From Candidatus Woesearchaeota archaeon (lineage in GTDB: Archaea > Nanobdellota > Nanobdellia > Woesearchaeales > GW2011-AR4): DNA of 63,696 nt. The notes under the pieces were generated by a model. The model did no database searches, was not told where the DNA came from, and was given only the letters and a program-made list of their open reading frames with translations. The stretch spans positions 1 to 63,696 of the forward strand of contig JAGVXT010000011.1 in assembly GCA_018303655.1 (NCBI GenBank), read 5' to 3'. Positions 1-63,696 of the stretch are shown here, piece after piece. Each line of letters begins with the position of its first letter. Positions within the stretch are counted from its first letter, which is position 1. Made by a program: the position numbers and the translations under genes.

Positions 1-15
1 TGTTTTGCCTCCCAT
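1..15 (-). CDS. 5' fragment of a CDS running off the left edge (MGGKT...)
   Basis: Minus-strand AGGAGG SD (24-29) 8 nt before an ATG at 13-15; frame open to the edge. Confidence 0.45.
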
Positions 16-151
16 GGTTTGTGCCTCCTTCTTCACAAACCACCCATTACTTAGTTACGTTATTGAGGAATTATATAAGAATTGTGCAACACAGCAAAAT
101 AATAACAAAGTTTAAATAATAGTATATGTTAAAAATATTATAAAAAGAGGT

Positions 152-184
152 TAAGCTGCTCGCGAGAACGCGAGTTCGCGTTCA
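152..184. repeat. Palindromic repeat family A, short copy
   Basis: CTGCTCGCGAGAACGCGAGTTCGCGTTCA is the reverse complement (1 mismatch) of 54027-54055; lies between GAGGT and the ATG at 184. Confidence 0.8.
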
Positions 185-456
185 TGCCAATGCCAAACTC
201 AAAGATAAATGTTTTTGAAATTGTTCTTTTGGTGGTTGGGGTGGGTGTAGCAGTTCTTGGATTTCAGCTTATAAATCAAACGTATCAAGATGGAGGTGGC
301 CAGTTAAGTTGGCTAATGATAATCTCAATTTTTAGCTGGCTTACGCTTCTTGTTTTGTTCATCTTGCTTAGCCTTATGGTTGATGTATCAAAAAAAGAAC
401 TAACTGAGATTAAGACAATGATTAGCTTGCTTGCCGAGAAAAAGAATAAGAAGTAG
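184..456 (+). CDS. Small two-TM membrane protein
   Basis: 90-aa ORF with two hydrophobic helices and a basic tail. Confidence 0.7.
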   Translation: MPMPNSKINVFEIVLLVVGVGVAVLGFQLINQTYQDGGGQLSWLMIISIFSWLTLLVLFILLSLMVDVSKKELTEIKTMISLLAEKKNKK

Positions 457-458
457 TG

Positions 459-1157
459 TTATTTAACAATTACAGCAACCAATTCCATCTTCTCTATGTC
501 GCTTAAGTCTATCAATGGCTTTGGGAACTTGCCATAATCATCAAGAATCCTGTTGCATGCCGTGTTGACCCAGCACTGGATAAAGGGAAAGTTTTCAATT
601 TGATTGAAGTCCAGAGTGTCAAATGCGAAAATATAACAGTTTTTGCCTTTTAGCTGCTTTTTCAATTCAGCTGCTTTCCTGAAATTGTTTTGCCCGGGCT
701 TTAGTGAAACGAGAATGCCGATTTCCTCTGCTTCCAAAAATTTCATATATGCGCCTTTTCTTTTTGCATTGTACCTCTTTACCTGCCTGCTGTCTATTTT
801 TGAAATTATAGCATGAATCGGGTCATAGCAAAACACTTCCTTGTCTATGTTTATTGCAATTCCAAGCGGGTGGAAAACACCTGTGCCAACATACAAAAAA
901 GCATCCACTTTGTCTTTTATCTTTTCAGCCCCTCCATGGTCGCAACCCAATAGCTGGCCTTCATATTTCTGCCCCATCTTGTCAATGAAAATTTCTTTGC
1001 CTTTGCTTTCAAGGTAATTTTTTATTTCATCAACATAATCCAGAAATTGAACTGTTGTAGCTAAGCCTATTGTCTTGGGTAATATGCTTGCATCTAAATT
1101 TGACAAATCAATATTGCCAGTATACCTTCCCTCAACCATCATTATTTTCATCGGCAT
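459..1157 (-). CDS. dph2: Diphthamide biosynthesis protein Dph2 (short form)
   Basis: TTVQF, GQLLGC, GTGVFHP, ILVSLKPGQ and WVNTACNRI motifs. Confidence 0.9.
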   Translation of the reverse strand: MPMKIMMVEGRYTGNIDLSNLDASILPKTIGLATTVQFLDYVDEIKNYLESKGKEIFIDKMGQKYEGQLLGCDHGGAEKIKDKVDAFLYVGTGVFHPLGIAINIDKEVFCYDPIHAIISKIDSRQVKRYNAKRKGAYMKFLEAEEIGILVSLKPGQNNFRKAAELKKQLKGKNCYIFAFDTLDFNQIENFPFIQCWVNTACNRILDDYGKFPKPLIDLSDIEKMELVAVIVK

Positions 1158-1215
1158 TTTTGTTAATGAAATTCAATCATTATTCATACCAATACTTAAA
1201 TTATTTTAAATCGAT

Positions 1216-1270
1216 AAACAGAGACCCATGCACATGCACTTCGTGCTTCAATGGGCATGGGTCTTTGTTT
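1216..1270. repeat. Intergenic hairpin in a divergent promoter region
   Basis: AAACAGAGACCCATGC ... GCATGGGTCTTTGTTT with an inner GCAC-TTC-GTGC hairpin. Confidence 0.7.
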
Positions 1271-1344
1271 ATAAAGGTTTTTGGCTTGAATATTCACCAC
1301 ACATTAGTATAAACAAGTTTTTTTAAAGATTAAACCCCAAGACA

Positions 1345-3258
1345 TTGCTAATGGCTGAGCTTAAGAAAGTTCTTGGCTTCTGGACAATTTTGTCTCTTGC
1401 AATTGCGTCAATAATGGGCACTGGGCTGTTTTTTGGCGTTTCAATAGCTGCAAACTTGTCCGGCAACGCATCAATAATGGCATGGATAATTTTAACCGTT
1501 ATCGGAATTTACATCAGCACTTATTTTGCGGAACTTGCTTCTATGTACCCAAAAGCCGGTGGAGTCTATGAGTTCAGCAAAAACACCTATGGGAGGTTCC
1601 CGTCATTCCTGATAGGGTGGCTTGCATGGATAGTCGGAAACCTGACAACAGCGCTTGTCATAGTTGCTGCGATTGACTACCTTATTCCTGATGAGTCAAA
1701 AGTCTTGCTGAAAGTGGTTATAAGCGTTGTTTTCATAATAATACTCAATTTGATTGCATATTTGGGCATAGAAGCCAGCGGAATTCTTGTCACAGTAATA
1801 GCAGCGCTGCTTATCGCAGTCATAGGCGCTCTTGTATTTCCAGGCATCTTCAAAATCAATTTCTCAAATTATTTTCCATTTATGACTTTTGGTGTTTCAT
1901 CAATCTTTGTCAGCATATTCTACATTTCCGAAAGCTTTTTTGGATGGGAATCTGCAACATACCTTGCAGAGGAAACCACAGAGCCTGAAAAAACAATACC
2001 AAAAGCGCTTGTGCTTGGCACGATAGTTGTTGGAGCGCTTGGACTGCTTGTTGCAGTTGTATCGCTTGGAATCATACCATGGCAGGAGCTTGCCAAATCA
2101 CCTATACCCTTAACGCTTGTTTCAGATAAAGTGCTTGGGGGCTTTGGCATGACTGTAATAAGCATAGGCATCTTTATTTCATTAATCGGCTCAGCTGCAG
2201 GTGAGATAATCACAATGCCGCGCCTGCTTCTTGCTCTTGCAAGGGACAAGCTTTTTATTTCACAGTTCAGCGACATCCATCAAAGGTTTAACACACCTTA
2301 CAAAGCAATAATATTCCAGACAATAGTTTCGCTTGCGGTTTTCGGCATGGTCTTTGGAAGATACAAATTATTGCTTACTCTTCTTATCCCGCTTGGCCTT
2401 ATACTTTACCTGTTTGTGATACTTGCTGTGCCGATTTTAAGGTTTAAAGAGCCAAATATCACAAGGCATTTCAAAGTGCCTTTCCCAATAGTTGGCACTG
2501 TTTTGCTTACAGTTTTTATTTTTGCCATAACAATATTCTGGCTTGTATCTGTACCTGATGCGTTTGGATTGCTGCAGCTTGGCATTTCTTTGATATTTGT
2601 AGGCATTCCCATCTATCTTCTGCTTGAGATTTACTACAACCCTGATGCAATCATCAAAATCAATGATTATTTGGCTTATGCCACATTGCTTACTGAAAAA
2701 TTTATTCTTCCAAAAAGCATAAGAATTGAGATACTTGCACTGCTTGGGGATGTGAAAGGCAAAAAGGTCCTTGAGTTTGGCTGCTCTGTAGGAACTTTGA
2801 CAATGCATCTTGCTGAAGATGTAAAGCCAAACGGGAGAGTTTATGCGACTGACCTGTCAAGGAAGGATTTGCTCATAACAAAGAGAAGGCTTATGAAAAG
2901 AGGCCACAAGCATGTAATTGTAATTTATGACGAGCATCAGGTAAACCGAGTTCATCCGTCAATTCCGCATGTTGATGCCATTGTAAGCATTGGAATGATG
3001 GGGTATTTGCAGGACGTAAAAAAAGTGCTTAAAGAAATGCGTGACTTATTGCCTTACGGCGGCAAGATTGTGTTTGTTGACTATGCTGATTTCTTCAAGA
3101 TGATTCCAAATGTTGCATGGCTCTCCAATGATAAGGTGATAGAAAAGATGTTCAGGGATGCCGGATTTTCTGTGTTTGTGACAAGAAAAAGGGGATTGTT
3201 CTGGAATTACGTTTATGTTTACGGGATTAAATTCCATGAGAATATTCCGTATGTGTGA
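1345..3258 (+). CDS. APC-family amino acid permease fused to a C-terminal class I SAM-dependent methyltransferase domain
   Basis: SIMGTGLF, AELASMYPKAGGVY, GWESATYLAEE, about 12 TMs, then VLEFGCSVG motif I. Confidence 0.9.
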   Translation: MLMAELKKVLGFWTILSLAIASIMGTGLFFGVSIAANLSGNASIMAWIILTVIGIYISTYFAELASMYPKAGGVYEFSKNTYGRFPSFLIGWLAWIVGNLTTALVIVAAIDYLIPDESKVLLKVVISVVFIIILNLIAYLGIEASGILVTVIAALLIAVIGALVFPGIFKINFSNYFPFMTFGVSSIFVSIFYISESFFGWESATYLAEETTEPEKTIPKALVLGTIVVGALGLLVAVVSLGIIPWQELAKSPIPLTLVSDKVLGGFGMTVISIGIFISLIGSAAGEIITMPRLLLALARDKLFISQFSDIHQRFNTPYKAIIFQTIVSLAVFGMVFGRYKLLLTLLIPLGLILYLFVILAVPILRFKEPNITRHFKVPFPIVGTVLLTVFIFAITIFWLVSVPDAFGLLQLGISLIFVGIPIYLLLEIYYNPDAIIKINDYLAYATLLTEKFILPKSIRIEILALLGDVKGKKVLEFGCSVGTLTMHLAEDVKPNGRVYATDLSRKDLLITKRRLMKRGHKHVIVIYDEHQVNRVHPSIPHVDAIVSIGMMGYLQDVKKVLKEMRDLLPYGGKIVFVDYADFFKMIPNVAWLSNDKVIEKMFRDAGFSVFVTRKRGLFWNYVYVYGIKFHENIPYV

Positions 3259-3288
3259 TTGGTAGCAACTTAAATCTTTCACTTTTAA

Positions 3289-3335
3289 CTGTAGAGAATT
3301 TTGACAATTATATGGATTTTTAAAATTCTCTATAG
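3289..3335. repeat. Palindrome family C copy (possible terminator)
   Basis: TAGAGAATTTTGACAA...AAAATTCTCTA, repeated at 8836-8876. Confidence 0.75.
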
Positions 3336-3359
3336 AATTCAATTAGAAAAAGAGATTCC

Positions 3360-3689
3360 TCACTTTGAACTTTTTGCTTGTGTTGTCTGCTGTTGTAAAC
3401 ATGCAATATCAACAAAATTAAAAGTCTGATTTCCAATAAACAAATTTACTGGCTGACAATTTCTAGACTGCTGAACAATAGAAACAACAGAAGCAGTAAT
3501 CCCAGCCTGGTAGCCTTTTTGTTGAGAATTTGTGATTAGTTTATTTAATAAAGAATTGACGCCGATTCCAATGATTATTAAAGAAAGGATGATTATTATT
3601 GAATAAAGGATTTTTGTGTTTATCATAATTTCGCTAAGAATGATGGGATTTATACGAACATTTAAATATTTTTTGTTGACTGGCATCAA
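3360..3689 (-). CDS. Small single-TM hypothetical protein (probable start at MINTKIL)
   Basis: N-terminal TM helix and a Cys pair. Confidence 0.6.
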   Translation of the reverse strand: MMPVNKKYLNVRINPIILSEIMINTKILYSIIIILSLIIIGIGVNSLLNKLITNSQQKGYQAGITASVVSIVQQSRNCQPVNLFIGNQTFNFVDIACLQQQTTQAKSSK

Positions 3690-3717
3690 GTTCCATGAAG
3701 ATATTCCGTATGTTTGA
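3682..3717 (+). pseudogene. Orphan duplicate of the last 12 codons of the permease-methyltransferase gene
   Basis: Encodes GIKFHEDIPYV* versus GIKFHENIPYV* at 3223-3258. Confidence 0.8.
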
Positions 3718-3748
3718 GATAAATGAGTAAGCCTTTGTTTCTAAAGCA

Positions 3749-4117
3749 TCAACTCTTTGCTCTTTCTCCTGTTTTTTTGACAGTATAGTCAAATAACGGC
3801 ATTCCTGCTACATAATCAAGATATGAAGAATCATTTGTTATGTTTTCTTTTAATGAAATGTCTGATGAGCAACTCCGAGTTAATCTAGTTTTTGATGGCT
3901 GGGCTTCACATAATCCTGAAGAATCCCCTAATAATAAAACATCATCAATGCTTGTAGTATTTTCAATTTCTTTCTGCAGTTTGGCAAATTCGCTTTCCGA
4001 AAGGTTTAAGATCAAGTTGAATTTAAGACGGAAGACGAGCTGGTTTTTAAGAGCGGTTTTTACGTTAAACTGGTTCTGAGTTCCTGCACTCTCTAATGAT
4101 AAGGGGAATCCCCACAT
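3749..4117 (-). CDS. Hypothetical protein, possibly a gene fragment
   Basis: 122-aa ORF; weak resemblance to the sigma-54 N-terminal region. Confidence 0.4.
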   Translation of the reverse strand: MWGFPLSLESAGTQNQFNVKTALKNQLVFRLKFNLILNLSESEFAKLQKEIENTTSIDDVLLLGDSSGLCEAQPSKTRLTRSCSSDISLKENITNDSSYLDYVAGMPLFDYTVKKTGERAKS

Positions 4118-4197
4118 TTGTCAAGGGAGTGTTATGCAGTGAATCAAATCAAGGATACTACATAACTGCCGACTGCCGCCAACAGCTCCCAACTGTT

Positions 4198-5844
4198 TTA
4201 TCTAACATATAATGTGCCCGATTGACCCCAGCTCGTACCCGCCGTGTCGCAGCCGTTTAATGAGGGGTGCCCATAGATCAACCGGTCAGCTGGGGTTGCT
4301 GTTCCATCGGCTAGGGCCTTGATACTCCCCTGTGAGATTTGTGCCGTACCATAACCGACTGGAGGATAGGTGTACGCCTCAGCCGTACAGGCGCCACTGG
4401 CGTCCGTTGTCGCGGCGAAAGTACAACTGGTTTGGAAATACCCTATGACCGATGCGCAGGTCAAGCGATAGGCCGGACTTGCTCCGAGCTTGATCTGGTT
4501 GATCGTCGTGTCGGAATACTTCCCCTTCCCGGTCGGGCTCGTTAGGCTTCCGGAAGTTACGGCGGCCGTATTGACGTGATTCGCATTGGCTTCAATGCCA
4601 ACAACCAAAGTCCAGCCTCCATCCTGGTTGATCATATCGCAGTATGCTTGGAACGCATTATTCGTGTTCCCGTCGTTATCGGGGTCAATCCAATATATGC
4701 CGCTGCCGGTTGAAAGACCATCGTCCAAAATCTTCTTACAAGTTCTGCCTGCGTCTGTTTGGCTTGTTCCCCCCTCGCCCCCAGCGATCTTGGTCCATGT
4801 CGTACCGGTGCATCCCTGAAAGGCCGTCCCTGTCCAACGAATCGTGCCCGCTTTCGACGCGTCGCATGCGCTCATATCGTTCGCTACCTTAACCCCGCCG
4901 CTGACATCCAGCTTGGCCGCGGGGCTCGCCGTCCCGATGCCGACGTTGCCTACCTTTCCGGATTCCCGAGAAATGGTCATAGCAAGAGTCCTTGCACCAG
5001 CAACTACAGAATAAATATTTAATTCGCCTCGCAATTTTTGCTCGTGGTCAAAATCAAAACCATAATCAAGCGCAGTCGCTGACTTTATATTCAAAAATGG
5101 TTTTACAGTTGTATCGTTGGAAATAATGTTAACTGTCCCAGCAGTTCCAGAAGGAGCGAAGTTCGGTCCAACATTTATGTTACCTACAACTTGTAATTTA
5201 TTATTTGGAGATGTCGTCCCGATGCCGACGTTGCCTACTGTTGTTATTCTCACTTTTTCCGCCCCGCTTGTCCAAAAAGTAAGCGGAACATAAGAACCTG
5301 CACCAACATAATCAGCTCTAACCTGCGCAACCGATGAACCGTAATTAAGATAAACTCCATTTGTTGCACTTCCAAATATCGACTCACCATTAACATGTAA
5401 TTTGAGCAATGGCCCCGCCGTCCCGATGCCGACATTACCGCTAGCATCAATTATGAGCCTACTTATACCAGCTGTTTTATCGTATATTGAGAATTTTCCA
5501 ACGCCAATGCCGCCTGCAGAGCCTGCTGATACCAATGCATACTCTTTTCCACCACCTTCTGTGTTTTTTAGGCTTAAAAAAACCTCATTATTATTTTGCA
5601 GTTCGGTATTGCTTCCTCCCACTGACACATCACCTGCGTGTACAAGAACAGGCATGATTAAGATTAGGGCTACCGCTAGGCTAATCCTTAAAATTGAGGC
5701 AAAGAAGCTTGAAATGGATTTTTCAGTCAGTTGTGAGCGAGTTCGCAGTGAGTTGCGAGAGCTCTCCTCTCGCTCGCTCATTTCCCAGCTCACTCGCATT
5801 CGACTATTCTTTTCTTTTTTGTTTGTTATATTTGTTTTTTCCAT
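4198..5844 (-). CDS. Secreted adhesin-like protein with GNVGIGT repeats and a C-terminal fibrinogen-like domain
   Basis: Signal/TM segment ending VHA; three GNVGIGT units; RTCKKIL..GSGIYWIDPD..FQAYCDM..DGGWTLV fibrinogen C-domain signature. Confidence 0.8.
   Translation of the reverse strand: MEKTNITNKKEKNSRMRVSWEMSEREESSRNSLRTRSQLTEKSISSFFASILRISLAVALILIMPVLVHAGDVSVGGSNTELQNNNEVFLSLKNTEGGGKEYALVSAGSAGGIGVGKFSIYDKTAGISRLIIDASGNVGIGTAGPLLKLHVNGESIFGSATNGVYLNYGSSVAQVRADYVGAGSYVPLTFWTSGAEKVRITTVGNVGIGTTSPNNKLQVVGNINVGPNFAPSGTAGTVNIISNDTTVKPFLNIKSATALDYGFDFDHEQKLRGELNIYSVVAGARTLAMTISRESGKVGNVGIGTASPAAKLDVSGGVKVANDMSACDASKAGTIRWTGTAFQGCTGTTWTKIAGGEGGTSQTDAGRTCKKILDDGLSTGSGIYWIDPDNDGNTNNAFQAYCDMINQDGGWTLVVGIEANANHVNTAAVTSGSLTSPTGKGKYSDTTINQIKLGASPAYRLTCASVIGYFQTSCTFAATTDASGACTAEAYTYPPVGYGTAQISQGSIKALADGTATPADRLIYGHPSLNGCDTAGTSWGQSGTLYVR
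5725..5805. repeat. Palindromic repeat family A copy inserted in frame in the adhesin N-terminus
   Basis: 81 nt (27 codons), AGTCAGTTGTGAGCGAGTTCGC ... GCTCACTCGCATTCGACT; same ends as 7147-7312. Confidence 0.85.
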
Positions 5845-5855
5845 TTTTCTTCACC

Positions 5856-6629
5856 TCAAGGATTCCCATTTTGTGTTAAAATGCCTTTTAAAAGAAAGTT
5901 GCCAGACTCGTCTATGTAGCTGATTACATTTCCGTTGAGATCTTTTACAATAAAATCGCTGCTTGATGGCGAAGGGCTTAATGCCGGTTGATTTTGAGAT
6001 AATGTCCCTTTTATTGCCATATCACCTGTGATTAAATTTAATATTGCAGCAGTATTTCCGCTGCTGTCCCTGAAAATGAACTCGTCGTCAGTTGAAGGCA
6101 CGGGATTAGGATTTTGCTGGAGCGCACCTCTCAAAACAACATTTCCATCGCTGTCAAAACTGATAACATTGAAAAGGTTGTTTTTCATCAGCAGCATAAG
6201 GAGGGACTGTGATATTTGTATCGGGGTGCTATTCACAAAAATCACGCCATTGTTTTTAAAAATTTGATTGACGCCTCGCGTGATGTTTCCTATCACATTT
6301 GCCGGAAGAAATTTGACATATTCGTGCTCTAAATAATTCACCACAAGCTCCCTATTGTCAATTATGCTTATGCTATAATCGACTCCATTGACTGTCTGTG
6401 GCATTATAAATGTCCTTGTGTAGCCGTCGTTGACGGATTTTGCCATTTCTATTTCCTGATAGGCGAATTCAGCAATATCCTGTGAAATCTGCCTGTTTGA
6501 CTCTTCCTTTGATTCCAGGATCTTTGAGCTTGCGACTGCAAAAAAGCCGACTATGACTAAAAGCATAAAGGATGCCAGAACAATGAATTCAATAGCCGAT
6601 TGTGATTTTTGATGCATGAGTGGAAGCAA
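5856..6629 (-). CDS. Type IV pilin-like protein with a C-terminal triple beta repeat
   Basis: KSQSAIEF class III signal then a hydrophobic helix; three G(N/D)xxL(K/R)GxLxQN-like repeats. Confidence 0.8.
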   Translation of the reverse strand: MLPLMHQKSQSAIEFIVLASFMLLVIVGFFAVASSKILESKEESNRQISQDIAEFAYQEIEMAKSVNDGYTRTFIMPQTVNGVDYSISIIDNRELVVNYLEHEYVKFLPANVIGNITRGVNQIFKNNGVIFVNSTPIQISQSLLMLLMKNNLFNVISFDSDGNVVLRGALQQNPNPVPSTDDEFIFRDSSGNTAAILNLITGDMAIKGTLSQNQPALSPSPSSSDFIVKDLNGNVISYIDESGNFLLKGILTQNGNP

Positions 6630-6740
6630 TTCTTTAATCGAAATCTGATGCCTTCTTGTTTTCTTAGGTTCAAGAACATAAATACAAGCACAACAAGCAA
6701 AAACAGCCTCTTTTTTTGAAAATCATTTTATTTATTTGTT

Positions 6741-7106
6741 TTATTCCCTGCAGGGAATTCCATCACCATTCAATTTATCAGAGCCTTTTGAAAGGATTAT
6801 ATCTCCATTCCAGTCCTCAATGTAAACGCAAAAATCATTTTTTGCATTGACGGAATCTTTAAAATCATCATAGTCCATTGTTTGGATTTCTCTCATCTTG
6901 TTTTCATCTATAACGCCATTGTTTGCAAAGCTTACATCATGGTCATCAAGTATCAAAGCTGTTATTTTTTCAGCTTCCATATAGTCTATGCTTGCTTTAT
7001 CATAAATGACTACAATCATGGCTATAATGGCGACGATAAAAACAAGCGTTATTTCATCTATTTTAAAATTTGATTCTGTTTTTCGGTTTTTTTGATGCTG
7101 CTTCAT
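6741..7106 (-). CDS. Pilin-associated protein, paralog of 16957-17373
   Basis: N-terminal TM; DFCVYIEDWNG and GIPC match DFCIYFEDDKG and GTPC. Confidence 0.7.
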   Translation of the reverse strand: MKQHQKNRKTESNFKIDEITLVFIVAIIAMIVVIYDKASIDYMEAEKITALILDDHDVSFANNGVIDENKMREIQTMDYDDFKDSVNAKNDFCVYIEDWNGDIILSKGSDKLNGDGIPCRE

Positions 7107-7146
7107 TTTTAATTGAATTTTTCGAATTATTTTTCATTAAATTTTT

Positions 7147-7312
7147 AGTCAGCTGTGAGCGAGTTCGCGTAGCTAAGCGAGCGAAAGAGTTGTTTGCGAG
7201 CACGAGTTGAACGCGAGCTTGCTCGTAAGATAAGCGAGCGAAAGCAAGCTTTCGCATTCCACTCTCGCAAGCATCTGAGCTTTCGCATTCCACCGCTCAC
7301 TCGCATTCGACT
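7147..7312. repeat. Palindromic repeat family A, long compound copy
   Basis: Same termini as 5725-5805 with internal hairpins such as GCGAAAGCAAGCTTTCGC. Confidence 0.85.
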
Positions 7313-7343
7313 GTGTTTTTTACCATTGAGTATTAATTAAATT

Positions 7344-7421
7344 TCAACCGCATGCTGCAACAACAAGCTTTACAGGCTTGCCGCTGTAAACAACAATCCT
7401 TGTTGCTTTAACCGGTGTGCC
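7344..7421 (-). pseudogene. Orphan duplicate of the 3' end of the Cys-rich surface protein gene
   Basis: Encodes GTPVKATRIVVYSGKPVKLVVAACG* versus GTLVKVTRIVFYNGKPVKLVVAACG* at 17997-18074. Confidence 0.85.
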
Positions 7422-7496
7422 ATGTTAATATTCCATCTTTTTGCCCTTTATAAACTTTTCAGTTTTTTAATATATTAAAGTGGTGAATAAGCAGCA

Positions 7497-7967
7497 TTAG
7501 ATAGTTTCTATTTTAACAGAGATCTGGTCTATAACTTCCAATTTAACTTTCTTAAGCCCGGAGCCTGCAAGCCCGGGAATTGCGCATACGTTGGCTATGC
7601 AGTTTCCGTTTGCTGTAAGGTTTACAAATGAGAAAAACACAATCTCTGAAACTCCAAAGCTTGTTGTTACGTTAAAGACAAGCTCTCTTCCATCAATTAT
7701 CTGGGCAGTGTCCACATTGTCAGGCATATTCAATTCTAACACTGTTTTTGAGCCCTGGCCCGAATAAAAAATTGATTCTGCTGTATCAACTATGGTCCTT
7801 CCAAGCCTTGTCACCTGCGCATCCGTTATCTCATATCCGGATTCCTTAGAATAGCTGTAGAATAAGTATGTTGCTGGCAGAATTACGATAAAGGTTATGG
7901 CTACAACTAGCAAATATTCCAAAGACGATTGGCCTGAAGTTCCATTAACTTGATATGACTCTTCCAT
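7497..7967 (-). CDS. Type IV pilin-like protein
   Basis: GQSSLEYLLVV class III signal. Confidence 0.85.
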   Translation of the reverse strand: MEESYQVNGTSGQSSLEYLLVVAITFIVILPATYLFYSYSKESGYEITDAQVTRLGRTIVDTAESIFYSGQGSKTVLELNMPDNVDTAQIIDGRELVFNVTTSFGVSEIVFFSFVNLTANGNCIANVCAIPGLAGSGLKKVKLEVIDQISVKIETI

Positions 7968-8415
7968 TTATCTTGCCGTTTATCAAATGAGTTTGCTGGC
8001 TTGGCGTGTTGACAGCATAGTAGCTTATGGCTACCCTCGCATCGACCCTTTCTCCTTGAATGTAAGCGCCGCCGGTGCATGAGGTAAATGTTATATCCTT
8101 GTCTGTTGAGCTCGCCCAGTCAAAAGCCGCTGGAGGGGTGCATGAAATCGGGGGATTGGCGTCATTTGTTATCTGAAGCGATGTAACTCGTATATCTTCC
8201 CCGAGGTTATTAGCCAAGTTTATCTTTACTTCGCTAGGGCTTAAGCTGAAATCAAGGCATTTAAACTGTGAAGGGAATACACATTTTTGGGGAAGGTAGT
8301 TGCTGAAATCAAAAATTCCGAAATAGTATAAAGCACCGATGGCTATGGCAACAACAACAAAAGCCCATGCATAAGTGGCAAGAAATTCCAAAGCAACTTG
8401 AGATTTTGTATGCAT
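7945..8415 (-). CDS. Type IV pilin-like protein
   Basis: KSQVALEFLATYAWA signal; paralog of 8926-9627. Confidence 0.85.
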   Translation of the reverse strand: MHTKSQVALEFLATYAWAFVVVAIAIGALYYFGIFDFSNYLPQKCVFPSQFKCLDFSLSPSEVKINLANNLGEDIRVTSLQITNDANPPISCTPPAAFDWASSTDKDITFTSCTGGAYIQGERVDARVAISYYAVNTPSQQTHLINGKINGRVISS

Positions 8416-8555
8416 TTTTCCTCTTTTTAGTCTGGAACTAAGGAAGAGTGTATATAAAATTTATGTTTTTTTTTAAAATAAGATTGCCAATTGTCCAATT
8501 AAATTCAAAAATAATTAAATTCAAAAAACGAGAACGACCTCTTTATGTAGAAGTA

Positions 8556-8715
8556 ATCGAGGTATCAAAAACCATAGGTTTTTGGGACTTTGGAGAATTT
8601 AGGATATTCTCCAATTTGCGATGTAGTCGCAATTTCCGAAAACATCGAGAATCAAAGATTCTCGGGATTTCCAAAAATCACTTTGTGATTGTTGGTAATG
8701 CTATGCATTTTCGAT
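8556..8715. repeat. Compound multi-hairpin palindromic element (family B)
   Basis: Tandem hairpins CAAAAACCATAGGTTTTTG, TTGGAGAA..TTCTCCAA, TTGCGATGTAGTCGCAA, CGAGAATCAAAGATTCTCG, AATCACTTTGTGATT, bounded by ATCGA/TCGAT. Confidence 0.8.
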
Positions 8716-8835
8716 AGTAACCCGTTTGGGAAAGTTGAACTTTAGTAGGGTGGCACCCATTATTGCTATGCTGCACATGGGTCTCCGGTTTTTTATAAAA
8801 ATAAGAAAGTATAATTGAGTCTGCAATAATTTTTA

Positions 8836-8876
8836 TAGAGAATTTTGACAAAATTTATGTATTTCAAAATTCTCTA
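8836..8876. repeat. Palindrome family C copy
   Basis: Near-identical arms to 3292-3332. Confidence 0.75.
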
Positions 8877-8925
8877 AGAGAACTTTGAATGTAAAGTAAT
8901 AAAATGGCAGGTTATTCAAAGTTCT

Positions 8926-9627
8926 CTATATAACTGTTGATAATACTTCCCCTTTGACTTCTTTTGTATAGTTTGAGCCGCTGACTACTGCGTTGTACCT
9001 CACAGTTATCAATATTTTTCCCTTTTCGCCGGCAACTAATCCCCCTCCTGAACAAACGCTCCATGTAATGTCCTTAACCTCGCCTGATTTCCAGGATACT
9101 GGAGGTACGGGTGGAGTATCGCAGGTATAAGCAGTCGTGCTTTCTGTGCTTAATGTAATTGAAGATGTGTCTATCGGTTCGCCGACATTATTTTTCAGCC
9201 TTAGCTTGAAAGTGCCCGTTGTTGATGAAATCTGGTAGTCAATGCACTGGAATTCGGCGCCAAAATTGCACCTGTTAGGCAGGATTTTGCTTGGGTTTAA
9301 AATGCCAAAATAAGCAAGAGTGCCTATCATAATCAAGATAACTAAAAAAGCCCAGCCGTATGTTGCAAGAAATTCCAAAGCAGCCTGTGACTTACTGTCT
9401 TTAAATATCATTTCTACCTTCTCTTTTTTTATTTTTCCACCAAAGTTTTCCTTTATCTGAAGCAAGATGCCAAGTGTAATCAGCAAAAGCAATGTATTAA
9501 CAAAAAGCAAGGAAATGTTTATAGCGCTTATGCTTACCTCCTTAAACCTTGCTGCTGTAAAAACCCCAATAACCGCCATTATAAAAACCACAGCAGTTAT
9601 CAAGAACTTATGTTGCACGTGGTTCAT
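8926..9627 (-). CDS. Type IV pilin-like protein with an upstream in-frame two-TM segment
   Basis: Internal KSQAALEFLATYGWA class III signal near residue 80. Confidence 0.8.
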   Translation of the reverse strand: MNHVQHKFLITAVVFIMAVIGVFTAARFKEVSISAINISLLFVNTLLLLITLGILLQIKENFGGKIKKEKVEMIFKDSKSQAALEFLATYGWAFLVILIMIGTLAYFGILNPSKILPNRCNFGAEFQCIDYQISSTTGTFKLRLKNNVGEPIDTSSITLSTESTTAYTCDTPPVPPVSWKSGEVKDITWSVCSGGGLVAGEKGKILITVRYNAVVSGSNYTKEVKGEVLSTVI

Positions 9628-9699
9628 TTTTTCTCTTGTTTAATTTTAAACCAGTTTATTATTTATAAACTTTTCTAATTTTGCTTCAATTTGCTTGAG

Positions 9700-10725
9700 C
9701 TACAGTATTCCGGAAAACAGTATCCCAAGCACCTTCATAAAAATAAGATAAAGAGTTACAGAGCCAAATACGTAGATAGGAATGTATTTAACCCCGCCTT
9801 TGATGTCTCCCTTTTCAACAATGGAAACTATCAAAGAGGAAAATAGCGATATGACAGAAATTGCCACCAATGAAAAATTCTTGAAATCAGCAGGCTTTAT
9901 TCCTGTTTCTGAAAATGAAAAGGGAAGCGAGGGGGCTCTTTGGGCTGCGACAGAAATCTTTGATATGAAATTGAGTATAAGGGAAAGCAAATTAAAGGAA
10001 AGCGCAAAAAGCAGCGGGCTTATCACAATCACTATTACTGATATAAATATTATATATGCTATTGCTGCACCGGACATCTCATCTTTCAATGCCTTTGTCT
10101 CTTTTAGATTATCCACAAGCCTGTCTATAAGCTCTGTAATGTTGCCGCCGCTTTCCACTTCGCTTATTATCAGGTCAACTATGCGCCTTAGCATTAAAGA
10201 GTCATACGTATCAGCAAGCTCTGTCAAAGCCTTGCTGATTTCATATCCTGTCATTACCTTTTTTGAAGCCTTTGCCATCTCGCTTCCCAACACATTGAAC
10301 CTTGGCTTTATGGAGCTCCACAAGGCCTTTTCAAATGTCATGCCGCCTTTTAGATTTGCGGAGAGTATCTGCAGGAAATCCGGCAATTGCTCCTCCATCT
10401 TCTTTGTCCTGTAGTAAATTTTCAGGTCAAGGTAAAAATAGACAAGCAGGATGAACAATGATGCAAAAAATATCTGGACTATGAACCAGCTTAAGAAGGA
10501 ATACGCATATATTTCAAAAAGCGAGAATTTTTTAAAATAGGGGTATACAAGAATAATAAATATTAACGTTGTTATAAGCGCCGAAATATAAAACAGTAGC
10601 CCAAAGAACCTGTAAGGAACCTCATGAAAGCCTGCTTTCAGCATGTATTTTCTTAGATTATGCACAAACCTTTTTGGCACGAAAGCCTTTCCAAATTCCT
10701 CCAAAAATATTATTTTAAGCGCCAT
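9700..10725 (-). CDS. Pilus assembly platform protein (TadC/T2SS F family)
   Basis: MEEQLPDFLQILSANLKGGMTFEKAL, ESGG motif, TM pattern. Confidence 0.9.
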   Translation of the reverse strand: MALKIIFLEEFGKAFVPKRFVHNLRKYMLKAGFHEVPYRFFGLLFYISALITTLIFIILVYPYFKKFSLFEIYAYSFLSWFIVQIFFASLFILLVYFYLDLKIYYRTKKMEEQLPDFLQILSANLKGGMTFEKALWSSIKPRFNVLGSEMAKASKKVMTGYEISKALTELADTYDSLMLRRIVDLIISEVESGGNITELIDRLVDNLKETKALKDEMSGAAIAYIIFISVIVIVISPLLFALSFNLLSLILNFISKISVAAQRAPSLPFSFSETGIKPADFKNFSLVAISVISLFSSLIVSIVEKGDIKGGVKYIPIYVFGSVTLYLIFMKVLGILFSGIL

Positions 10726-10728
10726 TTT

Positions 10729-11538
10729 TCATAAGTTCACCATCGGCCTTATGGACTTGAAAAGAGTTATGAAGATGAACTGGAGCACCACAATAAAAAA
10801 TACAAGCACGGACAGCACCTTCAGGCTGAGCGTAAAGTGGATGAAGCTTGATATGACAATAAGCATGGCAACTCCAAGGGATGGCAGGATAACAGCCGCA
10901 AGCATGTAAAAAATCACCAATGTGTTGAGCTTTTTGCCGTATTTTTTTATTTCAAGCTCCTCTCCCCTTGTTATTTCCTCCAAAACAGATTCAAGGGGCT
11001 TTGTAACGTCTATGCCAAGCTGCAATGCATTGTTTATGTGGAATAGTATCCTTCTTAATTTGTCTGATGGAGAATATATCATTGCATTGCTTAATGCCTC
11101 TTCTATGGTGTTGCCTGTGTTTATGTCGTCAACAATCTCCTTGAGGTATTTTGATGTAATGCCCCTGCTGCTTGCAGTCTCTATAAGGGCATTCAGTAAT
11201 GGCCTTCCCGAATAAAGCTTTACAAGCAAGTATCTTCCAACAAATGTAACCTCTTTATCGATTTCGCGCTCCCTCTGCCTTATTTTTGCCTTAACCCTGA
11301 GCAATGAGTATTCAAAAATCAAAATGAATAAAATTATAAAAATCGGCAAAAGCAGCAAGAATGGAAGTTTTGCCTTTTGAAGCACGAAAAAAAAAAATAT
11401 TGTGAATACAAAAGCCTGCAAAGCAGTTGACTTAAGGTTTTTGTTTACATACTGTATTGGGGTGTACGGCAGATGCGCTATTCTCAGCTCGCTTTTAAGC
11501 GCTGGAAAAAATGAAACTACTCTGTTTACAAAACCCAT
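10729..11538 (-). CDS. Pilus assembly platform protein (TadB/TadC family)
   Basis: T2SS-F fold pattern; adjacent to the ATPase. Confidence 0.85.
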   Translation of the reverse strand: MGFVNRVVSFFPALKSELRIAHLPYTPIQYVNKNLKSTALQAFVFTIFFFFVLQKAKLPFLLLLPIFIILFILIFEYSLLRVKAKIRQREREIDKEVTFVGRYLLVKLYSGRPLLNALIETASSRGITSKYLKEIVDDINTGNTIEEALSNAMIYSPSDKLRRILFHINNALQLGIDVTKPLESVLEEITRGEELEIKKYGKKLNTLVIFYMLAAVILPSLGVAMLIVISSFIHFTLSLKVLSVLVFFIVVLQFIFITLFKSIRPMVNL

Positions 11539-11539
11539 T

Positions 11540-12997
11540 TTAAATGCTCTTTTGCTGCATAAACGGCTTATTGTGGTAATATTTCGACATTATCAGCCCT
11601 ATCTTGTTGACATCATTTATATTTCTGCTTACCATCCAGTTTAGTATTGTGATTTTTGACTGCAAATCCTCATAAATATTCTGCTTTGAAAGTCCTGTGT
11701 ACAGGTTTAGCGTTTCTACAATGGCAAACGGCTCGTTGACTATTTCCAATGAATCTTTTGCAGAGTTCAACTGCATCAAAAGCCTTGCATCCCCGTCCAG
11801 AAGAACTTCGGCAATCTGCAATGTCCTTCTCTTGCCGGTTCTTCGGTTTATGTGCTGCACAACAATCAGTGAAAGCGCTGATAAAATCTGCTTTGGCAGA
11901 TTAATAGGGGGATTAGTTAGCCTGTTTATTGTTTCCCTTACATTGTTTGCGTGCAATGTGCCATAGACAGAATGGCCTGTGTGCATTGCCTCGAAAAGAA
12001 CTTCAGCTTCCTTTCTTCTTCTTATCTCCCCAACAATGATCCTGTCAGGCCTCATTCTCAATGAGTTGACTATCAAGTCCAGCATTTCAATTCCCCCCTT
12101 GCCTTCCGGGTTTGGCAGCCTTGTCTCCAACGGCACCCAATGAAGTATTTTAGGCAGCACCAATTCTCTTGTATCTTCCATAGATATTATCCTTTGGTTA
12201 GGGGGGAAAAAGTTGGCTATTGCATTTAATATGCTTGTCTTTCCGGATGCCGTGCCTCCTGAAACAATAACAGACAATTCGTTTTGCACAGCCATCCACA
12301 GCAATGCAGCTCCTTCATAAGAAATCGTTCTTTCTTTTATAAAGTCAATGATAGTCCATGGCTTTACCGCAAATTTTCTTATGGTTATTGTGTTTCCCTT
12401 TGAGGATATGGGGCTTAAGGTTGCATTTACCCTGTCTCCTGTCTTCAAATGGGCATCCATCAATGGATTCAATAAAGTGATTTCTTTGCCAACATCCCTT
12501 CCTATAACAGTTGAGTAGTGCCTTATTCTTGATTCAGTTGGAACCAAGACATTTGTCTTAAGCCAGCCGTATCTTCTATGGTAAACCCACACGGGCTCGT
12601 TCGCATTGTTTATCGCAATCTCCTCAAGGTTGGTGTCCTTAAGCAGTATGTCAATATTTCCAAGCCCGATGTTCTGCTGCAAAATGTAATTGATGATCAT
12701 GTCCATTGTCTTTTTGTCTGCATTCGGAAAATACTTTGCCAATAGCTTGAGTATCTTTTCCTTGAACTGCTCCTGTATGTTGTAAACGCTTGCTTCTTCT
12801 CTCAGCGTTTTTGTTTCTTCGGCAACAAACTCGTCTCTTATCTTTTCAAGAATTATCTTTGTTGTGTCGCTTATGTTTGTTATGGCTATTTTGTATATAG
12901 GCACAGGCTCGTCTTCCCTTGCTGTGATGGAGACATTAACAACTATGTTGTTCACATTCAATTCATATGTGTCAATTATTTTTTCTCCCCTTTCCAT
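11540..12997 (-). CDS. Type IV pilus assembly ATPase (TadA/CpaF/VirB11 family)
   Basis: GGTASGKTS Walker A, EDTREL, LRMRPDRIIVGEIR, MHTGH. Confidence 0.95.
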   Translation of the reverse strand: MERGEKIIDTYELNVNNIVVNVSITAREDEPVPIYKIAITNISDTTKIILEKIRDEFVAEETKTLREEASVYNIQEQFKEKILKLLAKYFPNADKKTMDMIINYILQQNIGLGNIDILLKDTNLEEIAINNANEPVWVYHRRYGWLKTNVLVPTESRIRHYSTVIGRDVGKEITLLNPLMDAHLKTGDRVNATLSPISSKGNTITIRKFAVKPWTIIDFIKERTISYEGAALLWMAVQNELSVIVSGGTASGKTSILNAIANFFPPNQRIISMEDTRELVLPKILHWVPLETRLPNPEGKGGIEMLDLIVNSLRMRPDRIIVGEIRRRKEAEVLFEAMHTGHSVYGTLHANNVRETINRLTNPPINLPKQILSALSLIVVQHINRRTGKRRTLQIAEVLLDGDARLLMQLNSAKDSLEIVNEPFAIVETLNLYTGLSKQNIYEDLQSKITILNWMVSRNINDVNKIGLIMSKYYHNKPFMQQKSI

Positions 12998-13091
12998 TTT
13001 ATTTTTGAATTATTTTAGTAGTTGTGTTTTATATTTTTTAATGAGTTTTTATTGAATTTTTAATTTGTTTTGTAGTTTTATTATTGATTTT

Positions 13092-14093
13092 TTATTGAAG
13101 TGTCTTGATTTTTGCATGTATAGCCCTTGCTTCAGCGTCATTCGGCTCTAGCTGGAGCGCTTCCTGTACGTCCTTTAATGCCTCATTATAAAATCCTTTT
13201 TCAATGTTCCTTTTTGCGCGCTCTTTTTTCGCGCTTGCAAACATTGATTTTGAGGGAAAATTAGTTTTGGATGCCTGCGCAAATGAAGGAGAGGCTATGC
13301 GCTGCTGGAACTGCAGCGGCTGATTTGTCTGCTGGCTCAGCTGCTTTTGCAGGCTTGATATTTCGGTGCTGATGCTGAGGCTTTTGTAAATTTCCAATAG
13401 CTTGACTCCTATTGAATTTTTGTGCCTTAAAAAGCCTTCAGGAATCTGGTTGTAGAGACCAATGCACTTGTTGTAATTCACAATGGCATTTACCATGTCA
13501 TTTGACCTTATTGAGGTAATTATCTTGTTCATCACATAGTTCGTTTCCTGAATTAACGCGGAAATTCTTTTTATCAGCTCATTGTCTGTTACGTTTTTGA
13601 GCTCGTCATAGAAGCCTGATATCTGCTCCTGTATCAGCCTTTTTTCCTCAAAGAATACATTTGGAATTGAATTGATTATTTCCCCTATCTCGGAGTAAAG
13701 CTTGAATGGCATTTCTTTTTTTCCTTCCCTGAGCGATGCCCTTGCCCTGCTTATCAGTTCATTTATCTGCTGCGCTTTTCTTTTCACCTCATTATAGGCG
13801 TTGTTTAGCGTGCTTGAAAACTGCCTGTTTAAAGCAGCTAACTGGTCATAAAGCTCCTTGTTCCATTTCAGCTTCTGCTCCATAAGGAGGTGCCACAGCT
13901 GGACATAAGCCTGCTCTGCCTGCTCAAGATTTCCCTTGCTTAAGTTTGCCTTTATGTTCTCAACCAAAGGGGAAGGCTCAAATTGCCCCGGATATTGCTC
14001 GCTTGTGTCAATTTTTTCAGGTTTATCTGTCTGTAAACCTAAGTCAGAAAGCTCTCTATCCAAAAACTCATCTATATCCATTTTCAATTGCAA
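13092..14093 (-). CDS. Helical protein with a C-terminal TPR
   Basis: YNEALKDVQEALQLEPND TPR motif. Confidence 0.7.
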   Translation of the reverse strand: MQLKMDIDEFLDRELSDLGLQTDKPEKIDTSEQYPGQFEPSPLVENIKANLSKGNLEQAEQAYVQLWHLLMEQKLKWNKELYDQLAALNRQFSSTLNNAYNEVKRKAQQINELISRARASLREGKKEMPFKLYSEIGEIINSIPNVFFEEKRLIQEQISGFYDELKNVTDNELIKRISALIQETNYVMNKIITSIRSNDMVNAIVNYNKCIGLYNQIPEGFLRHKNSIGVKLLEIYKSLSISTEISSLQKQLSQQTNQPLQFQQRIASPSFAQASKTNFPSKSMFASAKKERAKRNIEKGFYNEALKDVQEALQLEPNDAEARAIHAKIKTLQ

Positions 14094-14161
14094 TTTTCAA
14101 TTACAACAACTGGAACCAGTTGACATTTAATCAAGTGGGATTTTCAATCCCACGAATTTAT

Positions 14162-14614
14162 CTATAAATATGAAAGGTACCTTTTCCAAAGCTCTTCTAT
14201 CTTGTCTTCCGGAGTTTTCTTTTCCCTTGCCTTTCTCAAAAACTCTTCCCTTATGTTAGCAAGGTTCTGCTGCAGGTATTTCCTCCACACGCCTTCAATA
14301 TGCTCATGCGGCACATTTTTCTCCTTTGCCTTTTCGTAAAACTGCTCTTTGGTGATTAGGTCTTTTACAAAACTTTTTTCCTTTATCTTGGCCTGCTTGA
14401 CGCCTTCCTTGTAAAGATAGATGTATGGAGTGGTGAATTTGTACTCAATGCCGAAAACCTTTTCCTCAACCAAAAAATCAACCAATGCCTGGACGCTTGC
14501 GGCAGGCATTTTCAGCTTTTTTGAAGCTTCTTCAACCGATATTTTCTTGCTTTTTTCAACCAGCTCAAGCAATTCATCGGCAGTTGTCCTTAATATAGCA
14601 TCATTGCTTGGCAT
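14162..14614 (-). CDS. Hypothetical protein with an N-terminal winged-helix-like segment
   Basis: ADELLELVEKSKKISVEEASKKL pattern; co-oriented in the pilus operon. Confidence 0.65.
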   Translation of the reverse strand: MPSNDAILRTTADELLELVEKSKKISVEEASKKLKMPAASVQALVDFLVEEKVFGIEYKFTTPYIYLYKEGVKQAKIKEKSFVKDLITKEQFYEKAKEKNVPHEHIEGVWRKYLQQNLANIREEFLRKAREKKTPEDKIEELWKRYLSYL

Positions 14615-14669
14615 ATTGTTAAATTTGGTTTAATGTATAAAAACTTTAGTTATTGTCTTTGAGTAATAA

Positions 14670-15710
14670 CTAGCAGGTTCCAATAGCATCTTGGCTTGTT
14701 ATGTTGTATCTAACAGTATTGTTGAAATCAAGCTTGAAATACCTGAATTCGTCCCAAACACCCCCTCCTGTGGCTGGGTTTGTTATATTGAAAAGCTCGC
14801 TGCATGGTACATCATTAAGGGGATCTTCCAATATGTAATCGGCATAGCTGTCAATCACATCAGAAGGAATTATCTTGTTTGGGTCAGCTAAGGATTCGAT
14901 GCCGCAGCATGCTGAAGCATCAATTGTGTTTGTGAACCTCATCAGAAAGCTTGGTGCTTTTGAGTCCTGCCAATGCACATAAGTTCCATTTCTTATATGC
15001 TCCCTGACTTTTGTGATGTTCCACTGGTTGAACTCAACGGTAGATTTCTTGATATAACTGATATAATTTCCATTTGTATTGACAAGGTAATACGGGTCAG
15101 GCAATCCCCCTATATCGAATGATGAAATTATTGTTGAGTTTTTTTCCCATGATGCAACGCTTGATTTTACTGCAAAATTGACAGTCAGAATTGAATCTAT
15201 GCTCCACGGATTTGTCTGAAATATGGAAGCATTGATTAGGGTTATTGTTGTGTTAACATTCAATGTGTCCTGCGCTGTTTTTGTTATTTTATTGCTCCAG
15301 TTGGATAACGTATTACCTTCCATTAATGGCTTTCCTGTGATTGCGTCTATAGGAACATTGCTGATTGTGCCGTTCATTGCAACTTCATAAAAAGCCGAGT
15401 CCAGATTCGGCAGAAAAGAGCCTGTGGAATTCATGTAAAAAATAAGTGATAGCACTGCCTTATATGAAACAGCCCTTAAGATTGTTTCAAAATAATTGTT
15501 CTCCAAATCACTAACATAGCTGTCTATTGAGCTTATTCTTGAAGCAACAGCCTGCGTGTCTTTCTTTAGGCTTATATCTGCCTGGGGCGTGAATACAAGA
15601 ATAAACACAGCCATTAGGGTTATTGCAATGAATGTAAAGAATATTCCTCTTTTTTTCATGCCCGTTTTTACCGCTCCCATAAAAATACCTCTGCCTTGTA
15701 GGGCCCCCAT
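14670..15710 (-). CDS. Large minor pilin-like protein
   Basis: KKRGIFFTFIAI class III signal; many NxS/T sequons. Confidence 0.8.
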   Translation of the reverse strand: MGALQGRGIFMGAVKTGMKKRGIFFTFIAITLMAVFILVFTPQADISLKKDTQAVASRISSIDSYVSDLENNYFETILRAVSYKAVLSLIFYMNSTGSFLPNLDSAFYEVAMNGTISNVPIDAITGKPLMEGNTLSNWSNKITKTAQDTLNVNTTITLINASIFQTNPWSIDSILTVNFAVKSSVASWEKNSTIISSFDIGGLPDPYYLVNTNGNYISYIKKSTVEFNQWNITKVREHIRNGTYVHWQDSKAPSFLMRFTNTIDASACCGIESLADPNKIIPSDVIDSYADYILEDPLNDVPCSELFNITNPATGGGVWDEFRYFKLDFNNTVRYNITSQDAIGTC

Positions 15711-16219
15711 AAATCGCTTGTTGTCCTGTTTATAATGCCAAAAGTCAGCTTTTTTGATGTAAGCAAAAGCCCTGTGCCGCTTTTTGACTTAATGTGCTCT
15801 GCAGAGGGAGTTTTTGGGTACAGAAGAGTGCCATTAAGCCACACCTCGTACCTGAATTGCTCCGGCACCACTCCTTTAGAAACATTCTGGATAAATTTTT
15901 CAGCAGTGTCAATATTATTTTTTGCGTAAAACTCGCCTACTTGCTGCAGCAGGGAATTGTCAGCGTCTGTTATTATGCCTTGAGCCCACAGCTGGCCTCC
16001 GATGCCCGCATAAGGATTGTTTAATTCTTTTATTTTCTTGTTGGAAAAAAAATCCATCAAATCATCTGACAGCAAGCTTACCTGCACGGGCTGCGGCGCA
16101 TTGACATATGAAGATGTTACTAGAAAAATCCCGATAATCAGCACAGTCATGCCTAGCACAGCATCTAGTATAAAGAAAAAACCTCTTTTTTTAAACGGCA
16201 TTTTAACTAAACATAGCAA
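15668..16219 (-). CDS. Minor pilin-like protein
   Basis: KKRGFFFILDAVL class III signal. Confidence 0.8.
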   Translation of the reverse strand: MLCLVKMPFKKRGFFFILDAVLGMTVLIIGIFLVTSSYVNAPQPVQVSLLSDDLMDFFSNKKIKELNNPYAGIGGQLWAQGIITDADNSLLQQVGEFYAKNNIDTAEKFIQNVSKGVVPEQFRYEVWLNGTLLYPKTPSAEHIKSKSGTGLLLTSKKLTFGIINRTTSDLWGPYKAEVFLWER

Positions 16220-16241
16220 AGAATTAAAGTGTATTTATAGT

Positions 16242-16616
16242 TTATTGTTTTTTCTTGTATCCAAACTTTTTATTGTATTCCTCATGGTTAATAATATCAA
16301 GAATAAAACAAATGACTTCTACTTGATCACCTTTGATAGTGTACAGCATCCTCCAAAAATTAGCCAGTTCAACTCTCCACAAATTTTTTGCATTATACTT
16401 TACAACATACTCTTTGGGAATAAGCGCTTTGGCAATATTGTCGCCATAGAAAGGATTTGCCTTAATAAATTCAGTTTTCTGCTTTATTGAACGCAATAGT
16501 TGCATCTCTTCTGTATTGTCTTTGCCTTCTTTAATTTGCTGCCCGATTATTTCATTTAATTTCTTGTACTCAGAATCAGCTTCGTCAAGAAGGATTACCC
16601 TAACTGGCTTATTCAT
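16242..16616 (-). CDS. RelE-like toxin (putative)
   Basis: NPFYGD and LWRVELANFWRMLYTI; 4-nt overlap with the upstream small gene. Confidence 0.65.
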   Translation of the reverse strand: MNKPVRVILLDEADSEYKKLNEIIGQQIKEGKDNTEEMQLLRSIKQKTEFIKANPFYGDNIAKALIPKEYVVKYNAKNLWRVELANFWRMLYTIKGDQVEVICFILDIINHEEYNKKFGYKKKQ

Positions 16617-16894
16617 ATATCAGTTCCTCTTTTTATTAGCTCATTCAATTCTTTCCTTTCCGTAAAAACCCAGAGAACTCCTTTTGTTCCAATAACTATT
16701 TTACCGCTGAACTGCAAATAATCGAGTATCTGTAGCAAGGTTTGGTGCATGACTTTTTTAGGCAGTTTCTTTTTTAAGTCTGCTAATGTAGTTAATTCGC
16801 CGATTTTTAATGCATCTTCAACCATTAAAATAGTATTCAAAGTAGGAGAATGCGCTAGTTTTTCTCTCTTTCTTAGCTGTATTGTTTGAGGCAT
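16613..16894 (-). CDS. Small HTH protein, putative antitoxin
   Basis: HSPTLNTILMVE and winged-helix pattern; coupled to the toxin-like gene. Confidence 0.6.
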   Translation of the reverse strand: MPQTIQLRKREKLAHSPTLNTILMVEDALKIGELTTLADLKKKLPKKVMHQTLLQILDYLQFSGKIVIGTKGVLWVFTERKELNELIKRGTDI

Positions 16895-16956
16895 TTTTAT
16901 ATATCTAATTAATATATACTTATATTTAAAATATATATATCTATATATAAATCTTT

Positions 16957-17373
16957 CTATTTCTGGCTGCAGGGAGTCCCGCTTAGATTTATGATGGGCG
17001 CTCCTATCCCCTTGTAGCTGTTATTGATAATAACTAGGTATCCCTTGTCATCTTCAAAATATATGCAGAAATCGCTTTCTATCCTCAGCCTTCTTTTCAG
17101 CTCATTATAGCTAAGGTTTTTCAGCTCATTGGCCTTGCTTATGTTAACCTCATTGTGGTCAATAATCCTTATTTGAGAATCTTCGGAACCGACTTGTTTT
17201 ATGATTATTGATGCTTCTTCCTCTAGATTGCTTGCTTTTTCATTCGGATTTGAATTCAGCAATGAGTAAACTATAAAAAAAGCTGCCATGAAAACAACAA
17301 CCCCTAAAGCAATGTCTATCGACCATGACTGGGATTTTGAATTGGCATTAATTGGTAAGATAGATTTGCGCAT
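16957..17373 (-). CDS. Pilin-like protein
   Basis: KSQSWSIDIAL signal plus hydrophobic helix. Confidence 0.75.
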   Translation of the reverse strand: MRKSILPINANSKSQSWSIDIALGVVVFMAAFFIVYSLLNSNPNEKASNLEEEASIIIKQVGSEDSQIRIIDHNEVNISKANELKNLSYNELKRRLRIESDFCIYFEDDKGYLVIINNSYKGIGAPIINLSGTPCSQK

Positions 17374-17389
17374 AATTAGGCTCCAGACT

Positions 17390-17725
17390 CTATATTGAAA
17401 TAACGAGTTTGCTCTTGCTTTCAGGGTATATAGTGACTTCTTCCCCTTTCTTTAATTTTAAAAAATCTATTATCTTTTTTGGCAGCCTTATATCAAGGGC
17501 AGTTCCTACCTTGCCAACTTTAGTTTTAGCTTGCAAACCCCAAAGGCCTTTTTGTTTTGTTATTTCAGTTATTTTTTTGGATGTTTCTTCGCTAAAATAT
17601 GTTTCACCGCATTTTTCACATACTTTTGCTGGAAAATTGCCAATCTTAACTCCGTATAAAAAATAGTCTACATTTTTATCTTTCATCTTAATTTTACATT
17701 CCCAGCAATAATCCTCATCTTTCAT
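17390..17725 (-). CDS. YgiT-type zinc finger / AbrB-fold antitoxin
   Basis: CWEC...CEKCGE and KVGTALDIRLPKKI AbrB motif. Confidence 0.8.
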   Translation of the reverse strand: MKDEDYCWECKIKMKDKNVDYFLYGVKIGNFPAKVCEKCGETYFSEETSKKITEITKQKGLWGLQAKTKVGKVGTALDIRLPKKIIDFLKLKKGEEVTIYPESKSKLVISI

Positions 17726-17934
17726 TTTCTCTCACCTTTATCTACAAATACTGTTTTAATTCTGTAAACATTTCCTCTTTTTTTATATGCAACATTGATA
17801 TAAGTATAAGCTGCAAGGTAACCATCGGTTTGCCTTGATATGGAACCCATTTTTATTGCTCTCTTAACCTGTTCTTCATCTATGCCCTCAATCTCCATCT
17901 TCTCCTTTGCATGTTTGCTAATTTGAAGCATCAT
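17722..17934 (-). CDS. DUF4258-like toxin
   Basis: ISKHAKEKM..GI and IKTVF motifs; 4-nt overlap with the antitoxin. Confidence 0.7.
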   Translation of the reverse strand: MMLQISKHAKEKMEIEGIDEEQVKRAIKMGSISRQTDGYLAAYTYINVAYKKRGNVYRIKTVFVDKGERK

Positions 17935-17996
17935 TTGGCTTATAATATATTATAACTCATTATAATGAGTTATAACTTCTATTTAAACCTTTCTAC

Positions 17997-19172
17997 TTAC
18001 CCGCATGCTGCAACAACAAGCTTTACAGGCTTGCCATTGTAAAATACAATTCTTGTTACCTTGACTAATGTGCCGCTTTCGCAGCTGACGCTTGCCCCTA
18101 TCTCAATTTTCAGCTGAGGTGAGCCAGAAGCGCATGTAACATAATGAGTTGAATTGTAGTCCCTTACCCAGCCCGGCTGGGAATTGTCGCACGCTGCTTT
18201 AGAAACATTGTCATAGAAAGTGCAGCCGTTTCTTCCATCGCAAGATGCGTGGATAAGATTGTCATCGGCAAATGTGCAGTCTGCTTCGCATGGAGTTCCC
18301 AGTACTAACGAGCTTCCGCTTTCTTCTCCAAAGTTTGCTGTAGTTGTTTGTTGGGGATTGACATAAACATTGCTTTTTGTTTGAGAAGCATAACTTGGAT
18401 GAGAAGCAACTAAATTATATGAGCCGCAGTTAATTAGTGATATTAGGTAGTTGCCTTGCTGGTTTGTGGTAGATGAACTGATTGTTGTTAAGCCTCTTCT
18501 TGCGCTTATATCAGCCCCGCTGACAAGCTGCCCATTCTGGTTTGTTAGAGTCCCATTTATTGAGCCGTCGCAGTCAGAGTCAGCGCAATCAACTAAGCCA
18601 TCACAATCATTATCCAAGCTATCTGCGCATGCTGTTTCTGTTGCTGTTTTTGTTGAATCAAAAACTCCAGCTGCATTGTCGCAAAGAGAATCGCCGCATT
18701 GTGCATCTACACCATCGCCATCTGAGTCTGTGCCGGCGTTTTGCCACTGGTTGCAAGAATTACATGTCTGATAGCGGTTATTGATGCATTGAGTTTGTCC
18801 AGGCGAGCATGAGCCTTGGACACTGCAAGAGCCATCACATTGTATTGTGCCTCCGCAAGAGCCGCATGCCAGCCCATAATCAGCTGGAGTTGAAATGCTG
18901 CAAGAGCCATCACATAAAACTACACCACCACACGAACCACAGCTTTGTCCTTGATTTGCAACACAGCAAGCACCACAAGCTGGTTCAGTTGCGCATGTCT
19001 CAGTTGCTCCGCAGACGCCGTCTCCTGGAGCATCGCCACCGCCACCACCACCGCCAGAATCGCCGCCTGATTGAGTCTCCCCGGTTGGATCACCAGTAGC
19101 AGAATAAACGCTATAGATTAAAATAAAAAGAATAAATGCAAGAATCCCAATCCTAAGATACCTAAAGTTCAT
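17997..19172 (-). CDS. Cys-rich secreted surface protein with a carboxypeptidase-regulatory-like domain
   Basis: Signal peptide, poly-Gly linker, CGSCGG repeats, DNDCDGLVDC Ca-binding-like motif, ING..GA.I..TN.QGNY. Confidence 0.8.
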   Translation of the reverse strand: MNFRYLRIGILAFILFILIYSVYSATGDPTGETQSGGDSGGGGGGGDAPGDGVCGATETCATEPACGACCVANQGQSCGSCGGVVLCDGSCSISTPADYGLACGSCGGTIQCDGSCSVQGSCSPGQTQCINNRYQTCNSCNQWQNAGTDSDGDGVDAQCGDSLCDNAAGVFDSTKTATETACADSLDNDCDGLVDCADSDCDGSINGTLTNQNGQLVSGADISARRGLTTISSSTTNQQGNYLISLINCGSYNLVASHPSYASQTKSNVYVNPQQTTTANFGEESGSSLVLGTPCEADCTFADDNLIHASCDGRNGCTFYDNVSKAACDNSQPGWVRDYNSTHYVTCASGSPQLKIEIGASVSCESGTLVKVTRIVFYNGKPVKLVVAACG

Positions 19173-19204
19173 TTTATTCAGTTTGCATTACTTTTTTTCA
19201 AAAT

Positions 19205-20008
19205 TTATTTGTCCATACTTTCTAATACTTTTGCATTTCGTATTGCCTTGATATAGTTTGGATTTATCAATAAAGTTTTTTTATTGTACTCCAATGACTT
19301 TTCAAAGTTTCCATTATTACCATAAGCAGCGCCTAAACCATTTAATGCTAAGTAATCATTTGGATTCATCTCAACAGCCTTCTCGTAATACTTAATTGAA
19401 TTATTCCAGTCACGCAAGTTAAAATAAGCAGCCCCTAAATACCTATAGACAAATTGGTTACTGGGATTGATTTCAAGGGATTTATTATAATTTTGTATAG
19501 CTTTATTAAAATGCGCCAGTTCGTGATACGATAAGCCAATTCCGTCATATGATAAATCATCATTCGGATTTAATTGCAAAGCTTTTTTAAACTTCCTGAT
19601 TGCTTCATTGAATTCTTTTATGCGATAATAGGAAAAACCCAGCCTGCGGTGAATTTCCGCATCATTTGGGTTTATTTTAATGGAATTTGCATATTCTTTG
19701 ACAGCGTCGTAATAATCTGCATTAGCGTAATGCGCAAGAGCAAGCTCATTGTATGCTTCTCCATTTTTTGGATTTAACCTGACCGCTTCTTTAAATTCAC
19801 CTATTGCCTTATCAGTTTGATCTTTTTGCAAAAATAGTCTTCCTTGTTCAAAATGAAAATTTGATTCTTCATTTAGTTTAGGCAAGTTATAAAATTTGTA
19901 ATAAACAACAGAAAGGGTTACGAGAAGAATGAGTATTGCAATAATAAATTGTTTATTATGCCATTTATCCTTTTTATTGCTATTGCTATAGGGCCTCTTT
20001 TTTTCCAT
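19205..20008 (-). CDS. Membrane-anchored TPR protein
   Basis: One TM followed by about six TPRs with (L/I)NP turns. Confidence 0.9.
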   Translation of the reverse strand: MEKKRPYSNSNKKDKWHNKQFIIAILILLVTLSVVYYKFYNLPKLNEESNFHFEQGRLFLQKDQTDKAIGEFKEAVRLNPKNGEAYNELALAHYANADYYDAVKEYANSIKINPNDAEIHRRLGFSYYRIKEFNEAIRKFKKALQLNPNDDLSYDGIGLSYHELAHFNKAIQNYNKSLEINPSNQFVYRYLGAAYFNLRDWNNSIKYYEKAVEMNPNDYLALNGLGAAYGNNGNFEKSLEYNKKTLLINPNYIKAIRNAKVLESMDK

Positions 20009-20134
20009 CTATGCTTTACCTCAATAACTAATATTTATCATATTTAAATAGATTTCGTTTTAAAAACATTTTTCAATGAAACTCTTCCGATTCCATTTCA
20101 TTTCATCGGTAGTTTCTTATCCGTTGGTTGGATT

Positions 20135-21000
20135 GCTTTGATGCTTTGAGCATAGGCTTCCTGAAGATTCTCAGAACATAAATTTTTCCCGCTTTGCGGT
20201 CGGCTAAAATCAAATTTATATGAAATTATGCTAGGATTTCTTCACGCCTAAAAATTTATTGTTCTCGAGAATCGAGGATAAATCCTCTGGCGGCGGCGAA
20301 GCTGCCGGAGGAAAAAATGGCAAGGACAAATACGAACTGGTATGTAGTAGACTTATTTAAGGACATGGCGGAAAAAATTGACTGCAAGGAGCATTTCGAC
20401 CCAAGGGAGTTTGACATCACCATTGAGAAGATTTCCAAAGTGAGAAGGACAAGAAATGCCGCTTACAATATAAACTTCCACTTTGTTTGGATACCGAAGA
20501 CAAGGGCAAAAATACTTGTCGAGCCGTTTAAGTCTGACGTAAAGCATTTCCTAATGGAAAAATGCCAAGAGAGAGAATGGGATCCGTTGGCATTGCAAGT
20601 AATGCCAGACCATATTCATTTTTTCCTTTCAGCTCCGCCGAAATGGGCGCCTTCAAAGATAATGCAGGAGCTGAAAACGTACAGCTCAAGGCTGCTGAGG
20701 AGAAAATACTCAATTATAAGGGAAATGAGAACATCTCCTGACTTTTGGGCGTCTGGATATTATGTTGGTACAGCAGGGCACATCACTGCAGAGAGTGTTG
20801 CAAGATATATTGCTGAACAGAATAAGAAGCTTGAAGGAAAATGGCATTTGTTTGACTTGGAGCCGTTTGAATATGATATTTTCGACGGCAGATTGAGAGT
20901 GCCAAAAGACCAGTCTAGGTTAAGCAATTTTGTTTGATGCGCTTTGAGCGCATGGTGGGCATACATCTACCCCACTATCGTGGGAAGGTTTAAGCCCACA
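20135..21000 (+). mobile_element. IS200-like element (solo tnpA) with structured ends; boundaries approximate
   Basis: Related hairpins ATGCT-TTG-AGCAT (20141-20153) and ATGCGCT-TTG-AGCGCAT (20937-20953) flank tnpA; no tnpB. Confidence 0.7.
20317..20937 (+). CDS. tnpA: IS200/IS605 family Y1 HUH transposase
   Basis: HFVWIPK, MPDHIH (HUH), FWASGYY, RYIAEQ. Confidence 0.95.
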   Translation: MARTNTNWYVVDLFKDMAEKIDCKEHFDPREFDITIEKISKVRRTRNAAYNINFHFVWIPKTRAKILVEPFKSDVKHFLMEKCQEREWDPLALQVMPDHIHFFLSAPPKWAPSKIMQELKTYSSRLLRRKYSIIREMRTSPDFWASGYYVGTAGHITAESVARYIAEQNKKLEGKWHLFDLEPFEYDIFDGRLRVPKDQSRLSNFV

Positions 21001-21185
21001 GATTCTAAAAGAAATGTGTATAAATGCTCCCTTGAGTATACTCACCCACAAAAATTATTTAGTATTGTTGCGAGTTCGTAATAGTCAACAACAAACAATA
21101 CATAAACCCTAATTACTTTGTTGGTTGACTATATTATAAACTAACAGCTATATCGTATACAAATTAGTATAGAACATGAGTAAAT

Positions 21186-22520
21186 CTATACTCTGTACAA
21201 CTCAGGCTTGTACGGATTCTTAATTGGAGCTGTTAAAATAGGACCTCTAAATTCTTTGAACTCGCTTAATTTCTCCAGATAACTATCTGCTCTGCTTGCC
21301 GACAATTTGCCATCAAATCGCTTCTTTAGTTTTCCTTCAATGAGCAAGATATGGTAGTAATAAAGCACGCTCTGCATTAAGCCCCTAAATTCAGCTACCG
21401 GCATTGACAACTCTTGCCTTAATCCGCCAAGGAATCTTCTGAATTCCTTGTCTTTCTCCCAGGTTGCTGTGTCATATTCCTTCCCCTGCCTGTAATTAAC
21501 ACTGTAATTGCAAATTTTAACTCTTTTGCCATCAACATTCTTGCCCACTACACAATATTCCGCAAATCTGGCTGGATCTGCCGAATGCGCAGTCGCAGCT
21601 TGCCCAGTTCTTTCGTTTCTTGTTGTATATTGGTTATTTGGTTCCGCGTAAGGAGGAACCTTCAACGAGAACGCTAAGTGGTGCCAGCCTTTAGCTAATG
21701 TTCCTGTATTTCCTGCCTCTCCAATTTCATCCTCTGGTGTAAGTATGGTTCCTCTTTGGACTATTCCCTCTTTTATAATTCGCCCACTAACTTTTTTCAT
21801 ATGTGAATATTGCGTAGCGAAGCCAAGTCCGTGCCTCATGATTACATACCATCCAATAGGTGAATTATATCCTGCAGCAGAAACATCTCCTATGGCAGCA
21901 GGAACTGCTTTTGTGCTTCCATCGCGCTTTGCCGCAATATCCATATTTCCTGGAGATCCTTCTTTTACTACCTGATTCCAGTCACCTGGGATATCCTGTA
22001 AAATAGTCGAATTCATAGGAGGGTAATCTTGTTCTGTAATATGAGGGCCTGTAGGCCTATGGAGGCTCTTTGGAGAATCGTAGCCGTCATTGTGTCTGGT
22101 AATTAGTGTCTGCGAAAAAGGACTACAAGCAGCGAGAATGCCTGCAAGGCCGCCTGTAAGAAATGTTCTTCTGCTCAAGTCATCACTTGAAACCCTGTTC
22201 AATAAAGAACGCATCTGTTTGAAAAGGGGATTGGGCGAATCTGCGTAAACATGGCTTGAACCTATTGCCAAAGCTGCAAGATAGGCAATTACATTTCTTC
22301 TTGCCGCGACGTCGTAATCAGGCAAAACCGCCTCTATAATTTTGGGCCGCTCTCTTGCGATTGATTCTAACCCTGTTAATTGTACATCGCTTAGATCTAA
22401 ATCATCTAATTCTTCAATAGGTTTTCCTTGCATATCCAAAATCATTCTCCCACCACTGATGCTTATATCTAGAATCATATAAATTCTTCTATTTATAAAT
22501 CTTTCTATCTTTACTAACAT
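21186..22520 (-). CDS. Degenerate M23/LytM-domain protein with a twin-arginine-like segment
   Basis: SRRTFL..LAAC; MDIAA, GWYVIMRHG.GFATQYSHM, IGEAGNTG, HHLAF. Confidence 0.75.
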   Translation of the reverse strand: MLVKIERFINRRIYMILDISISGGRMILDMQGKPIEELDDLDLSDVQLTGLESIARERPKIIEAVLPDYDVAARRNVIAYLAALAIGSSHVYADSPNPLFKQMRSLLNRVSSDDLSRRTFLTGGLAGILAACSPFSQTLITRHNDGYDSPKSLHRPTGPHITEQDYPPMNSTILQDIPGDWNQVVKEGSPGNMDIAAKRDGSTKAVPAAIGDVSAAGYNSPIGWYVIMRHGLGFATQYSHMKKVSGRIIKEGIVQRGTILTPEDEIGEAGNTGTLAKGWHHLAFSLKVPPYAEPNNQYTTRNERTGQAATAHSADPARFAEYCVVGKNVDGKRVKICNYSVNYRQGKEYDTATWEKDKEFRRFLGGLRQELSMPVAEFRGLMQSVLYYYHILLIEGKLKKRFDGKLSASRADSYLEKLSEFKEFRGPILTAPIKNPYKPELYRV

Positions 22521-22589
22521 AAAGTAGTAAAATTATATTAAATCATTATTAAGAAAAACTTAAATAGTACAGATTTTTTACTTGAAGCA

Positions 22590-24086
22590 ATGAAAAAAAG
22601 AAAATACAAGATTAAGAGAGTTGTGAAATTTTTTATATTTTTAATCGTGATTTTGGTTTTGTTTAGTATTCTAAAAGTTATATCAAATAAAAAAAATAAA
22701 GATGATTTTGATTATAAATGCCCTGATTGCAATGTAATTTTAATAGAGGTAACAAATCTTATGTATGACCATTTGGGCATGGGCGGCTATTCCAGAAACA
22801 CAAGTCCCAACATAGACAAATTTGCTGAAGAAAGTGTTGTCTTTGAAAATGCATTTTCTCCTGCAAGCTGGACGCTGCCTTCCGGGATTTCCACATTTAC
22901 TTCTTTATACCCGTTTACCCACAAAGTTGTGGATCGGTCTTTAAACTCCACGCTTAATCCAAAAATTATAACACTGGCCGACATCCTAAGGGAGAATGGT
23001 TATAAGACCGCAGCTTTTACTGGAGGTTTTGATTACAGCCCAAGATTTGGCCTCACTAACAGGTTTGATGTGGAATCCTCTGGAGAGGAACATGTTCCGA
23101 GAGAAAATGAGAATAGCTCATTAACCGGTTATGGCGTATTCGCCTCAAGCGCTCCCGCAGCGTTGGAGTGGTTAAAGAACAACAAGGACAACGAATTTTT
23201 CTTGTTTGTCCAAGGTTTTGATGTGCATTGCCCGTATACACCCCCTCAACCTTTCGATAAACTTTATGACCCTGAATATAAAGGAAATATTGATTTTTCA
23301 TATTGTTATTGGACATTTGATAGAACCGAGCCTAAAATCGATAGAGGCAGGAAGTATTATACGGCGGTAAAATCCGTCTATCCAGTTACGCGAAATGAAG
23401 TAAGACTATATGACGAAGATATAAAGCATATGGTGGCATTGTATGATGGTGAGATAAATTATGTTGATTCAGTTCTAGGAGAATTTTTAGACGGGGTTAA
23501 GGAGATGGAATTGTCGGATAATACTATAATAATTCTAACTTCTGAGCACGGCGATATGTTCGGAAAACACGGCAGGTTTGAGCGGGGAGGCTCTTTAACA
23601 GGCACTTTTTATGATGATGTTGTTCACGTTCCGTTAATAATATATCACCCAAAGTTGAAGCCGAAAAGAGTAAATGGTTTGGCGCAATCAATGGATATAA
23701 TGCCAACTGTTCTTGATTTTTTAAGCATTCCGATTAGTAATTCGATTCAGGGAAAAGGTTTATTGCCCCTCATTGTTAATAATACAGATATCCACGATTT
23801 TATTCTTGGTGGTTCTTTGTATAATGCATATAGCGATATTTTAGTTAACCAAAGTTCTAGAATAGAATTTGTAAGAAGCAAAGAATGGAAGTTAATAAGG
23901 GAAGAACTCTTCTTGGACAATAACAGCACAGAAGAAAACTATGAGTTATACCTTTTAAAACAAGATCCAGATGAATTAAATGATATATATAACTCACAAT
24001 ATCCTGAAATTAAAAAAGTTAGAAATGATTTGAAAGAAAAATTATTTAAATGGCTGCAGCAATTCGACAGCATCCAACCAAAATAA
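22590..24086 (+). CDS. Membrane-anchored sulfatase-like (alkaline phosphatase superfamily) protein
   Basis: NVILI, SPASWTLPS, HCPY, YDGEI, TSEHG, VPLII, DIMPT. Confidence 0.9.
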   Translation: MKKRKYKIKRVVKFFIFLIVILVLFSILKVISNKKNKDDFDYKCPDCNVILIEVTNLMYDHLGMGGYSRNTSPNIDKFAEESVVFENAFSPASWTLPSGISTFTSLYPFTHKVVDRSLNSTLNPKIITLADILRENGYKTAAFTGGFDYSPRFGLTNRFDVESSGEEHVPRENENSSLTGYGVFASSAPAALEWLKNNKDNEFFLFVQGFDVHCPYTPPQPFDKLYDPEYKGNIDFSYCYWTFDRTEPKIDRGRKYYTAVKSVYPVTRNEVRLYDEDIKHMVALYDGEINYVDSVLGEFLDGVKEMELSDNTIIILTSEHGDMFGKHGRFERGGSLTGTFYDDVVHVPLIIYHPKLKPKRVNGLAQSMDIMPTVLDFLSIPISNSIQGKGLLPLIVNNTDIHDFILGGSLYNAYSDILVNQSSRIEFVRSKEWKLIREELFLDNNSTEENYELYLLKQDPDELNDIYNSQYPEIKKVRNDLKEKLFKWLQQFDSIQPK

Positions 24087-24140
24087 TCAAATCAAAAACT
24101 ATAATAAAACTTTTAACAAACTTAAGAAGAGGCATATCAA

Positions 24141-26129
24141 ATGGGATTCTCAAAAACAGCTTATTCTATATTAATTTTAATGAGTATTCTTATTTTATCC
24201 TCTTGTCAAACTCAGCCCAAAATATCAGAACCAAAATCAATTGAGCCTATAAAGCTTTATTGGTTCATCCCGGATGGCATGCGTGCAGATCCAGAGCTGT
24301 TCAATATTTACAAATGGGCAGAAGAGGGAAAGCTGCCTAATATAAAGAAAATGATAGATAATGGAGCTTATGGATATTCAATTCCTGACTTCCCGTCACA
24401 TACTCCAGTTAATTTTGCCTCACTCTTGACCGGGGCTCATCCAAATGTTCACGGTGTTGCGGACGGACCGATGCACATAGAAGGTTTTCCGCTTAACAAG
24501 CCGTCAGTTGCAGGATTTTCGTCTGTCGCTAAAAAAGTTTCCCCAATTTGGACTGTCCTGGAGAATGCTGGCAAGAAAGTGGTGCTTTTGTCAATGCCGG
24601 GCTCAACCCCGCCGGAACTTAAAAAAGGCGTTACAATCCGAGGAAGATGGGGCAACTGGGGTTCTGATGATGCTGCATTGATTTTCGAGCCCAAAGAAAA
24701 ACAGGCTGAGATGAAAGATGTTGGAGCCGGCTTCAAATTATTTTACTTAGGCGATACTCTGACTAAATTCGTCGACTCTAAACCAGCAGAAAATTTCCAT
24801 ACGGTTAAATCTTACAATAAAATCAAAGAAGCAAAATTATCAGCGCATGGTTTGGATATTTATGCTTTTATAATTGACAGCAGCAACGACGGCAAGGTTA
24901 ACTATGATAAGGTAGCCTTTTCTTTCGGCGAAGATAAACCGGCATTCTCCATAAGTAATCAAGGGGTTTGGACTGACTGGATACAGGTAAATCTTAGCTA
25001 CAATGGTCAACCTTATGCATCAAATATTAAGATGAAGGTAATAAAGGTTTGGAATGATGGAACATTTAGAATCAGGGTGTTATACAATAATTTGAACAAA
25101 TTCGTTACTGAGCCAGAGTCTGTGGCAAAGGAAATGACTGATGAACTTGGGCCTATGGTTGATTTTGTTGACAATTTTCCGCCCCAGCTTATCTATGAGC
25201 CGGAAGACAAGCAAGCTTTTTTAGACGAGGCCCAAATGTCTTTGGATTACCATAAAAACGCCGCTGATTTTATTTTTAACCGTTATCATCCCGACGTTTT
25301 CCTGCAGGACATTTATACCCCGAACCAGATGCTCACAAGCAGATGGTGGATGAGGTATATTGACCCGCAAAGCCCGGATTATTCCAAAGATAAAAGCACA
25401 GACGCGATGGGCGATGTCCTAAAAATGTACCAGGGGCTGGATGCAATTATTGGCGAGGCACTCAAGCACGATGACGGCAACACTATATTTGTACTGAGCT
25501 CTGACCATGGGATTATCCTTCAGAGAAGAGTAATGGCCTTAAATAATCTCTTTGCAAGCAAGAGATGGCTCAAATATTCAATTAATCCGGAAACCGGTGA
25601 AACTAAAATTGATTGGAACAATACCCAAGTTATTTACCTGCAAACCAACAATATTTATATAAATCCAAATGGGCTTGCGGGTCCTTACAAAAGAGCCTCG
25701 GGCAAAGCCTACGAGCAATTAAGAAGCGAAGTGATAGAATCACTAGTATCTCTTCAAGACAGCGACGGGACGAAACCGCTTGCTAAGGTGATGACTTGGG
25801 AAGACACGCCAAAGTTTACAGAATTGCCAACAGACAGAATAGGGGATTTGGTATTTGAAGTCGCGATAGGATATGGATTTAGCGAAGGGGTGAATCCCAA
25901 GCTGGCAGTGTTCTACGACTCTTTAACCTCCGGCAATAAGCAGGCTTATGACCCAAAAACTAACGGCATGCAGACCCCATTTGTGATTATGGGGCCGGGA
26001 GTGAAGAAAGGGTACAAATTAAATATTGACATCAACCACGTAGACCAGATGCCAACATTGCTCATGCTCATGAATATCAGCATACCTGATTATGTGCAAG
26101 GCAAAGTTTTAGAGCAAATTTTGAAATAA
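24141..26129 (+). CDS. Alkaline phosphatase superfamily phosphodiesterase/nucleotide pyrophosphatase, lipoprotein-like
   Basis: LSSC lipobox-like, PDGMR, PSHTPVNFASLLTG, SSDHG, DQMPT. Confidence 0.85.
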   Translation: MGFSKTAYSILILMSILILSSCQTQPKISEPKSIEPIKLYWFIPDGMRADPELFNIYKWAEEGKLPNIKKMIDNGAYGYSIPDFPSHTPVNFASLLTGAHPNVHGVADGPMHIEGFPLNKPSVAGFSSVAKKVSPIWTVLENAGKKVVLLSMPGSTPPELKKGVTIRGRWGNWGSDDAALIFEPKEKQAEMKDVGAGFKLFYLGDTLTKFVDSKPAENFHTVKSYNKIKEAKLSAHGLDIYAFIIDSSNDGKVNYDKVAFSFGEDKPAFSISNQGVWTDWIQVNLSYNGQPYASNIKMKVIKVWNDGTFRIRVLYNNLNKFVTEPESVAKEMTDELGPMVDFVDNFPPQLIYEPEDKQAFLDEAQMSLDYHKNAADFIFNRYHPDVFLQDIYTPNQMLTSRWWMRYIDPQSPDYSKDKSTDAMGDVLKMYQGLDAIIGEALKHDDGNTIFVLSSDHGIILQRRVMALNNLFASKRWLKYSINPETGETKIDWNNTQVIYLQTNNIYINPNGLAGPYKRASGKAYEQLRSEVIESLVSLQDSDGTKPLAKVMTWEDTPKFTELPTDRIGDLVFEVAIGYGFSEGVNPKLAVFYDSLTSGNKQAYDPKTNGMQTPFVIMGPGVKKGYKLNIDINHVDQMPTLLMLMNISIPDYVQGKVLEQILK

Positions 26130-26146
26130 AACATCAAAACAAATTA

Positions 26147-26764
26147 TTATTTTTTACATTCAAAGGATTTGATGAAGTTAATATAATCTTCTTTAAATTC
26201 GTCCTTTGGCATAAACAACTCCACTTGAAACAAGCTTTTGCCCTTCTCACAATAAATCCACGTTAAAATTGCCTTATATTTTATCAAATCTTCAGCGCAA
26301 GCCCCATATATCAATCTGTCTGTGGCAAAAATTTCATAGTAAGTTGTTTCAAAATCATCAATCTTTGTTTGCTTAACTTCGGGTTTGAATCGCTCAGGGC
26401 ACTCCAAGGTATTCGTAATAAAATCCGGATAGGGGGCAGCTATACTCAAAAATAAAGAGTCCGTGATGTATTTTTTATTTCTGATATAATCTTCAGCAGT
26501 TTTTTCGTCTATTTTAGTCAGAATTTCCAACCTTATTATTTTATTTTCATTTATCGCCATTAATTTATTTTCGTTTTCCGTTTGTTGAATAAGTGAAACG
26601 TTTACAATGAAATTTTCTGTCCCTTTCCAGGAAACTTTAAATTTATTTAAATATGCCTGCAGGTCATTTCTGTTTTTTGTATTGTAGTTTATTGAAAAGT
26701 GCAATAAAAAAAGAATTAAAAAAAATATAAGAGATAGCAAAATAAGCTTGTTTTTTTTCTCCAT
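26147..26764 (-). CDS. Membrane-anchored hypothetical protein
   Basis: N-terminal TM and four Cys. Confidence 0.7.
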   Translation of the reverse strand: MEKKNKLILLSLIFFLILFLLHFSINYNTKNRNDLQAYLNKFKVSWKGTENFIVNVSLIQQTENENKLMAINENKIIRLEILTKIDEKTAEDYIRNKKYITDSLFLSIAAPYPDFITNTLECPERFKPEVKQTKIDDFETTYYEIFATDRLIYGACAEDLIKYKAILTWIYCEKGKSLFQVELFMPKDEFKEDYINFIKSFECKK

Positions 26765-26791
26765 TTTTAAATTTTATATAATTAGTTATTT

Positions 26792-29065
26792 CTACTTTTT
26801 TAGTGCGATTACAGCAAAAATATAGCATATAGCGCCTGTTATTAAGGCTGCATTGAAGCCCCAAATCAGCGACACTATCATGGACAGCACTCCGCCAAAT
26901 GTTGATGCAATCCCGTTTATGCCCCACATCCATGGAACCCACCTGTTTGAAAACTTTCCAACTCTCTCCAAACCAAATGGAAAAAACATTCCCATGAAGA
27001 AAGAGGGTAATGCAATAAATACAATTGACAATAATATTTTGAATGGCAAGCTAAAATGAGAAAACTTGGCGAAGATGTAAACCAAAAATGGTATGTAAAG
27101 CGCCATTATAACCACCAAAATCGCCGCTGCGCAATAAACCAAAAATTTAGATTTGTTGTAAAGCTTTGAAGCAAAATAGCTGCCAATTCCGCTAAAAAGC
27201 AGTATTGTGGACAATACAACAGAGAGCGCATAAACGGGGTTTTCTACAAAAATAGTAAATTTGTGAATGAGCACCAGTTCTATCATAATAAAACCAACAC
27301 CTATAAAAAAGAAATAAAACAGGTATTTTAATAAATCACTTCTATACTCATTTTTGTATAATAAAAAAGGAACTGCAAAAGCCACAATCAATGCTGCGGC
27401 TATTATAAAAAACAATATAAAAAGATATTTGATGGAAATAAATTGCATATTTTTAAATGTCAAATCGGTATCTTGGTTTACATTATAATCTTGACTATAA
27501 ACAGAATAAGTATTCCAGTAGAAGGGATGATTGTCTGTAATGTCTATTCTATTTAATTTAAATTTCCTTAAATTCTCAGGTCTCAAAAGCAAGGTTGTTA
27601 ACCCGATTTTTTGTGAATTCTCATTTATTTTTTTGATTTCTTCATCAGTAAATTCAATTTTTTTGAAGATTACTAATGAATATTTATCCCCTTTTACCAA
27701 TATCACGTTATTTTTGAATCCTATTCCCAGTTTATCCATCACCAAAACCCAGTTTTCCATATATCGCATAATGAACCAGTTTATATCTGCCACAGCAAAC
27801 AATCCATCTTCATCAAGGTGGTCAAAATACGATTTCAAAGCTTCTTTAGTGTAAAGATAGTTCTCCAGAAATGCGTAAGATGACAATCCTGCACCACCAT
27901 ACCTTTTAGAACTAGATAGGTATATTAAATCGTATTTATCTGGTGATTTTAAAAGAAAACTTCTCGCTTCTTCTATTGAAAGTTTAACGGAATTGTGATT
28001 ATAAATATTTAGCGAGCGATTGTCTTTCGCCAATTCTTGGGCCCTGTTTATTATCAAAGGGTTTATCTCCACTGCCGTTACTTTGCCATTCCCGGCATGG
28101 ACAGACATAACAACTTCCAAACCGGCGCCAGAGCCAATAATGAGAGAATTTGTATAGTTTTTTATAGTGTAAGGGAGATACTTTAAGGATCCTTCAAGAA
28201 ATTCCATTTTTTTTGGTTTGAACTCAACAAAAGTAGTTGTACCTATGCAATCAATCTTCATTTCATAAATATTTACATCCTGCGGTAATTGCCCAAACCC
28301 TGTACTAAAGTAGGGTATACCATGCTGCAGTTGATATGTATCAATTTGTGAAAAAGAGTTTGTCTCAGAAAATATTGGCTTTGTTTGATTTGGGCACACT
28401 ATGCTGAATGCCGGCAGAAAATAAGATAGTGCCACCAAAAATGCTATAAAGAGTCCAGCCAAGAACAATAAATATTTTGCATCTGGTTTTTTATCAAAAT
28501 TAATTAACAATAGGGGCAGAAATGAAAGAGCAAATACCAATATGATTGTTTTTTCCATACCAAAAATATCAAGCAAAAATATTGCAAGAAAAACCCCAAT
28601 CGCAGACCCGGCCATGCTAAAAAAATAGATTAAGTGGATTCTTTTAACATAAACTGTGAAGATTATGCCTGCGCAAACGCCCCAAACTAAATAAACAAAA
28701 AAAGTCAAAGTGAAAAACAAAATTTTGGCCAGAAGTTGGGAATTGATTAGGTAGTGCAAAGCAAAAAAAGGCGTTAAAAGCAGGAATAGATATAAGATTA
28801 TAGAAATTTGGAGTGTCTTGTCATAATTATTTCTTGATATGAGTGATTCATAAAAAAAATAAACAAATATACCGCCTAAACCTATGCTGAGAATTGCTGA
28901 AGATATCAGTATAAACTGGAAATCACTCCCAAACGAGACTTTAGAAACTCGCGTGAACATTATTTCTAGCATTAGCAGGGAAACAGATAGTAAAAAAAGC
29001 GCAAATCCTGAAAAGTATACACTGAATTTTTTCCCTTTGCCGAGATTATACCTTTTGTTTAGCAA
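26792..29065 (-). CDS. Polytopic membrane protein with a central spermidine-synthase-like SAM-binding domain
   Basis: LIIGSGAG, VTAVEINP, EEARSFL, ENYLYT, flanked by TM bundles ending WGING. Confidence 0.85.
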   Translation of the reverse strand: MLNKRYNLGKGKKFSVYFSGFALFLLSVSLLMLEIMFTRVSKVSFGSDFQFILISSAILSIGLGGIFVYFFYESLISRNNYDKTLQISIILYLFLLLTPFFALHYLINSQLLAKILFFTLTFFVYLVWGVCAGIIFTVYVKRIHLIYFFSMAGSAIGVFLAIFLLDIFGMEKTIILVFALSFLPLLLINFDKKPDAKYLLFLAGLFIAFLVALSYFLPAFSIVCPNQTKPIFSETNSFSQIDTYQLQHGIPYFSTGFGQLPQDVNIYEMKIDCIGTTTFVEFKPKKMEFLEGSLKYLPYTIKNYTNSLIIGSGAGLEVVMSVHAGNGKVTAVEINPLIINRAQELAKDNRSLNIYNHNSVKLSIEEARSFLLKSPDKYDLIYLSSSKRYGGAGLSSYAFLENYLYTKEALKSYFDHLDEDGLFAVADINWFIMRYMENWVLVMDKLGIGFKNNVILVKGDKYSLVIFKKIEFTDEEIKKINENSQKIGLTTLLLRPENLRKFKLNRIDITDNHPFYWNTYSVYSQDYNVNQDTDLTFKNMQFISIKYLFILFFIIAAALIVAFAVPFLLYKNEYRSDLLKYLFYFFFIGVGFIMIELVLIHKFTIFVENPVYALSVVLSTILLFSGIGSYFASKLYNKSKFLVYCAAAILVVIMALYIPFLVYIFAKFSHFSLPFKILLSIVFIALPSFFMGMFFPFGLERVGKFSNRWVPWMWGINGIASTFGGVLSMIVSLIWGFNAALITGAICYIFAVIALKK

Positions 29066-29086
29066 AATAATCTTTCCTCATCTCAT

Positions 29087-29710
29087 TCAAATGGTTTTAT
29101 TCATAATACACGCTTTTTTTTGAGAAAATAATAAATTCTTTGGGTTCAATTCCATAGCTTTATTAAAGTTTATTTTTGCAGCATTAAAATCTTTTATTTT
29201 GCATTGTAATTGTGCAAGCTTATAATAAAGATGCGAATTACTTGGATCTAAGTCTATAGCTTTATTAAGATATAAGATTGCATCTGTATTCTGATTTCTC
29301 CTTGCAAAACATAACCCCAGATAGGTGTATATTTCTGAACTAGGTTTGTTGTTCAATAAGTATTCATTAAATAATTCAATAGATTTATCATAGTCATTTT
29401 CTCTGCATAAAATATCTGCTTCCAAAATCAATTTAGAAATTTCTGATTTGACACTAATGCTTCTGATTATATAAAAAAATAAAACAATAAGTACCAAAAT
29501 TGCAAAAAAAGAGGATATAAATACAATTTTATTTTTATTTTTCGAAAGATGTTTTATGTGATTGTCTACTTTTTCTGGATGCCAACCAGATTTGACAAGA
29601 ACCATCCTTATTTCTTCTAAACTATGCCCTCTATCAACCTCCCTTTTTATATAACTCAAAAGTTTTTCATCGAGTATTGTAAAATTTCTAAAATTATCTT
29701 TATTGTCCAC
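29087..29710 (-). CDS. Membrane-anchored TPR protein
   Basis: Small N-terminal helical domain (YIK..RGHS.EEI...L..SGW), TM, TPRs. Confidence 0.8.
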   Translation of the reverse strand: MDNKDNFRNFTILDEKLLSYIKREVDRGHSLEEIRMVLVKSGWHPEKVDNHIKHLSKNKNKIVFISSFFAILVLIVLFFYIIRSISVKSEISKLILEADILCRENDYDKSIELFNEYLLNNKPSSEIYTYLGLCFARRNQNTDAILYLNKAIDLDPSNSHLYYKLAQLQCKIKDFNAAKINFNKAMELNPKNLLFSQKKACIMNKTI

Positions 29711-29764
29711 ACCTGCACCTCTTTTTCCTACAACAGAATTGGTGGTTTATAAAAACCTTTCTGA

Positions 29765-30364
29765 TTACCTAGAACTATCGCTTTGCCTTTCTATCTCCAT
29801 CTTTTTTGCTATTGCATGTGATGCATTGCTCATCCTGTAAGCTCCCATTATCTCTTCAGCAAGACTATTGACAATTGACTTCTTTGTGTTGAAAGTCCTG
29901 TGGTATGCCCCTTGGGTCATGTGCTTGAGCACCAAGTCCACCCTTCTTTGAGGCGAGCATTCAAGTGCTTTTGGATAGCGGGCTCCTCCATATTCAATTG
30001 TGATTATCTCCTCCCTTTGGGCTGCATTCTCCAAAGCCTTTACAAAAACCTTGATTGGGTTTTCCTTTGTTGTTTTTTCAATATGCTTGAATGCCTCTTC
30101 AACAATGTCATAGGCTGTCTGCGCTTTTCCTGTGATATGGCCGCTTGTCTTGTAATGCTTCTTGCTTTTATGGCCGGGCACCATCAGCTTGTTTATCAGG
30201 CGCTCAACAATAAACACCCTGCTCTTGTAGAACCTGTTGCCTGCATACCTTGCACCTGTCCTTGGCACAATCCTGGGCTTCAAAGTAATATAAGACTGCA
30301 ATCCAAGGTCGTCAACCTTGATTCCTTCCAGGCTCCACCTGTTAAAAGCTTTTATTTCTGACAT
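29765..30364 (-). CDS. rps7: 30S ribosomal protein S7 (uS7)
   Basis: IVERLINKLM, ENPIKVFVKALEN, YGGARYP, SPQRRVD. Confidence 0.97.
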   Translation of the reverse strand: MSEIKAFNRWSLEGIKVDDLGLQSYITLKPRIVPRTGARYAGNRFYKSRVFIVERLINKLMVPGHKSKKHYKTSGHITGKAQTAYDIVEEAFKHIEKTTKENPIKVFVKALENAAQREEIITIEYGGARYPKALECSPQRRVDLVLKHMTQGAYHRTFNTKKSIVNSLAEEIMGAYRMSNASHAIAKKMEIERQSDSSR

Positions 30365-30422
30365 TTTGTTGTTTTTATTTTTTTATTATTTTTAATTTGA
30401 TTTTTATTGAGGTATATTTAAT

Positions 30423-30860
30423 TTACTTCCTTGCTTTTTCTATCCTTCCCTTCAATAAAGCATCAAGGCTTTGGTCATTTACCTTTATGACCTGCCATCT
30501 GACTCCGGGAATGTCGCCTTTGCTTTTGCCCATTGCGCCTCCGATGCACTCTATGATTACTTCATCGTGCTCGTCAATCATCTTTGTTGCGCCGTCTCTA
30601 GGGCAGAAAGCCGTTACTTGCTTGCCATTTTTTATAAGCTGAACCCTGACGCATTTTCTCATACCGGAGTTCGGCTGCTTTGCCTCTAATTGCACTTTTT
30701 CCAAGACAATTCCCCGTGCCTGTGAAGCGCCTCCCAATGGGTCAGAGCGTTCCTTTAATCTCAATATTCTTTGTATATATGGCCTATAGTGCCATCTGCC
30801 ATCGCTTCTTCTTGATTTCAGCTTCTTGCCTGCATTCAACCCGCGTGATTTATTTGACAT
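30423..30860 (-). CDS. rps12: 30S ribosomal protein S12 (uS12)
   Basis: [30 protein letters not shown]. Confidence 0.98.
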
Positions 30861-31048
30861 ATTAGCTTGGTATTTTTAAGCGATTTTTAAAGGTTTGTAT
30901 GACAAGGCTTTGTGTTATCCATAAATTAAAAGGCAATAGAGTTATTTATAAAATACAAAAGTTTGGGGTTACGCACAGATTAATAAAGAGCAAAGATTTA
31001 AATAAATATAATCCTTACTATAGAGTAGTTATGGAATAAGGTGGAATA

Positions 31049-32014
31049 ATGCAAATAGAACCTTTTGAAAAATTAGTCCAACAAGCAACTGAAGAACTGT
31101 ACAGAAAACATCCTTGGTTAAGAAGAAAAATGATAAGAATTAAAGATGAAACTGTAGTCGAATATAGTGACGCCCAGTATTATCAATATATTTTACCGCG
31201 ATACCTATTCGAAGGCGTTGAAGACACAGAAAAATTGGAGGAGTGGTTTTTAGCTGAGACAAATAGCGGCTCACAAAAATTTAAAAGGGTATTGGAACTT
31301 GCATGTGGAAATGGAAGAGGCACACGTATAGTTGCCAAATATGCAAACGAACTGGATGCTGTAGATCTAAGCCCTTCGATGATAAGTAGCGCTCAAACTG
31401 TAAAGAATCTTACTAATGTTCGGTTTTATCGAGGAGATATGTTTGAATTTACCAATAAATTAGCTCGTGAAAATAGACTCCATGAGTATGATTTAATTTT
31501 TTCATTTTGGGGAATATTTTATGGTACAAATGACGAATTCATAACAGTAGACCAGCATGGAAATTTATTGGCTTTAGACCCACAAAGCGCTACCCAAAAA
31601 GCAGAAAGAAATCTAAGAACACTTTTTGACAATTTAACTCAAGGTACACAATTTTTATTCTTTCATGTAAGAAGTGATACTGAAGAACAGCTGATATATA
31701 GGCCAATTATAGGGGCTTATTGCAGTGCATTTATGCCACCAAGACCTACACCAAGCGAAATTATATTGAAAAAAGTTTTAGACAGTAGCGGAGTAGACTA
31801 TCAATGGAGAAATGTAGGTGGTTTTGTTGAGTATCCTTCTTTAGAAAAGGCTCTTGAAGTTAACTTGAATTTCCATTTAAAGGGATTCTTTAATGACAGA
31901 CTGGAATTGCCAATCATTTATCTTATCATAAGCAATGGACTACACCGTCACATACAAGAACAAAAAGTTAAAATGAGTGCTGGTTATATACATATAGAAG
32001 GGGTAAAAAGATGA
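31049..32014 (+). CDS. Class I SAM-dependent methyltransferase
   Basis: VLELACGNGRG, AVDLSPSMI. Confidence 0.85.
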   Translation: MQIEPFEKLVQQATEELYRKHPWLRRKMIRIKDETVVEYSDAQYYQYILPRYLFEGVEDTEKLEEWFLAETNSGSQKFKRVLELACGNGRGTRIVAKYANELDAVDLSPSMISSAQTVKNLTNVRFYRGDMFEFTNKLARENRLHEYDLIFSFWGIFYGTNDEFITVDQHGNLLALDPQSATQKAERNLRTLFDNLTQGTQFLFFHVRSDTEEQLIYRPIIGAYCSAFMPPRPTPSEIILKKVLDSSGVDYQWRNVGGFVEYPSLEKALEVNLNFHLKGFFNDRLELPIIYLIISNGLHRHIQEQKVKMSAGYIHIEGVKR

Positions 32015-33615
32015 TAGACAAAGAAGTAGTGGATTTGTTTGGAGCAAGCGATTCTTTGAATGTTTCACAAATAGTGGAATATTTGAACATGCTTAGTAAA
32101 TACATATCTCCATTGCTCGGCAAGGGACCATTAACAAAGAAAAAACCTGTAGAGTCAGATAATATATTTGATCACTACCCCAGATCACTGGATCAAGTGT
32201 TCTCAGGCCTCTCAGTATATTTTACGGATTTAGTAAATTGGAGATCGCCTAGAACTCACTTTAATATAACTCCGCCCGTGTGTAATCCTGCAATCGCAGC
32301 AGCAGCTTTAGCACATGTGATGAACCAAACCTTAGTTTCTGATATGGGTTCAGGCAATCTCTCACAGCTAGAATTAGATATCGTAAAATGTTTTGGTGAA
32401 TTGGCAGGCTGGGATAGCAATTCTCCATCAGGAGTATTTACTTTTGGTGGTACTGGAACAAATATATATGGTGTTAAAATAGGTATAAATAAAGCAGATA
32501 GGCATACATCTGAAAGAGGAGTTCATAATGTAGTTACAGTCGATAGTGACCAGTGTCATTCATCACATAGAACTATTGCTGACTGGTTGGGAGTTGGAAT
32601 AAATAACAATATTCAAATACGAGCAGACGAAAGTGGAAGACTTAGAGCAACTGATATAATTAGTACTTTAGATGCATTAATTAAACAAAGCAAAGTTATT
32701 GGATGTGTTACATTAAGCGGAGGAACAACGTACGATTGGAGCATAGATCCTATTAAAGAAGTGAAAGAAGGCATAACAGAATTAGTTGCACGTCATAAGC
32801 TACAATATACTCCACACATACATACTGACGCAGTTATAGGCTGGGTTTATTTATTCTTTAAAAATTATAACTTTGATGCTAATCCATTAAGAATTTCTGA
32901 GAGAACTTTGACTAAAGTAAGGCAAGCCCGTGATAGAATTATTGAACTACGGTATGCAGATTCATTCGGTATAGATTTCCACAAAACAGGATTTTGCCCT
33001 ATAACATCCAGCCTTTTCATGCTTAGAAATAAGGATGATTGGAAAGTTTTAGGAAAAGGTACAGAACATGCTCATCATCAAGCATTTCAATTGGGGAGTT
33101 ATTCTCCTGGTAAGTATACCCTAGAAACATCACGAAGTACAGTAGGTCCTGTCACAACATATGTAACTTTAGCAGCATTGGGTATATCAGGTTACCAAAA
33201 AATAATTGCTGGCCTCGTGGAAGGTGCAGAGGATATGAGAATGCGCATAGAAAGTTCTGAAGGATTTTATAATTGCAACCCTTATGCCTTAGGATGGTGC
33301 ACAATGTTTTTAGTTAGAGATAATAACTCAAAAATTACCATGGAAGACCTATTAACTCATGCACCAGAACACATCACAAAAAAGAGTAATCAACTTCAAA
33401 AAGAGTTTCAGAAATATTTACGGTCTTTATGTTCTGAAAATGGTGGATGGCACATTAGTTGTTCGAATGATTACAAGAAAAGTGCAAGTGGCATAAGCAT
33501 TTCAACATTAAAACTATACCCAATGTCACCATTGTTACAAATTGGAGATAACAGAAATTTAATGGACTGGTTGGAACAAAGAAGAGAAGAATTTCTAGGT
33601 AGGAAAAATGCATAA
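32011..33615 (+). CDS. Group II PLP-dependent amino acid decarboxylase
   Basis: FTFGGTGTN, HSSH, GGTT, HIHTDAVIG, ADSFGIDFHK (PLP lysine). Confidence 0.9.
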   Translation: MIDKEVVDLFGASDSLNVSQIVEYLNMLSKYISPLLGKGPLTKKKPVESDNIFDHYPRSLDQVFSGLSVYFTDLVNWRSPRTHFNITPPVCNPAIAAAALAHVMNQTLVSDMGSGNLSQLELDIVKCFGELAGWDSNSPSGVFTFGGTGTNIYGVKIGINKADRHTSERGVHNVVTVDSDQCHSSHRTIADWLGVGINNNIQIRADESGRLRATDIISTLDALIKQSKVIGCVTLSGGTTYDWSIDPIKEVKEGITELVARHKLQYTPHIHTDAVIGWVYLFFKNYNFDANPLRISERTLTKVRQARDRIIELRYADSFGIDFHKTGFCPITSSLFMLRNKDDWKVLGKGTEHAHHQAFQLGSYSPGKYTLETSRSTVGPVTTYVTLAALGISGYQKIIAGLVEGAEDMRMRIESSEGFYNCNPYALGWCTMFLVRDNNSKITMEDLLTHAPEHITKKSNQLQKEFQKYLRSLCSENGGWHISCSNDYKKSASGISISTLKLYPMSPLLQIGDNRNLMDWLEQRREEFLGRKNA

Positions 33616-33627
33616 ACAAATAATAAT

Positions 33628-34443
33628 ATGATTAACAAACAAGCTGTAGAAAGTTTGGAGGAAAAACTTTCGCCAGAATTTAAAGGGTTAATGGGAAGAT
33701 TACAAGCCGAACAAAAAATAGTTGCAGCACTCTTATGTGGTTCACGTTCCCAAGGCACAGCTAGAAGTTATTCTGATTTTGATATATTCCTCATTACAAA
33801 CGGATACAATAAAGGAAATGTGCAGGTTGTTCATTATAAAGTTGGTCAAAAAAGGTTGGATGTTATGCTATATGAATATGGAACTATACTTAGAGAAAAC
33901 GAATTTGATGTGAGATTATTAAGTGTTCTTTTAAGAAATGCTTTGCCTCTATTTTCTCGAAATGAACGTCTGGTAGAGCAGTTAGGAAAATATATTAGGA
34001 ATACGCTTCATCATCAAACAGGTGAGCTCGAAAGACAGTCTATTTGGTATAACTTTATTTGGAATACTGGCAAGGCAAAATCTTATCAAAGTTCAAATCC
34101 AGAATTAGCTGAAGCCATTGTAATGGAGACATACTACTTCATTGGATTGTTTTATGCAAAACTTCATGGACAGGAGATATATAGCTTTGCTGAGAGTTTA
34201 AACTTTATGCAACAAATGAGCCCCAACTTTTGGAGAAAGTATAAGTCGGCATTAACACAACAAGATAGAATTAAAGCCGTGACAAATCTACTTCGAGAAT
34301 TACCTAGTGCTGATTTTTATTTGTCGCACAGTTCCTATGTTGAACTTGATAGTTTTATTAGTCCTTTAACCGTAGTCCCACCTTCATCGGACAGACATAT
34401 TGCATTTCAAAAATCCATGGACAGATTGATATTAGGATTATAA
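33628..34443 (+). CDS. Pol-beta superfamily nucleotidyltransferase with a helical C-domain
   Basis: CGSRSQGTARSYSDFDIF (GS...DxD) and a third Asp in RLDV. Confidence 0.85.
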   Translation: MINKQAVESLEEKLSPEFKGLMGRLQAEQKIVAALLCGSRSQGTARSYSDFDIFLITNGYNKGNVQVVHYKVGQKRLDVMLYEYGTILRENEFDVRLLSVLLRNALPLFSRNERLVEQLGKYIRNTLHHQTGELERQSIWYNFIWNTGKAKSYQSSNPELAEAIVMETYYFIGLFYAKLHGQEIYSFAESLNFMQQMSPNFWRKYKSALTQQDRIKAVTNLLRELPSADFYLSHSSYVELDSFISPLTVVPPSSDRHIAFQKSMDRLILGL

Positions 34444-34479
34444 ATGTCCTATAAATAAGTAAAAATTTTAGTCTTAAAA

Positions 34480-35214
34480 ATGAATCCAGATCAATTAGAA
34501 ATAGTATGTTGGGATGAAAAGTGGAAAGACCTACTAGGTAGAAGAGATGTGTCAAATTTTACCGATCCTGATAACATAAGGTATTACAGAGCATTTAATG
34601 GAGTAGTCAATAAAGTAACAGGGCCTGCTTATTCGGCATGTGAATTTGGATGTGGTAGCGGGACTCATCTTATTTACGCGCGAGATTTATTTGAGAGACT
34701 TTATTTTGTTGATGGCAGTCCAAATGCATTGTTGTATGCCGAATTTTTGTTAAGTATGCCAGGAGGATCAAAAAAAGGTTCATTTATAAAAGATAATGTG
34801 TTAGATTCTAAACTTGAGTCAGATTTATTTTATTTTACATTTAATTCCGGCGTCATAGAGCATTATTCAGAAGAAGATATCTTTAGAATTCTTCAAAATA
34901 TGCGAAGGGTTTCAAAACCAGGAGGAAAGGTACTGGTAGCTTGGCCGAATTTGTTGAGTATTGCTTCTGTATATCTAAGACTTACTGGCCATAGTCTTAC
35001 AACTGAAAGATATTATAGACCGAAAAAAATTAGAAATATAACATTAGAAGCAGGACTCTCAGGCATACAATCATACAATTTCCCTATTGTATGGCCGCCT
35101 GGATTTAGTCAGAATTTCTATGCAAGAACTTCTGGAATAGAAAGAATGCTAGCTAATATGGGTATGGGATTTTTACATATTTTATCAGCTGAAAAGGTAG
35201 GTCGTACAAAATAA
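34480..35214 (+). CDS. Class I SAM-dependent methyltransferase
   Basis: EFGCGSG, NSGVIEHY, RVSKPGG. Confidence 0.9.
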   Translation: MNPDQLEIVCWDEKWKDLLGRRDVSNFTDPDNIRYYRAFNGVVNKVTGPAYSACEFGCGSGTHLIYARDLFERLYFVDGSPNALLYAEFLLSMPGGSKKGSFIKDNVLDSKLESDLFYFTFNSGVIEHYSEEDIFRILQNMRRVSKPGGKVLVAWPNLLSIASVYLRLTGHSLTTERYYRPKKIRNITLEAGLSGIQSYNFPIVWPPGFSQNFYARTSGIERMLANMGMGFLHILSAEKVGRTK

Positions 35215-35227
35215 TCTATTAACTAAA

Positions 35228-35953
35228 ATGGAGAGTTCAAAAGACGCAGTAGGACAATTATTGATTGCACATTACCGAGGATTTGAAAGTTATGAGATTT
35301 TAGAAAGAGAAGACGGTGTTATAGGCTTGTCCGAAGGTCCTGCAAGATACTTTCTTGATTATAGTCAGTGGCCTGAAAACGAGAAACAAGCCATAAAACA
35401 TGCGAAAGGAAAAATTCTCGATGTAGGATGTGGTAGTGGAAGATTTTTGTCATATTTGCGAAAAAATGGATTTAATGTATTGGGGATTGATAATTCTCCT
35501 TTAGCAGTAGAAGTATGTAGACTTAGGGGATTAAAAGCGAAAGTTCTGGATTTGTTTGACATTGATAAACTTGATGAGAAATTTGATACTATATTAATGA
35601 TGTGGAATAACTTTGGTTTATTTGGAAGTAGAGATAGAGTGAAAAATGGTTTAGATTTATTTTACAGAATGACAAATGAAAGCTCTGTTATCATAGCTGA
35701 CAGTACCGATCCACACACAACTAATGAAGAAATCCATAAAGAATATCATAAATTAAATATTATGAAAGGGAGGATGTCAGGTCAACTAAGAATTCGAGTG
35801 AGATTTAAACAATATGCTTCAAACTGGTTTGATTATTTGTTAGTATCGGAACAGGAGATGAGAGAGGTAATAGACGGAACAGGATGGAGATTAGGCACTG
35901 TTTACAGGTGTAATTCATCATCTTATATTGCAATATTGGAAAAAATATGTTAA
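35228..35953 (+). CDS. Class I SAM-dependent methyltransferase
   Basis: ILDVGCGSGR, GIDNSP, NNFGLFG. Confidence 0.9.
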   Translation: MESSKDAVGQLLIAHYRGFESYEILEREDGVIGLSEGPARYFLDYSQWPENEKQAIKHAKGKILDVGCGSGRFLSYLRKNGFNVLGIDNSPLAVEVCRLRGLKAKVLDLFDIDKLDEKFDTILMMWNNFGLFGSRDRVKNGLDLFYRMTNESSVIIADSTDPHTTNEEIHKEYHKLNIMKGRMSGQLRIRVRFKQYASNWFDYLLVSEQEMREVIDGTGWRLGTVYRCNSSSYIAILEKIC

Positions 35954-35997
35954 AGGTGTAAAAATTAAAAGCATAAGTAGTAATTAGATTATCCAAA

Positions 35998-36642
35998 ATG
36001 ATAGAAGCTGTTATATTTGATATGGATGGAGTAATTATAGACACTGAGTCTTTCTCAGAATCGGTAGAGTTACCCTTCTTAAAGTCTAGGGCATTGGAAT
36101 GGAAAGAAGGTTACGAAAATCAGATCAGAGGTTCATCTCCTGAAAATGTTTACAATTTCTTAAAAACACATGGTGGTGTAAAAGCAGAATTAAGAGAATT
36201 TCTGACACAATATTGGTTACTGAGTGAGGATGTGTATAATAATCAAGTTTCTTTGACAAATGGCTTCCATGAAACAGTTCAAAATTTAAGAGCGAATAAT
36301 CTAAAAATAGCTTTAGCGTCATCGACACCAAGAAAGTTTGTTGATATTGTTGTAAACAGATTTAGTCTTAGTCCATACTTTGAAGTTATAATGAGTGGAG
36401 ACAACATATTACATCCAAAACCACACCCAGAAATATATTTAGTAACTATGCAAAAAATGGGAATTACTGCACCTAATGCAGTTGCTGTTGAGGATTCCTA
36501 CAATGGATTTTTGTCAGCAAAAAGAGCCTGCTTAAAAGGTATAGGATTAAAAACAAACTATAATAAATCTCATTTGTATTTAAGTGATACAACAATAAGT
36601 GACCTTCGTGAATTAACATTAGACAAGCTTCTTACATTATAG
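35998..36642 (+). CDS. HAD-family phosphatase (subfamily IA)
   Basis: FDMDGVIIDTE, LASS, KPHPEIY, VEDS. Confidence 0.92.
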   Translation: MIEAVIFDMDGVIIDTESFSESVELPFLKSRALEWKEGYENQIRGSSPENVYNFLKTHGGVKAELREFLTQYWLLSEDVYNNQVSLTNGFHETVQNLRANNLKIALASSTPRKFVDIVVNRFSLSPYFEVIMSGDNILHPKPHPEIYLVTMQKMGITAPNAVAVEDSYNGFLSAKRACLKGIGLKTNYNKSHLYLSDTTISDLRELTLDKLLTL

Positions 36643-36697
36643 ACAAATTTTCATCGTAAAAATAAAATGAAAAAGTTTTTAACCTTATAGGGATTGT

Positions 36698-37546
36698 ATG
36701 TTAAATATGAAGATTAGAATACTAGGTTCTGGAGCTTGGGAAGGGATTCCTGCGCCATTTTGCAAATGTAAAGTATGTGAATTAGCAAAAGAATATCCTA
36801 ATTCAAAAGATCATAGGACCAGACCCGAGATTTTGGTTGAGGGTGATAAAGGAAAATTTCTGATAGAAATAAGTCCAGATATTCGATTACAATCTGCCAA
36901 ATTTAATTTACCTGCAATTAGGAATTTTCTTATAAGCCATTGGCATTTTGACCATATGTACGGACTTATGGACTTGCATGCATGGTCAGAATTAGTCTTG
37001 AGGAGAAAAATTTGTCTTCATTGTTCCAAAGATACATCTAAATGGTTGAATAAAAACTTTAATCATATCAGCAAAAAGATAATAATCCACAAACCATTTG
37101 AATCATTTAGTTTGTACGGTATTATAATCACCGCTATACCAGTCTACCATATGTATACAAAAGATAAGAATTTAAAGGAAGATGAATTAAATAGTACTTT
37201 TGGGTATATTTTAGAAAAAAATAAAAAAAAAGTAGTTTTTCTGCCCGATTATTATAAGTTACCAGCCAAATCTTTAAAATTATGTACAAATGCGGATTTA
37301 CTCATTGTTGATGGAACTTTTTTATTTTCTGAATCTTTTCCTAAGAAATTTTTTCAAAAAATGATATTAACTGATAAAGACCATTTACATGGAAAGGATA
37401 TTTTTGCTTTAATTAAATTACTTAAACCTAAAAAGACCGTTTTTCACAGCATATCACATTTAACCGAAAAATCACATGAGAAATTACAAAATAAGTTACC
37501 TAAAAGTATTATTGTCTCATATGATGGTATAGAATTTGTTTTTTGA
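36698..37546 (+). CDS. Metallo-beta-lactamase fold hydrolase (PhnP-like phosphodiesterase)
   Basis: LGSGAWEGIP..CKCKVC, SHWHFDH, HSISH. Confidence 0.88.
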   Translation: MLNMKIRILGSGAWEGIPAPFCKCKVCELAKEYPNSKDHRTRPEILVEGDKGKFLIEISPDIRLQSAKFNLPAIRNFLISHWHFDHMYGLMDLHAWSELVLRRKICLHCSKDTSKWLNKNFNHISKKIIIHKPFESFSLYGIIITAIPVYHMYTKDKNLKEDELNSTFGYILEKNKKKVVFLPDYYKLPAKSLKLCTNADLLIVDGTFLFSESFPKKFFQKMILTDKDHLHGKDIFALIKLLKPKKTVFHSISHLTEKSHEKLQNKLPKSIIVSYDGIEFVF

Positions 37547-37601
37547 ATATCATATCTTTAAACCCTAATAACAATTTCTAATATTTATTTAATTTTAAAA
37601 A

Positions 37602-38015
37602 TCACTCCACTTTTATCTCCTTGATATCAAAATGTCTTCTTACAATGCCGCTTAAGTGGTTTATATTCTTCCTTTCCCTTCCTATGAGCATTGCCCTTGC
37701 ATGGGTGTCTTTTGCATGTATTATTATGCCTTCATTTTCCTGCCTTACATCAAGGATTTCCGCAGGGTAAACAATATTCTTCACAAACTGCAGGACATCA
37801 CTGCTGAACTCAACAAGCTTTACCTTCTTTCTCAGCTTGTTTTCCATTCTCTTTATGTTGGCGCCGTTTTTACCGATGGCTTTGCCCATGTCATTTTCCC
37901 CGATTATGAATATAATCTTTTCATTGGTAATGCAGTCCTTTACTTTTGCGCCCGTCATGGACTCAAAAAGCGTTATCAGCTTCATTGAATCAGAATCATA
38001 CTTGAGCTTGCTCAC
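37602..38015 (-). CDS. nusA: Archaeal NusA
   Basis: LFESMTGAKVKDC, GKAIGKNG KH motifs; position in the rpo operon. Confidence 0.95.
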   Translation of the reverse strand: MSKLKYDSDSMKLITLFESMTGAKVKDCITNEKIIFIIGENDMGKAIGKNGANIKRMENKLRKKVKLVEFSSDVLQFVKNIVYPAEILDVRQENEGIIIHAKDTHARAMLIGRERKNINHLSGIVRRHFDIKEIKVE

Positions 38016-38025
38016 TTACTTGCAC

Positions 38026-38177
38026 CTGTCAAAAACCACCAATCAAAGATTGATGGAGTGTTAATTAAACTAAAAAATCCAGTGGTTTTGGACACCTCAA
38101 AATTCCACAAATCATTAGGGTTTTTGAACACACAAAATTCCACTTTACATTCACCTTACATTTGTGGAATTTTGTTG
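38026..38177. repeat. Compound palindromic element overlapping the rpl30e 3' end
   Basis: CCACCAATCAAAGATTGATGG (AATCAAAGATT shared with 8651-8661); duplicated CAAAATTCCAC inverted to GTGGAATTTTG. Confidence 0.65.
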
Positions 38178-38447
38178 CTTAAGCAGCGCCAAAACAGAGA
38201 TAGAAAAAGGCTTCTTGCATATGACGCTTAATTCATCGTTAGGGTAGTCGAGCTTATGGAACTCCGCGCCGCTCAATCCAGCGTAATAGTTGATGTCCTT
38301 TTCAACGCCAGCAGGACAGTTTGAGCTTACCAATACCTTCTGCACTCTGCCTAGCTTCAGGTTTTTTATGGTTCTTTCAGTTCCGACCAGCACATTGCCT
38401 GCCTTGAGCATTTTCTTGATTTCAGCTGCATTGATTTTTTTTGCCAT
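38151..38447 (-). CDS. rpl30e: 50S ribosomal protein L30e
   Basis: VGTERTIKNLK, SSNCP, ELSVICKKPFSISVL; operon position. Confidence 0.93.
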   Translation of the reverse strand: MAKKINAAEIKKMLKAGNVLVGTERTIKNLKLGRVQKVLVSSNCPAGVEKDINYYAGLSGAEFHKLDYPNDELSVICKKPFSISVLALLKQQNSTNVR

Positions 38448-38523
38448 TTTTATTTTGAGTTTTTATTTTTTGATTATTTTTTATTAAAGTTTAGTTAATG
38501 CGTTTTTCGTTATTGAGTTATCT

Positions 38524-41214
38524 TTAAGTCGTGCTTATGATCCTCTTAACATTAATAACCCCGTTTTCTGACTTTGAAACGTCAATCCCGTCTTCCCCGT
38601 ATTCAAACTGGATTATTTTCCTGGAAGCATCCCGTACAGTATTGTCATACTCCACCTTTAAGTCCTGCATTGCGTTTGCAAGCCTTCTGTACAAATAGCC
38701 GCTTTTTGGCGTTCTTAATGCAGTGTCCATCAGTGAATCACGGCCTGTCATTGAGCCAAAGAAAAATTCTGCCGGAGTCAATCCATTTTTGAATCCGTTG
38801 CTGATGAATCCATGCGCTTCAGGGCTTAAGTCGCCTTTTTTGAAATTTGACAATGTCCTCTTGTCAAATCCCTTCTCTATCCTTTTGCCTCTCATAGCCT
38901 GCTGGCCTACGCAGGCAGCCATTTGCGCCAGGTTCAGCAGATTTCCCCTTGCACCAGAATCTGCCATTATCATTGTGTGGGTTCTTTTGTCGGCATAATT
39001 TGCAACTGTCCTTCCAGTCTCGTTCCTTGCTTTGTTCAAAACTTCGAGTATTCTAAGCTCCAATGTTTCCTGTAATGTCTTTCCGGGGAATGCCTCCAGC
39101 TTGCCTTCCTTAAAATTCGCAATTAAATTATCCACGTCTTTTTTCGCTGTGTCGAGGTCTTCCCTTATCTTCATTTTTGCAGGCTCAGGAAGATCCGTGT
39201 CTGACAATGCTGATGTAAATCCCGTCCTTAATAAATACTCTATGCCAAGCCTGAAAATCTTTCCAAGCAGGTCAATGCTATAGTCTTTTCCATATTTTTG
39301 GTGGATATTCCTCAGCATCAGTCCGGATTCTTCTCCAAGCGAGTTCCTGTCCATGACTCCTGCAATAAGCTTGCCTTCCCCTATTACTACATGGCTGTCC
39401 TTGTCGCATTTGTCCTTTGACCTGTCGCATAATCTTGAATGCCCGCTGTAATTAAAATTATCAGGCAATAAAACGCTGAAGACTTCCTTGCCCGTCACAA
39501 CAGACTTTCTTGACAGCTTTGAAAAATCAGTTACTCCAACTGCTGACAGCAAGTCAATGGCATCTTCTCTTTTCACAGAGTTCTCTTTTGTCAAAAGATA
39601 GTTGCCGGATATTGCATCCTGGGTGCATCCAATCAAGCTTAACCCATATCTCAATGATACAAGCTGCGTCTGCACCTCCATTAGGATTTCAGCCTCTGCC
39701 CTTGCCTCTTCTGTCTGCGGGATATGTAAATTCATTTCATCACCGTCAAAATCAGCATTATAGGGAGTGCACACAGCAGGGTTTAATCTCAAAGTCTTTC
39801 CAGGCAATATTTTAATTCGATGGCACATCATGCTCATCCTGTGCAAACTTGGCTGCCTGTTGAATATTGCAATGTCTCCATCCATAAGATGCCTTTCGAC
39901 AATATAGCCCGGCTGCAACTCCTCCAAAGATGCTTCTTTTGTCTCTTCTGTGATTTTTTTCTTCTTGCCATCAGGCCTTATTATATAATTGGCTCCGGGG
40001 TACTTGTCAGGTCCTTTTTCAACAAACGTTTTCAGATATTGTATGTTCCATTCGTTTGCCCTTTCAGGGACTGTAAGCTTTGTTGCAATGATAAATGGAA
40101 CTCCTACCTCAAAAAGCTCAAGCATAGGGTCGGGGCTTATGACTGTCCTGGAACAAAAGTTTGTCCTTTTGCCTGCAAGATTATGGCGAATCCTGCCTTC
40201 CTTGCTCTTTATCCTTTCAGTCAGTGTCTTTAGCGGCTGGCCGCTTCTGTGCCTTGCTGGCGGAAGCTGCGCAATATTATTGTCAAAAAATGTTGTTACA
40301 TGGTACTGCAGCAAATCCCACAAGTCCTCAACAATTATTTCAGGGGCGCCTGCATTTATGTTTTCAAACAGCCTTTGGTTTATCCTCACAATATCTCCCA
40401 TCTTGTGCGTTAAGTCATCCTCGCTTCTTTCCCCGCTTTCCAGAGTTATGCTTGGCCTCATTGTTACAGGAGGAATTGCAAGAACTGTCAATATCATCCA
40501 TTCAGGCCTTACATGAGGAACCTTCAATCCGAATATTTCGCAGTCGCTGTCCGGAATTTTTTCAAGTCTTGCCCTTATTTCTATCGGGCTTATCCTTTTC
40601 TCGTCCTCTAAAAAGGTTGTTGGCTTTTCCATGCTTATTTTTTTCTGCTTTGACTTGCAATGGGGGCATTTGTTCACAGTCTTCAATGCAGCTATTATTT
40701 CCTTGACTTTCTGCCTTCGCTCCTCTATGCCGCTTTCTTTTTCAACCTGGTCAAGAAGCTCCTTGGTCTTGCTTATCTTGTTGTCCGGAATCAAAACCCT
40801 GCCGCATTCCCTGCAAGTGCATTTCAGGATTGTCATAACTATATTGACAAACTTGACATGAATAATCGACCTTGCAAGCTCAATGTAGCCAAAGTGCCCT
40901 ATGCATTCCTTCAGCTTTGAGCCGCAGGTCTTGCACCTTAATCCCGGGTCTATGACTCCCAATCTTATGTCCATCAGGCCTCCATCAACAGGATAGCCCT
41001 CCTTGTCATAAAGCTCCGGCGTCACGATTTTCGCAGAAGCCATCTTTTTAATCATCTTAGGGCTTAAAACAGAAAAAGTGATGCTCTTGACTTGCTTGTA
41101 TATGTACTGCTCTTCCTGCTCTATCCTTTCTGTTTTTTCTTTCTTGCCTTCTATGGCCTGTTTGACAACTTCAAGCTCCTGCTCTGCTTTTTGTTCTGTT
41201 TCTTCTTCTGCCAT
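38524..41214 (-). CDS. rpoA1: RNA polymerase subunit A' (Rpo1N)
   Basis: CIGHFG, NRQPSLHRMS, YNADFDGDEMN catalytic motif. Confidence 0.99.
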   Translation of the reverse strand: MAEEETEQKAEQELEVVKQAIEGKKEKTERIEQEEQYIYKQVKSITFSVLSPKMIKKMASAKIVTPELYDKEGYPVDGGLMDIRLGVIDPGLRCKTCGSKLKECIGHFGYIELARSIIHVKFVNIVMTILKCTCRECGRVLIPDNKISKTKELLDQVEKESGIEERRQKVKEIIAALKTVNKCPHCKSKQKKISMEKPTTFLEDEKRISPIEIRARLEKIPDSDCEIFGLKVPHVRPEWMILTVLAIPPVTMRPSITLESGERSEDDLTHKMGDIVRINQRLFENINAGAPEIIVEDLWDLLQYHVTTFFDNNIAQLPPARHRSGQPLKTLTERIKSKEGRIRHNLAGKRTNFCSRTVISPDPMLELFEVGVPFIIATKLTVPERANEWNIQYLKTFVEKGPDKYPGANYIIRPDGKKKKITEETKEASLEELQPGYIVERHLMDGDIAIFNRQPSLHRMSMMCHRIKILPGKTLRLNPAVCTPYNADFDGDEMNLHIPQTEEARAEAEILMEVQTQLVSLRYGLSLIGCTQDAISGNYLLTKENSVKREDAIDLLSAVGVTDFSKLSRKSVVTGKEVFSVLLPDNFNYSGHSRLCDRSKDKCDKDSHVVIGEGKLIAGVMDRNSLGEESGLMLRNIHQKYGKDYSIDLLGKIFRLGIEYLLRTGFTSALSDTDLPEPAKMKIREDLDTAKKDVDNLIANFKEGKLEAFPGKTLQETLELRILEVLNKARNETGRTVANYADKRTHTMIMADSGARGNLLNLAQMAACVGQQAMRGKRIEKGFDKRTLSNFKKGDLSPEAHGFISNGFKNGLTPAEFFFGSMTGRDSLMDTALRTPKSGYLYRRLANAMQDLKVEYDNTVRDASRKIIQFEYGEDGIDVSKSENGVINVKRIISTT

Positions 41215-41409
41215 TTTTTGTTTAATTTTTTGATTCTTTTTTATTGGATTTTAGTAATGTTCAATCGTTAATGATTTTTGAGTTATTGAATTTTTTATTT
41301 TTCAATATTGGGTTTTGTTAAGTTTTGATTAATGTGAATTTGATGTTTTTTGTTGATTTTGTTTTTTCTTTCCCAGCGCATTATAAAAAAAATATTTTTT
41401 AAAAAACAT

Positions 41410-42588
<1,179 letters not shown>

Positions 42589-42640
42589 TTATTTTTTATT
42601 TTGTAAGTTTTATTGATTTTTTTATTATTGAATTGTAAAA

Positions 42641-42934
42641 TTAAAACTCGTCTTGTGGTAATTGAGCTTCGACTTCAGCAAATAATGTTCTGGATTCAAG
42701 TTCTGATAGCTCTTGAGGTTGGACTACTTCAACCATTCCATTAGGAAAATACTTGAATGTATCATCAACCTTAACTTGAGCAGGAAAATGTGCTTTGCCT
42801 ACATCAAACATATGTTCTTCTAATTTATCCGATGGACCAACAAAAACTGAAACTCTTAATTGATTGGATTGGATGCTTCTAACTTTTCCTAAATAATATT
42901 GTCCATTTTCCGGTTGTTTAAATGTTTTCGACAT
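42641..42934 (-). CDS. Hypothetical 97-aa protein inserted in the rpo operon
   Basis: ATG-start ORF co-oriented between rpoB' and rpoA''. Confidence 0.6.
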   Translation of the reverse strand: MSKTFKQPENGQYYLGKVRSIQSNQLRVSVFVGPSDKLEEHMFDVGKAHFPAQVKVDDTFKYFPNGMVEVVQPQELSELESRTLFAEVEAQLPQDEF

Positions 42935-42970
42935 TTTTTTAAAATTTTATTTATTTTGTAAGTTTAAGAT

Positions 42971-44753
42971 CTAATATTTGCTCTCCAGCTGCAGTTTCGG
43001 GTAAATTCCCAATGATTTGAACTCATCAAGCATTAATTTGAAAGCGTAGCTTATTTCTATATCATTAATCTCGACAGTATGACTTATTTTTGTAGTTGTC
43101 CTTTATTGCAATGATTCCGCAGCTTTCGCATACAGGCACAATTGTCCTGTCGCTGTCAAACCTTTCCTTGAGCAATAATGATGCGCCATGCGCAACAAAA
43201 GTGTCCTTTTCCATTTCTCCAAGCCTTAAACCGCCTTCTTTTGCACGTCCTTCTGTTGGCTGCCTTGTCAAAAGCTGTATTGGGCCGCGGGCTCTTGAAT
43301 GAATTTTGTTTGCAACCATATGCTTTAATTTCAGATAATACATGTTGCCGATGAATATCTTTGCATGGTACTGCTCGCCTGTCTGTCCGTTGTACATTGT
43401 CTCAACGCCGCTTTCCCTGAAGCCTAATGAAAGCAATTCCTTTCTTAATCTTTCTTCAGGCTCTGCGTCAAATGCTGTGCCGTTTATGTAGCGCCCTGCA
43501 AGAGCCCCTGTTTTGCCGGCAATCATCTCTATTAAATGTGATATCGTCATCCTTGACGGAATCCCATGCGGGGAAAATATCAAATCAGGAACTATTCCAG
43601 ATGCTGAAAATGGCAGGTCTCCTTGAGGCACAATCAATCCTACAACTCCCTTTTGGCCGTGCCTGCTTGTGAATTTGTCCCCAACTTCAGGCACTCTTTC
43701 GTCCCTTAATCTTACCTGTATCAGCTTGTTTCCTTCCTCATTTTCAGTCAGCATGACAAAATCAACAATACCCTCTTCGCCATGCTTTAAGTTTACAGAG
43801 CTTTCCCTCCTTGTGCTTGACGCAAGGCTGTATTCTTCCATTGAGCTTAAAAATCTTGGAGGTGATGTTTTTCCAATCACAACATCGCCTTCTTTTATCT
43901 TTGCTTCTGCATAAATAATTCCGTCATCTTCCAAAAACCTATAGTCTTTTTCAGTCTTGTATCCTTTGACCTCCTTATCGGGAATGCATATCTGGTCAAT
44001 CAAGCCGCCGGCATACCTTAATTCCTCAGCAACGCTTGGCCTGTAATAAGTTGATCTTCCAAGTCCCCTTTCAATAGAACCCTTGTTTAGGATTATTGCA
44101 TCTTCCATGTTGTATCCCTTGTAGCTCATTATGGCAACAACTATGTTCTGCCCTGCAGGATGCTTGTCATAATCAGAAATATCATTTATTATGGTACTGA
44201 CAACAGGCTTTTGAGGATAATGGAGCAGGTTTACATCCATGTCCATTCTGACAGCAAAGTTGGAGGCATAAAATCCTAAAGCCTGCTTCTGGTTTTTTGA
44301 GCCTGCATTAAGCCTTGTTGACTGGTTGAAGTTGCCGTATGGGACAAGCGATGTGCAGTAGCCAAGCATTGCCAAAGGCGTTATTTCAAGATGAGTGTGC
44401 TCAGGCGTCAATTCGCTTTCAAAAAAAGCAACCAAGGTATTTTCCTCTTCGGCAGCGTCCAAATATTCAATTACCCCCTGACTTACCAGATCAGACCATG
44501 AGATTTCATTTTTTTCAAGCTGCTTTATATGCCGCTCTGTCAATAAGGGAATGCCGTCTTTGACTATTATCAAAGGCCTTCTTGCCCTTCCCTTTGAGCT
44601 TTCAAGCTGGATCTCGTCTGTTTTTTCATTGTAGTAGACATTGAGGTTTTCCGTGATTGCGCCTTTTCTTCTTTCTTCCCTTATCTTCTGCACAAATTCT
44701 ATAGGGTTGTCAATATTTCCTACAAATTTGCTGTTAAGGTACGCTTCTGTCAT
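42971..44753 (-). CDS. rpoB1: RNA polymerase subunit B' (Rpo2C), frame break near 43075
   Basis: GDKFTSRHGQKG, GGLRLGEME; the conserved tail ISYAFKLMLDEFKSLGIYPKL continues in another frame at 42971-43075. Confidence 0.95.
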
Positions 44754-44899
44754 TTTTTGTTTGATTTAATTTTTTCAATATTGGGTTTTTGTAGTTTCAC
44801 TTCAAAATTTTTAATTTTGAAGTTCCTCAGAAACTTTGTTTCTGCGGATTTCCCAGCGCATTTAATTTTAATATTTTTTAAAAAATAATTGAAATTTTT

Positions 44900-46387
44900 T
44901 TATTTTATACCTTTCAAACCCATTCCTTTCAATGATTTTAAAATATCATCTTCGTTTGAGGCGCTGGATATTGTGCAGAGCAATGCAAGGTTTTTTCTCA
45001 GTCCTATGTTTGTACCTTCAGGGGTTTCAATCGGGCAAAGCCTTCCAAGATGTGTTGGATGAAGCTCCCTTGCTTCAAAATTTTCCTGCGAGGCGCTTAA
45101 CGGGCTTACGACCCTTTGCAAATGAGATAATGTCTCAAGATAGTTCAGGCGCTGGATTCTCTGGCTTATTCCCTTTCTGCCTCCAACCCAGACTCCTGTT
45201 GCCATTGCGGAATAAATTCTCTGGGTAAGCAGCTTGTCCCTTATGATGACTTTTATGCTTGGAAATTTTCCCCTTTTGACAATCCTCTGGAAGTTGTACA
45301 ATAAGTCCCCGATTAGGACTTTCAAGTTTAACCTCAGCAAATCGGCAAGCAAATCGCCGCTCATCTTAAGCCTTTTATTCATATAATGGTCCTTGTCGTC
45401 CATGCCGATCTCGTTGTTTGAGGCGAGAATGTATTTTTTCAGCATTTTGCACAGGTTATAGGCTTTTGATATCCTGTCTTCCGGCTTTATGCCAAGATGC
45501 GGCAGCAAATATTTGTCCAGGATTTCCTTCATTCTTTCTACCCTTACTTCCTTTGACTGGGTAATGCCGATTTTTTTTGCAATGTAATCAATGGCTTCTT
45601 CCTCATTTTTTATGGATACAAACTCCAGCAGGTTGATGATGATTTCGTCAAACTGCCTTTCCGGCGAAATGAATTTTGTCAACTCTTCATCTTTCAGCAG
45701 GCCAAGCGCCTTTATCAGAACTATAATCGGGATTCTTTTCACCCTTGTAAAAGTGATGTAGAATAATCCATCCTTCATCTTCTCAACTGTATGGGGAATT
45801 TTAAACGAGCCGTATTCTGAAAATAATTTTCCTACAACCTCGCTCGGGCCTGTTGCGTCCCTTTCCATCAGGAGCCTGTTTGAAGCCAAATCCTCTATTG
45901 TGATAAGGACCTTTTCAGTTCCGTTGATTATGAAGTAGCCTCCTGGCTCATCAGGATCCTCGCCTTTTGCTATCAATTCATCTCTTGACAGCTTGTGCAG
46001 GTGACACCATCTGCTTTTCAGCATTATCGGCAAATTGCCAATCTGGGTTTCAAAGCTTTCGCGCTGCACGCCATTAATATGTGCGCTGACTGTTATCCAT
46101 GTTGGCGCAGAATAAGTTATTTTCCTTAATCTTGCCTCCATTGGGTAAATATTTCTTGATGACCCGTCAGCCTCTATCATCTTTGGCTTTTCAACCCATA
46201 TCTTATCAAGCTTTATCTTGAACTCATCTATGTTGTGAGGGATAATTGTCGGGATGATTTCTTTGTTTTCCTCTATTATGTTCAGAAGCTCCTTGTCAAT
46301 GAAATTATTGAATGACTCTATATCGGAATCTACAAAGCTCTGCTCTTCAAAATATTTCTGTATTAAGGTTTTGCCGTATTTATACAT
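44900..46387 (-). CDS. rpoB2: RNA polymerase subunit B'' (Rpo2N)
   Basis: PGGYFIINGTEKV, CPIETPEGTNIGLRKNLA. Confidence 0.98.
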   Translation of the reverse strand: MYKYGKTLIQKYFEEQSFVDSDIESFNNFIDKELLNIIEENKEIIPTIIPHNIDEFKIKLDKIWVEKPKMIEADGSSRNIYPMEARLRKITYSAPTWITVSAHINGVQRESFETQIGNLPIMLKSRWCHLHKLSRDELIAKGEDPDEPGGYFIINGTEKVLITIEDLASNRLLMERDATGPSEVVGKLFSEYGSFKIPHTVEKMKDGLFYITFTRVKRIPIIVLIKALGLLKDEELTKFISPERQFDEIIINLLEFVSIKNEEEAIDYIAKKIGITQSKEVRVERMKEILDKYLLPHLGIKPEDRISKAYNLCKMLKKYILASNNEIGMDDKDHYMNKRLKMSGDLLADLLRLNLKVLIGDLLYNFQRIVKRGKFPSIKVIIRDKLLTQRIYSAMATGVWVGGRKGISQRIQRLNYLETLSHLQRVVSPLSASQENFEARELHPTHLGRLCPIETPEGTNIGLRKNLALLCTISSASNEDDILKSLKGMGLKGIK

Positions 46388-46625
46388 CTGACACCACCCT
46401 GTAAAAAATCGATTCGCCTGCAGTAGGGCTTTTTCTTGTTATTTTTATGACATCCCAAAGTTTAGCGTCCAATTCTTTTATAGCTGAGTCTGTCTTTAGT
46501 ATTTTTGGCAGCTCTTTAGAAGTTACCTGATACTTTTCAAGCAGCTGTGCTTTTTCCCTTTCGCCAAGCTTTGAATGTTTTGGAGTCAGTATGTGCTTAT
46601 CAACTTTGAATTTCTGCTTCTTCAT
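46380..46625 (-). CDS. rpoH: RNA polymerase subunit H (Rpo5)
   Basis: HILTPKH, LPKI, RKSPTAGESIFYRVV. Confidence 0.97.
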   Translation of the reverse strand: MKKQKFKVDKHILTPKHSKLGEREKAQLLEKYQVTSKELPKILKTDSAIKELDAKLWDVIKITRKSPTAGESIFYRVVSDV

Positions 46626-46670
46626 CTTGTGGTTAGTCGCTGTTCACCTTGTTTTCTGATTGATTTTGAG

Positions 46671-46819
46671 TGGGCCGGACGAGATTTCCAGGCATTGTCT
46701 GCTTCATTCGGACTCGCGACCACCTGATTAAAAGTTTCACCCCGACATTTATTTCTGTCCGGCAGGTGCTCTTTCCTGCTTGCTTTGCAAGAGCAGGTAC
46801 CAGGCTGAGCTACCGGCCC
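46671..46819 (-). tRNA. tRNA-Lys(UUU) with three BHB introns (20/21, 30/31, 59/60)
   Basis: Removing 46773-46798, 46736-46762 and 46685-46706 gives a 74-nt cloverleaf GGGCCGGTAGCTCAGCCTGGTAGAGCACCTGACTTTTAATCAGGTGGTCGCGAGTCCGAATCTCGTCCGGCCCA. Confidence 0.92.
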
Positions 46820-46826
46820 ATTGAGA

Positions 46827-46863
46827 TGAATGCGAGGGCTCTTCCCGAGCATTCTCGCGTTCA
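46827..46863. repeat. Palindromic repeat family A copy between the two tRNAs
   Basis: TGAATGCGAG ... CTCGCGTTCA hairpin built from family A motifs. Confidence 0.7.
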
Positions 46864-46872
46864 ATATAAAAG

Positions 46873-47006
46873 CGCCCTGGTCGGGACTTTCAAAAGCGAT
46901 GTGGTCGCATTATTTTTGAACCCGAATCGAAGCCGGTTTGTATGCGAGCTCGATAATATCCCGCATTCGACAGGGCTTCATGATAGCCGGATTACACCAC
47001 CAGGGC
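46873..47006 (-). tRNA. tRNA-Asp(GUC) with two BHB introns (37/38, 59/60)
   Basis: Removing 46936-46967 and 46887-46914 gives a 74-nt cloverleaf with GCCCTGG/CCAGGGC acceptor stem, AAGCC-CTGTCGC-GGCTT anticodon arm and TTCAAAT T-loop. Confidence 0.92.
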
Positions 47007-47393
47007 GTCACGCGGCTATAAACGGCATAGCAATCCCTCATTAGCAAAATTGTAAATGAAATTATAGTCTTTTGGCTAAAGAAGGATTATTTCTCATCAT
47101 AAACGGGATAAACTGGTTATTTATAAAGGTTGCGGAATTTGATATATAAAAACAACTCCAATAAACTAATCTAAACCTTTAAATATCAAAATCAAATTCT
47201 TTTTCCCATGAAAAGAAGCTCTCGTCGATGGAAAAAAAAGAGGCAAATGCGATGGAAATGGCAGCGCAAGCGAATGAAAAAAGAGAGAAGACTGAGGAAG
47301 CAGCACAGGTCTGGGTAAAAATTAATATTTTTCTTGATTTTATAATAGGAACAAACACAAAATTTATATTAATATAAGATTTCTCCATGCATA

Positions 47394-47765
47394 ATGGGAG
47401 CAGAACTTAAGAAAAGAGTTCAAGATGTTGATTCACATCTAAAAGTACAATTATTGCGTGGTGGTTATAGTTTTCCTCCTCCAATTCCTAATGAAAGTCT
47501 TTTTAGACCTATAGTAGACAGGAAAGGAGATAATGTTTGATTTTTGGATTACGCTCTCTTTCCAGGTGATAGTCAAGCTTTATCAAATTGGATATTAAAC
47601 AATGTACTTGTATCAAATTCAAGCGGGAATTTAACAAATATAGTAGAGGAATCTTTTCAGCATTTTAGCTTGACTCCAACACCAATTACCTGTTCGGACC
47701 GGACACGAGAAACATTCGGAGTGCAAGTTTATTATGAGGTGCTGGGTACTGTAGAAAAATCTTGA
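47394..47765 (+). pseudogene. Hypothetical ORF with one in-frame TGA
   Basis: ATG 47394, TGA 47538-47540, same frame continues to 47765. Confidence 0.5.
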
Positions 47766-47851
47766 TATTAAAAGTTGGATATATTAGATTTCATAAAATT
47801 AATCAATAATCCCGAAAACTATATAAACAATTTACCTTGCCTTTCTTGTAG

Positions 47852-49159
47852 GTGGTTAACATCTCAATGATGGACGATATTTCAAAGACTGATGCAGAGA
47901 TTTTTGATGCGATAAAAAAGGAAGGCATTAGGATAAGGAATGGCGTTGAGCTTATTCCTAGCGAAAATTTTGTTTCTAAAGCAGTTCTGCAGGCATACGC
48001 CACTTTCTTCACAAACAAGTATTCTGAGGGTTATCCCGGCAAGAGATACTATGGGGGAAATCAATATGTTGATGTTGTTGAAAACCTTGCAATTGAAAGG
48101 GCAAAGAAATTGTTTGGAGCAGAGCATGTAAATGTCCAGCCATATTCCGGAAGTCCAGCTAACCAGGCTGTTTTCTTTGCATTGTTAAATGTAAATGATA
48201 CTTTCATGGGCTTTGATTTAAACGCAGGAGGGCATTTGACTCATGGCTCACCAGTTAACTTTTCCGGCAAATTGTACAAATGCGTCCCTTATAATGTTGA
48301 CAAAAAAACAGAATTGCTTGACTATGATGTGATTATGAAGCAGGCAAAGGAAGCAAAGCCAAAAATGATTCTTTCGGGACTGACAGCATACCCAAGAAAG
48401 ATTGACTTCAAGGCATTCAGGGAAATCTGCGATGAGATTGGAGCTTACCATTTTGCAGACATTGCCCATATTGCAGGATTGTGCGCAACTGGATTGCATC
48501 AAAATCCTGTGCCTTATTGCGATGTTGTGACAACAACAACCCACAAGACTTTGAGAGGGCCAAGAGGAGCAATGATAATGTGCAAAATTGAGGACAGGCT
48601 TGACAAAGAAGGCAAAAAAACACTTGCGCAGAAAATTGACAGTGCTGTTTTTCCGGGATTGCAGGGTGGCCCACATGACCATGTGAATGCAGCAAAAGCA
48701 GTTGCCTTCAAGGAAGCTTTGCAGCCGGATTACAAAGAGTACTGCAAGCAGATTGTAAAGAATGCGAAAGCACTTGCAAGCTCATTGATGAACAATGGAT
48801 TGGAATTAGTAACAAATGGGACAGACAATCATCTGATGGTCATAAAATTAGTCAACAAGGGGTTGACAGGAAAAGGAAAGGAAGTGCAGAATGCGCTTGG
48901 TGAAGCAGAGATTTACGTCAATAAAAATACAATTCCTTATGAGCCTGGCTCGCCGTTCAACCCAAGCGGAATAAGGTTGGGCACTCCTGCAATAACAACA
49001 AGGGGAATGAAGGAAAGCGAGATGAAAGTCATCGGAGAGTGCATTGCAAAGGTTATTGATAATTATGAGGATAAGTCAGTCATTGAAAAAGCCAAAAAAG
49101 ATATTTTGGAATTGTGCAAAGAGTTTCCTCTTTATCCTGGAATGGAAATTTTGAGATAA
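47852..49159 (+). CDS. glyA: Serine hydroxymethyltransferase (bacterial type)
   Basis: [41 protein letters not shown]. Confidence 0.98.
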
Positions 49160-49160
49160 A

Positions 49161-50006
49161 ATGCCAGCAAAGATTATCGACGGAAAGAAAATTGCTGAAA
49201 AAATTCTCAATGGCCTAAAGTCAAAAATAAAAAGCATGAAGGAGAAGCCTGGGCTGGCCATTGTTTTGGTTGGCGACAATCCCGCTTCTGAAATCTATGT
49301 TTCTTCAAAAGAAAAAACTTTCAAAGAAGTCGAGGGCTATTGCGAAAGGCACAATCTGGATAAGGATGTAAGCGAGATGGACTTGCTTAATTTGGTTACT
49401 AAGCTTAACAACAATCCAAAAGTGCATGGGATTTTGGTTCAACTGCCGTTGCCAAAACACATTAATGAGCATTTGATAACAAATTCTATTTTGCCGCACA
49501 AGGATGTTGACGGGTTTACATCTGTAAACCTTGGGCATTTGATGTCAGGCAATACAATACTTGCGCCTGCAACTGCAAGGGCTGTTTTGAATTTGATTGA
49601 ATCAACCGGCATTGAAATTGAAGGAAAAAACGCTGTTGTTGTCGGAAGAAGCAACATTGTCGGCAAGCCTGTTGCCATTATGCTGCTTGAGAAAAATGCA
49701 ACTGTTGCAGTATGCCACTCAAAGACAAAAAATATTGCAGAGCATACCAAAAAAGCTGACATTCTTGTTGCTGCTGCAGGAAAGCCAAAGCTGATAACAA
49801 GGGAAATGGTGAAGGAAGGCGCTGTTGTGATTGATGTCGGCATCAACCGCGTTAATGGAAAAATTGTCGGAGATGTTGATTTTGAGAATGTTAAGGAAAT
49901 TGCCGGGTACATAACTCCTGTGCCTGGGGGAGTAGGGCCTATAACAATTGCCATGCTGATGGAGAATACTCTGAAGGCGATGGAGCTGGCGAAGAAAGGG
50001 ATATAA
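49161..50006 (+). CDS. folD: Methylenetetrahydrofolate dehydrogenase/cyclohydrolase
   Basis: GILVQLPLP, KDVDG, GRSNIVGKP, TPVPGGVGP. Confidence 0.98.
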   Translation: MPAKIIDGKKIAEKILNGLKSKIKSMKEKPGLAIVLVGDNPASEIYVSSKEKTFKEVEGYCERHNLDKDVSEMDLLNLVTKLNNNPKVHGILVQLPLPKHINEHLITNSILPHKDVDGFTSVNLGHLMSGNTILAPATARAVLNLIESTGIEIEGKNAVVVGRSNIVGKPVAIMLLEKNATVAVCHSKTKNIAEHTKKADILVAAAGKPKLITREMVKEGAVVIDVGINRVNGKIVGDVDFENVKEIAGYITPVPGGVGPITIAMLMENTLKAMELAKKGI

Positions 50007-50046
50007 TTTTGATGTTTTTTGATTATTTTAAACTGATTAATGGAAA

Positions 50047-51402
50047 ATGATTAATGCCGAATTTGTTGTTATAGATACAAAACAAGAAACACCAGATGTA
50101 AAAAGCATCAAGCTTTCTTTTGACAGCAACAAAATTGATTACAAGCCAGGACAATATATGATGGTGGAGCTTGATGTTGATGATCCCGAGAATACACGGC
50201 CATTGCCAATCGCTTCTTCTCCAACAGAAGATTTTTTGTTATTCTCAACTAAAATATCACAAAGCGCTTTCAAGCAAAAATTCAGCAGCTTGGAAATCAA
50301 TGATAAAATAAAACTGAAAGGCCCGATGGGAGTTTTTGTTTTGAAAGAGGATGCAAAAGAGATTATTTTTCTAGGAGGCGGAATCGGGATAACTCCTTTC
50401 AGGGACATGATAAAGTATTCTTGTGACAAAAAACTGCCGATGAAATTGACATTGCTTTACTCCAACAAAACTCCTGATGATATCGTGTACAGGGATGAAT
50501 GGCCTGTTTTTGAAAGAGAAAATAGACAGGAATTAGAAAAAGGAATATTTAAGTTTATAATATTTCCTAAATATAAATATAAAATTGAAAAAGAATTGAA
50601 ACAAAATAGTATACCTGATTCAGAATTAGTCAAGTGGGAAGATTTTTATGAATATTTGGATAAGTGCGATAAAATATTTGATCCTATTGAAAAAAATCTA
50701 ATTGAAGAGTTAAAAGAGATAATGTATTCTTTTGACATTGATTATAAAATTCCAAACATTAATTCACAAACCTTTAAAAAAAAGTTGGAGCAAGGTGTTC
50801 ACTTTTTAAAAAAATTGAAAGATAAAGATAATTCAAAATTATCATTATATAAGTTTGTGAAAAATCCTTCAAATCAGAATTTCAGGATTGAAAGAATAAT
50901 TGAATATGAAATTGTTCCAGTTAAACTTTATCATTCAAAGAGTTATGATTTATATTGTTTTCTTTCAATTGAAGAATCAGACAAACTGACATTCAATATT
51001 GAAATCTATGGTAAAAGTAGGATGCCCAAAATTTCTGTAAAGGATAAATTATTTGAATATGAAAAAGGATCAAAACACTCATTTTTCAGAATCCCCTTGT
51101 TAGATAATTCTACTACCTCTTCAATTCAAAAAGTCCAAAGATTGATGCTTCCTGATATTAAACGTAATTTAAAACAGAACTTTTTTGAGATACTACATAA
51201 ATATTCTAAAGCTATCGAGATGGAGCCAAAGTTTATTGAACAATTTAAAAATATGGTCGTAGTCTTTCAGGACGTAGACCATTATTACAAAAAGGTACAT
51301 AAAGAACCTTTAAGAAAAACGGAAATGAATACGAAACTTCTAAAACCTAATTCTCATCACCTAATAATTAAAATGCTAACTAAAAAATATCAAAATGTTT
51401 AA
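50047..51402 (+). CDS. Chimeric ORF: truncated FNR-like oxidoreductase joined to an unrelated sequence
   Basis: YKPGQY, RPLPIASSP, GGGIGITPF, LLYSN until about 50523; GRI and CGP motifs absent. Confidence 0.7.
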   Translation: MINAEFVVIDTKQETPDVKSIKLSFDSNKIDYKPGQYMMVELDVDDPENTRPLPIASSPTEDFLLFSTKISQSAFKQKFSSLEINDKIKLKGPMGVFVLKEDAKEIIFLGGGIGITPFRDMIKYSCDKKLPMKLTLLYSNKTPDDIVYRDEWPVFERENRQELEKGIFKFIIFPKYKYKIEKELKQNSIPDSELVKWEDFYEYLDKCDKIFDPIEKNLIEELKEIMYSFDIDYKIPNINSQTFKKKLEQGVHFLKKLKDKDNSKLSLYKFVKNPSNQNFRIERIIEYEIVPVKLYHSKSYDLYCFLSIEESDKLTFNIEIYGKSRMPKISVKDKLFEYEKGSKHSFFRIPLLDNSTTSSIQKVQRLMLPDIKRNLKQNFFEILHKYSKAIEMEPKFIEQFKNMVVVFQDVDHYYKKVHKEPLRKTEMNTKLLKPNSHHLIIKMLTKKYQNV

Positions 51403-51991
51403 AACCCTAATCTCAACAATCTATGAAGGCAATGCAACAAATGCAGCTATTATAAAGTTCTCTCCAGACAAAGTTGTAATCATAACTTCCAAGCCCAAAG
51501 ATGAAAAAAAGTCTACCTCAAGAAAATCCATAAAGGATATGAAAGACAAGTATAAAACAATAAAGATTGAGATTGTTGATACTTCGGTATATGAAATCCC
51601 AAAAATAGTTTATGACGTGTGCAAGGTCATTGACAGGGAAAACAAATTAGGGAATGAAGTATTGCTTCATATATCTGAAGGCAGAAAAACCCAGTCTCTT
51701 GGAGTTTTATTTGCGGGTTTTATCAAGAAGGATAAAATTGCTGGAGTGTACTATTTTATTGAAGAAACCAACAAAGCATTGCCCATGCCTCTGCTGGATT
51801 TTAAGCTTTCTCCAACCAAAACATTGATTCTTAAAGAGATTGCTTCTGGAAATAAAAAGGTCGCTAATATTATTAAGAAAACAAAGAAATCAAAAGCCAT
51901 GATTTATGCCCATTTAAACGAATTAAAGAAAGAAGGATACATAACAGAAAATATGGAAATAACTGATGCTGGAAAGATTGCGAGGCTATGA
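51395..51991 (+). CDS. CARF-HTH (Csa3-like) transcriptional regulator
   Basis: TLISTI, LHISEGRKTQSLG CARF motif, C-terminal KSKAMIYAHLNELKKEGYI HTH. Confidence 0.8.
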   Translation: MFKTLISTIYEGNATNAAIIKFSPDKVVIITSKPKDEKKSTSRKSIKDMKDKYKTIKIEIVDTSVYEIPKIVYDVCKVIDRENKLGNEVLLHISEGRKTQSLGVLFAGFIKKDKIAGVYYFIEETNKALPMPLLDFKLSPTKTLILKEIASGNKKVANIIKKTKKSKAMIYAHLNELKKEGYITENMEITDAGKIARL

Positions 51992-52831
51992 ATGGACAAA
52001 GACAACGCACTAGTCGTATTCCAAGGCAAGAAAATCCGAAGAACTTGGCACAATAAAGAGTGGTATTTCTCAATAATTGACATAGTTGCTGCCTTAACAG
52101 ATAGCCCTACCCCTAGGCAGTATTGGGGCAAAGTCAAAGACAGGGAATTTGTAAAGCTTGAGTTGTCCCCAATTTGGGTACAACTGAAATTAACCTCTGC
52201 GGATGGCAAGATGTATGATACTGATTGTGCTAATACAGAGTCTATGTTTAGGATTATTCAGTCTATTCCTTCCAAAAAAGCTGAACCGTTTAAGCGTTGG
52301 CTTGCAAAAGTAGGTTACGAAAGAGTGCAAGAGATAGAAAACCCAGAACTTGCTCAGAAGCGTATGAAGGAAATCTACAAGCAGAAGGGCTATTCTGATG
52401 ATTGGATAGAAAAAAGAGTAAGAGGAATAGCTATAAGGGAAGAGCTTACCGATGAATGGAATAAAAGAGACGTTAAAACAGAACGAGAGTATTCAATTTT
52501 AACTGCTGAAATCTCAAAAGCCACCTTTGGTATGACTCCAAGCGAATACAAGAAGTTCAAAGGATTGAAAAAGGAGAACTTACGCGACCATATGAATGAT
52601 TTAGAGCTTATATTTACAATGCTTGGTGAAGCATCCACTACAAGAATTGCAAAAGATAAAGATGCTCAAGGATTTATCGAAAACAAGGAAGCGGCAAAGA
52701 AAGGCGGAAAGGTTGCTGGTGTAGCAAGGAAAGAACTTGAACAGCAAAGCATCAGAAAGGTATCCACTCCAGAAAACTATCTTTCTGAACCAGAAAAGAA
52801 GAAAAAACTGGAAGATAAGAGTAAAAAGTAG
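51992..52831 (+). CDS. Bro-N domain (phage antirepressor-like) protein
   Basis: KKIRRTWH.KEWYFSIIDIV, IQSIPSKKAEPFKRWLA, NLRDHM. Confidence 0.9.
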   Translation: MDKDNALVVFQGKKIRRTWHNKEWYFSIIDIVAALTDSPTPRQYWGKVKDREFVKLELSPIWVQLKLTSADGKMYDTDCANTESMFRIIQSIPSKKAEPFKRWLAKVGYERVQEIENPELAQKRMKEIYKQKGYSDDWIEKRVRGIAIREELTDEWNKRDVKTEREYSILTAEISKATFGMTPSEYKKFKGLKKENLRDHMNDLELIFTMLGEASTTRIAKDKDAQGFIENKEAAKKGGKVAGVARKELEQQSIRKVSTPENYLSEPEKKKKLEDKSKK

Positions 52832-52928
52832 GAACCCCCCATCGTTAGTTTCGTTCGTCATAGAAATGTCCTCCTATCAGTCGTTTAGCCACTAAAAATT
52901 ATTGAACTTAACAAGAATTAAACCCTTG

Positions 52929-53148
52929 CTTTTTCCCAGAAAAAAATCTCCGTGGCGTTCTGCGAGACAAAAATTTCAAGGATTAAGCAATAAGACATCA
53001 AAATCCGCAGAAATTTTTGGTGAGTAGGACAAGCTTTTCGACTTTATAGTTTAGTTGTGTAAGGAGAAAAGTTGTCCGTCGAACCGCCAAGGAGGAGATT
53101 TTTTTTGAATCATGCTAATGATGGAAAAAGTGCGTGTGCATAGCACAC
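52929..53148. ncRNA. Candidate structured RNA or non-autonomous element
   Basis: Four nested inverted-repeat stems in a 450-nt ORF-free spacer. Confidence 0.45.
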
Positions 53149-53286
53149 CCAGGAAAATTGAAATGTTCTTGCCTAACACATTTTAGGCGAAGTTTGCCTC
53201 TTGCAATAATTTATTTTCAATATAGAAAACATCCCAAACTTCATTAACCAATAGCTTTAAATACCACTATTTATTGCATTTTCTAA

Positions 53287-53907
53287 TTGTGGGGGAGAAT
53301 GTTAAGGATTGGTGTTTTAGCATCGACAAAAGCAACAGACATGCAGGCTGTAATTGATGCTATAAACGACAATAAGCTAAATGCCTCTATTTCTGTTGTT
53401 GTGAGCAACAAAAAGGATGCTTTTGCTTTGGAAAGGGCAAAAAACCATAAAATAAAATCGGTTTTCATCGATTCAAAAGGCAAGAACAGGGAGCAGTATG
53501 ATAAGGAAATTGCAAAAGTTCTTGAGCAAAACAAAGTTGAATTAATTTTATTAATTGGTTACATGAGATTCTTAAGCCCGTGGTTTGTCAGCAAGTACAA
53601 AAACAGGATAATGAACATACACCCAAGCTTACTGCCGAAGTATGCAGGAGGCATGGACGAGGATGTTCATGCAGAAGTTTTAAAAAACAGGGAAAAAGTG
53701 ACAGGAGCAACTTTGCATTTTGTTGATGAAGGCGCTGATACGGGCCCTGTAATAATGCAAAAAAGAGTAAATATTGAAGAAAATGAAGCTGTAGATTCGC
53801 TTAAAGAAAAAGTCCAGAAGGCAGAGCAGGAAATAATTGTAAAGGCAGTTGATTTATACAGCAAGGGAAAGATAAAAGTCAAGGGCAACAAGGTGGTAAT
53901 TGGATAG
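53287..53907 (+). CDS. purN: Phosphoribosylglycinamide formyltransferase
   Basis: NIHPSLLP, TGATLHFVDEGADTGPVI. Confidence 0.95.
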   Translation: MWGRMLRIGVLASTKATDMQAVIDAINDNKLNASISVVVSNKKDAFALERAKNHKIKSVFIDSKGKNREQYDKEIAKVLEQNKVELILLIGYMRFLSPWFVSKYKNRIMNIHPSLLPKYAGGMDEDVHAEVLKNREKVTGATLHFVDEGADTGPVIMQKRVNIEENEAVDSLKEKVQKAEQEIIVKAVDLYSKGKIKVKGNKVVIG

Positions 53908-53910
53908 ATA

Positions 53911-54076
53911 GGCGAGGCGTCACGATATTATCGAAAACCAAAGGTTTTCGGGAATGCTCGAAATCTTCGATTTCGACATGGCAAGAAAGTGACGCCGAGC
54001 ACAGTGAGCTGAGCGAGCGAGAGAGTTGAACGCGAGCTCGCGTTCTCGCGAGCAGGTTGAGCTCTCGCATTCGACT
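53911..54076. repeat. Compound palindromic element joining family B hairpins and the family A end
   Basis: GGCGTCAC/GTGACGCC enclosing CGAAAACCAAAGGTTTTCG and CGAAATCTTCGATTTCG, then GCGAGCTCGCG and CTCGCATTCGACT. Confidence 0.85.
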
Positions 54077-54458
54077 ATTTGCAGAGCAGATTACAGAGCA
54101 AAAAATTATCTGGTGGAAGGACAGGAAGCTTTTGGCAGGGGTGATTTTGGTAGTATCAAGCTTTATCCTTGGGTTTTATGGAAAGGTTTTGTTTATTACA
54201 AAATTCTACGAACCTATTTACCTCATTACTAGTTTGTCTATATGGGCTTTCAGCTTTATTTTGCTTTTTGCCGGTGTTTTTTTGGTTGGCTGGGAAACAG
54301 TAAGGATGATTCAATATAGTATACACAATCATGTTAGAAGAACTGTAAAGGATACCTACCAGTATACAAAAGGCCTGCCGAAAAAAGGCTATAGCTATAC
54401 AAAGGAATTGCACAAAAAGAGCATGGCTAAGATAAAAAAATCAATGGCAAAAAAATGA
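54057..54458 (+). CDS. Two-TM hypothetical protein (start uncertain, overlaps the repeat)
   Basis: Hydrophobic pair; 4-nt overlap with purH. Confidence 0.65.
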   Translation: MSSRIRLFAEQITEQKIIWWKDRKLLAGVILVVSSFILGFYGKVLFITKFYEPIYLITSLSIWAFSFILLFAGVFLVGWETVRMIQYSIHNHVRRTVKDTYQYTKGLPKKGYSYTKELHKKSMAKIKKSMAKK

Positions 54459-55984
54459 TTAAGACAGCATTGATATCAGTTTCAGACAAGGAAGGGGTTG
54501 TTGATTTTGCAAAACAGCTTTCTAAGCTAAAAATAAAAATAATCTCGACAGGCAAAACAGCAAAACTGCTGAAGCAAAACCAAATCAAAACTATATTGGT
54601 TTCTGAAATCACTAAATTTCCGGAAATGCTGGACGGCAGGCTCAAATCATTGCATCCGAACATTTTTGCAGGAATACTTGCAGACAGGGGAAACAGGAGG
54701 CACATGAATGAATTAAAAAAATTAAGAATTAATCCAATAGACATGGTTGTTGTCAATTTCTACCCTTTTGAAGAAACAATCAGGCATGGAAAAATAAATG
54801 AAATAATAGAAAACATTGACATTGGCGGGCCTTCTTTAGTAAAAGCAGCTGCAAAAAACCACAAGGATGTTGTTGTTGTGGTTGACAGGAATGATTATCC
54901 TTTAATCATTGAAAAAATAAGGCATAAAAAAATTGACAATGCGGAAAAGGCAAGGCTTGCTGCAAAGGCATTCCTGCAGACTGCAAGGTATGAAACAATA
55001 GTAGGGAGGTATTTTGCGGAAAACTTTATTGATGAGATGTTTCCAGGAGTATACAATTTCACATTCAAAAAGATACAGGACCTGAGGTATGGTGAAAATC
55101 CCCACCAGAAGGCTGCTTTTTACAAGTCATACTGGATAAATGAGACATGCATCAGCACGGCAAAGCAGCTGCATGGAAAAGAATTATCTTACAACAACAT
55201 TTTAGATGCAAATGACGCCTTTGAGCTTGTGAAGGATTTTAAAGAGCCGACAGCAGCTGTCATAAAGCACACAAACCCAAGTGGTGCTGCAACAGCGTCA
55301 AAAATCGGCGAAGCGTACAAAAAAGCATATGAAACAGATACTACATCAGCATTCGGAAGCGTTGTTGCATTAAACAGATCATGCAATATTGAAATTGCAA
55401 AAATGATGAAGCCATTGTTTGTCGAAGTTGTCATATGCCCAAAATTCGAGAAAGATTCATTGAAAATTTTGAAAGAGAAGAAGAATTTAAGGCTGCTTGA
55501 AACAGGCCCAATAATCAAGGACTACAGAAGCCTTGACATGAGAAGAGTTGTAGGAGGCTTGCTTGTGCAGACAAGGCAGTATCCTGACTTAAGCCAAAAA
55601 AACCTTAAAGTTGTGACAAAAAGAAAGCCGACAAGAGAGGAAATCAAGGATCTGATGTTTGCATGGAAGGTCAACAAGCACGTCAAGTCCAATTCAATTG
55701 TTTTGGCAAAAGGCAATGTGACTGTTGGAATCGGAGCTGGCCAGATGTCAAGAGTTGATGCTGCAAAGCTCGCTGTCATGAAGTCAGAAGGCAAAAGCAA
55801 TGGCTCTGTTATGAGTTCCGATGCCTTCTTCCCATTCAGAGATGGTGTTGACGAGGCTGCAAAGGCAGGAGTCACAGCAATAATCCAGCCAGGCGGCTCA
55901 ATAAGGGATGAAGAGGTAATTCAGGCAGCGAATGATCACAACATTGCTATGGTTTTCACCGGCATAAGGCTGTTCAGGCACTAG
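54455..55984 (+). CDS. purH: Bifunctional AICAR transformylase/IMP cyclohydrolase
   Basis: ALISVSDK, IDIGGP, LRYGENPHQ, SDAFFPF, IIQPGGS. Confidence 0.98.
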   Translation: MIKTALISVSDKEGVVDFAKQLSKLKIKIISTGKTAKLLKQNQIKTILVSEITKFPEMLDGRLKSLHPNIFAGILADRGNRRHMNELKKLRINPIDMVVVNFYPFEETIRHGKINEIIENIDIGGPSLVKAAAKNHKDVVVVVDRNDYPLIIEKIRHKKIDNAEKARLAAKAFLQTARYETIVGRYFAENFIDEMFPGVYNFTFKKIQDLRYGENPHQKAAFYKSYWINETCISTAKQLHGKELSYNNILDANDAFELVKDFKEPTAAVIKHTNPSGAATASKIGEAYKKAYETDTTSAFGSVVALNRSCNIEIAKMMKPLFVEVVICPKFEKDSLKILKEKKNLRLLETGPIIKDYRSLDMRRVVGGLLVQTRQYPDLSQKNLKVVTKRKPTREEIKDLMFAWKVNKHVKSNSIVLAKGNVTVGIGAGQMSRVDAAKLAVMKSEGKSNGSVMSSDAFFPFRDGVDEAAKAGVTAIIQPGGSIRDEEVIQAANDHNIAMVFTGIRLFRH

Positions 55985-56015
55985 ATTTTTAAACTGCAAT
56001 ATTTCTTAAACAAAA

Positions 56016-56966
56016 ATGCCATTGGAAAATTTTATTGTAATTTATGTCAATTCATTGTTTGAATTAGCCAGGGATTTATGGCTTTATTTTTTACTAGGTT
56101 TAATTATTTCAGCCCTGATACAGGAATTTGTATCAACAAAAAAACTTTTAAAATATTTTGGCGGGAATGACATTGGCTCTTTGCTAAGGGCGACAACAGC
56201 AGGATTATTTGTTTCTGTCTGCTCCTGCGGAGCAATACCGATTGCAGCAACTTTAAGGCAAAGGGGAGCATCAACTGCTTCTGCATTGACATTTCTATTA
56301 GCTGCGCCATGGGGCGGCTTGCTGCATGTGCTTTTGATTTCCGGGTTTATAGGTATTAAAAATACAGTAATACTTTTGATTTTTTCCTTATTGACTGCAT
56401 TTATTGCCGGTCTGATATTGGCAAAACTTGAAAATAAGAATTTGATAGAAATCGGAATCCCGAAAAAACACAAAAAAGGTGAAAAGCACATTTGCGTTGA
56501 ATGCGTTGATGTTGAAAAAATGAGGATGATTCATGAAAAGGAAAGATTTGAAAAAAGAATCGTCTATTGCGTGCCAAAAAACATGCGGCAGATTTTCAGG
56601 GAAGTTGGAAAATACATCGTAATAGGCTTGCTGATTGCAGCCGCATTGAAGGCATTTGCCCCATCTGAGCTTGTTGTTAAATATTTAGGCAATGGCGGCA
56701 AATTTCTGCCTGTGCTGATTGCAGTTCCCATAAGCGCGGTATTAGAGCTTGCATCAGAGGGATTGGCTGTTTTGGGCGGGCAGCTTTATCAATTAGGAGC
56801 GTCTCTCGGAGTTGTTTTTGTAATATTGATGGTTGGAGTTGCAACAGACATAACAGAGCTTTCAATGATATGGGGAAAATTCGGAAAGAGAAGCTCAATT
56901 GCTTACCTGTTGACTGCAACTGCAATTGCAATACTGTTTGCCTTGATGATTAATTTGGTTTTTTAA
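56016..56966 (+). CDS. Predicted permease (DUF318/ArsP-like)
   Basis: SVCSCGAIPIA, FLLAAP, His/Cys-containing central loop. Confidence 0.8.
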   Translation: MPLENFIVIYVNSLFELARDLWLYFLLGLIISALIQEFVSTKKLLKYFGGNDIGSLLRATTAGLFVSVCSCGAIPIAATLRQRGASTASALTFLLAAPWGGLLHVLLISGFIGIKNTVILLIFSLLTAFIAGLILAKLENKNLIEIGIPKKHKKGEKHICVECVDVEKMRMIHEKERFEKRIVYCVPKNMRQIFREVGKYIVIGLLIAAALKAFAPSELVVKYLGNGGKFLPVLIAVPISAVLELASEGLAVLGGQLYQLGASLGVVFVILMVGVATDITELSMIWGKFGKRSSIAYLLTATAIAILFALMINLVF

Positions 56967-56967
56967 A

Positions 56968-57867
56968 ATGAACAATTGGGTTTATTTTGTGCTGATATCA
57001 CAGGGAATATGGTCAGTTACTTCTGTGATAGACAAAATTGTCATTTCAAGAGGCTACATAAAAAATCCACTTGTGTATATTGTACTGAACGGATTGACGA
57101 ATGTATTGTTATTATTTTTATTGCCTTTTGTAAGCTTTGAGCCGTTAAATCTTTTTGATTTTGGCGTATTATTGCTCTCTGGTGCCATGTTTACCGCATC
57201 TGTAATTCTTTACTACAGGGCAGTTCAGTATGAAGAGATATCGAGGGTTGCCATGCTGTTCCAGCTCGCCCCTGTTTTTGTATTAATACTCTCGTACTTT
57301 GTATTGGGGGAAAAATTAACCCAAAACCATTTTATCGGCTTTTTGCTCCTGCTAAGCGCCGGAATAATCGTTTCCTACAAAAAAATCGGGGCAAAGCTGA
57401 GCAGGGCATTTTACTATATGCTGGCTTCAGCAGTTTTTGCCGCTGTTTCATTCATTGCTGCAAAGCACATTTTCAATGCTACGGGCTTCTGGAGCGCATT
57501 TTTGTGGCTTAGGCTGAGCGGATTTACTTCCTTATTTGTTTTGCTTTCGCCTTCAACAAGAAGCCAGTTTGCTGGAACATTCAAAAAAATGAAAAATAAG
57601 GCAAAAGGCCTGCTGGGATTTAAGATGGTGATTGATTTTTCCTCTTTTATATTTGCCGGACTGGCAATGGTTTATGCGCCTGCAATAGCTTTGATAAGCG
57701 CATTGGCAAGCTCTGCGCTTCCCTTATTTGTTTTTATTTTGACTTTAGTTACATCATTTTACTTTCCAAAACTGGTAAAGGAAGAAATCAATAAAAAAAC
57801 CATGTTAGCAAAGATTTTGGCCATAGCCTTGATAATAATAGGCATTGTTTTCATCAATTTACGATAA
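56968..57867 (+). CDS. EamA/DMT family transporter
   Basis: About ten TMs, PVFVLILSYFVLGEKL. Confidence 0.85.
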   Translation: MNNWVYFVLISQGIWSVTSVIDKIVISRGYIKNPLVYIVLNGLTNVLLLFLLPFVSFEPLNLFDFGVLLLSGAMFTASVILYYRAVQYEEISRVAMLFQLAPVFVLILSYFVLGEKLTQNHFIGFLLLLSAGIIVSYKKIGAKLSRAFYYMLASAVFAAVSFIAAKHIFNATGFWSAFLWLRLSGFTSLFVLLSPSTRSQFAGTFKKMKNKAKGLLGFKMVIDFSSFIFAGLAMVYAPAIALISALASSALPLFVFILTLVTSFYFPKLVKEEINKKTMLAKILAIALIIIGIVFINLR

Positions 57868-57953
57868 TTTAATAATAAATATTAAATATAGATTAAAAAT
57901 TCACTCAAAACCATAACTTTTATATATATCTTAACAATTGTTAATTAAGCAAA

Positions 57954-58241
57954 ATGGCAGATGAAACACAGGCTGTGCAGGAAAGCTCCAAGAAGTACAA
58001 GATAGAGCATGACAGGCCAAACTGCATAGGCTGCGCTGCATGCGCTGCTGTTGCCCCTGACTTCTGGACAATGGACGAAGATGGCAAATCAGATATAGTT
58101 GGGTGCAAAAAAAGAGACGATGAGTGGGAAGAGCTGGACATTGAGGAAAAACACTACAAGGAAAACCGGGAAGCTGCTGACTCATGCCCCGTCAATGTGA
58201 TTCATATTGTCAATAAGGAAACCGGAGAGAAAATAATTTAA
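57954..58241 (+). CDS. Monocluster ferredoxin
   Basis: CIGCAACAAVAP ... AADSCPVNVI. Confidence 0.9.
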   Translation: MADETQAVQESSKKYKIEHDRPNCIGCAACAAVAPDFWTMDEDGKSDIVGCKKRDDEWEELDIEEKHYKENREAADSCPVNVIHIVNKETGEKII

Positions 58242-58264
58242 ACTGCTAATTTCTTGATTATTAA

Positions 58265-58468
58265 ATGGACAAATGCCCCAAGTGCGGCTCCAAAAATATT
58301 AAGAATTACAATTATTTAGGAATAACTACAATTAAATGCGGCAACTGCGGCTTTGATGAAAGCTCTGTCTATGCGGTGTTTCCGGAGCAGAAGGCAAGCC
58401 AGAAGGCAAAGGGAAGCTATGCAGTTTACAAAAAAGGCGGAAGCAGGAGAACTGCAAAGAAAAAATAA
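58265..58468 (+). CDS. Small zinc-ribbon protein
   Basis: CPKCGS ... CGNCG with a basic tail. Confidence 0.75.
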   Translation: MDKCPKCGSKNIKNYNYLGITTIKCGNCGFDESSVYAVFPEQKASQKAKGSYAVYKKGGSRRTAKKK

Positions 58469-58478
58469 AAGGTGATTT

Positions 58479-59303
58479 TTGTTGGAAATCAAATCTTTAG
58501 TTAATAAATTTATAATTTATTATTACATGATTATTTTTCTTGTAATTCTGCATTTAACCAGCGCATTTTTCTATGGTTTTGGATTTAAAGCTTTGGTGCC
58601 TGTGGTATTGGCAGTCATTACAACAACAATTTTGGATTTATTTATTGTATATTTTAAATTTAAAAAATGGAAATTTCCGCAAAGCGCTTTGATATCTGGT
58701 TTATTTATAGGAGGCTTATTGACGCAAAATCTCCAATGGTATATTTATGTTTTGGCCGGGATAATTGCAGTTTCATCAAAACATCTGATAAAAATAAGCC
58801 AAAAGCAAATCTTCAATCCCGCAAATCTTGGAGTTTTGCTTGTTTCAGTTATCCCTGGCGCTTCCCACACCTGGTGGATTTCGTCTCCTTTAATTTTGGT
58901 CCTGATTTTCGGCATTTTCATGGTGTGGGGATTAAGAAGGTTTGACTTAGCATTGAGTTTTTTAGTTAGTTATTATTTAATCAATTCAATTATTGAATTG
59001 TCAAGGGGAAGCGGTTTTAATGAAATTTTTTACACAATCCTCAACGGAGGAGTCATATATTTCTTCTCAATGTTCATGCTGATAGAGCCAAGGACAAATC
59101 CAAGCCAAAGAAAGCAAAGAATCATTTATGGAATGTTAGTAGCTGTATTGTTTATATTGTTCCATTTCTTTATTCCGCAGCACGACATTGTTCTGGCACT
59201 GGCAATTGGAAATGTTTTTGTGCCGGTATTGAATAAACTAGATTTCAAGAAAAAAGAGAAAAAACCGAGCATAAGCGAAACCATAAAAGTGGAGAATTAT
59301 TAG
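58479..59303 (+). CDS. Short RnfD/NqrB-like membrane protein
   Basis: SALISGL, SKHLI, IFNPANLG, FMLIEPRTNP. Confidence 0.75.
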   Translation: MLEIKSLVNKFIIYYYMIIFLVILHLTSAFFYGFGFKALVPVVLAVITTTILDLFIVYFKFKKWKFPQSALISGLFIGGLLTQNLQWYIYVLAGIIAVSSKHLIKISQKQIFNPANLGVLLVSVIPGASHTWWISSPLILVLIFGIFMVWGLRRFDLALSFLVSYYLINSIIELSRGSGFNEIFYTILNGGVIYFFSMFMLIEPRTNPSQRKQRIIYGMLVAVLFILFHFFIPQHDIVLALAIGNVFVPVLNKLDFKKKEKKPSISETIKVENY

Positions 59304-59308
59304 AATAA

Positions 59309-59797
59309 TTAACTTTTTCTTTCCAAAACCATTATTGTGTAGCTGTACCTGTTTTCATCGTCCTTTTCAACGAATCTTTCCTTAACTTTAACCCATTCAT
59401 CTTCATTGAATTCGGGAAAATAAGTGTCGCCTTTGAATGTGCCATGGACTTTGGTTATGCAAAGCCTGTCTGCTATCGGCAAAAACAGCTTATAGATTTC
59501 AGCGCCTCCAATAACCATTATCTCATTATTGCCTTTTGCAGCCTTTATGGCGTCTTCTTTATTGTTGACAACAACGCATCCATCTGTCTTGTAATTTTTA
59601 TCCCTTGTTATTATTATGTTCAGCCTTTCCGGCATCGGCCTTCCTATTGACTCATGAGTTTTCCTGCCCATTATCACAGGCTTGTGCTTTGTTGCTTCCC
59701 TGAAATACTTCAGTTCAGAAGGCAGGTTCCAAGGCAATTTATTTTGATATCCAATCACTCTGTTCTCGTCCATTGCAAATATTAATGATATTATCAT
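59309..59797 (-). CDS. folA: Dihydrofolate reductase
   Basis: VIGYQNKLPW, IMGRKTHESIGRP, IGGAEIY, GDTYFP. Confidence 0.97.
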   Translation of the reverse strand: MIISLIFAMDENRVIGYQNKLPWNLPSELKYFREATKHKPVIMGRKTHESIGRPMPERLNIIITRDKNYKTDGCVVVNNKEDAIKAAKGNNEIMVIGGAEIYKLFLPIADRLCITKVHGTFKGDTYFPEFNEDEWVKVKERFVEKDDENRYSYTIMVLERKS

Positions 59798-59927
59798 TTT
59801 GTTTTATTTTTTAATTTTCATTATGTTAGTTTTTATGATTTTTACAAAATTAAATGTTTTACTTGCTGTTTGCCTTTTGTAATATGGGCATTTCCAATAA
59901 TAAAAATTATTTCAAAAATAAAAAAAT

Positions 59928-60773
59928 TTAGACAGCCATCTCTGCCTTTATTGAAGGATGGAACTGGTAATCTTCCAGTTTTATGTCTTCCATTGTGAAG
60001 TCATCAATGTTTTTTATCAATGGATTTAACCATAGCTTTGGCAATGGAAATGGCTTTCTTGCCAGTTGCTCCTTTACCTGCTCAAAATGGTTGTGGTAGA
60101 TATGCGCGTCTGCAAGAATATGCACGAATTCCCCTGGCTTCAAGCCCGTGACTTGCGCAACCATGTGCAGCAATAAAGAATATGAGGCAATGTTGAACGG
60201 AACTCCAAGGAACATGTCGCATGAGCGCTGGTACATCTGCAATGATAATCTGTCATTTGCAACAAAGAACTGGAAGAATGCATGGCAAGGAGGCAATGCC
60301 ATTTCTTTTAATTCGCCTGGGTTCCATGCTGTCACAATTATCCTCCTGCTTGTGGGGTTTGTTTTGATTAATTTTATTGCTTCTGCAAGCTGGTCTATTT
60401 CATCGCCATTTGGCGATTTCCATTTTCGCCATTGAATGCCATAAATTCTTCCCAAATCGCCTTCAAACTTTGCCTTTGGCTTCCAATAGTCAGCTTCCGC
60501 ATTTGCTGCCCATATTGTTGTTTTTTCTTTGTCACGAGTGCCGTGAAGTATTTCAGCCAGTCTTCTTTCATCAGTGGAACCTTCGATGAACCATAAAAGC
60601 TCGCTTGCAACGCTTTTCCATGGCAGCTTTTTTGTTGTCATTGCGGGAAACCCATTTTCCATGCCAAAGCGCAGCTGCATGCCAAAAATAGCCCTTGTTG
60701 AGATTCCGGTCCTGCTCTGCCTGTCTATGCCGTTTTCAAGAACATATTTCAAGGCATCAAGATATTGCTTCAT
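59928..60773 (-). CDS. thyA: Thymidylate synthase
   Basis: [31 protein letters not shown]. Confidence 0.98.
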
Positions 60774-60919
60774 TTTACTCAGTAAGCATGGGTTTTCCTA
60801 ATTTTATATAAATTTTGGTTTTATTAGGCTGTTTTAAATTTTGTTGTTTTAGCAAGTAGTAAAATTTCTTAATCACTACCAAAAAGTATTTATATGACTA
60901 TCGCAAGGAATATAATAAG

Positions 60920-61384
60920 ATGAAAAAGAAGACGATGCAGGCTATCTTCGCAGTTCTGTTTGTTCTTGGAGTGATTGTTGGCTATACTCTTCCTGGTGAT
61001 TTTAGAAATCTGGCAAAAAAGCCATTGCAAGCGGGAATTTTTGACGTTCCAAAAAAGCTTGGGCAGCTTGATCTGGAAAGCCCTTACTTCAAGTACACGG
61101 TTATTGCACAGGCTGAAACCGGAAGCATTGAGCTGATAAGGGTGGATGATAAAATACCCATGCATATCCATCCGAAAGAAAATCATTTTGTTTATATTTA
61201 TAAAGGCAGGGCAAAGGGCACAGTCGGCGATGTCAATGCAGAAGTCGGGCCAGGGCAGTTAGTAGCGATTCCGGCTGGAGTTCCCCACAGCTTTGAGAGG
61301 ATTGGCGACACTCCAGTTGAAATAATACTGTTTTCTTCACCCCCTTTCATGCCAGGCGACACAGTGTTTTTGGAGAATGGGTAG
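60920..61384 (+). CDS. Membrane-anchored cupin domain protein
   Basis: PMHIHP.E and IPAGVPHS cupin motifs. Confidence 0.85.
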   Translation: MKKKTMQAIFAVLFVLGVIVGYTLPGDFRNLAKKPLQAGIFDVPKKLGQLDLESPYFKYTVIAQAETGSIELIRVDDKIPMHIHPKENHFVYIYKGRAKGTVGDVNAEVGPGQLVAIPAGVPHSFERIGDTPVEIILFSSPPFMPGDTVFLENG

Positions 61385-61387
61385 ATT

Positions 61388-61825
61388 TTGATTTTTCTTT
61401 ACGCAAAATTAATAAATAGTCGGCGCACTTTAAAGCATATGAAAAAATTGTGGCTCAAAGAGATTGCAAGGGACTTGCTGGCATTGGGAAGCATACCCTT
61501 CTACTTTCTTGTTGCAGTAAGGGCGGTAATTGGCAAATACAATGTTTTTGTTTACCAGATGATAATAGCAGCGATTGCTATTTTTATTCTTTATTTTATA
61601 ATCAAAAATTCAAACTTGCATGTTGCAAGATCTTTTGCAGCGCTTGTTTTTACCAGCCTGTTTTACAAGGAAATCTTCTTTACAGTTTTTGCATCTTTAG
61701 TGTGGGTTTTATTGTTATCAGCAGCTTATTACATCAAAAGAAAAATTAGTTCAGTATTTAAAGGAGTAGTTATTGGAGTTGTAAGTTCCCTAATTGGATA
61801 TTATGTTGCATCATATTTACTATAA
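61388..61825 (+). CDS. Small membrane protein (probable start MKKLWL)
   Basis: Four to five hydrophobic segments, ARDLLALG. Confidence 0.7.
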   Translation: MIFLYAKLINSRRTLKHMKKLWLKEIARDLLALGSIPFYFLVAVRAVIGKYNVFVYQMIIAAIAIFILYFIIKNSNLHVARSFAALVFTSLFYKEIFFTVFASLVWVLLLSAAYYIKRKISSVFKGVVIGVVSSLIGYYVASYLL

Positions 61826-61875
61826 AACAAAAAGCTTTTTAAATAAAAATATAAATTTTAAAAATTGATTTAAAA

Positions 61876-62160
61876 ATGGGCAACAGACTGATAATGTTTT
61901 CCGGCACTGAATGCGTGCACTGCAAGGAAATGGATCCTTTGCTTGAGCAGCTTGAGAAGGAAGGAATCCATATAGAGCATGTTGAGGTCTGGCATGATGC
62001 GGAGAATGCAGCATGGCTTGAGAAGATTGACAAGAATGCTGACGGAAGCGTTTTCTGCGGAGGAATTCCCTTGTTTTACAACGAAAAAACCAGCAAGAAG
62101 CTCTGCGGCAACCAGAAGATTGAGAAATTAAGGCTATGGGCTTTGGGAGAGTTAAAATAA
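61876..62160 (+). CDS. Thioredoxin/glutaredoxin-like protein
   Basis: ECVHC redox motif, CGGIP cis-Pro motif. Confidence 0.85.
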   Translation: MGNRLIMFSGTECVHCKEMDPLLEQLEKEGIHIEHVEVWHDAENAAWLEKIDKNADGSVFCGGIPLFYNEKTSKKLCGNQKIEKLRLWALGELK

Positions 62161-63050
62161 TGGAGCAAAAACTAGCAAAGCCCGAATGGCTTAAGATTAA
62201 AGTTTCTGCAAATGATAATTTCTCCAATATTAAAAATACTCTGAAACAACATAATCTGCACACAGTCTGCGAAGAAGCGCATTGCCCGAACATTTCTGAA
62301 TGCTGGAGTGGAGGAACAGCAACATTCATGCTGATGGGTGATATGTGCACTAGAGGATGCAAGTTCTGCGCTGTCAAGACCGGCAATCCAATGCAAAAGC
62401 TTGATGAAGAAGAGCCTAAAAAACTGGCGCAGGCATTAAAAGAGATAAAATTGTTGGATTATGTTGTTTTAACCTCTGTCAACAGGGATGATTTGGTAGA
62501 TGGAGGCTCTGGACATTTTGCAGAATGCATCAGGGAAATAAAAAAAGCCTATCCTGAAATCATTGTTGAAGTTTTGATTCCTGACTTTAATGGCAGCATT
62601 GAATCATTGAATAAAATTGTTGATGCAAAGCCGGAAGTCATTGCGCACAATATAGAGACTGTTGAAAGACTGCAAAAAAAAGTCAGGGATGTAAGGGCGA
62701 ATTACAAGCAATCATTAAGTGTTTTGGAGAACGTTAAAAAATTAAATCCAAAAATATACACAAAATCATCTATAATGCTTGGATTGGGAGAAACAGGTGA
62801 AGAAGTTATTCAATCAATGAAAGATTTGAGAGAAATAAATGCAGATATTCTGACAATCGGGCAGTATCTTAGGCCAACAGGCTGGCACATTTCAATAAGT
62901 GAATTTGCAGCTCCGGAAAAATTTGAATATTTCAAGCAGAAAGCGCTTGAGCTTGGCTTCTTGTTCTGCGCATCAGGCCCTTTTGTCAGGAGCTCTTACA
63001 GGGCAGGAGAGTTGTTTGTGAGGAATGTTATAAAAAGAAAAGATTTCTAG
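62160..63050 (+). CDS. lipA: Lipoyl synthase
   Basis: KPEWLK, CEEAHCPNISEC, CTRGCKFC, VRSSY. Confidence 0.97.
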   Translation: MEQKLAKPEWLKIKVSANDNFSNIKNTLKQHNLHTVCEEAHCPNISECWSGGTATFMLMGDMCTRGCKFCAVKTGNPMQKLDEEEPKKLAQALKEIKLLDYVVLTSVNRDDLVDGGSGHFAECIREIKKAYPEIIVEVLIPDFNGSIESLNKIVDAKPEVIAHNIETVERLQKKVRDVRANYKQSLSVLENVKKLNPKIYTKSSIMLGLGETGEEVIQSMKDLREINADILTIGQYLRPTGWHISISEFAAPEKFEYFKQKALELGFLFCASGPFVRSSYRAGELFVRNVIKRKDF

Positions 63051-63553
63051 ACATCAATTTTTCTGTTTAATGCCCTTATGCTTCTTTCGTACAGTTCCTG
63101 ATGATTATCGCCTGAGATTTTGGGGAGCTCATTTAAGTTTATTGGCGTTTTTGGCATATCCACATTGTTATAAACTTCCACAAAAATATGATCCACTTTG
63201 CCGTCCAAGTCCGTGTCAGCTCGCCCAATAAGAGGATCAGATAAGTCACTAAGGTTGCGTGTCCATACTGTAAGCGGCTGGCTTTTTTTCAATTGTGTTA
63301 CTTTGTAAGAATGCCAGATATCATTTACAGTTTTAGTTTCCAGGCCATAAGATGTGAAGTAGTTGTAATCGCCCTCAATAGCTAAAATCAAAATAATCTT
63401 GAATTCGTCTGTTCCAAAAACAAAGCGCTCCCAGCAGGTTGACAAATTACTTAGAAAATCTCTTGAAACGTTTACTTCAGCATGAGAGGGTTTGCCTAGC
63501 AGCGCCACTAATCCCAAAGATGAAGTTCCTGCTAAAAATGCCCTTCTGTCCAC
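63047..63553 (-). CDS. Hypothetical protein with a Tat-like signal
   Basis: DRRAFL twin-arginine motif, hydrophobic stretch, SHA cleavage site. Confidence 0.65.
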   Translation of the reverse strand: MDRRAFLAGTSSLGLVALLGKPSHAEVNVSRDFLSNLSTCWERFVFGTDEFKIILILAIEGDYNYFTSYGLETKTVNDIWHSYKVTQLKKSQPLTVWTRNLSDLSDPLIGRADTDLDGKVDHIFVEVYNNVDMPKTPINLNELPKISGDNHQELYERSIRALNRKIDV

Positions 63554-63627
63554 AATTGATGGAAAGCCATATTTTTATTTAAATGTTTCCAAGCTTCAGG
63601 CTTTGTCCCAAATCTTAAATATAACCG

Positions 63628-63674
63628 CTGTTAGTCGTTAGACTAACAGGGGGTGGACAGTGAAGGTGTCCACC
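63628..63674 (+). promoter_or_regulatory. Double-hairpin leader ahead of a CDS start at 63675
   Basis: CTGTTAGTC/GACTAACAG and GGTGGACA/TGTCCACC stems, ATG directly after, TATA-like TTAAATATA upstream. Confidence 0.55.
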
Positions 63675-63696
63675 ATGAAAAACAAAACAGCATTAA

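What the first reader, a model, noticed from the sequence alone, without database searches (positions are those of the whole stretch)
31049..37546. Seven-gene enzymatic island inserted antisense between nusA and rps12: candidate new small-molecule pathway
The co-oriented, closely spaced genes encode MTase, group II PLP decarboxylase, pol-beta nucleotidyltransferase, MTase, MTase, HAD phosphatase and PhnP-like MBL hydrolase. They split the conserved nusA-rps12 junction and look different in codon style from the core genes. I recognise no named pathway with this set. The chemistry implied is decarboxylation to an amine, up to three methylations, nucleotidylation, and removal of phosphate or phosphodiester. 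Hypotheses: a choline/betaine-like methylamine head group, a nucleotide-linked metabolite or toxin with self-protection, or antiviral nucleotide chemistry. Any of these would be notable in a biosynthetically reduced lineage.
Basis: partly seen in the sequence, partly recalled or inferred. Interest (0 to 1): 0.8.

Follow-up and report, generated by a model that had tools for sequence, protein, structure and literature searches.

The report
Enzyme island splitting archaeal nusA-rps12
A small-genome archaeon carries a foreign-looking block of seven enzyme genes wedged into a normally unbroken core operon; its heart is an amino-acid decarboxylase paired with a nucleotide-attaching enzyme, a pairing that recurs in many tiny-genome microbes and matches no described pathway.

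Summary
Seven intact, co-oriented ORFs (31049-37546, +) encode three class I methyltransferases, a group II PLP decarboxylase (DC), a pol-beta nucleotidyltransferase (NT), a HAD phosphatase and a PhnP-like MBL hydrolase. In 19 of 20 relatives' stretches nusA and rps12 are adjacent, so this is an insertion. All seven genes have GC3 in the 3rd-7th percentile of the genome. Independent contigs span the junctions.

The seven-gene set was found nowhere else: 0 of 162 DC loci, and no orthologues in 40 relatives. Only DC+NT is conserved, in 5 other loci at 41-45% / 36-39% identity.

More widely, this DC family sits beside pol-beta NTases of five unrelated families: 33 of 510 nearby ORFs against 1 of 1081 distant ones. 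A phosphodiesterase is often there too, with PF01663 in 15 of 88 neighbours in 30 loci.

Best reading (0.45): a mosaic accessory operon built on a DC-NT-phosphoesterase core that makes or recycles a nucleotide-linked or phospho-amine, with methylation added in this lineage. The substrate is unknown, and no named pathway fits.

The parts
30423..30860 (-). rps12 (ribosomal protein S12), left flank of the insertion
   Evidence: PF00164 at 140.6 bits. It lies directly next to nusA in 19 of 20 relatives' stretches.
30861..31048 (.). 188-nt AT-rich spacer between divergent rps12 and g1. It presumably holds both promoters. It also contains a 46-aa ORF (30899-31039, +) of unknown reality.
   Evidence: Sequence read; ORF listed. 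No flanking direct repeats were found.
31049..32014 (+). g1, class I SAM-dependent methyltransferase-fold protein (321 aa). Its stop overlaps the g2 start by 4 nt.
   Evidence: Methyltransf_31 at 38.4 bits. Motif I VLELACGNG is in the translation. There is only one homologue, P0130 at 45% identity. The best PDB match is plant phosphoethanolamine N-methyltransferase, E 4.3e-5, over the SAM-binding part only.
32011..33615 (+). g2, group II PLP-dependent decarboxylase (534 aa); core gene
   Evidence: PF00282 at 66.2 bits. K325 in the DFHK motif, D273 and H183 are invariant in 25 homologues. AF2 gives pLDDT 88.6. Foldseek gives TMq 0.71-0.76 to GAD65/67, CSAD, DABA, Lys, Trp and Tyr decarboxylases at 15-18% identity. 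All NCBIfam equivalog scores are far below cut-off.
33628..34443 (+). g3, two-domain pol-beta nucleotidyltransferase (271 aa); core gene, conserved partner of g2
   Evidence: G38-S39...D50-x-D52 is invariant in 11 sequences. AF2 gives pLDDT 82.9. Foldseek gives ANT(4')/kanamycin NTase TMq 0.58 and LinB 0.55. Only 8 clusters were found in the large protein search. Homologues lie right after the DC in L004, L104, L105, L107 and L109.
34480..35214 (+). g4, class I SAM methyltransferase (244 aa)
   Evidence: Methyltransf_25 at 41.6 bits. Only domain-level matches in 3 of 40 relatives.
35228..35953 (+). g5, class I SAM methyltransferase (241 aa) of a defined but functionally unnamed family
   Evidence: Full-length match to PDB 9khp/9klx 'class I SAM-dependent methyltransferase', E 6e-36. 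No paper on those entries is in the library.
35998..36642 (+). g6, HAD-IA phosphatase (214 aa)
   Evidence: HAD_2 at 104.9 bits. The best NCBIfam match is hexitol phosphatase HxpB at 116 bits, below its 191 cut-off. The N-terminal FDMDGV motif is present. Relatives hold only paralogue-level matches of at most 32% identity.
36698..37546 (+). g7, PhnP-like MBL-fold phosphodiesterase (282 aa); candidate phosphoesterase member of the core
   Evidence: Lactamase_B_2 at 73.4 bits. PhnP TIGR03307 scores 80.7, below its 272 cut-off. PDB matches are 6b9v at E 4e-16 and PhnP 3g1p at 5e-13. HWHFDH and CKCKVC motifs are in the translation. No orthologue in 40 relatives.
37602..38015 (-). nusA (archaeal KH-only NusA), right flank of the insertion
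   Evidence: KH_5 at 54.2 bits. Found in 38 of 41 genomes searched.

Best explanation
The block is a real, species-specific accessory operon of about 6.7 kb, of foreign composition, that landed between nusA and rps12 of a small-genome archaeon.

**Anatomy.** It is a mosaic built round a conserved two-gene core: a group II PLP-dependent amino-acid decarboxylase (g2) followed by a two-domain pol-beta nucleotidyltransferase (g3). The fold of g3 is that of the small-molecule O-nucleotidylyltransferases ANT(4') and LinB.

In other lineages the same decarboxylase family pairs again and again with unrelated pol-beta NTases. A phosphodiesterase usually accompanies them (NPP-type, LigT, PHP, HD or MBL). 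Here that third role most likely falls to the PhnP-like MBL hydrolase g7, helped by the HAD phosphatase g6. The three methyltransferases are additions of this lineage.

**Proposed mechanism.**
1. g2 removes the alpha-carboxylate of a free amino acid to give a primary amine.
2. g3 uses an NTP to put an NMP on a hydroxyl of that amine (or of its amino-acid precursor), giving a nucleotide-linked amine.
3. g1, g4 and g5 methylate it, most simply on nitrogen.
4. g7 and g6 cleave the phosphodiester and phosphomonoester, releasing or recycling a phospho-amine or amine.

**Shown:** gene integrity, catalytic motifs, folds, the insertion, the composition, and the recurrent DC-NT(-phosphoesterase) linkage.

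**Inferred:** the substrate, the order of steps, that all seven genes serve one route, and the product.
For: **Insertion and coherence.**
- nusA-rps12 is adjacent in 19 of 20 relatives' stretches.
- All seven genes have GC3 in the 3rd-7th percentile of 962 ORFs.
- Spacing is tight, with an ATGA overlap of g1 and g2.
- One contig spans both junctions at the flanks' depth.

**Core pair.**
- The g3 homologue lies directly after the DC in 5 loci whose DCs are the closest relatives fetched (L004, L104, L105, L107, L109; 41-45% and 36-39% identity).
- On a 138-row DC tree the window falls in a supported 8-row clade, 6 of them NT-positive.

**Wider linkage.**
- An N-terminal G[SG]...DxD motif occurs in 33 of 510 ORFs within two genes of the DC, against 1 of 1081 farther away, over 154 de-duplicated loci.
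- The partners fall into 5 BLAST-unrelated families of 18, 6, 5, 2 and 1 loci, across Bacillota, Saccharimonadota, Pseudomonadota, Spirochaetota and archaea.
- 6 of 9 c3-type partners hit Pfam Polbeta.
- The c31 type models as a CCA/poly(A)-polymerase head, TM 0.69-0.75.
- NT adjacency needs at least 10 changes on the DC tree.
- PF01663 phosphodiesterase is the commonest further neighbour, 15 of 88 same-strand neighbours in 30 NT-positive loci. LigT (2), His_Phos_1 (2) and PHP also occur. Gene order within the NT/PDE/DC trio varies.

**Supporting detail.**
- g3's fold neighbours are small-molecule NTases.
- g7's solved relatives are nucleotide or ribose phosphodiesterases: PhnP, and 6b9v, called 'FAD photoproduct diphosphatase' in a figure legend of PMC7599082.
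- Distant family members sit beside amino-acid/amine antiporters in Plesiomonas, so the family acts on free amino acids.
Against: - The seven genes never co-occur elsewhere: 0 of 82 and 0 of 80 loci.
- In the five closest DC-NT loci the pair stands alone, followed by a convergent TrpRS. There is no methyltransferase or MBL there, and only L104 has a HAD gene, on the other strand.
- Methyltransferases are not among the 25 commonest neighbour families.
- Short gaps are normal in such compact genomes, so tight spacing is weak evidence of one pathway.
- 65 DC loci with enough flanking sequence have no NT neighbour, so the DC works without one.
- No substrate could be inferred. Fold matches are equally good to Glu, cysteine-sulfinate, DABA, Lys, Trp and Tyr decarboxylases.
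- If the product amine has no hydroxyl (as for Trp, Met or Glu), the proposed O-nucleotidylation fails.
- g6 and g7 were assigned the phosphoesterase role by analogy only.
- The motif scan is a regular expression, not a profile, and the loci are phylogenetically related.
Confidence: 0.45

Rival explanations
1. Mosaic of unrelated cargo. Only g2 and g3 (perhaps with g1) work together. g4-g7 are independent accessory enzymes that travelled on the same acquired DNA or accumulated at a permissive site, so there is no seven-step pathway.
For: - The set was found nowhere else: 0 of 162 loci.
- The closest DC-NT loci lack all the other five genes on the operon strand.
- g4, g5 and g6 have only generic family-level relatives.
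- Methyltransferases are not recurrent DC neighbours.
- The genome is compact, so short gaps are uninformative.
Against: - All seven share the same extreme GC3 and one orientation with gaps of at most 55 nt.
- A separate conserved cluster in three related genomes also joins DC, an NTase, a methyltransferase and two phosphoesterases (PHP, LigT). The functional mix therefore recurs with different parts.
- An MBL gene lies two genes after the DC in L108.
Confidence: 0.3
2. Choline-like or phosphocholine-like head-group route. This is the first reader's first hypothesis and is analogous to the serine decarboxylase / phosphoethanolamine methyltransferase route of plants and Plasmodium. Ser gives ethanolamine, three N-methylations follow, then nucleotide activation, with HAD and MBL acting as phosphocholine phosphatase and esterase.
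For: - There are three methyltransferases for three methylations.
- g1's best PDB match is phosphoethanolamine N-methyltransferase, E 4.3e-5.
- An amino alcohol would give g3 its hydroxyl.
- The pathway logic is as stated in the abstracts of PMC6705855 and PMC4357015 (listing).
Against: - The g1 match covers only the SAM-binding stretch 78-163.
- No choline/ethanolamine kinase (PF01633) and no LicD (PF04991) were found in this 88%-complete genome.
- g3 is a pol-beta NTase, not a cytidylyltransferase-family enzyme.
- Methyltransferases are absent from the other DC-NT loci.
- The DC shows no special likeness to any serine decarboxylase.
Confidence: 0.12
3. Nucleotide-conjugate antimetabolite with self-protection, in the logic of microcin C maturation. 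There, a methyltransferase-fold enzyme (MccD) and a PLP decarboxylase (MccE N-domain) put an aminopropyl group on the phosphate of a peptidyl-adenylate that poisons an aminoacyl-tRNA synthetase. Here g1 would transfer an aminocarboxypropyl group, g2 would decarboxylate it, g3 would make the nucleotide conjugate, and g6 and g7 would detoxify.
For: - g1 (methyltransferase fold) is translationally coupled to g2.
- The MccD/MccE logic was read in PMC10491745, section 2.1.1.
- DC homologues lie beside aaRS genes strikingly often. TyrRS occurs, often in two copies, in 16 of 78 clustered sources. TrpRS is beside the closest DC-NT pairs. MetRS is in cluster B. HisRS-like and ThrRS genes are in L108.
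Against: - There is no ThiF/MccB-type enzyme, exporter or immunity acetyltransferase among the seven.
- The only upstream small ORF (46 aa, ending ...VVME) is unlike a short Asn-terminal precursor (the precursor features are recalled).
- g1 is not conserved with the DC.
- No aaRS gene lies in or next to this island.
- aaRS adjacency may reflect regulation, as in the recalled tyrS-tdc arrangement of lactic acid bacteria, or gene-dense small genomes.
Confidence: 0.07
4. Covalent regulation. The NTase nucleotidylylates the decarboxylase itself, as GlnE does to glutamine synthetase (recalled), and the phosphodiesterase removes the mark. NT and PDE would be regulators, not pathway enzymes.
For: - It explains why non-homologous NTases and phosphoesterases can replace one another next to one DC family.
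- It explains why many DCs stand alone.
Against: - g3's nearest folds are small-molecule NTases.
- NPP, LigT and PhnP-type enzymes are not known de-AMPylases (recalled).
- It leaves the three methyltransferases unexplained.
Confidence: 0.05
5. Anti-phage defence or other conflict system using nucleotide chemistry.
For: - g3 has a weak fold likeness to Hailong HalB, TMq 0.34-0.41.
- g3 has a weak hit to a PADLOC candidate, PDC-S09, E 2.5e-6 over the NTase head.
- The block is an accessory island of foreign composition.
Against: - No system-level PADLOC match; the methyltransferase hits are to a generic domain.
- No DC relative in the viral contig collection.
- Neighbours of DC homologues are housekeeping genes, not defence genes.
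Confidence: 0.03

Closest known systems
Group II PLP-dependent amino-acid decarboxylases (GAD65/67, CSAD, L-2,4-diaminobutyrate, DfoJ lysine, Trp and Tyr decarboxylases)
   Same: Same fold: TMq 0.71-0.76. The Pfam PF00282 match is above cut-off. The Schiff-base lysine in an HK motif and the Asp and His positions are invariant.
   Different: Only 15-18% identity to any solved member. Every NCBIfam equivalog score (26-81 bits) is far below its cut-off (299-905 bits). It forms its own large family (more than 500 loci in each collection) with no assigned substrate.
Aminoglycoside 4'-O-nucleotidyltransferase (kanamycin NTase) and lincosamide NTase LinB
   Same: Two-domain build: a pol-beta head with GS...DxD plus a helical C-domain. 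TMq is 0.54-0.58 and 0.55. By analogy it would transfer an NMP to a hydroxyl of a small amine-bearing molecule.
   Different: 11-14% identity and no sequence-level PDB match. It is a tiny family (8 clusters) that always lies next to the decarboxylase. Nothing links it to antibiotics.
Microcin C maturation (MccD methyltransferase-fold ACP transferase + MccE PLP decarboxylase + MccB adenylyltransferase)
   Same: The same trio of enzyme kinds (SAM-dependent methyltransferase fold, PLP decarboxylase, nucleotidyl transfer) builds an amine-decorated nucleotide conjugate (PMC10491745, section 2.1.1).
   Different: There is no ThiF-like MccB, no short precursor peptide gene, no exporter and no GNAT. 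The PLP fold of MccE is different (recalled). g1 is not conserved with the DC.
Serine decarboxylase / phosphoethanolamine N-methyltransferase route to phosphocholine (plants, Plasmodium)
   Same: Decarboxylation to an amino alcohol followed by three N-methylations, with HAD-type phosphatases acting on the products (abstracts listed; the HAD role is recalled).
   Different: No kinase or LicD was found in the genome. The NTase is of another superfamily. The PMT likeness of g1 is confined to the SAM site.
PhnP (phosphoribosyl cyclic phosphodiesterase) and PDB 6b9v MBL diphosphatase
   Same: g7 aligns end to end with both, E 5e-13 and 4e-16. It keeps the HxHxDH motif and an N-terminal CxCxxC motif.
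   Different: It scores 80.7 bits against PhnP's 272 cut-off. No C-P lyase genes are nearby.
tyrS-tdc tyrosine decarboxylase operon of enterococci and lactobacilli (recalled, not checked in a paper here)
   Same: In bacterial members of this DC family a TyrRS gene, often two, lies beside the decarboxylase.
   Different: It is a different decarboxylase family: TIGR03811 scores 35 bits against a 905 cut-off. No antiporter is present in most loci. The window's island has no aaRS gene.

Membership tests
Group II PLP-dependent decarboxylase (PF00282) | Profile match above the curated cut-off | tested here: met
   66.2 bits against 27.
Group II PLP-dependent decarboxylase (PF00282) | Conserved PLP-binding lysine and ring-contacting Asp and His | tested here: met
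   K325 (in DFHK), D273, H183 and H186 are invariant or nearly so in 25 sequences. Their roles are assigned from general knowledge of the family.
Group II PLP-dependent decarboxylase (PF00282) | Fold | tested here: met
   AF2 pLDDT 88.6; TMq 0.71-0.76 to more than 20 solved group II decarboxylases.
Any named decarboxylase equivalog (DABA, PanP, MfnA, TyrDC, HDC, GAD) | Score above the NCBIfam equivalog cut-off | tested here: not met
   Scores of 81, 63, 54, 35, 30 and 26 bits against cut-offs of 900, 606, 299, 905, 305 and 380.
Pol-beta superfamily nucleotidyltransferase | G[SG]-x(9-13)-DxD motif plus a third carboxylate | tested here: met
   G38, S39, D50 and D52 are invariant. An acidic residue in the RLD/RLE motif about 25 residues on is present in all 11 sequences. 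NTP_transf_2 scores 22.2 against 21; Polbeta scores 24.5 against 26.9.
ANT(4')/LinB-type small-molecule nucleotidyltransferases | Two-domain architecture superposable on solved members | tested here: met
   TMq 0.54-0.58 (ANT(4')) and 0.55 (LinB), probability 1.00.
ANT(4')/LinB-type small-molecule nucleotidyltransferases | Sequence-level family membership and an antibiotic substrate | tested here: not met
   No PDB sequence match at E of 0.1 or better; 11-14% identity. The substrate is not testable here.
PhnP (TIGR03307) | Equivalog score and C-P lyase context | tested here: not met
   80.7 bits against 272. No phn genes flank it. The MBL motif is present.
HAD-IA phosphatase | Profile match and the DxDGx nucleophile motif | tested here: met
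   HAD_2 at 104.9 bits against 23.8. FDMDGV lies at residues 7-12.
Phosphocholine (serine decarboxylase-PMT or Lic) pathway | Ethanolamine/choline kinase, cytidylyltransferase-family NTase, LicD-type transferase | tested here: not met
   PF01633 and PF04991 were not found in G000 (88% complete). g3 is a pol-beta type enzyme.
Microcin C-like peptide-nucleotide cluster | ThiF/MccB adenylyltransferase and a short precursor gene | tested here: not met
   There is no ThiF domain among the seven. The only small ORF is 46 aa.
Known anti-phage defence systems (PADLOC 2.0) | System-specific protein models | tested here: not met
   Only generic methyltransferase-domain hits and weak NTase-head hits.
Integrative mobile element / genomic island | Insertion relative to relatives and deviant composition | tested here: met
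   19 of 20 relatives lack it at this site. GC3 is in the 3rd-7th percentile.
Integrative mobile element / genomic island | Integrase or transposase, flanking direct repeats, tRNA target | tested here: not met
   None were found among the ORFs. No flanking repeats. No tRNA in the window.

The most novel reading that the evidence does not exclude
The island is one instance of an undescribed three-part enzyme system: a distinct family of group II PLP decarboxylase, a pol-beta nucleotidyltransferase, and a metal-dependent phosphodiesterase. The system has been assembled repeatedly from non-homologous parts in reduced-genome symbionts (DPANN archaea, Saccharibacteria, gut Bacillota, gut Alphaproteobacteria). 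It would make nucleotide-linked biogenic amines. These could be a kinase-free route to phospho-amine head groups (ROH + NTP gives RO-NMP, which gives RO-P), or a new class of amine-nucleotide conjugates acting on aminoacyl-tRNA synthetases, whose genes neighbour these loci unusually often. In this archaeon the product would in addition be methylated up to three times.
Probability: 0.3. Interest if true: 0.78.

Novelty: new variant of a known kind. Interest (0 to 1): 0.6.

Why it matters
Small-genome episymbionts (DPANN, CPR) are thought to have almost no biosynthesis of their own. An acquired, intact enzyme operon is therefore likely to matter for how they deal with hosts or their environment.

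The decarboxylase-nucleotidyltransferase(-phosphodiesterase) linkage found here spans archaea and at least four bacterial phyla, uses interchangeable parts, and matches nothing I could find in print. It is directly testable with three recombinant proteins.

If the product is a nucleotide-linked or phospho-amine, that would add a new way of activating or decorating amines. If instead the genes prove unrelated cargo, the locus is still a clean example of foreign DNA breaking one of the most conserved archaeal gene strings without harm.

Tried and rejected
- **Complex prediction.** The g2+g3 job gave 'no answer' (score 0.00). It is not used as evidence either way.
- **Expression.** No RNA holder was listed among the sequencing runs, so expression is untested.
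- **Viruses.** A viral contig scan with the DC alignment found no relative.
- **Defence.** PADLOC gave no system.
- **NT family comparisons.** Profile-profile comparison of the g3 family with the c31 family (probability 0.2%) and the c3 family (probability 14.6%, NTase head only) showed no homology beyond the motif. They are counted as separate families.
- **Mobile element signs.** No flanking repeats, no tRNA and no Rfam family mark an integration site.
- **Literature.** 0 papers hold decarboxylase + nucleotidyltransferase + phosphodiesterase + tyrosyl-tRNA synthetase + gene cluster. One generic review holds 'PLP-dependent decarboxylase' + nucleotidyltransferase + operon. 0 papers cite PDB 9KHP, 9KLX or 9KM6. 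The library lacks most subscription journals, and supplements were closed.
- **SAM decarboxylase idea.** The genome already has a classical AdoMet_dc gene on C14, so this was dropped.
- **Family-wide search for a second copy.** 2 of 69 other genomes have a DC. G433's (37%) has no NT and an unrelated context. G008's is the cluster B type.
- **Plasmid collection.** 113 records hold only distant DCs (26-33% identity) in other contexts: antiporters, an aminotransferase, a 214-aa ORF.
- **Substrate from fold.** It is not discriminating.

Full report
**What is there.** The window carries seven + strand ORFs at exactly the coordinates given: g1 31049-32014, g2 32011-33615, g3 33628-34443, g4 34480-35214, g5 35228-35953, g6 35998-36642 and g7 36698-37546. 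g1 and g2 overlap by 4 nt. The remaining gaps are 12, 36, 13, 44 and 55 nt.

- g1, g4, g5: class I SAM methyltransferases
- g2: group II PLP decarboxylase (PF00282, 66.2 bits)
- g3: pol-beta nucleotidyltransferase head
- g6: HAD-IA hydrolase (104.9 bits)
- g7: MBL-fold hydrolase whose best named relatives include PhnP

No protein reaches any NCBIfam equivalog cut-off. The catalytic signatures are intact:
- K325, D273 and H183 in g2
- GS...DxD plus a third acidic residue in g3
- SAM motif I in the three methyltransferases, DMDGV in g6, and HWHFDH plus CxCxxC in g7

**It is an insertion, and it is real.** The flanks on the - strand are rps7, rps12 and nusA, rpl30e, rpoA'. That marks an archaeon. 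The genome is 1.26 Mb at 88% completeness. The tools give no lineage name, so 'DPANN-like' is my inference.

I located nusA in 38 of 41 related genomes and fetched 20 stretches. In 19 of them nusA and rps12 are direct neighbours, about 40-390 nt apart. One (L098) shows no rps12 within about 9 kb. The closest relative (86% NusA identity, L084) has no insertion.

All seven island genes have GC3 of 0.217-0.262, the 3rd-7th percentile of 962 ORFs of at least 150 aa in this genome. The mean is 0.392 (sd 0.074), and the flanking core genes are at 0.48-0.50. A neighbouring TPR gene (29087-29710) is equally low, so low GC3 is a class of genes here, not a unique mark.

No integrase, flanking repeat or tRNA marks the borders.

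A single 7537-nt contig from run X1 (possibly the source sample) covers 30681-38217 at depth 17, equal to the flanks. A 406-nt contig in X7/X8 bridges g7 and nusA. The seven proteins are on record from 10-26 contigs, the longest 72630 nt. An assembly chimera is therefore very unlikely.

**Do the seven genes belong together?** As a set they occur nowhere else that I could look.
- tblastn of all seven against 82 loci around DC homologues from species-representative genomes found g3 in one locus and none of the other five.
- The same search against 80 metagenome loci found g3 in four, a HAD gene on the opposite strand in one, and two weak partial methyltransferase hits.
- g1 has one homologue (45%) in the 5.8-billion-protein search. 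g3 has seven.
- g1, g2, g3, g6 and g7 have no paralogue in the own genome.
- In 40 relatives, g7 has only superfamily-level hits of at most 23 bits. g6, g5 and g4 have only family-level hits of at most 35% identity.
- The DC itself is rare in the lineage: 1 of 24 genus genomes first sampled, 2 of 69 in the family, 3 of 400 in the order.

**The conserved core.** The five fetched loci with the closest DCs (41-45% identity: L004, L104, L105, L107, L109) all carry a g3 homologue (36-39%). It lies immediately downstream, with overlapping ends, and is followed by a convergent gene. That gene is a tryptophanyl-tRNA synthetase in the three loci I tested, L004, L107 and L109 (NCBIfam equivalog passed in L004 and L109); in L105 it is an untested ORF of matching size. 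Contig sizes suggest that three further DC homologues share contigs with g3 homologues.

The AF2 model of g3 (pLDDT 82.9) superposes best on the two-domain small-molecule O-nucleotidylyltransferases ANT(4')/kanamycin NTase (TMq 0.54-0.58) and LinB (0.55). The match to Hailong HalB is worse (0.34-0.41).

The g2 model (pLDDT 88.6) is a standard group II decarboxylase. It is equally close (TMq 0.71-0.76, 15-18% identity) to Glu, cysteine-sulfinate, DABA, Lys, Trp and Tyr enzymes, so it gives no clue to the substrate.

**A wider pattern that was not in the finding.** The DC family is large: 579 confirmed loci in the genome collection and 506 in metagenomes, both capped.

I scanned 154 de-duplicated loci for ORFs with an N-terminal pol-beta motif. 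Within two genes of the DC, 33 of 510 ORFs had it. Farther away in the same loci, 1 of 1081 did. A looser pattern gave 34 of 727 against 5 of 864.

The partners fall into five families unrelated at BLAST level, with 18, 6, 5, 2 and 1 loci.
- For the largest (c3 type), 6 of 9 members hit Pfam Polbeta or NTP_transf_2.
- Another (c31) has no Pfam hit, but its Atlas model matches CCA-adding/poly(A) polymerase heads at TM 0.69-0.75.
- Profile comparison finds no homology among these families beyond the motif.

On a FastTree of 138 DCs, NT adjacency needs at least 10 gains or losses, 9 of them forced by supported branches. The window's DC sits in a supported 8-row clade with 6 NT-positive rows.

Among 88 same-strand neighbours in 30 NT-positive loci, the commonest family by far is PF01663, type I phosphodiesterase/nucleotide pyrophosphatase, with 15. 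LigT (2), His_Phos_1 (2) and PHP also occur. Methyltransferases are not among the top 25. The order of NT, PDE and DC varies between loci, which speaks for functional rather than inherited linkage.

A second conserved cluster occurs in three genomes of the same order (G008, G101, G108). It reads MetRS | DC, CCA-like NTase, (343 aa, seen in G101), GT2, PHP, methyltransferase, LigT; G108's ORFs were matched by size only. L108 has DC, a HisRS-like protein, then an MBL hydrolase. L106 has DC, a transketolase-like protein, then an HD hydrolase.

The recurring theme is decarboxylase + nucleotidyl transfer + phosphoester hydrolysis. In the window g3 fills the second role, and g7 (with g6) plausibly fills the third.

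**How it most likely works.**

*Shown:* an intact group II decarboxylase, an intact ANT-like NTase, three methyltransferases and two phosphoesterases in one foreign block, and a recurrent DC-NT(-PDE) linkage.

*Inferred:*
1. g2 makes a primary amine from a free amino acid. Distant family members sit beside GadC-type antiporters in Plesiomonas, which supports free amino acids as substrates.
2. g3 puts an NMP on a hydroxyl of that amine or its precursor.
3. The methyltransferases methylate it.
4. g7 and g6 cleave the diester and monoester.

I put 0.45 on this general scheme. Much less rests on any particular substrate.

The choline-like version fits the count of three methyltransferases. It lacks a kinase and LicD in this genome, and the methyltransferases are not conserved with the core.

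A microcin C-like logic is attractive because aaRS genes neighbour DC homologues so often. In that logic a methyltransferase-fold ACP transferase plus a PLP decarboxylase act on a nucleotide phosphate (PMC10491745, section 2.1.1). The aaRS neighbours are TyrRS in 16 of 78 clustered sources, often two copies, plus TrpRS, MetRS, a HisRS-like protein and ThrRS. Against it, there is no MccB-type enzyme, precursor or exporter here.

The sober rival is that only g2 and g3 are linked and the rest is unrelated cargo. I give that 0.3.

**Comparison with the known, and novelty.** Each protein belongs to a known superfamily. None belongs to a named functional family: every equivalog test failed.

The combination matched no pathway in NCBIfam or PADLOC, nor in the literature searches I ran. 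The library lacks most subscription journals, and supplements were closed.

I file it as a new variant of a known kind, an acquired small-molecule enzyme operon. A 0.3 chance remains that the DC-NT-phosphodiesterase triad is a distinct, undescribed system.

**Limits.**
- The motif scan is a regular expression, and the loci are related to each other.
- The Pfam tally used a container alignment.
- No expression data exist.

Noticed in passing
window 38524-46387 (- strand): The RNA polymerase genes are in an unusual order. The ORF with Rpb1 domain 5 (A'', 41410-42567) lies upstream of the ORF with Rpb1 domains 1-4 (A', 38524-41214). As a result A', not A'', abuts rpl30e. Relatives also show A' directly before rpl30e. 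Two further ORFs of 562 and 495 aa upstream (43065-46387) are presumably a split rpoB; I did not annotate them.
   Followed up: partly
L005-L083, L004, L105, L107, L109, L108, L003, L185, L186: Homologues of the decarboxylase lie next to aminoacyl-tRNA synthetase genes unusually often. TyrRS occurs, frequently as two tandem copies, in 16 of 78 clustered sources. TrpRS lies convergent to the closest DC-NT pairs. MetRS lies before cluster B. L108 has a class Ib aaRS, a HisRS-like protein and ThrRS around its DC. I did not correct for phylogeny or for small-genome gene density.
   Followed up: partly
L003 (G008), L185 (G101), L186 (G108): A conserved cluster occurs in three genomes of the same order (G008 is in the window's own genus): MetRS | DC, CCA-adding-enzyme-like NTase (no Pfam hit), GT2 glycosyltransferase, PHP phosphoesterase, methyltransferase, LigT 2H phosphoesterase. 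An extra 343-aa unknown is seen in G101. G108's ORFs were matched by size only.
   Followed up: partly
window 30899-31039 (+): A 46-aa ORF (MTRLCV...YYRVVME) fills most of the spacer between rps12 and g1 and ends 9 nt before the g1 start. Nothing shows that it is a gene.
   Followed up: no
window 4198-5844 (-): The GC-rich spot of the window (0.535 against 0.38) is a 548-aa ORF with a signal-like N-terminus and Gly-rich 'NVGIGT' repeats. By eye, its C-terminal part resembles a fibrinogen-related domain. It was not searched against any library. No rRNA, tRNA or Rfam family is in the window.
   Followed up: no
window 26792-29710 (-): Just beyond rps7 lie a 757-aa protein with a spermine/spermidine synthase domain (27 bits) and a 207-aa TPR protein. 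The TPR protein's GC3 (0.222) is as low as the island's. The genome has a classical AdoMet decarboxylase on C14.
   Followed up: partly
L187 (Bacillus cereus plasmid), L188 (Plesiomonas plasmid), L189 (Melissococcus plasmid): Distant members of the DC family (26-33% identity) are on 113 plasmid records, 89 of them Bacillus. The contexts are two GadC-like antiporters (Plesiomonas), a class I/II aminotransferase (Melissococcus), and a 214-aa ORF of unknown family (B. cereus).
   Followed up: partly
L106 40-762: An IS240-type DDE transposase lies directly upstream of a DC homologue (41% identity), which is followed by a transketolase-like protein and an HD hydrolase. This hints that these decarboxylase modules move.
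   Followed up: no

What the first reader, a model, noticed from the sequence alone, without database searches (positions are those of the whole stretch)
46887..46967. Both tRNA-Asp introns contain modules of the dispersed palindromic repeats
The T-loop intron hairpin GCGATGTGGTCGCA (46896-46909) matches GCGATGTAGTCGCA (8618-8631) at 13/14. The anticodon intron and its junction carry GCGAGCTCG and CGCATTCGAC in the same order as 54032-54075. Its GATATTATCGA (minus strand) recurs at 53924-53934. Another family copy sits between the two tRNAs. Inference: the repeat system seeds or colonises BHB introns, or excised introns seed the repeats, which would give a concrete route for archaeal tRNA intron gain. 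Individual matches are short and palindromic, so statistics are needed.
Basis: partly seen in the sequence, partly recalled or inferred. Interest (0 to 1): 0.85.

Follow-up and report, generated by a model that had tools for sequence, protein, structure and literature searches.

The report
Palindromic repeats colonise archaeal tRNA introns
A two-intron aspartate tRNA gene in a tiny groundwater archaeon sits in a genome whose mobile hairpin repeats have moved into many tRNA introns, but only one of this gene's two introns shows a trace of them beyond chance.

Summary
The tRNA-Asp(GTC) gene is real: minus strand 46874-47006, with a 32-nt intron at 37/38 and a 28-nt T-loop intron at 59/60. Next to it lies a three-intron tRNA-Lys(TTT).

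The repeats are a real family, called F1 here. They are GC-rich nested hairpins, GTCGAATGCGAGTGAGC...CTCGCTCACAACTCACTG, at 48 stringent loci, found across the genus (Woesearchaeota relatives).

4 of 42 tRNA spans carry F1 copies at BLAST E<=1e-8, one of 75 nt at 100%. Filled and empty sites show F1 dropped into the loops of existing introns, including the tRNA-Asp T-loop intron of a sister species. One copy sits in the variable-arm loop of tRNA-Ser(CGA).

For this gene the result is mixed:
- Anticodon intron: resembles the F1 outer hairpin beyond chance (0/700 hairpin-preserving controls; 7/700 under the strictest control).
- Asp-Lys spacer: holds a mini copy (0/60).
- T-loop hairpin match: chance level (119/700).
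- GATATTATCGA: ordinary.

F1 behaves as MITE/REP-like selfish DNA that survives in intron loops. Intron gain by F1 insertion is not shown. No RNA data exist.

The parts
46874..47006 (-). tRNA-Asp(GTC) gene with two introns (133 nt precursor, 73 nt mature)
   Evidence: Spliced product called tRNA-Asp(gtc) by ARAGORN. 17 congeneric orthologues share the exons. Exact contigs in three independent DNA runs cover it.
46936..46967 (-). Anticodon-loop intron at 37/38, 32 nt: inner helix ATGCGGG/CTCGCAT, central BHB helix CTGT/ACAA with 3 of 4 pairs. It resembles the outer hairpin of F1.
   Evidence: Boundaries fixed by intron-less orthologues. Fold. Alignment test 0/700, 1/700, 7/700. Best alignments.
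46887..46914 (-). T-loop intron at 59/60, 28 nt: central helix TTCA/TGAA 4 of 4, inner hairpin GCGA-CCACA-TCGC
   Evidence: A T-loop intron is present in all 18 tRNA-Asp genes read. Its similarity to the repeat library is at chance level.
46820..46873 (-). Asp-Lys spacer holding a miniature F1-type hairpin (TTGAACGCGAG...CTCGCATTCA)
   Evidence: TGAACGCGAG occurs 21 times and CTCGCATTCA 8 times in the genome. z 5.1, 0/60 shuffles. By my reading it is present in 6 of 18 congeneric loci, and 8 have 8-15-nt spacers. Contigs of relatives in 4 runs replace it with 11 other letters.
46672..46819 (-). tRNA-Lys(TTT) gene with three introns (D-loop 46773-46798, position 30/31 46736-46762, 59/60 46686-46706)
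   Evidence: Spliced product called tRNA-Lys(ttt) by ARAGORN. Its introns are not significantly repeat-like: 4/60, 43/60, 6/80.
5721..5824 (-). F1 repeat copy, 5' end GTCGAATGCG at 5804
   Evidence: 71 nt at 97% identity to the D-loop intron of the tRNA at C1:560-826.
7169..7313 (-). Composite F1 repeat copy, 5' end at 7311
   Evidence: Best-scoring library partner of the tRNA-Asp anticodon intron.
53904..54088 (-). Composite repeat: F1 copy (5' end at 54075) joined to AT-rich hairpin modules between GGCGAGGC and GCCGAGCAC
   Evidence: Near-identical copies at C22:2159-2347 and C18:29014-29111.
8562..8728 (+). Hairpin-module composite holding TGCGATGTAGTCGCA. It is one copy of a family bounded by AAGCGGTTTACT and AAAAGTCGCTCTCGT.
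   Evidence: Paralogues at C36:73903 and C37:4779.

Best explanation
The region holds an ordinary but heavily interrupted archaeal tRNA-Asp gene. [quoted passage not shown]

The genome belongs to a genus related to Woesearchaeota MAGs. That genus carries a family of non-autonomous, GC-rich, nested-hairpin repeats (F1). F1 behaves like MITE/REP-type selfish DNA: it inserts at the DNA level into non-coding sequence. Inside tRNA genes it persists where extra sequence does not disturb the BHB or the cloverleaf, which is mainly the apical loops of existing introns.

This inflates and diversifies introns and leaves eroded fragments behind. In this tRNA-Asp, the anticodon intron carries such an F1-derived outer stem, and the Asp-Lys spacer carries a mini copy. 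The T-loop intron is a vertically inherited intron whose hairpin resembles a repeat module only by chance.

Shown: the gene structure, the repeat family, the nested insertions, and the statistics. Inferred: splicing itself, the mobility mechanism, and that the anticodon-intron similarity reflects descent from an F1 insertion or conversion.
For: Gene and introns.

Endonuclease: one ORF with tRNA_int_endo_N and tRNA_int_endo domains.

F1 family:
- GTCGAATGCG occurs 24 times, and the most repeated GC-rich 12-mers belong to F1.
- 48 stringent loci: 30 intergenic, 14 in crude ORFs, 2 in tRNA genes, 2 at gene edges.
- Copies fold as long imperfect hairpins with CAGT/ACTG ends.
- The 12-mer tag occurs 3-20 times in 5 congeners against 0-1 for the reversed control.
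- F1 parts of a query hit 28 of 30 congeners.
- It is not expanded in 120 other genera of the order, at most 3 per genome and like the control.

F1 inside introns:
- 4 of 42 tRNA spans hit non-tRNA F1 copies at E 4e-37 to 1e-11.
- 118 shared 14-mers, against a maximum of 45 in 300 random-window draws.
- 7 of 21 T-loop introns and 7 of 44 solver-predicted other introns exceed every shuffle.

Filled and empty sites:
- G013 against G014 tRNA-Asp T-loop intron: a 41-44-nt insert between identical flanks.
- C1 against C35 D-loop intron.
- tRNA-Ser(CGA) variable loop against 3 orthologues.

Density: F1 makes up 1.9% of tRNA spans, 1.3% of intergenic DNA and 0.08% of coding DNA. Introns are colonised about like other non-coding DNA.

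tRNA-Asp itself:
- Anticodon intron 0/700, 1/700, 7/700; spacer 0/60.
- 5 of 13 orthologous anticodon introns score at <=3/150 against this genome's repeat library.
- The G021 orthologue consists of three blocks collinear with one F1 copy.
Against: - BLAST finds no hit of this tRNA-Asp to any repeat at E<=0.01.
- Simple k-mer sharing of the bare introns is borderline, P 0.05-0.1 for the anticodon intron.
- Four of the ten matching bases of GTCGAATGCG are exon (anticodon plus G37) and are fixed by tRNA function. The next four (AATG) are shared by 7 orthologues, so only a few bases are specific to this genome.
- 8 of 13 orthologous anticodon introns show no excess similarity.
- The number of tRNA spans sharing a 14-mer with the library (6 of 42) lies inside the random-window range, mean 2.2 and maximum 7.
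- My scoring scheme and library were chosen after seeing the data.
- No target-site duplication and no matching transposase ends were found for F1.
- Splicing is untested: no RNA run holds the locus.
- Intron boundaries outside tRNA-Asp and tRNA-Lys come from my own heuristic solver, and some are doubtful.
Confidence: 0.65

Rival explanations
1. Intron birth by repeat insertion. The 37/38 intron of tRNA-Asp is itself a miniature F1 element that landed next to the anticodon. It was tolerated because its terminal hairpin completes a BHB with the anticodon stem, so F1 is a direct source of new tRNA introns.
For: - The F1 5' end CAGTCGAATGCGAG matches C32-G37 plus the intron start CTGTCGAATGCGGG at 12 of 14 positions, in register with the splice site. 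One F1 copy (C11:5030) even has the CT.
- G004 and G022 tRNA-Asp junctions carry the full 12-mer tag GTCGAATGTGAG.
- The G021 intron is GTCGAATG + AGACTTGT + CTCGCTCACA, collinear with F1 copy C24:5253.
- The intron is absent in 5 of 18 congeneric genes.
- F1 sits in an exon loop of tRNA-Ser(CGA) where 3 orthologues have none, and a relaxed BHB candidate (4/4 central helix, 5-bp inner helix, no outer helix) overlaps it.
Against: - 37/38 is the commonest archaeal intron position, and both tRNA-Asp clades of the genus have an intron there, so loss in 5 lineages is at least as parsimonious.
- Filled/empty pairs show that GT(C/G)G belongs to the element and is not a retained target. An insertion should then have duplicated GTCG, which is not seen.
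- Folded F1 copies show a helix, an internal loop and a helix, with no self-contained BHB.
- The BHB candidate in tRNA-Ser would leave a 23-nt arm, not the 15-nt arm of the orthologues.
Confidence: 0.15
2. All tRNA-Asp matches are coincidence. Introns and repeats are both short GC-rich hairpins in an AT-rich genome, so they share stems such as ATGCG/CGCAT without any common descent.
For: The T-loop match is at chance level. There is no BLAST hit. k-mer tests are borderline. Exon bases and ancestral AATG inflate the 10-mer match. The strictest control still reaches the score in 7/700 draws, and the test was designed after the fact.
Against: Hairpin-preserving, composition-matched random introns never reached the observed score (0/700). 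The spacer next to the gene independently carries two high-copy F1 10-mers in F1 order. Different orthologues match different F1 parts. Nested F1 copies in other introns give a strong prior.
Confidence: 0.15
3. Introns seed the repeats. F1, or its outer module, descends from a DNA copy of the intron-bearing anticodon arm of pre-tRNA-Asp, like tRNA-derived SINEs. Excised or unspliced intron RNA or DNA was the founder.
For: The F1 5' terminus includes a near copy of the functionally fixed anticodon loop (C-x-GTC-G), which a tRNA cannot have taken from a repeat. The F1 copy C1:10193 aligns with almost the whole intron: 5' 11 of 12, 3' TCGAGCT..CGCAT..ACAAC (my reading). A second family, GGCGAGGC...GCCGAGC, resembles the conserved D-loop intron of tRNA-Ser.
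Against: Position -1 of F1 is A in 21 of 23 copies where tRNAs need U33. An excised intron would lack GTCG, and no permuted junction of a circular intron is seen in F1. No reverse transcriptase was looked for. Six shared bases are weak evidence.
Confidence: 0.05

Closest known systems
tRNA intron transposition in Thermoproteales (Fujishima et al. 2010), as described in the Yoshihisa 2014 review (passages read) and in a 2026 preprint on Asgard tRNA introns (section 2.5 read)
   Same: Near-identical introns sit in tRNA genes of different identity. Here one 59/60 intron family (TTGYNGCAAGCGAGC...GCATGCAAG) is found in 7 of 21 T-loop introns, in tRNAs with different acceptor stems. The process acts at the DNA level and its mechanism is unknown.
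   Different: Here a separate repeat family that is abundant OUTSIDE tRNA genes is nested inside introns. The intron family itself was not found outside tRNAs: 2 hits at <=5 substitutions, both in tRNAs. The lineage is DPANN, not TACK.
MITEs, REP/REPIN sequences and IS200/IS605-derived palindromic elements (recalled from general knowledge; a MITE review appeared only in a search listing)
   Same: Short, non-coding, hairpin-forming, multi-copy and lineage-specific. There are filled and empty sites, short inverted ends (CAGT...ACTG) and a conserved GT(C/G)G head.
   Different: No target-site duplication was seen. The three IS200/IS605 TnpA genes of the genome have other flanks. The architecture is modular and nested (hairpins within hairpins). 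The host is an archaeon of about 1.3 Mb.
Rickettsia palindromic elements (recalled, no paper read)
   Same: Palindromic selfish repeats that also sit inside genes. One F1 copy lies in an ORF whose frame stays open through it, and 14 of 48 loci lie in crude ORF calls.
   Different: Whether F1 copies in ORFs are translated, spliced or artefacts of my ORF calls was not tested.
Disrupted tRNA genes of DPANN archaea with alpha4-type EndA carrying the L3 loop (Kaneta et al. 2018; passages read)
   Same: A single alpha-type EndA gene and many non-canonical introns. Standard finders miss most tRNAs: 16 over cut-off.
   Different: I did not test for the L3 loop. The passages of that paper that I read do not mention repeats inside introns.
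tRNA-Thr gene disruption by a mobile element in Caldiarchaeum (Sugahara et al. 2012; abstract read)
   Same: A mobile element is linked with intron gain and with a scattered tRNA fragment. Here a 20-nt copy of a tRNA 5' end lies about 1 kb upstream of its gene on C11.
   Different: There the element is a 1.8-kb recombinase-encoding unit. Here the elements are 40-150-nt non-coding hairpins.

Membership tests
Archaeal BHB tRNA intron (both tRNA-Asp intervening sequences) | Removal restores a canonical cloverleaf tRNA | tested here: met
   The 73-nt product is called tRNA-Asp(gtc) by ARAGORN. It is identical at the 37/38 join to 5 intron-less orthologues.
Archaeal BHB tRNA intron (both tRNA-Asp intervening sequences) | Two 3-nt bulges separated by a 4-bp helix, with cuts at symmetric positions (definition recalled) | tested here: met
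   Read from the sequence. T-loop: TTCA/TGAA 4 of 4, with bulges AA|A and AG|T. Anticodon: CTGT/ACAA 3 of 4, bulges CG|A and AC|C, and a 7-bp inner helix. The inner helix of the T-loop intron is interrupted, so this is a relaxed form.
Archaeal BHB tRNA intron (both tRNA-Asp intervening sequences) | A splicing endonuclease is encoded | tested here: met
   One ORF with PF02778 and PF01974 at C36:39900-40160. The genome is 88% complete, so a second subunit cannot be excluded.
Archaeal BHB tRNA intron (both tRNA-Asp intervening sequences) | Spliced tRNA or circular intron RNA observed | not testable with these tools
   No RNA run holds the locus.
F1 dispersed palindromic repeat (is the anticodon intron a member?) | Significant sequence similarity to F1 copies | tested here: inconclusive
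   The gap-tolerant alignment gives 0/700, 1/700 and 7/700. BLAST gives no hit at E<=0.01, and k-mer P is 0.05-0.1.
F1 dispersed palindromic repeat (is the T-loop intron a member?) | Significant sequence similarity to repeat modules | tested here: not met
   119/700, 47/700 and 620/700 controls reach the score; z 1.4. Orthologues show the GCG...CGC stem is inherited.
MITE/REP-like mobile element (F1 family as a whole) | Many dispersed copies with hairpin or inverted ends | tested here: met
   48 stringent loci; folds; genus-wide.
MITE/REP-like mobile element (F1 family as a whole) | Presence/absence at otherwise identical sites | tested here: met
   Alignments A1, A2 and A3.
MITE/REP-like mobile element (F1 family as a whole) | Target-site duplication and a cognate transposase with matching ends | tested here: not met
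   No duplication is visible at three filled sites. Three IS200/IS605 TnpA genes exist but their flanks are unlike F1.
Thermoproteales-type intron transposition | Introns of >=80% identity in tRNAs of different type | tested here: met
   5 short T-loop introns at 81-88% identity to another member, plus 2 long ones with the same ends, in tRNAs with different acceptor stems. The tRNA-Asp introns are not members (best identity 0.62).

The most novel reading that the evidence does not exclude
The F1 hairpin repeats are a working source of new archaeal tRNA introns. An F1 insertion into a tRNA loop can be cut out by the broad-specificity endonuclease, because the element's own stem supplies the inner helix of a relaxed BHB. 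On this reading the tRNA-Asp 37/38 intron is an old, eroded example, and the F1 copy in the variable loop of tRNA-Ser(CGA) is a nascent one. This would be the first concrete DNA-level route for BHB intron gain.
Probability: 0.15. Interest if true: 0.9.

Novelty: new variant of a known kind. Interest (0 to 1): 0.6.

Why it matters
How archaeal tRNA introns arrive and spread is an open question. The 2014 review calls the mechanism of intron transposition unknown. A 2026 census of Asgard tRNA introns found no general route of arrival.

This genus offers a system where the question can be examined:
- a lineage-specific, clearly mobile hairpin repeat;
- filled and empty sites inside introns and inside one tRNA exon loop;
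- an intron family shared among tRNAs;
- at least 30 sequenced congeners.

At the least, it shows that intron loops are safe havens that let selfish DNA inflate tRNA genes to more than 260 nt. It also helps explain why standard tools find only 16 tRNAs in this genome.

My four full-text searches listed no paper describing dispersed repeats nested in BHB introns. They cover only the held open-access library.

Tried and rejected
- ARAGORN and Rfam on the raw window found no tRNA. Rfam at E<=10 on 46500-47200 gave only chance hits.
- Plain k-mer sharing proved a blunt tool. The repeat library shares many AT-rich words with ordinary sequence, so random windows score high. I replaced it with a gap-tolerant alignment score and structure-preserving controls.
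- I tested the idea that GTCG is a retained IS200/IS605-type target. I rejected it because filled/empty pairs put GT(C/G)G inside the element.
- I considered a link between F1 and the three Y1 transposase genes. Their flanks are unlike F1, and the window's copy scores as IS200 (126 bits), not as a REP-associated transposase (36.7 bits, cut-off 80).
- No TnpB over cut-off was found.
- The F1 12-mer hits outside the genus were read (20 loci). All lie in unrelated, mostly coding-looking sequence, and none is a tRNA-Asp or F1. The tally (19 of 121 genomes) includes one unpublished genome, G136 (1 hit).
- No RNA holder is listed for the locus.
- Laying four DNA runs at 85% likeness gave exact contigs over the locus. 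It also gave many joints with short sides that come from related organisms. I use only the spacer replacement as a hint.
- My tRNA solver gave no cloverleaf for 7 of 37 anchored candidates, and some of its other solutions are doubtful. tRNA-Lys was solved by hand.
- Supplements of papers were not opened. Those of the Asgard preprint and of Kaneta et al. 2018 may hold intron catalogues that bear on novelty.
- Structure prediction, complex prediction and the protein-homology searches were not needed.

Full report
**What lies at the coordinates.**
On the minus strand, 46874-47006 encodes tRNA-Asp(GTC), interrupted twice.
- The first intron is 32 nt, at the canonical position 37/38 (46936-46967).
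- The second is 28 nt, in the T-loop at 59/60 (46887-46914).

ARAGORN without introns and Rfam at gathering score see nothing in the window. After the two segments are removed, ARAGORN calls the 73-nt product tRNA-Asp(gtc). Five congeneric genes carry exactly this exon join at 37/38.

Both introns fit the bulge-helix-bulge layout as I recall it.
- T-loop: TTCA/TGAA central helix, 4 of 4 pairs.
- Anticodon: CTGT/ACAA, 3 of 4 pairs, with a 7-bp inner helix ATGCGGG/CTCGCAT.

Fifty-four bases downstream lies tRNA-Lys(TTT), 46672-46819, with three introns. Exact contigs from three independent DNA runs cover the locus.

**The organism.**
The genome is 1.26 Mb in 37 contigs at about 38% G+C, and is 88% complete. 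The closest named records for its endonuclease gene are Woesearchaeota / Nanoarchaeota MAGs.

Standard tools find only 16 tRNAs. A finder anchored on the acceptor stem and T-arm gave 37 candidates, and 21 of them have a 59/60 intron of 15-103 nt. My BHB-plus-cloverleaf solver gave a structure for 30 of the 37, and some of those solutions are doubtful.

One alpha-type EndA gene is present. This matches the published note that DPANN lineages with alpha4-type enzymes have strongly disrupted tRNA genes (Kaneta et al. 2018, passages read).

All of them exist. The informative one is CGCATTCGAC, which on the tRNA strand reads GTCGAATGCG: the anticodon, G37 and the first six intron bases. It occurs 24 times in the genome, and the other 23 occurrences all start a repeat.

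**The repeat family (F1).**
The unit is (C/T)A-GTCGAATGCGAGTGAGC ... variable nested palindromes ... GAACTCGCTCACAACTCACTG, from about 40 to 150 nt.
- It folds into a long imperfect hairpin closed by CAGT/ACTG.
- A stringent 12-mer signature marks 48 loci: 30 intergenic, 14 inside crude ORF calls, 2 in tRNA genes, 2 at gene edges.
- The family is genus-wide. The tag GTCGAATGNGAG occurs 3-20 times in five congeners, against 0-1 for the reversed control. F1 parts of a query hit 28 of 30 congeners.
- It is not expanded in 120 other genera of the order, at most 3 per genome and like the control. The 20 such hits I read are unrelated sequence.
- Rfam has no match.
- Other repeat families coexist with it.

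**F1 inside tRNA introns.**
This is the strong result.
- BLAST of 42 tRNA spans against the genome with tRNAs masked gives F1 hits for 4 spans, at E 4e-37 to 1e-11. The best is 75 nt at 100% identity, between a D-loop intron (C1:560-826) and three dispersed copies, one of them at window 5729-5799.
- The tRNA spans share 118 14-mers with the repeat library. Shuffles give a mean of 0.3. Random genomic windows give a mean of 5 and a maximum of 45. The number of spans involved (6 of 42) lies within the random-window range (maximum 7).
- With the alignment score, 7 of 21 T-loop introns and 7 of 44 solver-predicted other introns exceed every shuffle.

**Filled and empty sites show the direction.**
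- The tRNA-Asp genes of G013 and G014 have identical exons and T-loop introns, except for a 41-44-nt F1 copy in the intron's loop in G013.
- The D-loop introns of two paralogous tRNAs differ by an F1 copy.
- F1 occupies 1.9% of tRNA spans, 1.3% of intergenic DNA and 0.08% of coding DNA. Introns are therefore colonised about as much as other non-coding DNA.

**This gene's own introns.**
I scored each intron, with its exon flanks held fixed, against a library of 180 repeat segments (17.6 kb, tRNAs excluded). The local alignment allows long gaps.
- Anticodon intron: score 34. Random introns with the same helix and loop architecture and composition never reached it (0 of 700). Mononucleotide shuffles reached it once (1 of 700). 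Controls that also keep the ancestral AATG...CAT reached it 7 times (7 of 700).
- The alignments show the 5' arm GTCGAATGCG.G and the 3' arm TCGAGCT..CGCAT..ACAA of the intron matching the outer hairpin of composite F1 copies, with the interior replaced.
- T-loop intron: score 29, reached by 119, 47 and 620 of 700 controls. Its 14-mer has two other near-matches in the genome, one of them outside any repeat.
- GATATTATCGA is ordinary.
- Spacer between the two tRNAs: it carries TGAACGCGAG (21 copies) and CTCGCATTCA (8 copies) in F1 order and beats all 60 shuffles.

**History from orthologues (18 tRNA-Asp genes).**
- A T-loop intron is present in all 18. Many of them end in a CGCTTGAAAG-like tail, so the GCG...CGC stem of our intron is inherited.
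- The 37/38 intron is present in 13 and absent in 5. Seven start with AATG.
- Against this genome's library, 3 of the 13 anticodon introns beat all 150 shuffles, 2 more are at 3/150, and 8 are unremarkable.
- The G021 intron consists of three blocks collinear with one F1 copy. The G004 and G022 junctions carry the full 12-mer tag.
- The spacer hairpin is present in 6 loci, and 8 have 8-15-nt spacers (my reading).

The intron lineage therefore repeatedly shows F1 sequence, as expected if F1 inserts into it and then decays, or if the intron and F1 recombine.

**Intron birth?**
One case goes further. tRNA-Ser(CGA) at C35:14442-14685 has a 40-41-nt F1 copy in the tetraloop of its variable arm, where three orthologues read CCCGCAAGGG. 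Only a relaxed BHB candidate overlaps it, and cutting there would leave a 23-nt arm. It may be retained, spliced, or the start of decay. This is the best lead for intron gain by F1, but it is unproven.

A separate 59/60 intron family occurs in 7 tRNAs with different acceptor stems and was not found outside tRNAs. This is the Thermoproteales-type pattern of intron spread.

**Mechanism of F1 mobility.**
It is unknown. Three IS200/IS605-type Y1 transposase genes exist, one of them in the window at 20317-20937. Their flanks are unlike F1, and no target duplication is visible.

**Limits.**
- There is no RNA evidence.
- The intron catalogue is heuristic.
- The tests were designed after seeing the data.
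- Related genomes are not independent.
- The four literature searches cover an open-access library only.

Noticed in passing
L103:4596-4636 (G000:C35:14545-14585): A 40-41-nt F1 repeat sits in the variable-arm loop of tRNA-Ser(CGA). Three congeneric orthologues have the plain 15-nt arm. The same gene also has a D-loop intron, a 37/38 intron, and a T-loop intron with another F1 nested in it.
   Followed up: partly
window 20317-20937 (+): IS200/IS605-family Y1 transposase gene (NCBIfam 126 bits), flanked by its own small hairpins. Two more copies lie on C4 and C17, and no TnpB passes the cut-off. None is flanked by F1.
   Followed up: partly
window 8830-8933: A 104-nt two-hairpin, MITE-like repeat (TATAGAGAATTTTGA...TTCAAAGTTCTCTATA) with up to 16 self-BLAST hits. 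Copies lie on at least 9 contigs.
   Followed up: no
window 8562-8728, and C8:51339, C24:9706, C37:4779: A family bounded by AAGCGGTTTACT and AAAAGTCGCTCTCGT. Its interior is either about 20 nt or is filled with a variable set of AT-rich hairpin modules. Its function is unknown.
   Followed up: no
window 1-118 and 63588-63696: Both window ends are repeats shared with several other contig ends (TTTGCCTCCCATGGTTTGTGCC... and ...GGGGGTGGACAGTGAAGGTGTCCACC...). These are probably insertion-sequence ends that broke the assembly.
   Followed up: no
G000:C2:5769-5812; window 5721-5824: An F1 copy lies inside an ORF whose reading frame stays open through it (adding about 14 residues). 14 of 48 F1 loci fall in crude ORF calls. 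The window copy overlaps the first codons of ORF 4198-5844.
   Followed up: partly
G000:C11:5454-5473: A 20-nt exact copy of the 5' end of the tRNA at C11:6415-6564 lies about 1 kb upstream. It looks like a stray tRNA fragment of the kind left by integrating elements.
   Followed up: no
window 47208-47318 (+): A 36-codon ORF rich in Arg and Lys (MKRSSRRWKKKRQMRW...) that looks like ribosomal protein L41e (recalled, not tested). Metagenome contig depth is very high here, consistent with a conserved gene.
   Followed up: no
L133:1322-1593 (G018): The T-loop intron of the G018 tRNA-Ser orthologue is about 160 nt and contains stretches that look like tRNA arms.
   Followed up: no
L103 (C35:12797-13016) against L006/L014: The T-loop intron of one tRNA of this genome (solver-assigned anticodon CTC) is clearly homologous to the T-loop intron of tRNA-Asp in G013 and G014 (GCATGCAATG.GGGAT...CCC.CGGAACGATGG). 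The same intron thus occurs in tRNAs with different acceptor stems across species.
   Followed up: no
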